Shown: positions 1 to 64,000 of the stretch, one piece after another
Numbering within the stretch: position 1 is the first letter of the stretch
Layout: each line of letters begins with the position of its first letter
Source: Paraspadella gotoi
Taxonomy: Eukaryota > Animalia > Chaetognatha
Assembly: GCA_051294375.1 (NCBI GenBank)
Contig: CM119267.1
Span: 9,470,863-9,534,862 of the forward strand
DNA: 64,000 nucleotides
Direction of reading: 5' to 3'
Notes under the pieces: model-generated
What the model saw: the letters and a program-made list of their open reading frames with translations, nothing else
What the model was told of the DNA's origin: nothing
The model's database searches: none
Made by a program: the position numbers and the translations under genes

Positions 1-2157
1 CTCTCAAAGATCAACGGAGACTGGATGCAGGCTTATCACCACTCTCCGTTAAAGGACCATATCGTTCGAAGATATGTGGCAACACCCACGGGCGTTTTAA
101 GAATGTTTCCAGGGACTTTGCTCTCGAAACGATACAACCCTCTCGAGCAAAGATGGTACACGAGAGCTTTAAAGCACCCGGGTCAAGTAGTTTTTACCGG
201 CCCCTACTTGGACGTAGGTGGAGCCGGTTATGTAGTCACGTTGTCGCACACCATTTACGAAGGAAGATCGGCGTCGCTTCACAGTGCCTCTGATCCTGTC
301 GTAGCCGTTATGGGTCTCGATTTCACTCTTCACTATTTCTACAAACATTTGCAAGAGCTCTTTCCTTTCTTGTGCAAGCACTCGAGCAGTATTCGATGCT
401 TTATTCTCGACGATTCGGGATATTTAATCGCTCATCAAGGCCTCATAGATCCCAACGGTAAAGGTCCCGTCGAACAGCAGCATATAACCCATAAGGAACC
501 GCTGGTAGCCAACGATATCCTTAACCACCGATGGTTCGTCAAGAAGCAACTTTGCAATTCTTACAACGACAGAACCATTCAGCGATTTTATAAATTTAAC
601 ACTTCCCACGACGGAGTTTTGACAAATCTGGTTCACGGCGAGCATTGCGCCAAATATCAAGTGACACACATTCAGGGAACAAACTCGTTCCTAGGAATGA
701 TAAACCAGACTTGTTCCATGATCACAGCGTTTTGCCCTTGTTCTATGATGGACCGTCTCTGTCTTAATTGTCACCGAATGGAACAGAACGAGTGCGAGTG
801 CCCCTGCGAATGCCCACTGGAGATGGACTACTGCACGGGGGACATACTGAAGCGCGAGAATTCTAACGCTCCTTGTTCTCGTTTCCCGTCTTCGCCATTT
901 TTAGCGACGCCCAGCATTTCTTCCTCTTCTAATCTGTACTGGAAGTCGACCCCTCTCCCTCAGTGCAATCCTCGTGAATGCCAGACTCGTCTCTCGAAGG
1001 ACGATTGTTTCGCCGTCCTGGATTGCGAATGGTGCGAAATCGAGAGCGACGGTTCCCAAATCGAGTCTCCCTTTTGCGCATCACAACGCATCTGTTTTGG
1101 CGGCGTGCGTGGGGCCCGTACTCCTTATCGGGACGAAATTTCTTCCTCTCTTCCCAAATCCGGACTGGGCGAACCGGGCGGCGCCTCACCATCGACTGGC
1201 GTAGGTCATCGGGCCTTTCCTGGTGTTCGCTCCGCGCCGGTGGGTCCCGTGGCAGGCGGAATCATGGGCTGCTTCCTGGTTCTGGCAATCGCCGTGTATT
1301 GCTACCGTCATCACGTAGTGCAATCGCGATACGCTCACGCTTACTTGAGCGCTCAAATGGGAAACGGATCCTCCGATTTGCGCATGAACGCTCTCGAAGA
1401 GCTTCCTCCCGATATGGAGGGACCCGTCGGGGACGGCGACGGCGATCCACCGTCGGGCGGAATCGGAAATACCAATTTTGTGCTTGCCACTTTCGAGAAT
1501 CCAATGGCTGCCGCCGCCATGTCGCCTTATCGCGTCAACACGTCTCCTCGTCGACCACTCGGCGGCGAGAGTGACTATGGTTACTCTACTATGACGCCCC
1601 ATGAAGACACAGATCAACAGTCGCAGGCTGACACGGTGACTGGATCTCGTGAGCGCTATCACCCTTCCTTGGCGATTCCTCGCCCTTCCTCGGGCGGCCA
1701 ACCCCGAATTACCTGCAATCCTCAACTCGCCGTTCTTCCATCTCCCTACGCGGCAGTACCCGCCTCTCCCATCCCGCCGCCGCCCGCAACGCCTTCCGTT
1801 TCTTCTCTTTCGACGTCGACGTCGCCTATGGACGGCGTTTTGACGAGTAAAGACCTCGTTTACTCTCTCCAACAACCATCTGGGGTTGCTTCTTCCGCAG
1901 AAAGCGCGGGATGTCCTTCCATTTCCAAAGACTCTGGCATCGGGCCATATACGCTTCCGCCTCAATTGAAACAAAAGTACGCGAGACAATCTGAAGCAGG
2001 GCGCGAGAGGAGCGACGTCAAACCAAAAAATGATTCCTTGCGCGATGGTAATGCCTTCGAGACCATTACGGACCCCTCTGTTACGGTTATTTCAAATGTC
2101 TCGGAATCCTGGAATAAAGTGCTGGCTGACGTCACAGTTCATCCGGAGCCGTCGTAG
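1..2157 (+). CDS. CACHD1: VWFA and Cache domain-containing protein 1, 3' part (5'-truncated by window, one long exon)
   Basis: Frame open from base 1 to TAG at 2155-2157. CACHD1 motifs GPYLDVGGAGYVVTLSH, QQHITHKEPLVANDILNH, RLCLNCHRMEQNECECPCECPLE, TM segment VGPVAGGIMGCFLVLAIAVY and cytoplasmic ESDYGYSTM. Confidence 0.93.
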   Translation, partial: LSKINGDWMQAYHHSPLKDHIVRRYVATPTGVLRMFPGTLLSKRYNPLEQRWYTRALKHPGQVVFTGPYLDVGGAGYVVTLSHTIYEGRSASLHSASDPVVAVMGLDFTLHYFYKHLQELFPFLCKHSSSIRCFILDDSGYLIAHQGLIDPNGKGPVEQQHITHKEPLVANDILNHRWFVKKQLCNSYNDRTIQRFYKFNTSHDGVLTNLVHGEHCAKYQVTHIQGTNSFLGMINQTCSMITAFCPCSMMDRLCLNCHRMEQNECECPCECPLEMDYCTGDILKRENSNAPCSRFPSSPFLATPSISSSSNLYWKSTPLPQCNPRECQTRLSKDDCFAVLDCEWCEIESDGSQIESPFCASQRICFGGVRGARTPYRDEISSSLPKSGLGEPGGASPSTGVGHRAFPGVRSAPVGPVAGGIMGCFLVLAIAVYCYRHHVVQSRYAHAYLSAQMGNGSSDLRMNALEELPPDMEGPVGDGDGDPPSGGIGNTNFVLATFENPMAAAAMSPYRVNTSPRRPLGGESDYGYSTMTPHEDTDQQSQADTVTGSRERYHPSLAIPRPSSGGQPRITCNPQLAVLPSPYAAVPASPIPPPPATPSVSSLSTSTSPMDGVLTSKDLVYSLQQPSGVASSAESAGCPSISKDSGIGPYTLPPQLKQKYARQSEAGRERSDVKPKNDSLRDGNAFETITDPSVTVISNVSESWNKVLADVTVHPEPS

Positions 2158-2387
2158 TAAAATGAATTTATTTCTGACATTACATGTTTTTTTCATTTAA
2201 TGTGTTGAAGTGTTATGTTGTGATGTTCCAGATTATATACATGCATTATTTTGTGGCCATTTTGTGGCTTATATTCCAGATTTAAGTGCTTCTTTTTCAC
2301 CGGTCTTATGATTTATGAATTTTGTGCACAAATTGCGCGTAATTTATGATGTACTTGTGCCTTTTTTTCTTCCTCATTGCTGAAGTA

Positions 2388-3020
2388 CAGAAGGCTTCAT
2401 ATTAGAAAATACTTTCCCGTTTTTTCGAACCGAGAATCGGTTTCGATCAAACCACTGGCCGATTTTGTTGAAATTTTGCATGAATTAATTTTAGAGCAAT
2501 AGAAATGGGACTATCAAGTTGATTTTTGAAATATGACCTATGACCCAAGATATTTTTTAAAAATTTATCCTGATCAGTTGCAGAAACGTTTACTTTTTTT
2601 TAAAAAAAAGTACATTTATTATGACCAAAAACAATATTTGATCTATTTCCAAGATCATAAACATAAGAGGTTAATGTCAGCTTTTGAGTTGAGAGCAAAA
2701 ATTAGATCTAAAATTTAAATTTATGAAAATTAATTTCAAAATGTTTTTTCTACAAAGTTAAGACATAAATTAAACTGATCACACAAAAAAATTCGTCTTT
2801 AAGGTAAAAAAAATTTTGTTATTTTTTGCCCACTTGGGGTGAACCCAAGTGCCATGTATCTTAGCTCAGGGGTAAAATATTGAAAATCGTCTCGATAGTC
2901 CCAATAGTAATCAATAGTATGGCCATTAGGATACTGTATGCAAAATCATATAGAATATGGTACAGAACCGATTCTCGGTCGGAAAAACGGGGAGAGCATT
3001 TTCTAATATGACGACTTATG
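2388..3020. mobile_element. Non-autonomous DNA transposon (Tc1/mariner-like MITE)
   Basis: ~55-bp imperfect TIRs: cagaaggcttcatattagaaaatactttcccgttttttcgaaccgagaatcggtt (from 2388) vs aaccgattctcggtcggaaaaacggggagagcattttctaatatgacgacttatg (to 3020). TA flanks both ends. Internal inverted gggactatc/gatagtccc. No transposase ORF. Confidence 0.75.
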
Positions 3021-3829
3021 TAGAGCAAACGCCACCTGTTTCGTTACTTGGCTGGACATATTAGCTTAATCTTGATAATAATCATATTATAGTTATATTA
3101 TAGGTTTCGCCCTGTTGCCTTGATAAAAAGATCGTTGGCTTTTGCTCCTTCATAAAAATGATACATTTGTTAGATTTTACAGATCGACTAAAAATATAAA
3201 ATGGATTTCCTTAAATTTTATTTTATATTTTTCTTTTAGATTTAAACTCTTGAGGATTTAGTCTTCAAGTATTGATTCTTTTTTTCCTATTGAATCTAGT
3301 TTGTGCTATTTTTTGAGAAATTGCATCTAAACACATGGTGCTAACTAATAACTATAGTATACATTTAATTGATTTTAGGTATTTATTAATACTTAACAAT
3401 TATTTAAATTTTAAAAAAATTCTTGGTCGTTTAACAGGAGGCAAAAATTTTATTTTATTTTTTTATCGATCTGTGAAGATTTACATGAACAATTGACTGT
3501 GAGCGCGTGAGATTAGGTTTTTATAGCATTTAAAGTAAATAGGTAAATTTTGCAGAAATGGGTTATTGTTGAAATTGACTATTGAGACTTAGAAGATTTA
3601 AGACACCACACACTAAAAATATTGACTATCGTGATTAGTTTTTTTTATTCTTTGGAATTGAATCCTTTTTGACCTAAACAAGAGAATATACCAGTGTAGA
3701 TACGCTACATTATACTACAAATTCTTGTGTTATGAAACTTATTTTATATAAAGAATTCTCATGTTACTTCTCCAACATCTTCCTTTATTTAGATTTTCAG
3801 TCACGGCGAAAAAAGGCAAGTAACCCGTT

Positions 3830-4717
3830 ATGACGGAAGTAAACATTTGCTTGGCGTGTGACCGTGACTCGCCTCAAGCAGCCGACATTCCGGAGCCGAG
3901 ACACCTCGTAACTCCCGGCGACCTCATTACGACGGATCCAGGGTTTATGCGCGGCCACGGGACCTACGTCGACAACGACCGACTACAGTCCTCCGTCGCC
4001 GGCGTCGTGGAGCGAGTCAACAAGCTCATACGCGTCGAGCCATTGAAAACTCGTTACAACGGCGAAGTGGGCGATGTGGTGGTTGGTCGTGTCACCGAAG
4101 TGACGCAAAAAAGATGGAAAATCGAGACGCACGCCCGACTCGACTCCATACTACATCTCAACTCGGTCAACCTCCCTGGCGGTGAATTGCGCCGTCGGTC
4201 CGACGAGGATGAGCGAATGATGCGCGAGTATCTCTGCGAGGGTGACCTAATCAGCGCCGAAGTGCAGCAGGTTCACGCCGACGGCGCCCTTGCCCTTCAC
4301 ACCCGCAGCTTGAAGTACGGAAAGCTGGGCCAAGGGATCCTGGTCAAAGTCTCTCCCTCTCTCATCAAACGGCGCAAGTCTCATTTCCACAGCCTCCCCT
4401 GCGGCTGTTCCATCATTCTGGGCAATAACGGCTACGTCTGGATATACCCCACCGTCGCCGGCGACGAAGCGAACACCGGGGGATTTTATCAGAACCTGCA
4501 ACCGGTCGAACTCAAAGACCGGGAAACCATCGCCAGACTCAGGAATTGTGTTCTCGCCCTGGCCGATCACAAGATGATGCTCTACGATACTTCCGTCTTG
4601 TACGCCTTCGAAGCTTCTTCCGGATACGAAGCTCGAGAACTGCTGAAACCCAAAATCAAAGAAGAGATATTCAGGGACACGCTACAGAGGCTCGAAGTAG
4701 AGGGATTCGTCAATTAA
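3830..4717 (+). CDS. EXOSC2: Exosome complex component RRP4 (intronless, 295 aa)
   Basis: RRP4 motifs LVTPGDLIT, FMRGHGTY, RYNGEVGDVVVGRV, VNLPGGELRRRS, LHTRSLKYGKL, ILGNNGYVWI. Confidence 0.96.
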   Translation: MTEVNICLACDRDSPQAADIPEPRHLVTPGDLITTDPGFMRGHGTYVDNDRLQSSVAGVVERVNKLIRVEPLKTRYNGEVGDVVVGRVTEVTQKRWKIETHARLDSILHLNSVNLPGGELRRRSDEDERMMREYLCEGDLISAEVQQVHADGALALHTRSLKYGKLGQGILVKVSPSLIKRRKSHFHSLPCGCSIILGNNGYVWIYPTVAGDEANTGGFYQNLQPVELKDRETIARLRNCVLALADHKMMLYDTSVLYAFEASSGYEARELLKPKIKEEIFRDTLQRLEVEGFVN

Positions 4718-4783
4718 TACATTTTTCGCCGACTGATTTTTTCCATATTTGTTTTGTTAAATATTCGGTTTCCTTTTAAGGTT

Positions 4784-7700
4784 ATGGAACCGAAGGTCTT
4801 AAAAAGTACATTAAAGAACGCCCGAGAAGCGGTGAAAAATAAAAATTATCAAGAAGTTTATAAACTCGCGAATGAAATTTTACAGCATGACCCTAAAAAT
4901 TATCATGGCCTCGTCTTTTTGGGAATTTCTTTGCCCGAAGTGGACCCTTCCGCCGTCAAGGCCGCCGTCGACTCTTACAAGGAAGCGGCCGTTGTAAGTC
5001 CCGATCAACCGCTGGCTTGGCAAGGGCTCGCCACTCTTTATGAAAAGAATCCGATAAAAGTTTATCAGGAAGCTTGTGTGAAAGTTTATGAAAGACTCAT
5101 GTCGATCTACGAAAAGGCGGGCGGAGAAATCATGGAAAAGTATTTCGAAGTCGGCATCAAATTGGCCAAACTTCACCTCAATCGCAAGAACATGCTCGGA
5201 AGCGCGGAGATGTTCGAAAGCCTCCTTAGCCGCTCGGAGTCTGAAAATGTGGTGCCAAGAAGAGCGAAAGTGGCGAAAGTCGCCTCGGATTCTCTCGGTG
5301 CACTCATCGAGCAACTGCCTAAAGAGCAAGGGGCGTTCGTTGAAAAAATATTCATGACGCTGGTCACGGACGACGCCTTGGACGAAAGCGAGAAGCTTCC
5401 TTACTACGAACGATTGATTCGTGCCATGATCAAAAACGGACGAGATGCAAAAGACGTTGTCGGTATGACACGCGCCATGCATGCCAGCTTCCCCGATACC
5501 CGATTTCCCCTGGAGATTTTAATTCACTTCGAGTTGAGTCTAGGATTGGAATCACTTCCGGATCTCGATAAACTCGAAGAGCTGAGAGATGAAATGCGAG
5601 CGGTTAGTCCCGACTCGTACCTGATTCGTCTAGTCGACGGCGTAGATTCCTTCGCAACGAAAAACTTTCTCCGGGCGCGAAACGATCTCAAGGCTGGCCA
5701 CGACGCGATCTTCCCGAAAATCCACGTCCCGGGAGCGGTGTTTTTGGCTAAAACGTACAACGCGGTCCACGACCATCCCGCGGCACTCGCGATGGCCAAG
5801 ACGGTCAAAAAGTATTTGCACGATTCGGGAGGAGACTCGGACATCGAGTCGGCCTTTGTCTCGAAGCAACGTATCATTACCTCCCTTGATTTGATCGTGG
5901 CTCATGCCACTATCGAGGGCGGCGGCTCGGAAGAAGATATCGTTTCCTCCATTAGCGCCTTGCAGGAACTGATGGCGGACGCTTCGAATAAGTCGGCCGA
6001 TCCCTTGTCGGCTTTCGGTTTTTCCATCCTCTCGGAGGAAAGGATCGAGGAAGTTATCGGTATGGCGAAGGCTAACGGCCTTGAAGGGAACGGGAGTTTG
6101 TTGATCTTGGAAGGCGTTTTAATGGTTAGACGGAAGCGTTTCGATTCTGCTCTCGAATTATTTTCTGCTGCCGTCGAGATTAACCCAGAGAACGGTCAAC
6201 ATCATTTTTGGCGAGGAAGAGCGATTTGGGAGAAGGTTGACGGAAACGCGGAATTAGAAGAGTGTTTCTCCGAGCTTCTGTTGGCTGCCAAATTGGATCC
6301 TTACTACAGTCCGACGTTTCTATATCTCGGCCATTATTACGCGCGAATACAAGAAGACGAGGGAAAGGCTCTTAAATGTTACCAACGCGCTTTCGAATTG
6401 GATAACTGCAATTCGGAAGCCGGATCAAATTGTGTAGACCTCATGGTGGCAATCGGGCAAAGCGAGCAGGCATTTCAACTTGTTCATGGTGTCACCAGAT
6501 CTCTTGCGCCTGATCGTGCCAAATGGGCCTGGCTGCGCTTGGCCGTTCACTACCTTAATGTTGGAGAAAACGACGCGGCCGTCATGACTCTGCAAGATCT
6601 TTTAAAGGCGGATTCCGGAGATTGGATAATCTGGGAATGTCTCGGAGAGGCGTACACTAACAGAGGCTCGTACATGGCCGCTTTAAAATCTTTCGAACGC
6701 GCACTCGAATTGGAGCCTCAAGCTTCGTTCAGCAAATTTCAAAAAGCGCGAATCAAACAATTGACGGGCGCCTTTCTCGAAGCCAAAAATGATTACCTAA
6801 AAATGCTCGACGATGACGACCCCGATTTTATCCCTGCCCTTAAGGGTCTCGGAGAAACGCTGATCGAATTAGCCAAGATCGCTCTCAAACACTTTTACAA
6901 TGGCAAGGCGGTTGACTTGTGTCATATAGCTATCGAAAAACTCACCCACGCTGCGTCCCTGAGACCTGATCTAGTCTGTGTTTGGAAGTTGCTAGGAGAC
7001 GCTTGCACTCTTCTTCATATTGTTCCTGACCATCTTTGTGAAGTGCGCCTGCCGGCCAAGCTGGCGCACGACCCAACCGAAACGCAGCGGACTTGGCGCG
7101 TTCGGAAAACCTTCGCTTTTCAGACGACCTGGGATTCCGGAGAAGCTTCGCCGGATTGGAACGAACCGGCGGACACCATCGACGAGGGAGCGGCTAAAGA
7201 ACAAAGGGTCAGGACGAAGAGAAGGAGAGGGGCCAAAGAGGATGAGGTAAATGGATTTGTTCTTTGAAATTTGATATTGATTGAATTGAAATTATTAATA
7301 TAAAACGATAAAACGACTTACCACTGTTATCAGCACATTACCAATTTTAAATTTTGTGAAGTAAAGAGCGTTAAGATTTTTGGTAGAGCTTTATTCGTTG
7401 TTATGAAATATATTAATATAATAAAGATAAATAAATAATAGAAAAAATTGCACTTTTGTTCATTAGCTTTACATTTACAAGATATTTCTTTAATTTTAAA
7501 CTCTAGCCTCCCTCGGATCCAACTGGCGAAAAAGTTATTTCTAAACTAGGACTTCTCTTTATCGGAAATCGATGTTATCGACGCGCGCTAAAACTCCAAG
7601 GGAAAGAGGACGCTGGACTACTTAGCGATCTAGCGTACAATTACTTCGCCCAGAGCGAACTCGTCTTGGACGAGGATATCACCGCCAAACGGGATCTGGC

Positions 7701-10700
7701 GACTAACGCTCTTGATTTATTAAAAGAAGCTGTGATAATTGATCCCTACAATCACCTATGTTGGCTCGGATTAGGTCTGTAAGTCGGTGACTACTGACTA
7801 AGTATATTTTTTCTGACAAAAAACATTTAATGATTTTCTGTCCTTTTTGAATAAAGGAACCGTTGCATCTTGCTCTCCCGATCCTGTGCGGCAGCTGCCT
7901 TTGGCCCAACACGCCTTTATCAAATCCATAAATGTGGAAGCTAACAATCCCGTAGCCTGGACAAATCTTGGCGCTCTTTATTTGTTGCACGGACCCAAGG
8001 ACAAAAAGTTGGCTCATTTGGCTTTCAAAGCTGCTCAAAACCTCGATCCGGGGTAAAAGTAAAAAAGTGATGAGCATTGACCAGGGATTCTACATTTATA
8101 TAATATTATGAAAATTTGCAAAATTACTTGTTTCACTATTTTATTTTTTTATATTTTTTTATAAATGCTTTACTATTTAATCTATATTATTTAATGAAAT
8201 ATATATTGATTTTTAAAAATGTTATACTTTTCATTATATCTATTTATTTAATTTTATATTCAGCTACGTCGGTGGCTGGGTCGGACAAGCTTTAATCGCT
8301 GAAAGTATTGGAGATCCCGAAGCCATGGACCTTTTTCGCGTAACCGTCACAATGGAAAATAATTCTATTCACAGTGAAGGACTCCTGGGTTACGGTCACT
8401 GGGTTTGCAAGATGTTGTTGCGCAGAGGAAAGCAGAACCGGTGAGATTTATGTATTATTGATATTACAATCAAACAAAATAGAAGGAAATCTGTTTTGCC
8501 AAAATGAACCACTAATCTCAGCTGTTTGCTGTTAGATCCGCGGAAGACCTAAATGATTCGTCTTGTCTCCCCGAGTTTCATCTTCGGTACATCTTCGAAA
8601 AAATGGGCGCGATTCACGTGGCTGCCGACGCCTTGACAAAGTTTTGCGACAGGTATCCCGAGCACGTCCCTGCCGCCACCATGCTGAGTTTGCTACAAGA
8701 GCGACAATTTCTCAAACAATCCGCGGCAAATGGCTTAAACCGCGCTCTTGAAAGTCTTAAAGGTTGGCTAATTATTGTTTTTTATACGTAATTATATGCA
8801 ATTTGACGCATTCATTAACAATTACTCATTGCTTCTAGGAATCGGTCTCGCCGTGAAGAAAGAACTAGAAATAGTTGGGTCCAACTTGGCACGCGTACTT
8901 TGTTCCTTGAACAAGAGTCACGAAAGTATTGTTCAGTACAAACAATTGCCCGATATTGAAAATAACTTGTTTCAACTAGCCGGATTCGGCCTCGCACTCT
9001 TCAAATCGGGTACAGACGACAATTTGCATACGATCCATTTATTTTCATTTCTTAAAGTAAGAAGCCTGCTGAATTCTATTTGTTTTTGTCAAGGACAACT
9101 CATGGAATCTTACGTCGTTTTCGAAAAATGTTGCGAACTCGCTCCGGAACGCTTTGCCGCATGTCTGCAAGCCTGTCTTGGCATGGTATCTCACAAGTAC
9201 AACGATATTGAGGGCGCCAAAACCTGTCTCTTTAAATGCATCGAAATCGATCGTAATTTCTTGCCCGGGCTTGTGGCTCTCGCTTCAACCGGTGTGTGAG
9301 AATGTTCGGCTATCAATAACCAGCTTTAATTTAATTAGTATTTATAAATTGAGTGGTTTTTGTTCATAGGCCTCATTCATGATGACCTCGATTTATGTAT
9401 GGCCGCCTTAGAAGAATTATTAAAAGCATCGGCTCTTCCCGAATCGACTGTAGTTGAAGTGGCTCGGCTTTTTGCTCCTCTTTTGATAGAACATGGGGAC
9501 TATAAAAGTGCGAAGGCAAGTACAAGTAGTTTACGTTTTGGAATCCCAGTGTTAACTATTTATAAATACATTCAAAGTAAATCGTTAAGTTATTTTTTTG
9601 TTTAGAATCACATACAAAAGGCTATCAAAAAGTATCCTTCGTCTTCAAAATCGTGGGCATTTTTGTCTCAATTTATACTTCGGTATTCGAAAGGTATTTA
9701 TGTTGTGATTATTGTAGTGATATTACATCAATGCAGCTTTTTCTATCTGATAGTCCGTATTTTGTAAAATTATTTTAGACGAGTGCGCTCTCGCGTCCGT
9801 TGCGGCACGGAGCGCTCAAGCCGTCGACGCCAAGAACGATGAAGCCGTTTTGTTGGAGAGTCTCGGAATGCTGGTCGGCGCTTCGCCGCTTGAACCGCCT
9901 CTCTCTGATTCTAGAAGGCGGGCCAAACAATCCAAGTCTGCCATCATGGCCGCCGCCAAAGCCGTCCATTTGCATCCTGACAAATCTGAATCTTGGGCCT
10001 CGTTAACCGGTAAGATATGTTTCTTTAGTTTCTTCTCTTTTTCTTTCCATTCAAGTATCTTGTTAAATAAGTTATTCGAATACGTACATCAAGTATTCAG
10101 CTTTAAATGTTTTAATTTTCAAGCATTAACTAACATTTCGAGCATTTTAATTTATCAATATTAGCACCGGTCCTACTTTTAAATTCGATGCAAAGTCAGA
10201 ATTGGGAAAATAGTTCCGCATTTGTTAATTTGAATTTATTCTTTAGCTTCAACTTATATGATGGACGTACTTCACCGATTATCTTCCTGTGATACATCTC
10301 TTGTTAAAGAGGGTGCAACTCTGGCCGCTTCACGATCAGCCTTTGCAATTGCCGCTTCAAAATCTTCAAATTTTCTTTCGCAGGTGGGTACGCATTAAAA
10401 TTTCTATAGAATTATGGTATATCTATGTATAAATAAAAAGGTAAAGTTATAGACAAGTTTAAAAATATATTGTTTTTAGGTGTCGTCAAACAACCGGATG
10501 TATTCCTTCATTGGAAAACAGCACGTGCTCAATTTAATTCGATCCGGTGGAGATTCATTGAGAGAAGCGAAAAAAATTATAAACGTTCTTCAGGAAGGAA
10601 ATAACTTGGAGACGATGGGCCCTATTCTTTCTCAGTTGGAGGTCCTCGTAAATAAGGGAATAAGTAATCGAACCGTCGAATCCTTCAAAGAAGCCGTTAA

Positions 10701-11372
10701 TTGGGATAACGGCCTCTTTGGAAAGCAACTGCTCCTTCAGATTTTCTCTCATACGAAGGCAGATAAGGTAAATTTTTTTTCCTATTTCACTCTTTATGTC
10801 AAAATCGTTGCTAATTTTTTTAAAAATATTTTTATGTCAGGAGATTGAAGAGCTACTGCAGTCCTGCGTATCGAGTGACCATCCATCGAAACTAATCTTT
10901 TGGTCACTTATTCTCGTAAGGGCCTTCTCGGATCTATCTCAAGCTTCAGATCCATTCACAGCAAAGACACCCGAAGCGCAGAAATTGCTTGACCTGATTT
11001 CTAACTCCCACTTCAAAGAGTTGGAATCAAATCTGGTTCATCTTATTTGTGGAATAGTTCTCTTTAAGTCCAACATCAAACAGGCTCAAAAATACCTGTT
11101 CAAAGTAAGTAAAGAGTCTATCACAGTGGTTTCTCTTTCTTTTACTATTTCCTTTAATTAAAATTCCATGCTTTTTAAAGGTTCACAATGCCAATTTTCC
11201 ACCTCCTATGTCGGATGTGCCGAGGAAAATTGCTCGACGACTGTTAATCAAAGTATTAGCAGGAAAAAAAGAAAAAGAAAAGGTTTCTTTAGCATCCTTG
11301 CTAAAGGTAGCCGTAAAAGACGGTGATAAAGAATTTGTTGCAATTTACGATAACATTGTTCCTGCCATTTAA
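4784..11372 (+). CDS. TTC37: Tetratricopeptide repeat protein 37 / SKI3 (multi-exon)
   Basis: ATG at 4784. N-terminal LKNAREAVKNKNY...DPKNYHGLVFLG...PDQPLAWQGL; TPRs AAKLDPY, KCYQRAFELD, WECLGEAYTNRGSYMAALKSF, AQHAFIKSI, AWTNLGALYL, EAMDLFR. Exon 1 is 4784-7246, exon 2 starts at 7507, further short exons follow, and the last exon 11181-11372 ends in TAA. Confidence 0.92.
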
Positions 11373-11624
11373 AACATTTTGCTGTGATTTTCTACTTTTG
11401 TTTGATAATAAACCTAATTAATTTATTTCGATATTTTTTTTAAAAAAAAGGTGAAACTTAATAGTAACTTAAAAAGTTTTTACAACTATTATTAATTAAA
11501 AACAAAAGCTAGATATTTAGTTTTATCTCTATTGTTGACAATTCGTGCCAGTTGCGTATTGATCGAATTTATTCCCCAGTTTTGTGATTTTAATAAAATT
11601 TCGAACTGAATTGAAGTTATAATC

Positions 11625-13062
11625 ATGTCCGCATCTCGCGTCCCCGAGCAACTTGGCGCGCAATCCAGCGTGGCGCTCGGAATCAATTCTGTTCCCCAGC
11701 AAGTCTCGTATTACGCTCCCGTTCCGATCGGAATGGCACCTCAACAGGTGTCCTACCAGAATAACGGCATCGCTCAAAGCATGTTGTTGGCGTCGGCCTC
11801 TACCGGTGCATCGGACCCGCGTTCCACGGACGGCCATGTTACGCAAGGCGGAACCTGTTTTCCGAAGCGCATCTTCGTCGGCGGTTTTCCTGCCCAGACG
11901 ACGGAAGCAGAGCTCAAGCATTATTTTTCCCAGCATGGTTCCGTCACTGAGACCAAAATAATCCAAGATCGCGCTGGTGTTTCCAAGGGCTACGGGTTTG
12001 CCACCTTCGAAACCGCTGAAGAGGTCAATTCTATTCTCGCCAAAAGTCAGAAAGAGCCGTTTATTTTTAAAGACAGGAAGTTGAATCTTGGACCCGCCAT
12101 TCGCAAGAATACTGCTCCTACTGCCGCGACGGGGCAAATCCTTATGTACGCGCCAAACACTGTTCCGATCAACAATGAGGCCGGACAGACTGTCTTTATG
12201 ACCGGTATATAGGCGATTGATGTTTTCGATGATGTTACTTCGTTTTTACCTTTTTGTCATTTAAACACTGTCAGCACCCACGACTATGCAGTTGGCGGAT
12301 GGGGCATTCAGCCCTTATCCTACGGTTCCGCTTGTAGCAACAGCTGGGGCTCCCGCCTTTTATTTGCCTCAGCAATTGTGCTACATGCCGCAGCAGCAAG
12401 TGGCTAGTGTCAATGCTATTCAAGTTCCTCAAACTATTCAGGTAATCGTACTCTCCTTTTAGTTTTGTTTAGCCCTCACTTTTGAGAAGTCTTCTGTGAT
12501 TAAAGTTAATTTATTTGCGCCCACTTTTCCGTCATATTAGGCTTCTACTCAGCAAACGTCGTACCATTTTCGAAGCACGCCTCAGAGCCCTCCTACTCCT
12601 GGCGGGTGCCCAATAACTCCAGTCAGTTGTCATTTCACGCCCGGGGCGCCGTCTTCAACCTCCGACTTCTACAGCGGAGACTTCGATTCGAACCAAAATG
12701 AAGAAACCAATAGCTCAACTTGGGGAACCTTTTCCTGGGGATCGCAGATGACCTATCCCTCGACGGAAGTCGGCGGCGTTAACCTTGCCCGCGAGCTGGA
12801 TGCCGCAGCTGATCCATTTACTATTCCCGATCCTCCAATCTCTTCCTCGACCCACGATCCTAAACCGGAAGTAAAGCTCAGCGCGACGGTCAAAAGTGGC
12901 GGCAGCGGGTACGTTAGTTCCGCCTCCAGCAACGCTAGTCTCTATGGGAACAACAACACCAACAATAATAATACCAACGGCAATGATGAAGCTTTGGTCG
13001 GGTATCAAAAGTCGGGGGCTCTCGCTGGAGGTATCTCGACGGCGGATTGGAGCTCTTTTTAA
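11625..13062 (+). CDS. boule: Boule (DAZ-family RRM protein); join(11625..12204,12275..12441,12541..13062)
   Basis: RRM with DAZ/Boule signature PKRIFVGG...KIIQDRAGVSKGYGFATFET...RKLNLGPAIRK, followed by a Y/P/Q-rich segment. Two GT-AG introns join in frame to the 12748..13062 ORF. Confidence 0.9.
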
Positions 13063-13274
13063 ATTATGAGGAAATTCCTAGAGCTGTCTTGAAAGAAATA
13101 GTAGTTAGTGTTAGCAGACTTTTTCGCCTATCCTAAGGAACCAGATTCGTTACATTTTTTTTTTTAATTTTGGGAACTAAGACGCGAACCATTCAGAACC
13201 AGATTACCTCAGCTTAACCGGATGAATCGGAAGTTATCGGATCCTGGTCCCGACACAGTAGGAGTTTCCTCATA

Positions 13275-13826
13275 ATGGAAAATTTATGGGCAGCTGTTAG
13301 TCAAGAATCATCCTCGGAACCATCTACCGATCTCCCAAATGAGTTAATACCCGCCAATTGTCCATTGCTCGTAGAACCAAAATTGGCCCAACCCCTATAC
13401 CGACGACGATCTGATGATTTTCAAGGATCCGATTTTTCCAAAAGACCTCGTGATGAAGAACATAACCAATCCTTAGTCCCCAAGAGCTTAAACGATTTTT
13501 CTGCCCCAATTAAAGAACAAAGTCTCGAGACAGATCCTATTCACCGCCCTAATAAAAGGTTAAAAACCGACTCTTGCTTGGATGAACAACCGATTATTGA
13601 TGCCGATTCAGTGTGTTTAGGAACAAGCTTAGTACCGTTTTATCCGACAGTCTACGGCGACTTCATCGACTATTCCTCGTGCCCTTACGTAACGATGATT
13701 CCAATGATACCGAATCAATTCCCTATTAGTTCGTCCGCAAGTGATTTATGTACAACTGTAAATATTGAAAAAAGTCACGATGAAATTCTTGAAGCCACCG
13801 AATCTGAATCTTTACTCGTACCTTAG
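13275..13826 (+). CDS. Uncharacterised 183-aa ORF (orphan gene or alternative boule 3' exon)
   Basis: ATG-to-TAG ORF of 552 nt in AT-rich surroundings. Acidic/Ser-Pro-rich with basic clusters KRPR and KRLK. No family recognised. Confidence 0.5.
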   Translation: MENLWAAVSQESSSEPSTDLPNELIPANCPLLVEPKLAQPLYRRRSDDFQGSDFSKRPRDEEHNQSLVPKSLNDFSAPIKEQSLETDPIHRPNKRLKTDSCLDEQPIIDADSVCLGTSLVPFYPTVYGDFIDYSSCPYVTMIPMIPNQFPISSSASDLCTTVNIEKSHDEILEATESESLLVP

Positions 13827-15182
13827 GTTACTTAGGTTGAGTTTCCTTTGAAATCATGTCCAGAGATACTACAGATGTTTGCGGGTAGCAATTTAGAAAT
13901 TTTATTATTATCGTTTGTGTCACGTTTCGATTTGAGTGTGATAATGAATTTGTTTATGGTGCATTTCACCAAAGCCCATTAAAAGGATTTATAATTGGGC
14001 GTTTTAAGATTTGACACACCTTCAACCTACTTAGTACTTTTTTGTCACGTTAACCACTCAGTTTGTTGGTTTTCCTTTCTTGGAGATAAGAAAAAAAAAT
14101 TAGTTGAAGACGGCAGGGAGATCTTTTGTTTTCGGAGTTTGGTTAATTTTTTTAGGAAGCTTTAAAATTTAAATTGAAAATTGGCACTTCATCTGACGAC
14201 AAGTCAACGTGAAAAAGAATAATAAGTGGCTCATAGTACTAGAATTTTTCTCTTCTTTAGAGTCTAGAAATTAATTAGTTATTTATTCTTTCATTACAAG
14301 GTTCAATTTCATTCGAGCTTAATTTTCTATATAATAAATATTTAGAAAACACAATTCAAAAAAGTCTTATCTTAAATTAGTGTAAGTGTTTACCAATTTT
14401 CTTAAAGTATAAATTTAAACCATTTAAACTATTGTAAGACTTTTTAAATTTATATTTAAAATTTAATCATTTTAGGCGCCAACCATTTTTTTAGTTAACG
14501 ATTGGTGTGCTAATCAATATCTTGAGTAAATTCAGAAGTAATTTTTTTTTTAAGTTTTAACTGGCACGCTTCAAATTTCAATTTTGTTCACCATCTTTTA
14601 AAACTGAGGATGGAATTTTTTTTATTTTTGCGTCGGCTGGTTTTATTAATTGTAAATAGTTAAAAAACAAAATTCGAGCAATTGAACCACCAAACCGCCT
14701 ACCTCCAAAGAAAAACAGTTATGTATGATTTTACGCCTTTCACGAAGTGATTTTCGTGAAATTGTTTAAAACTTAAACAATTTTTTCAAAGCTTTTTAAG
14801 GACATGTTTCTTTTTATATTTTTCGCGTCGTTAGTTTAATGAGTTCCAACGTTTGAATTAAAGCGAGTTCTTTGTTTCGTTAGCCGAGTTTATGCGCTTG
14901 TAAACTCGTATACCAAATTCAGATTTTTTTTCGCCTGACGAGTTTATCCTTAGGTGGCGTATCTTTGTTATTCAAGTTTCAGAAATATTCTGATTTCTAC
15001 GTGCCATCCTCTTTGCCAATGTTTATACATAAATTTATGTAAATTTTAGCCGTAGATAAAAGTAGGAAAGCTTAATTGTATGAGATTACATGTAGATAGC
15101 TATTTTATCAATTGCTCTTTTGAATATAGAATCAGAGAATTAAATATTTAAGATCCGAAGACTTTTGCCCAAAAAATTCCCA

Positions 15183-19924
<4,742 letters not shown>

Positions 19925-21185
19925 TCATATTTTTGTTCCGTATTAGTCCGTTCATGTTGTTCCCGGTATTTTATTTTACTTCATAGTTGCTCATAATCTC
20001 TATTTTTATTACTTCAAGTGAAGATTCAAGTAATCCTATTTTAGGACAAGTAGAATTGAGGTATTAAATACCAACGGGGCAATTATGACGTCTCAGAGTT
20101 TTGACCGACCGGCAAGTTTTAGAACTTATTAAATTTTAATTAAAACGATCCAGTTTGTAGAATTCATCATTTGTTAGATTTACTATTTGCAAATTGAATA
20201 TATAATTATATATTATATATCCTTCATATTTTCATCAGAATTATGATGCTTCTAAGGCTTTGTTTTAAGATTGCCGGATTGTTCATTTCTTGCAATATCA
20301 TTTCTTCATTTGGAGGAAGAGGGCCACAGATTGGCTTCTTTTGTTTTAGAATTTCGAGTTTTTGTTTATTTAATTAAAGGAAAGTTCCTTTTTTGTTTTC
20401 TAAAAGATTTTTCCGAGTTTTCTCTTTTTAGTCACACCGGGTTCTAATAATCCGTAACAGTATTCGAGAATTCCTTAATAGTAAAAATGAAAAATCATCC
20501 CCATCTTCTTACAGCAGAATTTGTCGGTCCCACCCCAACATCTTTTCGGTAAGTTACTGAGATCATGTCAGAACATCGAATTAAGATGTATTATGCAAAA
20601 AAATCAATGTGCGTCTTTGCTTGTCCATCCATCCGTCTGTCCCTTCTTAGCTTTAAACGCCAATTACTATTTAGTGGAGTGGGCGATTTATTTGAAATTT
20701 TGTGCATGTGTAAAGTGTGTGAATGAGCTGGTAATAAGTTTCGATGGAATCGTCCAAGTGGAAATGAGTTTAAAACGGAAAAAAAAAGTTTTACTATTTG
20801 ATTATGCTTTTTTTAATATAAAAAAAGCAAATGTAAGCTGAATTGATATAAAAATATAAGATCAAAATTAATTAATTAATTAATTAATTATTTAAATAAT
20901 TATCTGATCAGCTGCTTACAGCTTATGGATCGTTGGCAGATCTGGCATTGTTTGCTAAAACTTGTTAAACTTCCTTGCTTCCTTCCTTTCTTACTGTAAG
21001 GGAGTGGATAGGGTTCCTTAAAATTTTTATCACGTTAGTATCCTCTCGATTTCTTGTTTATTCATCTATTTTATTTAAACAAATTGAAAAAAAAACATTT
21101 TTTCATAACCCGGCTGGTTAGAACATACATTATTCCTGACGGTTTGTATTTTTTTTTTGATACTTTATTTGTAGTTCAAAAAATC

Positions 21186-22032
21186 ATGAAATCAAAGAAA
21201 CTGTGTGAAAAACAATTACTTCTCAATTTTTTATATTTTTCGCTCATTTGCAATTGCGGAGTCTGCCTTGCCGATTCTAGCCCATCCGACAGGATCTTGA
21301 CGAAACTGGCCGACGAGGGCGCTGCAGCAGTCGTCGAAGCAGTCATCACCGAGGGACTCCAAGCCTTTACGTCGAGCGTCATCGAAAAGGGAGTCAAATT
21401 CGTCCAAAACAATGAACAGGCAAAAGATTATCTTAAAACTGGACTAGACATTGTTAAGGCCCTCGATCTCGACCAAGCCGCCGTCGACGACTGTCATTTC
21501 TCGTGTCCATCAAAACCCGAAGGGATTCCCGGTACACTTTATAATTTTTATCAATTAATAAACAAAAGTTTAAAAATAAAATAACAAAAGAATTGACATT
21601 TATTAAATATTGAAGGACACATACCATCAAAATACTGTTATTAATGTGCGACTACGCTATTTACAATTTAGTTTCGCCTCAGGTCGTATGTTTCGAAATA
21701 TCCACCATCGTCCTTCCTCTAACGGTTGCGGGAGCTACGGTATACACTTTGACGACCCCGATCTTCCCGCCGTCACTTCCTGCTGCGACGCCCACGATTT
21801 TTGTTATGACGAATGCGGTCACAAAAAGTTGGAGTGCGACGCCCGATTCAGTCATTGTTTGAGCGAGGCCTGCGAGAAGGAGCCGGCATCTGTTTCGACC
21901 GGACTCGAAAAAGGCGAGAGGCGTCCTCGCGAAGACTGTGCACTACTCGTAGAAGGACTCCAGTTGGCCGTTGCGTCGCTCGGTTGTCAGTCCTTCCTTA
22001 ATGCTCAAAAAGAGGCCTGCGTTTGCGTTTGA
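21186..22032 (+). CDS. PLA2G12: Group XII secretory phospholipase A2; join(21186..21531,21683..22032)
   Basis: Signal-peptide-like N terminus; CHFSCP; Ca-loop NGCGSYG; catalytic CCDAHDFCYDECG; CDARFSHCL; LGCQSFLNAQKEACVC. Confidence 0.88.
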
Positions 22033-22217
22033 CATGTTTGTGCGATTTATTTTTTAATGGTTTCTTGCTGCTATATTTATTTGTTATTACAATTATATAT
22101 ATTATTATTATGAATGTATGTAATGTTTTTACCCGATGTGATATTGAGAAAGACAGGCGATTCAAAATCATCACGTTAGTTATTTATTTACCTCAGCAGT
22201 AAAAGAGTTTCTTGGTC

Positions 22218-23060
22218 ATGATGTCCACAAAAACAAAGATTAGTCGGCCGACTGCCACCGCTCGTCCGCCCTCTATCGTAGTTAGGGTTGAGAGCGTAAC
22301 GTCGGTGTTCGTCGTCCGGCAACGCCTCGATCTGACGGAGGTCGCCCGCCTTTGCATCAACGCAGAGCTCCGTCACAATTGTGTCGAGATCCGATTGAAA
22401 AAGCCTCGAGTAACGGCTCATCTCTTCGTTAAAGGCAGCGTTAACGTTATGGGCGCCTCGAGCGAAGATGATTCCCGGACGGGCGCCAGGAGGATCGCCC
22501 GCATGCTGCAGCGTGTCGGCATTCAATACGTTCGCTTCCGACGTTTTCGCGTTGTCAATATCAATTCCACCTGCAGGTTGCCTTTCGCCGTCAGTCTCGA
22601 AAAGTTTTATCGTCTGTACCGCGAAAAACACCCGAAAGACATCGAATTTTTTCCCGAATTGGCCAACTATGTCAAGGTCACGACCGAGGGGGCCAAGCTG
22701 CATATTCACTCCACGGGAACCGTTCAGATCTTCTCCGCTTCCACGAGCGCCATCTCCTCCGAGTTGCGGACGATCTTCCCCTTGCTGCTCGGTGCTAAGG
22801 CGTCGACGAGCGCTCCAACGCCGACGAATCCTGTCATCAAGCGAGCGAAGGAGGACGACAGCGACGACAGCGACGATGAGCCTGACGAGAGTAAACGTGA
22901 AGATCGTCGACGTATTTTGAATGAAGCCGTCGCGAGGTTTGCTCAACTTGGTCCGGACGCATTTTCTAGCGACGAAGACGACGAAGAAAATGAAGCCGAG
23001 GATTCACGCCTCTTGGATAAAAACGCGAATTACGTCGGATACTTGGACAGCGACGATTAG
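22218..23060 (+). CDS. Divergent TBP-related factor (TRF2/TBPL1-like), intronless, with acidic C-terminal tail
   Basis: Two TBP-fold repeats with TRF2-like GARRIARMLQRVG..RFRRFRVVNINSTCRLPF, FPEL and LHIHSTGTV. First ATG at 22218. Confidence 0.8.
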   Translation: MMSTKTKISRPTATARPPSIVVRVESVTSVFVVRQRLDLTEVARLCINAELRHNCVEIRLKKPRVTAHLFVKGSVNVMGASSEDDSRTGARRIARMLQRVGIQYVRFRRFRVVNINSTCRLPFAVSLEKFYRLYREKHPKDIEFFPELANYVKVTTEGAKLHIHSTGTVQIFSASTSAISSELRTIFPLLLGAKASTSAPTPTNPVIKRAKEDDSDDSDDEPDESKREDRRRILNEAVARFAQLGPDAFSSDEDDEENEAEDSRLLDKNANYVGYLDSDD

Positions 23061-24756
23061 GCGTCTCGCCGCGTCCACCATCGAGTTTCATGATTTTTAT
23101 ATCTTTCGTGTTTCATTTAGTTTTGATAGCTTAGCATATACATAGGGTATGCGAATTCTTTACCTGTTATTGATCAATTGATGGCGAAATCAAGTTGGGT
23201 AATTGGTAAAATTTATATAATTTGGAACAATTTCCCCTTATAAAGTAGGTGCTTCATTCGCATAAAAATAAATCGTATCCCGACTTGTTTCGCGAATCTT
23301 AACCTTGTCCTTTTGATACGTATTTCATACGAGTTTAAATACAAGTTTACGATGCTGTTTTGTTTGACTTTGGTTATTGCAGATAACGTGTGTCGCTTTT
23401 GTCGTGCGTGGGATGATCTTGCAGTATTCCAGCAGTAGCTTACCATGGATAAAGGCAATTCTGAATCATAGCCTGAAGAGATCTCTTTTTGTTGCAGGTG
23501 AGCGAATTATCATATTAACTAAATTCTAGATTTTCTTGTCAATAGGTAATGCTGTAACATTACTGTTAACGCCTGTTAAACTTTGAACATGCATAGGTTA
23601 TTCGTAAACGTAATTATTTTGTTAAAATAAATCTTAAATATTTATTTTGTAAGAAACCAATACTATGAATAAATTTAGATAAAAACAAAGGTTTTTATTT
23701 TCTTCTTCCTTTCTATTTATCTACATTCTTTAGTTGTCTCCAATGTTCATTTCTATTGTAAAACTGTTTTTGTTCCGAAAAGTGTAGCTCAAGAATTTTT
23801 AATTCTACTTCTATGTTCTCATTTTTATATATAAAAAAAAGAAGAAAATCACCGAAACAAATTGATAGCGGTGATTGACTTTGCCCTTAATTTTCCCTGA
23901 TTCTGCGGGCTGTTCCTTTTTCGGAAAAATCGTCAATAAACGTTATCATTATTCAGGGTTTTTTTCATTATCCATTGTGAATTTAGGAACGACGCATATT
24001 GGTTCGATTAGACTCATCCATCATTCATCATCAAGTGTTGGATCTCGAGAATATTTTTTCGAAGATTTTGTTTACCCGGCTTTTTCGATGTCGATTTTTG
24101 GCGATTTCTTTAAAACTCTCGATCATTACTTTTCTATCATCCTTTCAAGGAGTAAGAGTTTTATCCTTCGCCAAACCCAATTTTTCTGCAATGTGTTCCC
24201 TCTTCCCTTCATTGTCTTTTAAATTTACTTGTCTACTATGAGAAAAAAATTTCAATTATGTGTAGTATTATGAGGTAGAGTAGGTTTATATTTTTTTGAT
24301 TTATATTTATTAAAACAATGCTATGGTTTGATAGTAGTTTTAATTTACGGTTATCCAAGACTTCTGTACGGGATAAGCCTCTCGATCCGCTCATTCGCTT
24401 AAAGATAGTCGTGGCTCAACCCCCATCCGCTATCCGACGTCGATGTTTTTCAGTTTAAAACTTCTGCTTTAATCTCTGTGAGAAGGATCGACTGTATATC
24501 CCTGACCAGTTTACCTTCAACTCGCTATGATTTGAACACAGCCTCAAAAAAAAATATAAGCCGCGACCAACTTTTTGTGCCACGTGATTTGTCCCTCATT
24601 GGATGGCGACTTCATGAACTAAAAAGTTTCTTTCATCCCACACTATTTTGGTTTACAGGTCGATAACCCTTCGCCTATTTCGGCGAAGTAACCACAAAGT
24701 ATTCCACCAAACACTTCCTTCGGACTTTCTCGGCCGATCCGCGCGAAATTTTCATC

Positions 24757-38289
<13,533 letters not shown>

Positions 38290-39445
38290 CTCCGGTTTTC
38301 ATTTGTATTAGGAACAATTTGTCTTTGTCCTATTTAGGTTTTAGTCTGGAAAAAAGCGCACAAGGTGTTTTATTTATTTACTATTTTTTTATACTCCTCT
38401 TTGGTGAATAGGGTTTCCAATTTTTTTCCTGCCTCAAAATATTTAAACTCATGTAATAAGTTGGTTGCTTTCCCTCAAATTTTATTTCAACTATTCGTTC
38501 TTATTTATTGTCCTAGTAGCTTATACGAAATTGCAAAGAGCGCTTATCAACGAATGCTTTTACACTTGGGATAACCCCAATAGGCCCATCCTTCCCTCTT
38601 TTCTTTTTAAAAATTCTTTCATTTTCCACCTTCAGTAAGTGAGATAAATTTACAAGAAGCTGCTTTTTTTTTAAATCTTTTTGATTGTCTTCCTTTGATT
38701 TTAATAATTTGTTTATGCGGAAAGCATCCAACTATAATGCACAAATTATATAAACTACTGGTTTATTCCTTTGTAACTGGATGTAATATTTAAAAATCTA
38801 TTGCAATAACGTACAAGGTTTGGAGGAATAGACCAGTGTATTTGGGAATTGGCGTATAATGACCCACTGGTATCAACCAAAGAAGTGAAATTAGTTCCTA
38901 ATTCTAAGGTGATTACCTATTGTTGACTATATCAAAATTGTACATAAGTAACGCCATCTAAATTATTTTTAACCGCTATGTCCTTGGATTTATTTACAAT
39001 CATGTAATTTTTTTTTCAATTAAAACTAATGAGTAATGTTGCGAGATTTTAGTATTTTAACATTATAAACAGTAATTTATAGGGCCAATGCATTAGTGTT
39101 CCTCGGTATTGTTTTATTTTAGTTATGTTTAATTGTGCAATTTGTTCTAAGTTCCGTTAAACCGAATATTGAAGAATGATTTTTGTATGGTTTAAATACA
39201 CAAGCTTTTATATTCTCGTTTAGCTTTAGTCAAAGAGATGAATATTTGAAATTCTCTACGCTACAACTTCGAGCATCTTTATCTTAGTAACACTAACAGG
39301 AGTCACGAGAGATTTGGAAAAACTGGAATTCAGTCAACAATTTTTGTAACAATATGTAAACACGCAAAGCAATAAGTATATTTTGAAAAAAATTAAAACG
39401 CTAAGTTTTTAGGAATGATTGTTCGGTATTCATTAAATGTTTCTG

Positions 39446-42275
39446 TTACTGTTCGGCTTTTATTTTGTTTTCGTAATCGCGCCCATGACGGTAAAGGCTC
39501 TGCACATAAGTGAAGACGCATTTCCAATCAGGCTTATCCTTCATTGCCAACATGTCGTCCACTTCCAGAAGCGGCATGGCTCCGATTGTTTCATCGGCGA
39601 CGCGAAATGCTATCTGTTTCCAAGAGGTTTAAAGTGAGAATTTTCACTTTTTTCATCCATTATGATTATGATTCTCGTGGAGGTGGTCGTGTTCGCCACT
39701 TCCTTTTCAGCCTTCAAAATTGTTTAAAAACCACTTCTTATTATCCACGGGGTTCTAAAGCCTTAATTATTCATAGAGAAATTTTGCATTATTTCTTCAA
39801 GTAATGCTAATATGTTTAAAACGCCTAAAATTCAAAGAAAAGTTGACCCGATTTTTTATTTAACTTGACATAATTTGACGAACCTCTAGGTTTTCGCGCC
39901 GATTCTTTGGGTCCAACTTGTGGAAGTCGAAAGCGTCGGAGGAGTAGTGATGGGCGATGGCGGCGAAAGCCATCCCATCGGCCCAAGACGACGAAAAGTT
40001 TCGAATGTCGACGTGGGGATAGCCTCTCGTTTTTTGCTGGCACCATGCTAGCAGGGTAGCCTTGATTTGAACAGCTGAGGAGGCCGCAGACGCTGGAGAA
40101 AACGACTGAGATCGAGACACGGCCGAGTCTTGATAAAAAACAAGAAAAATAATCACGTGATTCATCAGCCTATTTCACTTTCCGTATGAGGTTTTTACTA
40201 GTGCAAAAGCTGCTCACCGTTAGATTTCTTGTCAACTTCTTCGAAGCGCCGCTTCGCATCAGCGACGCTCGTAGGCTGAACGCGACTATTTCGTCTAAAC
40301 TCTGTGCCTATGCGGGATTAAATTGATGTCACCGATTGGTCACAACTACTAACTTGGTCGAAACAAAGTTCGGAAACTCCATTTTGGCCAATTTGTAAAT
40401 TTTCAATCGCTAAACTAAAGTTTTTTTTGGTCAATGAGACGTTCCTGAAAACATGGAAAAATCTTACCCGATTGTCTCGGTATCGTCCAGCTCCGTGAGG
40501 TTCTCCTCAGTGCGGGCGCATTAGGGTAACCTCTTCTTTCCTCTGTTAGCCCTTTTTCACCGTTTGACATGCTTTGAATCGTCGCTCTCAACCCTTTGTT
40601 TCCGGATTGCGGCGACAACAACAAAGTGGTGTTCGTCACTTGAGTTTTGGCGGGCTCCGAAATCCCACCTAGGGCTGGGGCGACGGAGTTTAGATTGGTC
40701 GGAGCCGCTTTGTCGTCGTCGACTCGCTCGTTTTCGTTTTGATTGCGTATTATCGTCTCTTTGGCTGGGAGCGACGTCGGGCTCCGACTCAAAGCCAAGA
40801 GAGATGAGGGGTGAAGGGACGGCGACGCCGATTTCCATGCGGCGCCTGAGTAACAGCAGTTCAAAACGTACAATATATGAAATGGGTACAACCAATATAA
40901 AATTATCCCTTCAAGTAATAAATAAGCTATCTTGCCCCTGACTTTGGTGGTTTTAGGCCTCCATCACTCTTACAAGACAATCACATTGTGTGTCTTGATT
41001 TAAAGCGCGCGGTATTGAAACAATGAGAATCTCACTCGCCTGTCAAACTCATGCGTCTAATATCCTGCATGCATTCCATCTGCCGCTCTCTGTCCTTTTT
41101 CGCCAACTCGATCTTCACTCTCATTTCCTCTTCTCGGCTTTCTTCAGCGATTGACTTTTGCTTGGTTAGTGACGCCTCAAAATTAAAAAAAAAGAAATTG
41201 GGTAATTGCCATTTCTGGCCTGTCCAAATGGCACTGATTAAAAAGCATCTGCAGCCAATTTTCGATGAGGCGATACCATTGCCAACTGAGCTTGTAAAGG
41301 GAACTATCACCGAAAATATATTGTTCGACGAACTTAACATGAAAAACTAAAATAGGGATACGAAAAATCAAAAAAGTAAAAGAAAAAAATAAAAAAATTG
41401 CAGCTTTCGCAATCAACAGAAATTCTTGAATTAAATGAACTTCGCTTTTAAAGAAGTATTTTAATCTCCGAAATACCTGGCTGATGGCTTGAATTTCTTG
41501 CTGTCTGAATTTCGTAGCACTGTCTCTTCTCTTCTTTAAAAATTCTTGGGATGTCGAGGCTGGATCCGGCCTTGTTTTCGAAAGCTCCTAAATCCCAAGG
41601 ACAGAAAATCGAAGAAAAAAAAATTTAAAAAAGAAATTTCCCCTTTTGTTATCGTCGATGGGGACAACTGACAACTACGGACAAAAAAAAGTCGCGTTTT
41701 TTTTTCAAACGGCAGTCTGCGCACCTGAATACGTTGCAGGCGTTCCTTCCTTTCCGACTCCCTCTCCCTCCTTCTCTTTGCACTCTCCTCTTCCCTCCTT
41801 CTTTCCCTCTCCTGTCTCTCCGCCTCTCTTTTCTCCCTGCCCGCGTCTTGAGATCGACGATCCGCTGACGAACGGCTTTCCGTTTTTCGTACGTTTCGGG
41901 TCTGACGGGAATCGAGGAATGTCAGTTAAGGAATTGACTAGTTATGTAAAGAGTTTTATTATTATTATTTTATATTTAATTTTCGGCCGCGATTTCAAAT
42001 ACGGTAGGTATTTTCTTTTTTTACCTCAAATTATGTAATGCAGAGAAAAAATAATTCCAAGCACAAAAATTTTATTTATTATTTTGAAAGTTTTTATGAT
42101 TATTTCCGTAGCTTTTAACTATATTTATATAATTTAAAAAATCGCGTAGACCTATGATCGGTGAGTTGCGAGAGCATTGACTGCAGCGCTTCGTCGTCCT
42201 CGCAGGTGGCGACATCTGGGAATAACGCAGCGTCGCCTGCGGCGGCGGCACTGGTTTTCGCGGCGACGTTCCCAG
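39446..42275 (-). CDS. Smoothelin-like protein with C-terminal type-2 CH domain (5' end not found)
   Basis: CH domain LLAWCQQKTRGYPHVDIRNFSSSWADGMAFAA..FDFHKLDPKNRRENLE|IAF..LLEVDDM..KPDWKCVFTYVQSLY, stop at 39446-39448. Smoothelin-type CEDDEALQSML..YEKRKAVRQRI upstream. Apparent frameshift in the GA-rich exon ~41725-41900. Confidence 0.75.
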
Positions 42276-44310
42276 CTATCATATTGAATATGATCTTTTT
42301 AATTCTTTCCAGTCGAAAATTCGCAGTCCTTGCGAATGGAGGAGGTTTCTTTATCACTCACGATCTTTATTAGTTTTTTTCGAGAAAAAAAAAAGTAAGC
42401 GAGAGATGGATGTTGAATGGATGAAAAACGAGAGAGAGAAAACTTTGGAATCCCGGGAGAAGGGCCGTCGCCGAGCCGGCCCCCAGTCCCCGAGATTTTT
42501 TAAAGGGTAAATTTTTGCACAGATTCTCCCCCCCTCCTAGAACCGTAGTCAGTCTTTGCACTTCGTATGAAGGATGCTTCGAATTTCGTGAATTTATATT
42601 AATGTAATTAAACGCTAGAACCACTGCCGACCTTTTTAGGGAAAACCTCGGTTTGTTCACGTTATCTCTGGTCTGTAAAGGGTAGAGGGCTTCGTCATCA
42701 GTTTGTCTTTCTTTCATAAGAGGTAAAAATAAAAATCTCGAGATAAAACGTTTTTAGGCCCGAAGGGGAAGGAAAGGAACAAAAACTAATCCAGAACTAA
42801 ACTTTAACGACGTACAACTGCCGAGTATGAACGAGAAGACCAAATCAAAAGGTTTTAGCAAGCTCTTTTTAACCACTGTTTTTTAACATTTTTTTTTCAC
42901 CCTTGCATTATCGAAGTGTCAGAATGCGGATTTTTGGCTGTGAATATCTTTTTTGTCGATTTTGGAACCGGAGAGAGAATGTTTTATCTTAATTTTTACA
43001 CGAAGATAAATTACATTCTATTTATAATTTAAAAGTTAAAGGACGAGCTTCACGAAAATAAAAATGCGTGATTTCACTACATTTTCCGAAATATTCGATT
43101 TGATTTCTGGACGGAGCGCTTTTCCAACTTGATTTTAAAATCGAAATCGGGCACTATATTTCAAAGGATCACTGTAAACATGTTGAAATTGTTGTTTCAA
43201 GACGTCGTGATGCGTGACAGATGTTTGGGGAAAAGAGGAAAATCTTTAGTTGACGGAGGACCAACTTGAGCTCACTCGTACTTTGCACCCTCGTTAAAAA
43301 AAAAGGCTTTTTCCGTTGAAATATCGCAGGACCGCACCCATTTTTCTCCCCCTCCTAACTTTTTTTTTTGACGTTAAAAAAAACCTATAAAAAGCTGAAT
43401 GAATGAAGACCCCTTCGGGATTTCGTAATGAATCTTTCTTTTAAGCAGCATTGAACTTTACCTGAGTTTGCGAATTGGCAGATGATACCGAAAAAAAGGG
43501 AAATAAATTTGGCCGTGAAATTTGTTGAAGGATCTTAGCGCTAATTTGACCCGAGGATTTTGGTCAACACGGTTTACTTTTCTGTTTCTCTTTCGTCCAA
43601 AGACGCGGTCAACAAATGGTTCAAGTTAAGGCGACTAATACAAGGATGTTTTGTAACGAGGAATATTCGCCCTCGTTTGTGATCGATAATGAGAACAAAA
43701 AAGATTAAGACTCGCAACGTGCCGATTGAAGTTTTGTTTTGGTCGATGATGAATGGGGATAAACAAAAATCAGTGACTTGAATGATTACCCATTTTTAAA
43801 AAGCCATTAATATGAAGAAAGCTAGTGTTAACTGAAAAGATACTGGTGTTTAATTTCTTCGAAGTTTTGTAACTTTCAACAGTGAAATTTGAAAATGTAG
43901 GCGTTTTACGATCATATTGTTTTAATGAATAGCAAATAGCACAAAATAGATTACACAAAGATAGTCGCTTTAATTAATACCAAATAAATAGTGCTCCTTT
44001 TTTATTTAAGCGGCATAGTTTTTTTTTTAAATCTGTTTGTATTTAGCAGTAAATAAGTACATTCAACTCTCGCCTTTATAATTTATTCCCAAGTTCCTCC
44101 TAGGAAGGGAAGTCTTTTTGCTAGAACCTTCAAAATTTCCATTGTATATTGCTTTACTGGGAAAATAAATCTTTTGTTCCACTTAAGTCTAAGTTCTTTT
44201 AATTTGCCTCCCGCGGAAACAACAACAGTAAACCCGCCTCAACGAAGAAAATTTTCGTGATTTCTTTTTCGAAAAAAGTTGAGCATTCGATCCCGGAGTT
44301 TAGAATTTTT

Positions 44311-47259
44311 CTATGGAAAATAGCCCAGACTCTGTTCGAAATTAGCGCCTTTGAAGCTTTGCACGGAATCGGCGTTGCAGTGGGTGGCACGATTTTTGTC
44401 CAAGTCGGAGGCGATCTCCGCGTCTTTCGTACTGGTCAAGCGTTCGATGGGAGTTTGAAAGTTGGCAACACCCTCAGCCGACGTCGTCCCTCGGTTTAAA
44501 ACCCGCTCCCCCTGGCTCTTAAGCGCACGGTCTAGATGATCGTGACTAGAAAATATCTTGGATCGCGCCAAGTTAATGGCGTCGTGTCCTCGACGCCCGC
44601 GAACGAGCGCCGCCTCGTCGACCGATCCTCGGCGCCGTCCCGCAGCGCTCGGCTCGGCGTCGCTAGCGTCGGAAACGAAGAGAGAGTCGGATCGGGGCCC
44701 GAGACGAGCTCGTTCCCCCAGCGTCGTTTTTTCGCGTCGAGGGCGGTGCAGCGCCGCTTGTTCGGACCGGTGCCTCGAGATGCAAGAATTAGAGGCTCGC
44801 AGGGAATCTCGTAGAAACGGAAGGCGAATTTGATGTCCATAGTGCCAAAAGGAGTCTTCGATGCCGAAGCGCGAGAATTCTTCGGAGTCTCGCGTTTTTC
44901 CTCGATCCCTTGAGTTGAGTTTTTCGTCCAATTCTCTGCTGCGGAGTCTCTGCTGAGCGGCGGCGGCAGCGGCGGCGGCGACCACTGCGGCGGCTTCGCA
45001 CTTTCTCGCGACTCTCGGCTGAGGGACGAGCGAGAATTCGCCGAGAGCGGAACCGGTCGCCGACCCGCCGGTGGATCCCGCCGAGTTCCCCGGCGGACCG
45101 GATTTCGCGCCTGCGCCTCCTCGCTTGGGTCGAGGCGTAACGATCGCCGCCAAAGTTTTTCCCGGGGTGTCGTCACCGCATCCGGCAGCGACCGCATCGC
45201 CGCCACCGCCGCTGCTGCTGCCGCCGATCCTTTTGTCGCCTTTTGCTAGCCAGTTTTCGGTAAATTCCTTCGACGCCGACGACCTCTCGATGCCGCCGCT
45301 TCCTATACCTCCCCCGCCACTGCCGCCCGCTATTGGTCCGACCGGCACAACGACTTTCCTCGCCGCCGCCGCGGGCAAAACCCTCTGCCCGAAGCGAATC
45401 AAGTGAGGCGGGACTTTGGCGACGGGTCGTTGGGGTTTAATGACAGGTGCACCGCCTGTTGCGCCGCGCCCACCTCGCGGCCCACTGCCCGTCAGGTCCG
45501 ATTGCGTGCACTTGTCGCAGTAGACGACGGTTCGCTGCCCGGTGGCGTCCTTGCCCGTTGATACCCCGCTCCTGTTACTTCCCCTCGCGCCGTCGGAGCC
45601 GGCTGCGGATGTTTCTGCCGCCGAGGACATATGACGCCGCGAAACCAGAAGGCGCTTATTGCGTTGCCGGAAAGAGTCCCGGCGGGCACCGCGTCTCGGC
45701 GAATCCGGTCGCCGAAAAACCAGGTGATTTTCAGTCCGAAGTTCGGAACGGGCCCGCGGCCGGCCGATACCGTTTCTGGAGGCCGGGTGCAGAAAATGAT
45801 AGAGCGACGTTTGTTTGAAGCGCGATTTTTTCTCTCCTCCGTCGTCTTCATCTCTCGACGTCTCCGCCATCCTTTCTCTCCCGATCGGACGATAAACGGC
45901 CGCGGAGGCGTCGCCCAATAATGGCGCCGACTCTCGCGTGTCCACGACGAAGTCTTCGATCTTTTCATCAACTCTCTCGGCGCGGACTGCTCGAACGTCA
46001 ACGCCGGACGCGCCTCGACCAAGCGCCGAAGACGCGGAAACGCCCCTGGCTCGAAGCGATCGTCGCCTCGCCGGTGGCTGACGCCGTTGAAGACGACGTA
46101 ACACGGGTCGGGAAGAGGCCGTCGTCGAAGTGGGCGAATAGATCGAGGGCTGGTTGTGGAACAACATGTCCTTCAATTCCTCTAGCGAGGACTTTTTCGG
46201 TGGTGGCGTCGTCGTCGTTGTTGTAGCCGTCTCCGTTTTTAAAAGAGGCTCGACCAACGAGGAACAGGAGGCGGACAAATCGCGCCCGTCCTTCCGCCGG
46301 ACGTAAGCCGAGAAAAGAGAGATTCCGGCAAGGACTCCCTTGTCCGACTTTTTCTTGGCTTTCGGCGAAAAATCTGTTCGGGAGTCGAAAGGGTCGTCTT
46401 CGGGATCGGGAACGACGGAAGGGGCGATCGTTGTACGATGTTCCGAGGCGGACTCGCTGGCGGCGGAATCCTGGCCCGATTCGCTCCTTGACCTCCATCG
46501 TCTGCCGAAATCCCGGTATCGATAATGCCTGTACCCCCTTTTTCCCTCGTCGCCCTGGACGAAGTGTTCCTGGCAGATGTCGATGGCGGCGACGATCTCT
46601 CGAGATTCATCGTCGCTGGCGCAGCGAAAGACGTGACACTCTAGTGCGCGGACGCCCGAGGTGCGTCGCATGACGATCGCCAGCAGCGCCGGGTGTTCTA
46701 GTTCCGTCAGAAACATGAAAGACTCCTCGAGCGGCGCAAGGAAGCTGAGTCGCTCGTCGACGTCTCCGAGTCGAGCGTCGTCGTCGAGCGGCCGGAAAGT
46801 CCCGTAACGATTGCGGGCCTCGTCGGTGACGGAGCCGAATTTTAGCGCCGCCCAGAGCGACACCGTGTCGAATGGATTGAAGATCTCGACGACGCCCCGC
46901 TTACCCGCTTCTAACGTCTTGGCCGACAGCAAAGGCTTGAAGCGCATCTTGAGTCCTTCGTCCGATATGATGAGGCGTCGGTCTCCTCCGCCCGCCTTGC
47001 GCCCTTGCTGCTGGTAGCGAAAATAGAGTTCCCGCAGGGGCTTTTGAATCGGGCCTAGGCTGCCCGTCACGCCTTGCTGAAGCATTAACGAGGCGCCGAG
47101 GTATTGAAGTCGAAACTCTACGCATCGTTCGTCACCGGGTGACGGCGAAGCTTGTTCTTCCGAATCGACGCGCAGAGAATCTTCGCCGTCCTGGTTGGCG
47201 TCCTGCGTCGGATATTCGTTCGATTCGACGCCGGGCGCCGTTGTTTCGGGGGACGCCAT
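44311..47259 (-). CDS. Uncharacterised 982-aa protein with N-terminal PTB/PID-like domain, intronless
   Basis: 2.9-kb GC-rich ORF. PTB-like pattern FRLQYLG...LIISDEGLKM...ALECHVFRC..EIVAAI, then a long low-complexity region ending FEQSLGYFP. Confidence 0.75.
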   Translation of the reverse strand: MASPETTAPGVESNEYPTQDANQDGEDSLRVDSEEQASPSPGDERCVEFRLQYLGASLMLQQGVTGSLGPIQKPLRELYFRYQQQGRKAGGGDRRLIISDEGLKMRFKPLLSAKTLEAGKRGVVEIFNPFDTVSLWAALKFGSVTDEARNRYGTFRPLDDDARLGDVDERLSFLAPLEESFMFLTELEHPALLAIVMRRTSGVRALECHVFRCASDDESREIVAAIDICQEHFVQGDEGKRGYRHYRYRDFGRRWRSRSESGQDSAASESASEHRTTIAPSVVPDPEDDPFDSRTDFSPKAKKKSDKGVLAGISLFSAYVRRKDGRDLSASCSSLVEPLLKTETATTTTTTPPPKKSSLEELKDMLFHNQPSIYSPTSTTASSRPVLRRLQRRQPPARRRSLRARGVSASSALGRGASGVDVRAVRAERVDEKIEDFVVDTRESAPLLGDASAAVYRPIGRERMAETSRDEDDGGEKKSRFKQTSLYHFLHPASRNGIGRPRARSELRTENHLVFRRPDSPRRGARRDSFRQRNKRLLVSRRHMSSAAETSAAGSDGARGSNRSGVSTGKDATGQRTVVYCDKCTQSDLTGSGPRGGRGATGGAPVIKPQRPVAKVPPHLIRFGQRVLPAAAARKVVVPVGPIAGGSGGGGIGSGGIERSSASKEFTENWLAKGDKRIGGSSSGGGGDAVAAGCGDDTPGKTLAAIVTPRPKRGGAGAKSGPPGNSAGSTGGSATGSALGEFSLVPQPRVARKCEAAAVVAAAAAAAAQQRLRSRELDEKLNSRDRGKTRDSEEFSRFGIEDSFWHYGHQIRLPFLRDSLRASNSCISRHRSEQAALHRPRREKTTLGERARLGPRSDSLFVSDASDAEPSAAGRRRGSVDEAALVRGRRGHDAINLARSKIFSSHDHLDRALKSQGERVLNRGTTSAEGVANFQTPIERLTSTKDAEIASDLDKNRATHCNADSVQSFKGANFEQSLGYFP

Positions 47260-47491
47260 CTACGAGCGGCCTCTGCGCCGAATCGGTCAACTCTTTTCAT
47301 CGGAGATGTACGGCCGGCTCGTTTCGATTCTTTTTTCTCCCTAGAGTATTTTTTTTTTCCCGATGCCCGGAACGGGTGGGTGAAATCCAGGGAATGAAAA
47401 AGGCTCCGAGAATTTCTCTTCAATTCTCCGAGTGGGAGATGTTGTTTGCCTAAGAAGGGAGATGTAACGTATTAGATCTTCTGGTAATCAT

Positions 47492-47492
47492 G

Positions 47493-47568
<76 letters not shown>
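47492..47568. repeat. (GA)n microsatellite
   Basis: Nearly pure GA run. Other (CT)n runs at ~48347-48380, ~49532-49556 and ~55008-55084. Confidence 0.95.
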
Positions 47569-47571
<3 letters not shown>

Positions 47572-48344
47572 CTCTTCATTTAAAAAAAAAACCCACTAAA
47601 AATGTAGGCCTCTGGACTCATTGACTCCACGCATAGTCGGTTCTTTCTAACTCTTCAAGAAAGAACTTCTTTTTCGAGCGATCGTAAATTGAAGCGATCC
47701 CTCCGCTGTGTTTCTTTTTCCAGAAACTTTCTCAAAAAAAAAAAAAAAAAAAAAAAAAAAAACACATTTTATTGAAACCTCAGCTCAGGAAAAAACATTT
47801 TGGTTTTTTTGTTTGGTTGTTTTTTTTTTTTTTTTTTGTTTTTTAAAACCGGTCCGAGAAAAAATCGGGATTAATGAATTGAGTAACGGAGAAAATAACG
47901 AGTGGAGTTCATTTGACCAACTGATTGACACCGACGCCTTTTCCTGGGGGTAATAAAACTTTAATCGCGATAGAAAACAGGAAGAAGAACGATCGTGAAA
48001 TTTCGACAGAAAAACCCACAAGGGAGCGAATTGAAAGAAGGCGGGCGAAAGAGATAGAGATGGAATGATCCATCATCCCGAGTAAGCAAAGACCGCAGCG
48101 GCGAAGGCGGCGAAAGCATCCGAAGCCGGCGAGGGCGGCGAAGGCGGCGAAGGCGGAAAGAACCTGCGGATGGAAGCAGACAGAGGGACCAGGTTTCCAG
48201 ACGAAGGTGAGCCGTAGTGAAAAAGAGAAAACTTTGCCAGGTGACGGCGGCGTTTGTGTGAGTGCGAAAAGAGTGAAGAAGTTAAGTGTGTGTGAGAGAA
48301 AAAGAGAGAGAGAGGGGAGTAGTGTGTGTAATGGAATTAAAAGG

Positions 48345-48382
<38 letters not shown>

Positions 48383-49531
48383 CTGATCCAATTTGCAAAG
48401 TGTTGCGTTAATTTTTTGGTCTTGACCGCAGCCACAACTCGATGAGAAACTTTTAGGTCGGTCGCTGTCGGATCTGACTTATTTTAATAAAGATTAGATA
48501 ATAAAGTCTAGAAATTATAAATGCTAATAAACCATTAAATAGGATTTTATTACAAAAAATTAAATGATTTAATTTATGCAGTCAAGCCATTGTTATACTA
48601 TATATTGTATGTATTAAGTATCATATGAAATTTGTACAAACAATTTAAAAATTATCCATTCATTTGATAAATAAGCTATCTCGCCCCAGACTTTGGACAG
48701 GCTTTGGTGGTTTTTTGTTATGCATTTATATATGTAAATATATATCATATGCCGTTTTTTTATACTTTACCTGATTTCTTTCTTTAATAAATTCTTAATT
48801 TAATGAAAGGTTACAGAAGCCGACGAAAGGTGGTGATTTAAGTGGGGGGGGGGTAGTCAAATTGAGAGAAAAAGAGAGAAAGAGAGAAACCAAGAAGTAA
48901 CTTGTGGAATTTGAGAGAAGTTTGGTTAGCCATCCAAAGAGATGGGAGGAAATATCGCAATTTGGTGCAACAATGCTGCCGAGCGCTGACTCGAGGTTAA
49001 AATGCGGAATGCATCTCGAACGGTTTTTTATTCGGGAAATATCGACGTCGGAATTAGGGAAAAAAAAATATTGCGAGATTCTTTCTCATTCTAACCTAAA
49101 TTATCTTATCTTCATTTAGGCTAGATTTTTTGTTGAAAAAGCTACTTTCTAAGCGCCAAATAAATGGTCGCCGTAAAAAGATTTGATTTCAATAGTTTAA
49201 ATCTTCCGTTAAATTTCCTTGTTACCGAATTTTGTCCGCAAGAAAGACTCTCTGAAACTAAAAGGTTTCCCCAAGTCCAATATGTGGCTCAACAGAAACA
49301 ACAACCAAGATGGTCAGTTAATTTCTTCAAGGTTTTCTGCATAAAATCCTATTTAGAATTCCTTTCAAGAATATATTTTATTTTTACGTAATGAGAATCA
49401 GCGATTGTTTTTTTGTTTGTTTTTTTTTTACGATGCCAACTTTTTAGTCAAAACAATTAGATTGGCTCTTTCTTTATGCCAAAATTACTACCATTAGATT
49501 TTGAGAAACGTCTCTTTCACTCTCTTTTATC

Positions 49532-49562
<31 letters not shown>

Positions 49563-50585
49563 CCCCTGTTCACTCTCCCACTCTCATTTCCTCAATCTCA
49601 CTCGCTCCAACTAAAATTCTCCCCTTATTGACAAGAGCTTTGAATTTGAAGCTGAGCCAAAAAACAAACGTTGATACAAGCCATTTTTTGTTTTCAACAT
49701 AATTAATTAACAAACAAGTTTAGCCGCCCTGTTTAAACGAGCGAAGCTTTTTTGTTTTGATTCATACCATTCGTGTCAAGTTCTTTTTGTCTCGTCATCT
49801 GTTTGGTATAAAATATTCAATTATCCTAAGAGATTGAAAAAAAAAAGTTACTATTTTAACTATTATTTAATCGAAAGCATTGTTCTCCCTGCTCTCATTT
49901 AATAAGAAATTAACGTTTTTGGGCAATTATATTCCTTAATTGATCGTCAAAAAAATAAATAAATAAATTGAAAAAGAAAAGAAAAGTAAATAAGCCTCGC
50001 GATTGGCGAAGCTCGATTCTTCTTTTCCTCTTTAATTAAAGTCGAACTAAATTCTAAACATCCGCTTGAGATATTTCGAGGAGACCTAGAGGGTTGAGGG
50101 AAGCTAGAGACACTGTGGACTGTGTGTAGACTGTGTGGAGAGTGATAAACTGAGAACGAATCAGATCTGGGAGTGATGAAGGCTCGAGAGCGCTACAGGT
50201 TCTAGACTTTAGAGCGACGCGGAGGCCTAAAATATGAATGAAACGATACGTTTTCCCGAAGTTGAATTGTAGTATTTGTGTGTTTTTTTATGATTAGAAT
50301 GAAAGAAGTTAGCACTTTTGTGTGCTGTTAGATATTTAATATGCGAAGATTATTTCGACGACGAATGAAATTTAATCTCTTTGAGAAACTTAATTAATAA
50401 TTTTATTGATACGAACGATAGTTAAAATTGTTGAGCCTTTGTGAATAGCGCAATCGAGAATTTAAACCAAATCAATTCGTTCATCTCTCGTCTTTGAATC
50501 CTATTTCAGTATTTGTATTTTTTTTCCCGCCGAAGATAAAAAGAAACGATTGACCGGCATCGCCGGAAACCTTTCGCCGACGATT

Positions 50586-53151
50586 ATGGACGACAACAAC
50601 AGCCCGGCACGGCAACTCGATTGTGCATGCACAAAAACGCTAACAGACCAGGCTCGCACTGGGCCAAGACCTCAATCAATAAAACGACGCATCCGAAAGT
50701 GAAAATAAATTGGGCCCATGGAAACTTTTTTGAAGCATGTATTTTTTATTCGATACCCGACGATCGAGCCAGCGTCCCCGTTGGTTCGCTAAAATGCCGG
50801 CGGTCTACTATTCTCGGATAAGGTTTGTGCGAGGCGCTGGGATCCAACGAGGAAAACGGCATCGCCACCGAGGATCAGGTCAAACGGAACCGAACCACCT
50901 ACGGCGCCAACGAACTCCAGCCGCGTCCGGCCAAGTCCTTCATCGCCCTCTCGTGGGAGGCGCTTCAGGTGGACTGTTTGACGCCGTCATCTACGTCTTC
51001 GATTATCGTTGCCGTCTTCAGAGGTCGACATCGATCTTTGAAGTTCTAATTGTCTTCGTCTTTTTCTCGAATCTCAAGTTGTCGTCACATCGACCATAAT
51101 TTCAAAACAGGATACGATCCTCATCATCCTCATTATGTGCGGCGTAGTGTCCATGGTTCTGGCGCTCGTAATTCCAGCGCTCAACCCCGGCGAGACCGTC
51201 CACATGGCCGAGATTCTGGAAGGTGACGCCAGCGTGGCTGGGTTTGAGGGAGGGGGGATCGGATGGGAGAAGTAGGTCAACGTAAAATATTTTTCGATTC
51301 TCTGGGAAAAAAGTTTAAGATTTTAAGAAAAGCTAAATCGAATCTGAAGACTTCCCCTCTTCCCCCCCCCCCCACAAAAAATTCTTCTCCGATACGAAGG
51401 CGCGGCCATCCTCGTCGCCGTAGTTATCGTGGTCATGGTAACGGCTGGCAACGACTACGCCAAGGAGAAGCAATTCCGGGGCCTCAAGAAGCAGATGGAC
51501 ACGGAAAACAACTTCAGCGTCATCCGGGCCGGAAAGCCCATCATCGTTCACGTCGCCCTCTTGGTCGTCGGCGATATTTGTCAGGTCCGCGTGGACAATG
51601 TTTCGATAATCGAGAATCTCGGGTCTCCTAAATTCTCTGTGGAGAATAATTTACCTCGCTCAGGCTCACTATCTCTCTTCTTTTCTTGGTCAACCAGTCT
51701 GACCACTAGCTTTATCAGCAATGAAACCTTAAGTCAATTTTTAGTCTGATTTCCCGTGATAATGTTATACAAACTAATGTTGGAATCATTGAAACGTCTG
51801 CCCATATGGAAAAAAGTTTTTTTGAATGAAATAATAAAATATTCATTAACATAAACTCTTGTCGTACATATTGTACGGGCGACGCCTCAAACGCTCGACC
51901 CAAAGCATAGAAAATCATAAGTAATTTTCTTCACTCTGATTCGTATCTTTATCAATATGTTATCAGATAACGTTCCATCAATAGCTTCTAGAATTTTTTA
52001 TATAATCCGTGGCCGTTAAAGGGCTAAGAACCTTTCGTTACGTACACATGTAACACAGTCACGCGGATGGGAAATTTTGTTGTAAGCTTTTGTTTTCGTC
52101 AAAAAAAAAAATCTAACTTTCCTTCTCTCGATCGCCCCGTCGATAAAATCAACGACGACAACAACAACAACTACAACAACAGGTAAAGTACGGCGACCTC
52201 CTCCCGGCGGACGGCGTCATAATCCAAAGCAACGACCTTCGCATCGACGAATCGGCTCTGACGGGGGAATCGGATCAGGTGCCGAAGACGGTTGACGGCG
52301 ACTCGCTCCTCTTCTCCGGCACTCACGTCATGGAGGGCGGCGGGCGGATGGTCGTCGTCGCCGTCGGCCCCAACTCAGAATCCGGCATCATCATGTCGCT
52401 CCTCGGCGCCACGGGGAAGCGGAAGGTGGGGGTCGGAGGGTGAGGGACGTGAGGCGGAATATTGGGAGGCTAAATAGGTTTTTTTAAATTTTTTATTTGA
52501 TAATTGATTTTGTTCTGGCTGCGTAGCTAAATACGACACTTAAAAAGTTAAAAAAAATTCAATTATATCATATTTAAATCATTGTGGAGAGAAGAGCACG
52601 AGAGAGCAGAAGACGACGATGAGAGAGAGACAGAGAGCAGAGAGAGAGACAGGAGAGAGAGAGAGAGCAGCACGACGCAGATAGGCAAAGTTTCCAACAC
52701 AGAGTTGAGAAAAGGACAGTGGTCAAATTAATTAATTAACTTTCAAACTCTTCTAATTATTTTAAATCAAATTTCGAATGTTTCCATAGCTAAAATGTTT
52801 TTAAGCAAACATTGCGAAAGTCGTACAGTATCGATATTTAATTTTTCCAAAACCCCAGGAGCCACAGCAAAAACCGCCGAGGGCAAAAAAGCCGTGAAAT
52901 CGGCCACCACAGAGCGTTGCAATACTGCATAGGAGATGATTTATTGTCGTTTGTACAGTTATTCGCTTTGCTGTTTCTCGTCGTCGGTTATCCTTATGAG
53001 TTTCGATGGCGACTCATTTTGATTTTGTTGAACGCGACAATGACCAATTGCACCTCAAACCATGGCAAATGCCCAATGAGAATCAAACGACCGATGACGA
53101 AGATAGCAATTGATGACATTTCTCACTCTCTCCTCTCTCTCTAGTCTCTCC

Positions 53152-53183
<32 letters not shown>

Positions 53184-55029
53184 CCCCCCCGATCTACCCC
53201 AGCGACGCCGAAGAAGGCGGAGTCGAAAGAAAGACGCGAGAAAGGAGGAAGAAGAGCGACGACGAAGAGGGAGGGAGTGCTGCAGAAGAAGTTGGCCATT
53301 CCTCGCCACGCGATCCGGGAACGGGGATCATCGGCCGCCATCATCGTCATCGTCTGGCTGGCCCGCTGGCACTTTTTCTATCGCATCATTTCTGCATCAT
53401 TCGCAAGTTTGCGTTTTGACGTATCTCTCTCAGAGTGTCTTTGGTCGTCGTAACTGTCTGTCTGCTTTCTTTTTTTCTTTTTTCCTATTCTTTCTTTCTT
53501 TCTTTCTTTCTTTCTTTCATCTGGTAATTTTTTTGAAAATCTTGTTTTTAAACTTTTTTCCTTCTTATATTCAGCGCGCTTCCGTTGTGTCTGTCTGTCT
53601 GTTTCTTTCTTTCTTTTACTCTTTCTTTCTTTTCTTCCTCTCTCTCTCTCTTATTCGATCGATATTCACCTTTTCTATGAGCACGTTCCAGTACGATTAC
53701 CTCATGGACTACGGGGCATGATTTACCCTGGCATCACCGTCCTATGTCGTATCCATTCCCGAGCCGGCCTCCCGCTTGGCGGGTCACCATCTCCCTCGCC
53801 TACTCCGTCCAAGAAGTCGCGATTTGACGAAAATGCTTAAATCGGTCTCCTCATTTTAAACAACGTTTCTGACGAGATTCAGTAAAAAAAAAAAAAAAAA
53901 ATTAACATATTTTATCCAAAAGCGAAAAAGTACGATGACTTTTCCCGTTTAAAGCTTCGTTACCTACATCAAAAATTTCCGCTCAGATGATCCACGCACC
54001 ACAACCTAGTGCGCCACTTGACCCCTGCGCGACGATGGGCAAACGCCGGACGACGATTGTGCTCCGACAAAACCGGACTTTGACGACGAACCGAATGACC
54101 GCGTCCAAGCGTACACGGCGGAAGCGGCACTTTCACCAGAAGGGATGTGCGCACGAGCTTGCCCGCCCTCGCGCAAATCATTTCTCAGTTGTGGAAATGG
54201 TGTTTCTTTGTTTGTTTTGTTTTTTTTTTATGAGATTAAGGTAAAGAATTGAGTTTGTAACGTCGATGAAACATCATCAATCGTGCTGTGCAACACTGAG
54301 CGAAATTTTTTTTTATTGCTACGTATTTTATTCTCTCATAATTCATCCTGCCGGGCGACTTTAGTCGATCGCCGTGAACAGCAGCTACTCGACCAACGCT
54401 AATTGTCGACTGAATAAGATTATCCATCCGCCGTCTTCCTCGCCAAACGCAACAAGACTCGAGTGGCTGCCCTCTCGGCTTTCACGCGTCTTATCGCGTC
54501 GAAGCTACGAGAACTTGAGGAAGGACGTGCCGGAATCAAATGTTCTCATAAGGCTGGCGAGCGCCTGAGATACGATTATCTCTCGTCNNNNNNNNNNNNN
54601 NNNNNNNNNNNNATTAATTAATTAATTTCAAACTCTTCTAATTATTTAAATCAAATTTCGAATGTTTCCATTAGCTAAAATTGTTTTTAAAAAGCAAAGT
54701 CACGTCTTCGCGAAAGCGTACAGTATCGATTTTTTTTTTCAAAACCCCAGGAGCCACAGCAAAACCCCGAGGGCGAAAAAAGCGTGAAATCGGCACCACA
54801 GAGGTTGCATACTGCATAGGGAGATTGATTTATTGTCGGTTGTACCCAGTATTGCGCTTTGTGTTTCTCGTCGTCGGTTATCCTTTGAGTTTTCGATGGC
54901 GACTCATTTTGATTTTGTGAACGCGAACAATGACCAATTGACCATCAAACCATGGAAATGCCCATGAGAATCAAAACGACGATGACGAAGATAGCAATGA
55001 TGACATTTCTCTCTCTCTCTCTCTCTCTC

Positions 55030-55086
<57 letters not shown>

Positions 55087-55372
55087 CCCCATTCTCCCCA
55101 GCGAGCCGAAGAAGGCGGAGTCGAAGAAAGACGCGAAGAAGGAGGAAGAAGAGGACGACGAAGAGGAGGGAGTGCTGCAGAAGAAGTTGGCCATCCTCGC
55201 CACGCAGATCGGGAACGGGGGACTCATCGCCGCCATCATCGTCATCGTCTGGCTGGCGCTGGACTTTTCTATCGATCATTTCTGGATTCATCGCAAGTTG
55301 GTTTTGCGTATCTCTCTCAGAGTGTCTTTGTGTCTGTCTGTCTGTCTGTCTGTCTTTCTTTTTTTCTTTTTT

Positions 55373-55404
<32 letters not shown>

Positions 55405-58400
55405 TCATCCTGGTAATTTTTTTGAAAATCTTCGTTTTTAAACTTTTTCTTCCTTTTATTCAGGGTTCCGTTTGTGTCTGTCTGTCTTTCTTTCNNNNNN
55501 NNNNTCTTTCTCTCTCTCTCTCTCTTATCGATCGATTCACCTTTCTATAGCACGTTCCAGTACGATTACCTCATGGACTACGTGGGCATGATTACCCTGG
55601 GCATCACCGTCCTGGTCGTAGCCATTCCCGAGGGCCTCCCGCTGGCGGTCACCATCTCCCTCGCCTACTCCGTCAAGAAGGTCGCGATTGACGAAAATGC
55701 TTAAATCGTCTCCTCATTTTAAACAACGTTTCTGAGAGATTCAGTAAAAAAAAAAAAAAAATTAACATATTTTACCAAAAGGAAAAAGTACATGACTTTC
55801 CCGTTTAAAGTTCGTTACCTACATCAAAATCTCCGTCAGATGATCCACGACCACAACCTAGTGCGCCACTTGACCGCCTGCGAGACGATGGGCAACGCGA
55901 CGACGATTTGCTCCGACAAAACCGGGACTTTGACGACGAACCGAATGACCTGCGTCCAGTCGTACATCGGCGGGAAGCGGCACTTTCACCAGAAGGATGG
56001 TGCGCCGAGCGTGCCCGCCCTCGCGCAAATCATTTCTCAGGTTTTGTGGAAAGGGGTTGTTTTGTTTGTTTTTTGTTTGTTTTTTTTTTTTTGATGAGAT
56101 TTAAGTAAGAATTGAGTTTTGAATCGCGATGAAACATTACAATCGTGGTCAACTTTGACGGAAATTTTTTTTTGATTGTACGTATTTTATCATTCAATAA
56201 TCATCTGCCGGCGACTTTAGTCGATCGCCGTGAACAGCAGCTACTCGACCAACGTCAAGTTCGACGAAAAGAATCCATCCGCGCTTCCCGCTCAAATCGG
56301 CAACAAGACCGAGTGCGCCCTCCTCGGCTTCACGCGTCTTATCGGCGTCAAGTACCGAGAACTGAGGAAGGACGTGCCGGAATCAAAGTTCGTCAAAGGT
56401 GTGCGAGCGCCGAGAACGATATTAGGTTTTATCCTTTTTTTTTTGGTTATTGTATGGTTTGTTTTGGATTTTCTTAGCCGTATGACAAGTTTGAGCAAAC
56501 AATACCGGAACTGATCAGTTAATTAATTATTCAATCAATCAATTATTCAATCAATCAAAAAATTAATCAATCAATCAATTAGTCATCATCGGTTTATCGT
56601 TGTCGTGGTCGCCATCATCATCGTCGTTGTTTTGAGTTGTGACAAAACAATAACTCGATCCAAATAATTAATTAAATATCTTAATGAATAATTAAATTAA
56701 AAAATTAATTAATTCACTATTTAATTATCTTTATAACTATGTTAATTAATTAATTTAATTTTTTACCTTTTAACTAATTAAATTAATTAATTTATTTCCG
56801 CTTAATGATCGCGGGCAATCCGGCATTTGTTTGCTCAAACTTTTTTTTCCCTTTTCTTCCACAAAGTATACACCTTCAACTCGACTCCAAGTCAATGAGC
56901 CGTGATAACCCGCTGGGAACGCCTCACCCGGGAGTGTACTAGATTTTACCAAATATTCAATTACACCAGATGAAGGTCACATCATTATTATTAGTTCCTT
57001 TTTGTCTTAGAGACATTGCGGACTGAATAAACCTGAAAAAACTTGCCGGAAAGACCTCTCCAAGTTTCCAAGTATCAGTACTTTTGCGGTATTTTCTAGT
57101 TGATCGTAATCTTAATATGGAAATTAATTTAAAGGATTTTTTTAATAAAATAATGATTAAATCAATACCTTGATTTGATTTTAAAATATATTTTGATGGT
57201 AGACTTGTATATTTTTATTAAACCTTTTATTTAATAATTTTATTAATATAATAATATTATATAATATAAAACTCATTCATTAGTTTGTTATAAAATACTT
57301 ACTAAAAGTATTCCTAAATTTTAAGAATAAATATGTAAAAAAAAATATTAAGCAGTACTTACTGAAATAAAATCATAATACACAATATCTAAACTTTTAA
57401 AAACTAAAAGAAAATAAAAATGATTAAAATTTATTAATTATATCTTCATAACTTTTTCGAATTTTGAGCTCTTTATGGCTTAAATATAAAATTTCATGAC
57501 GCATTTTAATAGGTTCTTTTGTCTTTTAAAAAACTATTAAACTTGTTGCTAACACCTAAAAAAGCTTGCATACATGAGAAAGGATACTGTTCCAAAGTTC
57601 CTACATATAAACAACCATCCTTATTTTGTGCCAAAATGAACGCTTGAGAAAATGGCAAATTTAAATATTTCATTTAAGTTATTAAATGTTAGTAATAATA
57701 AGTTATCAGTAACTTTTACTGTCGATGCTTGGGGAGCAATTTTCAAATCATTATTCTCTAAGTTGGTGGGTAGGTTTCGCTTCTGTCAGTCTATTGATCT
57801 TAAATTTTAAATGTTCATAACTGTTTATGCTACATAATTTTAAATATATTTTTGGAGAATGTTGATAATACTATTATAAATGTTATTAGTGTCTGCAGTA
57901 TTATATAAAAAATTTCAATCATATGACTAACTTTTAACTATTAAATATAAATATCAATAATTTTGACAAAATGATGTACCTATTAAATGCATACTAAGGT
58001 TAATATAGTCAAACTTGTAGTATTTTTTTCATTATATTATTTTTTAGCCATAACAACAATTTTACATCAATCTAATAACGGTATCCTATACTTATTTGAC
58101 TCTTGCTCTTTCCGGTTCTTCATCCAGCTGGTTTGAACTCTCAATCAGAATTTTAGTTTCACAACATTGATTGGTTGTACGAGACGAACAGTTAAGAGAG
58201 AGAGAGAAATGAATGTTATCCAACAAGATATCTTAAGAAATGGATTAGATGAGAGACTCTCCAACAGACAATTACATGACATGAGGATCATTAGAAGAGA
58301 GGAGAGTGACATAATTTTATACTGGTAAAGAGAGAGGAAAAAAATCAACTACATTAGCAATTTGAGCTCTTTTCTTTACTTATTTTCCTTACTCTTATTC

Positions 58401-61400
58401 TATCCATTCCCTACCACTTATTCTATTCTACTTTCATTTTTACTTACAGCTACAACTTAATCTAAACTTCTATCTTACCTTTATAATATTTTAAAAATTT
58501 TTTTAGTTCTTAAAATATTAACTATTCCTATCTAAAATCTTATCCTTTTCGTATGTAATAATTGCCGCTTCTTATACTCACATACATGATTTTCTCTCCC
58601 TCTTTCTCTTTATCTTTCTCTCTTAATTCTCTAATTCTCTTTAAGCCTAGTTCAGAATTTATTCCACTCTCATCCTCCTCTCTACCTTCCCCTGATTCTA
58701 ACCTCAACCTATCCTCATTGACCACTACTTTTCTTCAATTCGCTCTTGTTGAGAATCTTATTGTCGAAACCCGAAAACTCTGTTCGTGTCTTAATACCCG
58801 TTGAACTACGCATCTCTCCCTAATAAACTATGATCCACACACCTCATCGCATTATTAACTAAAATCACTAAATGCTGATAATACAACGTATGTTTTCTTT
58901 TTATATTCACAAAACCTTTTACTAAATAAAGCTGTTCAACCACAATAATTAATGTTTCACTTGAATTCTAATTTGCTTTCAATCATCTGTTCTATTGTTA
59001 CTTCTGGATAATATCTTCCATTAAATATACGACATAAGACCTTAACACTCTCTGCAGTTTTTGCCAATTTACTCATTAATATTTACTTTCTTTTACTATT
59101 CAGATTCCTAATCAACACTTCAGTGCTTTCATAAGTTTCTTTTCTCTTCAACTTTTCTTCCTCTTTTTTTGTGTTTGTACATTTAAGAAAGATGTTTTTG
59201 ATGATTTTTCTGAAAACTATATCAATCATTCTGTTCACTTTAAGCTTATAGCCAGTCAACTTAAACGTGGAATCTGTGTAGTAATATTGCTTCATTTATC
59301 ATCCTATATAGTTTATAACATCCTAGTTTAACTTAGCAATAAATAAAAAATGCCTATCAGCTAGACCATATCTTGCAGCTACATCGTCTGTTATCCATAT
59401 TCCTTACAATTACTTTCTTACAAACAACGACACTCTCAGTCGTTTAACAACAACAGACTCTTACCCTTTGCATCACTCTAACATTTCTCCACCAAAAAGA
59501 AAATAATCGAACGAAGAAGAAAATTTTTGTTTACCTAACTATTTCCAGGTATAAATTTTTACATATACTTTCTTATTTATCTGCCATTTAATAAATCTAT
59601 ACAATGCCATACTAATTAAATAAATATTTCCCCCCTTTAGTTTTATTATGCTTGATACATATTCACAAACTTAATTGCAATAATTATGCAATCTAGCTAT
59701 CTAATAAAGGCAAGACAAGTAGATTCTAAATTTTTACTTCAATTTTTAGTAATACTGTTATTTTCAAATTTTGAATCTTTTTAAAACAATAAAAGCTTTA
59801 CAATTTCTTGAGAAACAAATTTACTCATGGCACAAATAGTTAGTAACTTGTGGCCACTTTTCCAAACACTTTTGATATTTACTAAAAGCAAGACTCAATC
59901 AGATTCTGAAAATATTATAATTTTAATCTAAATTTGACAGTTCTCATTGAATAAGCGCAAATCTTCAATCATAAAGAGTCAAAAATTTAAAAGTTATTGG
60001 AGAATATAAATTATACTTTTAAACATTTTTTTTTCTTTGTTTTTAAAGTTTAATATGGTATTTGATTTTATTTAGTAAGTACTGCCTAAAATTATCTTGT
60101 AATGATGTTATTTCTTCTATCAAAATTTAGAATAACTTTTAGTAATAATTCTATCAAAAAAACTATATTGATCATCTTATATATTTTATGATTTATATAA
60201 TATTATTTATTATAAATTTTTATTAAAAATAAAAGGTTTAATAAAGAAATCATAAGGTCTACATCAAAAATATATTTCAAAATCACAATCAGTATTATTA
60301 ATGCATCCTACTTTTAGTAAAAAATCTTTAAATTAATTTCACTTCATAAGATTACGATCACAAGAAAAAACCGCAAAAATACTCATTCACTAAACTCTGC
60401 CGACGAGTTCCTTCGGTCAATTTTTTCATGTTACTCAGTCCCAATGTCTTCTACTAGACAAAAAAGAACCTAACTAAAATGATCGTACCCTTCATCTGGT
60501 TAATTAAATAATTTGGGTAACTCTGGCTGATACCGTCCCCGAAAACGTTCAGAGGAAGGCAATTACGTTTCATTATCCGGACAACGCGTACATTTACAAC
60601 TCTTTCCCTTTTTTCTCCTGCCCGTACAGGTCACCCCGGATTCCGTCTCTACACGAAAGGCCCTCCGAAAAAGTCATCACGACCCGCTGCACAAGATCCT
60701 CACCGAAACCGGCGCTCTCGGATTCACGCCGCCAGAGGCCAAAAAGCTCGTCGACAACGTGATCGAAGCCCATCCTCGAGGACTCCGCACCATAGCATGG
60801 TACAAGACCCGACAAGGCACTCGCCAACTGGGACGACGAAGCCAGCGTGCTTTCCGGCCCACCCTGATCAGATTCCGGGATCGAAGACCCGTCCGTCCCG
60901 AAGTTCCCGCCCGCAATTCCAGTTCAGCAGGCGGCATAACGTCCGGCATTTGACGGCGACAACGTCAACACGGCTCGCGCCATCGCACCAAGCGCATCTG
61001 CCGAAGTATTCGGATTATGCGTCATGGAGAAAGCTCAACCGAAGCCGTCAAGACAAGGACGAAGATTCGTCAGCGACATCGGAAGAGAGAGTGGGAGAAA
61101 AAATCGGAGTCTACGAGCATTAAAATCCTTCTGGGCATCGTCTTACTCAACCCCAGACTGCCCATTCTTATTTTTTTTTTAGTTGGGACACATTTGCCCG
61201 ACTCTGCGAGTTTTAGCCAAGATCTGTCCCCAGGACAAGCGTACACCCTCGTCAAAGGGATCATCCAATCAAACGCTCCGGGAGTTTCCCGTCACGGTGA
61301 AGGCGACGGAACGTGATCGGGAAGGAGGCTATTAAAGAGAAAGGACATAAGGAAAAATTTGAAAAAAGATTTAAATATTTTTGAAATATTTATAACTTGT

Positions 61401-64000
61401 GGGAAACTTTAATGACATTTACGCGTTCAACCGTTAGAGGGTTGATTGTTTGTTAGGGCATCCTGCACTGGCCCCGGTGGCTTGAGAAGACAGGACCCTC
61501 TAACGTATAACCATTGTCTATTAACAACGTGCGCACAGGTTCCTGACCACACATGTCCCACAGTATAGGATCTGTGATATGAAAATTACACAACGAGAAC
61601 GGTTTACGCAACTCAGATCATTAGATCTCACACTCGAAATACTTCTATATATATAAACACGATTTGCTCATCAAACTGAAACGGCGAACAAGTATTGAAT
61701 GAAACAGTTTGAATATCATCATATTAAAATTAATCTGAATCCATCATGTCGAAATGTCATGAGTCTTTGGAGAATTCCTCTCTCCACAAATTCCTTTCCT
61801 TATCCATCACAACTACTCACTTGCCCTTGCTACTCTCCCATTCTCTCATGCTCTTGTGGACGCGTTTTGCTGTTCGTATCGTCTTCGTGATTCTGACATT
61901 CGCTCTTCCTCGTAACCATGAGCGCAAGAATACATCTACACTACAAAAGTCTCTAAATTTAAGAAAATTGTAGTCATTTCAAAGAATAAGCCTCTAACTG
62001 TTCTCTCTCTTAGGTTACCTCACCATATATCTAAATATTACTAATTAATATAGTACTAATATATTGGATAAGTATCCACTCTCAAGGCGACGGCCACCAC
62101 AGAACCCGTCCTGCTCGCGCGGCCACGTGCGATTCGCCCCCATGGGCATCGCTCGCACCGACGTGGCTAAACGACACCCATCATCCTTACAGACACCAAC
62201 TTCACCTCCATCTCAAGCCGTCATATGGACGCTAACGTGTCACACAGCTTCCAAGTCCTCTCTTTCACTCTACTACGTTCTCCGAACCTCGAATACTTGA
62301 AAGAGGCTTATAAAGAATAGACACTCTGGGAGAATTCTTTCCCTTCTTTTTTAGATTTTTCTCGCTTTCAATTACTTCTTCTATATACGTCCCTCCACCT
62401 AAGAATAACCGCACTCATTCACCTTTTTTATTCGTGCCTTAAACTCCCAATATTCTGCCCAATACTTACCCTTACTTCATAAACGTGGTCGCCAGTGATC
62501 CTGTCCCCGCCCTCTGCCCCAATTCCAAAGCGGACTGTCCATTGAAGCGATTCAAATGCTGTATGGTTAACTTGCTCATGACACGTTGCCTCGTTGGCGC
62601 TCGCGAACAGAAACTCCCCGACAGAGCGCTTCTAGCAAGCGTACGGGCGAAACAAAATCTCTCTTCTGNNNNNNNNNNNNNNNNNNNNNNNNNGAATTAA
62701 TTAATTAATTAATTCACCATTTAATTATGCTTTTTATAATATGTAATTAATTAAATAATTTTTTACTTTTTAACTAATTTAATCATTTCCGCTAATGATC
62801 GTGGGCAGATCCGGCATTGTTTGCNNNNNNNNNNNNNNNNNNNNNNNNNNNNNNNNNNNNNNNNNNNNNNNNNNNNNNNNNNNNNNNNNNNNNNNNNNNN
62901 NNNNNNNNNNNNNNNNNNNNNNNNNNNNNNNNNNNNNNNNNNNNNNNNNNNNNNNNNNNNNNNNNNNNNNNNNNNNNNNNNNNNNNNNNNNNNNNNNNNN
63001 NNNNNNNNNNNNNNNNNNNNNNNNNNNNNNNNNNNNNNNNNNNNNNNNNNNNNNNNNNNNNNNNNNNNNNNNNNNNNNNNNNNNNNNNNNNNNNNNNNNN
63101 NNNNNNNNTGCCCGTACAGGTCACCGCGCCGGATTCCGTCTCTACACGAAGGGCGCCTCCGAAGTCATCACGACCCGCTGCAGCAAGATCCTCACCGAAA
63201 CCGGCGGCTCCTCGGGATTTGACGCCGCCGAGGCCAAAAAGCTCGTCGACAACGTGATCGAGCCCATGGCCTCGGAGGGACTCCGCACCATAGGCATCGG
63301 GTACAAGGACCTCGACAAGGCTCCCAACTGGGACGACGAAGCCAGCGTGCTTTCCGGCCTCACCCTGATCATGATTGCCGGGATCGAAGATCCCGTCCGT
63401 CCCGAAGTCCCGCCCGCAATTCGCAAGTGTCAGCAGGCGGGCATAACTGTCCGCATGGTGACGGNNNNNNNNNNCAACACGGCCCGCGCCATCGCCACCA
63501 AGTGCGGCATCTTGGCGAAGGATTCGGATTATGTCGTCATGGAGGGAAAGGCCTTCAACGAAGCCGTCAAGGACAAGGACGGGAAGATTCGGCAGGACAA
63601 GGTCGGAAGGAGAGATGGGAGGGAGAAAATTGGAGTCAACGATTAAAATCTTCGGCATCTCTCCAACCGCGACCGCCATTTATTTTTTTTAGGTGGACGA
63701 CATTTGGCCGACTCTGCGAGTTCTAGCAAGATCTTCCCCCGAGGACAAGTACACCCTCGTCAAAGGGATCATCAAGTCGAAGACGCGTCCGGGGGAGGTC
63801 GTCGCCGTCACGGGTGAAGGGGGGCGACGGGAAGCGTGATCGGGGAAGGGGTATTAAAAGAAGAAAGGGACGAATAAGGAGAAAATTTGAAAAAAGATTT
63901 AAATTATTTGAAATATTTTATAACTTGGGGGAAACTTTAATGACATTTACGCGTTCAACCGTTAGAGGGTGATTGTTGTGGGCGATGCCGGCGGGCGCCG
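50586..64000 (+). CDS. PMCA: Plasma-membrane Ca2+-ATPase (PMCA/ATP2B), multi-exon, 3'-truncated; start approximate
   Basis: [71 protein letters not shown], phosphorylation motif [61 protein letters not shown]. The 5' region and duplicate blocks carry indels. Confidence 0.92.
52725..54587 (+). other. Indel-rich duplicate of PMCA segment 54613-56420 (probable assembly artifact)
   Basis: Collinear copy of exons and introns with scattered 1-2 nt indels, ending at a 25-N gap after which the clean copy begins. Confidence 0.8.
56700..62668 (+). other. Indel-rich duplicate of PMCA segment starting at 62694 (probable assembly artifact)
   Basis: 56700-56834 matches 62694-62824 and 60619-61450 matches 63109-63980. 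Degraded FAMGIA..DVAK and QML.VNLLMDT exons follow. Ends at a second 25-N gap. Confidence 0.8.
56929..60540. mobile_element. ~3.6-kb AT-rich element with very long terminal inverted repeats (foldback/MULE-like)
   Basis: Arms are reverse complements over at least 700 bp: ttaccaaatattcaattacaccagatgaagg / ccttcatctggttaattaaataatttgggtaa; ttttgcggt..gatcgtaatctta / taagattacgatc..accgcaaaa; gcagtacttact / agtaagtactgc; ttgtgcca / tggcacaa. Confidence 0.65.

What the first reader, a model, noticed from the sequence alone, without database searches (positions are those of the whole stretch)
3830..23060. Candidate operon-like germline/RNA-surveillance cluster: RRP4-SKI3-boule-orphan-Piwi-PLA2G12-TRF2-like
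Seen: seven consecutive co-oriented genes in 19 kb, within a run of nine. Stop-to-start spacers are 66, 252, 212 and 185 bp at four junctions. A pyrimidine-rich AG acceptor lies shortly before most ATGs (ttttcag 3800, ttttaag 4780, ttccccag 11579, tttaag 15152, tttgtag 21174, cctcag 22196, tttacag 24658). Established: Boule is a meiotic translational regulator, Piwi is the piRNA effector, TRF2 acts in spermatogenesis and in Drosophila piRNA-cluster transcription, and RRP4 plus SKI3 degrade RNA 3'->5', including sliced fragments. I know of no such linkage in model animals. Inference: a co-regulated, possibly polycistronic and trans-spliced germline module linking transcription, slicing, decay and translation control.
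Basis: partly seen in the sequence, partly recalled or inferred. Interest (0 to 1): 0.8.

Follow-up and report, generated by a model that had tools for sequence, protein, structure and literature searches.

The report
Boule–Piwi operon, likely arrow worm
Six genes of an unidentified animal (likely an arrow worm), among them the germ-cell regulators boule and Piwi and two RNA-decay subunits, lie head to tail and spliced RNA covers most of the DNA between them, so they likely form one operon cut apart by spliced-leader trans-splicing, a mechanism already known in arrow worms, though the leader itself was not seen.

Summary
The layout is real. All four spacers and seven AGs lie where stated, and five gene names hold: RRP4, SKI3, boule, Piwi (PIWIL2-like), PLA2G12. 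The sixth is a divergent TBP-family gene, TRF2-like at best.

One public run, held as spliced contigs, changes the picture. The 'orphan' ORF sits on a continuous, evenly deep path behind the boule stop, so it is likely no separate gene. The two long spacers are mostly transcribed. RRP4 and SKI3 share one spliced contig. Four of eight listed contig termini fall on a CAG, including the boule start at the base after the predicted acceptor. No leader sequence was seen.

Best reading: a spliced-leader-resolved operon of six genes, perhaps seven with coronin. Unreviewed scan notes call this genome an arrow worm and report another operon in it; I could not confirm the phylum. In the arrow worm Paraspadella, 18% of genes are operonic, and operonic plus trans-spliced genes dominate germline markers, so this is likely a new member of a known kind. 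A dedicated germline RNA module is untested: PLA2G12 and coronin are unrelated, and neither co-expression nor synteny could be checked.

The parts
3792..3800 (+). Two good acceptor AGs (ending 3792 and 3800) before RRP4; candidate 5' trans-splice site
   Evidence: top 1.5-2% of background AGs; no contig end seen here
3830..4717 (+). RRP4/EXOSC2, single exon, 295 aa; an RNA contig starts at 3942, the base after an internal CAG (3939-3941)
   Evidence: Pfam RRP4_S1, KH_6, ECR1_N; 70% to a named animal RRP4
4718..4783 (+). 66-nt spacer with acceptor AG ending 4780; no AATAAA/ATTAAA and no credible donor; crossed by one spliced contig
4784..11372 (+). SKI3/TTC37, 14 exons, 1681 aa, GC-AG intron 9516-9605; contig ends at 11380
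   Evidence: best PDB match human SKI3/TTC37, E 3e-94; spliced length 5896 matches
11381..11579 (+). 199 nt without contig cover, with AATAAA 11407, a donor-like site at 11451 and acceptor CAG ending 11579; the junction most able to hold a promoter
11580..13062 (+). boule (CDS 11625-13062, 3 exons, 422 aa); contig starts exactly at 11580
   Evidence: RRM; RNP2 and RNP1 each one residue off the Boule consensus of PMC2904765; DAZL is the best single-domain PDB match
13063..15117 (+). Transcribed 3' region of boule; holds the 183-codon 'orphan' ORF 13275-13826 and a minor form lacking 223 nt (13071-13293)
15183..19924 (+). Piwi, PIWIL2-like, 8 exons, 1030 aa, 6 GRG motifs in the N-terminus, D-E-D-H residues present; contig runs unspliced to 20765
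   Evidence: catalytic-residue assignment recalled
21186..22032 (+). PLA2G12-like secreted phospholipase, 2 exons, 231 aa; its contig also covers 20779-21086 upstream and is inferred to end at about 22193-22197
   Evidence: Pfam PLA2G12; depth arithmetic
22195..23381 (+). Divergent TBP-family gene (TRF2-like; CDS 22218-23060, 280 aa, acidic tail); contig runs from the A of AG 22195-96 to the A of AG 23381-82
23383..23497 (+). Predicted non-coding first exon of coronin (donor at 23498, intron to AG 24658); holds two short upstream ORFs; not verified in RNA
24757..38289 (+). Coronin, possible seventh cistron; two alternative last-exon sets

Best explanation
RRP4, SKI3, boule, Piwi, PLA2G12 and a TRF2-like gene lie head to tail with spliced RNA covering most of the DNA between them, and they are likely transcribed as one polycistronic RNA that would be cut into single messages by spliced-leader trans-splicing, likely in an arrow worm. 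A promoter upstream of about 3790 would drive the unit. Each upstream message would be polyadenylated at or near the acceptor AG of the next gene, and a leader would be added behind that AG. Boule and Piwi carry long 3' regions (about 2 kb and 0.8-1.2 kb), which is why two spacers looked long. The 'orphan' ORF is part of the boule transcript, possibly a rarely used alternative coding end. Coronin may be a seventh cistron. The genes most likely share a unit because they share broad or maternal/germline expression, not because they form one pathway. Shown: gene structures, splicing, contig cover and contig ends. Inferred: leader addition, a single promoter, the phylum, germline expression.
For: Run X1, spliced contigs. 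One contig runs 3942-11380 across the 66-nt RRP4-SKI3 spacer with all SKI3 introns removed (length 5896 as predicted). Overlapping contigs run 11580-15117, ending 12-35 nt before three AGs ahead of Piwi. The Piwi contig reaches 20765. One contig (depth 263.7) carries differences at 20779-21086, the PLA2G12 intron joint and a gap at 22100, so it crosses AG 21174. The TRF-like contig runs 22195-23381, and bin depth puts the PLA2G12 end at about 22193-22197. Four of 8 listed outer termini (3942, 11580, 22195, 23381) lie on the A, the G or the next base of a CAG: P about 6e-5 for CAG, 0.02 for any AG, with the window chosen after seeing the data. A start at the base after CAG would need a competing upstream letter other than G. 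Of 35 modelled exons, 30 end in G, whereas all listed chaetognath leaders end in A (PMC2481426 Table 3). 3' ends at the next acceptor match Ciona operons (PMC1488885) and the Spadella RPS14-PCNA operon (3 nt; PMC2481426). [quoted passage not shown]
Against: No leader was seen: none of the 3 loose ends in 11100-15599 is at 11580 or near 15153, and only 6 of 63 loose ends were shown for the whole locus. The evidence is one run, held as contigs, with RNA status guessed; the tool states that a contig across two genes shows no single transcript. No contig bridges SKI3-boule (199 nt) or boule-Piwi (205 nt, 140 of them Piwi coding sequence). Four of 8 termini (11380, 15117, 15323, 20765) are not at a CAG. 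The TRF-like contig starts at the A of the AG, not behind it, which an A-ending leader does not predict. The Piwi-PLA2G12 path passes through a repeat at about 20736-20774. Two claimed acceptors score no better than background. The phylum rests on unreviewed notes; my searches found only unnamed close relatives.
Confidence: 0.55

Rival explanations
1. Two units rather than one: RRP4-SKI3 is one operon, and a second promoter in the 199-nt gap (or inside SKI3) starts boule-Piwi-PLA2G12-TRF-like-coronin, with boule receiving its leader from a short outron.
For: No contig cover at 11400-11549, AATAAA at 11407, and a step in contig depth from 133 to 531 at this junction.
Against: Contig depth cannot rank genes, and a hole proves nothing (tool notes); cistrons of one operon can differ in level (PMC11067885); 199 nt is under the 250-bp cut-off used for Paraspadella.
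Confidence: 0.22
2. Independent genes in a compact region: each has its own promoter hidden in the previous gene's 3' region, the transcripts merely touch or overlap, and the assembler fused them.
For: No leader seen; the TRF-like start at C|A 22195 fits an initiator (recalled rule); AATAAA at 4838 could end RRP4 inside SKI3 and cause an overlap fusion; donor-like sites at 11451, 20549 and 23498 allow cis-spliced first exons.
Against: Starts exactly behind CAG at 11580 and, inside a single-exon gene, at 3942; a 3' end on the next acceptor at 23381; the Piwi and PLA2G12 contigs are not broken at donor 20549 or AG 21174.
Confidence: 0.15
3. One reading: the linkage is a selected, co-regulated germline module that joins transcription, slicing, decay and translation control.
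For: RRP4-SKI3-boule-Piwi are consecutive. Exosome and SKI2/3/8 degrade 5' slicer fragments in Drosophila cells and Arabidopsis (PMC4678812). Rough expectation from Paraspadella operon counts: 0.02 adjacent pairs among an assumed 14 exosome/SKI genes and 0.04 among an assumed 20 germline genes.
Against: Those gene sets were picked after the fact, and a genome has many pathways. PLA2G12 and coronin share the run. RRP4 and SKI3 are housekeeping genes (recalled). Oikopleura operons are loosely related in function and not conserved (PMC11067885). None of 17 distant RRP4 loci held SKI3, boule, Piwi, PLA2G12 or the TRF-like gene, but most are short and none is a close relative.
Confidence: 0.12

Closest known systems
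Chaetognath SL-resolved operons (Spadella cephaloptera RPS14-PCNA, PMC2481426; Paraspadella gotoi, PMC12460157)
   Same: Co-oriented genes under 250 bp apart at transcript level; poly(A) end within a few bases of the next acceptor; six to seven genes, within the reported maximum of nine; housekeeping plus germline content.
   Different: Leader not seen here; phylum unconfirmed by me; the boule/Piwi/exosome/SKI3 content is not described in the passages read (the gene table, MOESM3.xlsx, was too large to read).
Ciona intestinalis operons without intercistronic DNA (PMC1488885) and C. elegans SL1-type operons
   Same: The upstream 3' end lies at the AG of the downstream acceptor, often without AATAAA, and is sometimes seen 2 nt short; this fits PLA2G12/TRF-like and the TRF-like 3' end.
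   Different: Here some junctions may keep 12-200 nt, and poly(A)-adjacent reads were not available.
Oikopleura dioica operons (PMC11067885)
   Same: Mixed functions with a trend to housekeeping and germline genes.
   Different: This genome is less compact locally (introns up to 7 kb, satellites); conservation is untested.
TRF2/TLF/TBPL1 (PMC3142196)
   Same: TBP fold with two repeats; closer to a TRF2-like protein (87 bits) than to TBPs (at most 64.5 bits); 1 of 4 TATA-wedging phenylalanines kept.
   Different: Only 32-35% identical to that protein, below the 40-45% quoted among metazoan TLFs; acidic C-terminal tail; orthology not shown.

Membership tests
SL-resolved eukaryotic operon | Co-oriented genes with very short transcript-level gaps | tested here: met
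   Gaps bridged (RRP4-SKI3; before PLA2G12), 199 nt, at most 65 nt to the Piwi ATG, about 0 nt
SL-resolved eukaryotic operon | Non-genomic spliced leader on downstream mRNAs | tested here: inconclusive
   No leader among the loose ends shown (6 of 63; 3 of 3); contigs drop short tips; starts at CAG+1 are indirect
SL-resolved eukaryotic operon | Polycistronic precursor across junctions | tested here: inconclusive
   Spliced contigs cross 2 of 5 junctions, but contigs are not molecules
SL-resolved eukaryotic operon | Upstream 3' end at or near the downstream acceptor | tested here: inconclusive
   23381 on an AG whose use is unverified; PLA2G12 end inferred from depth; boule end 12-35 nt before AGs; SKI3 end 199 nt away
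SL-resolved eukaryotic operon | Single upstream promoter, none between genes | not testable with these tools
   Needs CAGE or ATAC
Chaetognatha (host lineage) | Proteins group with named chaetognath sequences | tested here: inconclusive
   Closest RRP4 (80-86%) and Piwi (66-74%) relatives carry no species name; named animals reach 70% and 50% at the top of the lists; assignment comes from notes e1-10588163 and e1-10588733
Boule | RNP2 PNRI(V)FVGG and RNP1 DRAGV(I)SKGYGFV(I) | tested here: met
   One substitution in each motif
Boule | At least two conserved introns within the RRM | tested here: not met
   The RRM lies in one exon; neighbouring RRP4 and the TRF-like gene are also intronless, so local intron loss is likely, and the name rests on the protein motifs
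PIWIL2-type Piwi | N, PAZ and PIWI domains; best named hits PIWIL2 | tested here: met
   74.7% over 767 aa without gaps to P0256; no tree built
TRF2/TBPL1 | TBP fold lacking TATA-binding residues; groups with TBPL1 | tested here: inconclusive
   1 of 4 phenylalanines kept, read from the alignment to plant TBP (positions mapped by recall from PMC3142196); Atlas 0.94 for both TBP-like and TBPL1 clusters; no tree
Independent 'orphan' gene | Own transcript boundary or homologues | tested here: not met
   No break and no depth drop across 13041-13321; 0 hits; a minor leader join cannot be excluded
Co-regulated germline module | Correlated germline expression and conserved linkage | not testable with these tools
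   One run, no tissue data, no related genome held

The most novel reading that the evidence does not exclude
A conserved animal operon that works like a bacterial one: it co-transcribes a piRNA slicer, the exosome and SKI subunits that clear its cut products, the meiotic translational regulator Boule and a lineage-specific TRF2-like initiation factor as one germline RNA-control unit, with cistrons cut at the next gene's acceptor and a hidden second coding end on boule.
Probability: 0.12. Interest if true: 0.75.

Novelty: new member of a known kind. Interest (0 to 1): 0.38.

Why it matters
If confirmed, this is a long operon holding two classic germline genes side by side, a concrete case for testing whether animal operons group genes by maternal/germline expression or by pathway. 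It also shows that stop-to-start distances hide operon junctions behind long 3' regions. The mechanism itself is already described for arrow worms, tunicates and nematodes.

Tried and rejected
No whole genome is held, so there is no genome-wide null for runs or spacers. Rfam gathering scan of the window: 0 matches, so no SL RNA gene was detected. Missing cover at 11400-11549 and 15150-15299 proves nothing by itself.

The acceptor matrices were trained and scored on the window's own 35 introns; one coronin boundary was off by one base. The first two SKI3 models had wrong splice sites and were corrected.

Microsynteny: 17 metagenome loci of distant RRP4 genes showed none of the other five genes; no look-alike windows in the scan; 0 hits for six gene names in the 3 readable supplements of PMC12460157, whose gene table could not be read. 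The EST/BAC alignment files of PMC2481426 were unreadable. A search for boule + piwi + operon + trans-spliced found 0 papers; this is one search in a partial library.

Orphan: readthrough or frameshift from the boule stop meets other stops (read from sequence). The observed 223-nt skip does not join the boule frame to the ORF. A HEV_ORF1 Pfam hit on PLA2G12 exon 1 is below cut-off and was dismissed. PMC2566580 and PMC7986045 added nothing used here. No folds, complexes or trees were run.
Full report
Observation. I read the whole window and built gene models. The four short spacers are exact: 66, 252, 212 and 185 nt; the other two are 1356 and 1261 nt. The final models give open frames of 295, 1681, 422, 1030, 231 and 280 aa. 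Upstream lies the end of a Cache-domain gene (Pfam hits below cut-off; stop at 2157). Downstream lies a coronin (DUF1899; name recalled). After that the strand changes (CH-domain exon).

Gene identities. RRP4 carries all expected domains and is 70% identical to a named animal RRP4. SKI3 exon 1 matches human SKI3/TTC37 best (E 3e-94). The RRM protein has both Boule signature motifs of PMC2904765 (passages read) with one change each, and DAZL is its best single-domain structure match; it lacks the introns that paper describes inside the RRM. Piwi's named hits are mostly PIWIL2, and the model aligns without gaps to an unnamed relative (74.7% over 767 aa). PLA2G12 passes Pfam's cut-off. The TBP-family protein is very divergent: one hit among 2391 candidates (32%), itself nearest a TBPL1 cluster, against at most 64.5 bits for solved TBPs. 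'TRF2-like' is fair; orthology is not shown.

The AG argument from sequence alone is weak. AGs occur 42 times per kb in the non-coding DNA here. With matrices from the window's 35 modelled introns, only the SKI3 acceptor stands out against the best AG of a random 100-nt stretch (P 0.03; others 0.12-0.93). AG 15152 is poor and AG 21174 is average. A same-strand run of eight among 10-11 genes has P about 0.02 in one window.

RNA evidence. One of three listed runs, X1, holds the locus (72% of words). It is kept as contigs and its RNA status is a guess, but its contigs lack the introns and three have exactly the predicted spliced lengths (5896, 3794, 1322). Record 1 runs from 3942 in RRP4 through the 66-nt spacer and all of SKI3 to 11380. 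Boule starts at 11580, the base after the predicted AG, and continues through overlapping contigs (depth 531; 413 plus a 123-deep skip form; 483) to 15117, 12-35 nt before three AGs ahead of Piwi. The Piwi contig runs 15323-20765. A contig of depth 263.7 has features at 20779-21086, the PLA2G12 intron joint and 22100, so it crosses AG 21174; its ends were not listed, and bin depth places its 3' end at about 22193-22197. The TRF-like contig runs 22195-23381, from the A of one CAG to the A of the next. A strong donor at 23498 suggests that a first exon of coronin starts behind that last AG; this was not verified.

What the contig ends mean. Four of the eight listed outer termini (3942, 11580, 22195, 23381) lie on a CAG or the base behind it; four do not (11380, 15117, 15323, 20765). 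I left out the internal breaks at 13041-13321, which the skip form explains. The chance is about 6e-5 counting CAG and 0.02 counting any AG, with the window chosen after the fact. In an assembly graph a start at CAG+1 would arise where a competing upstream sequence ends in a letter other than G (inference). Cis exons here end in G in 30 of 35 cases; all chaetognath leaders in Table 3 of PMC2481426 end in A (section read). The start at 3942 lies inside a single-exon gene and fits a cryptic leader join. A 3' end on the next acceptor fits Ciona operons, where ends 2 nt short are also reported (PMC1488885, passages), and Spadella's 3-nt junction (PMC2481426, passages). Against this, no leader appeared: none of the 3 loose ends is at an acceptor, and 57 of 63 were hidden. 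SKI3-boule and boule-Piwi are not bridged, and the TRF-like start at the A of AG is not what an A-ending leader predicts.

The orphan. The ORF at 13275-13826 has no relative among 1.84 billion representatives and no Pfam match. Its codon score is weak (0.08, against 0.47-0.55 for the two boule exons held out of training) and its GC3 is 0.34, yet its 202-codon open frame arose in only 1 of 5000 simulations. The contig that covers just the spacer before it is nearly as deep as its neighbours, so most molecules likely run from boule through it. A donor at 13031 would join boule in frame to AG 13293. That join was not seen, but the minor skip form ends at the same AG with a non-canonical GA start and could be an allele. 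I read the ORF as part of the boule transcript, perhaps a rare alternative coding end; this is unexplained.

Lineage. My searches found close relatives only among unnamed sequences (RRP4 80-86%, Piwi 66-74%). Two unreviewed scan notes on other pieces of this genome call it an arrow worm, and one reports a nine-gene operon. I had already consulted chaetognath papers as a guess; the notes raised my confidence in that lineage, which I did not confirm.

Mechanism and comparison. The best reading (0.55) is one leader-resolved operon of six genes, perhaps seven. A split at SKI3-boule (0.22) and independent touching genes (0.15) are the rivals. [quoted passage not shown] Oikopleura operons are functionally loose, lean to housekeeping and germline genes and are not conserved (PMC11067885, passages). 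Finding boule and Piwi in an operon is therefore expected in kind. Their adjacency, next to RRP4-SKI3, is less expected: rough counts give 0.04 and 0.02 such pairs, with assumed and post hoc gene sets. Exosome and SKI do clear slicer fragments in fly cells and Arabidopsis (PMC4678812, passages), and TLF acts in mouse spermatogenesis (PMC3142196, passages); the TRF2 role at fly piRNA clusters I saw only in search listings. PLA2G12 and coronin do not fit the module, and neither co-expression nor synteny could be tested. One search for boule, piwi, operon and trans-spliced together found no paper. The unreadable gene table of PMC12460157 may already list this operon.

Verdict. A real and probably polycistronic locus, a new member of a known kind, with one gene fewer than claimed. 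The functional-module idea remains a 12% possibility worth a synteny check. Interest 0.38.

Noticed in passing
window 13071-13293: A minor RNA form (depth 123 against 413) lacks 223 nt between GA and AG ends and loses the orphan ORF's ATG; a non-canonical intron, a deletion allele or a template switch.
   Followed up: partly
window 13218-13826: 202-codon open frame in the boule 3' region, 1 in 5000 by simulation, in frame with a donor at 13031 through AG 13293; no homologue.
   Followed up: partly
window 22218-23060: Intronless, very divergent TBP-family gene with an acidic tail and 1 of 4 TATA-wedging phenylalanines; one database hit only.
   Followed up: partly
window 3939-3942: The RRP4 contig begins right behind an internal CAG, 5 nt before an in-frame ATG that would give a 256-aa form.
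   Followed up: partly
window 9516-9605: GC-AG intron in SKI3, supported by the exact contig length.
   Followed up: yes
window 26318-30316: Two arrays of a 31-nt satellite (44 and 51 copies) in the first coding intron of coronin.
   Followed up: no
window 37085-37252 and 38041-38289: Coronin has two similar, alternative last-exon sets (likely coiled-coil), each giving an open frame.
   Followed up: partly
window 44311-47259 (-): 982-codon open frame without a Pfam match, upstream of CH-domain exons near 39860-42360; possibly one smoothelin-like gene (name recalled).
   Followed up: no
window 50800-64000: A P-type calcium pump gene (name recalled) with two stretches present twice at 83-86% identity, rich in gaps and next to N runs; likely an assembly artefact from noisy long reads.
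   Followed up: partly
window 16387-19573: Contigs with long loose ends at 16387 and 19573 and a weak joint between 16415 and 19551 suggest a second expressed Piwi paralogue in run X1.
   Followed up: no
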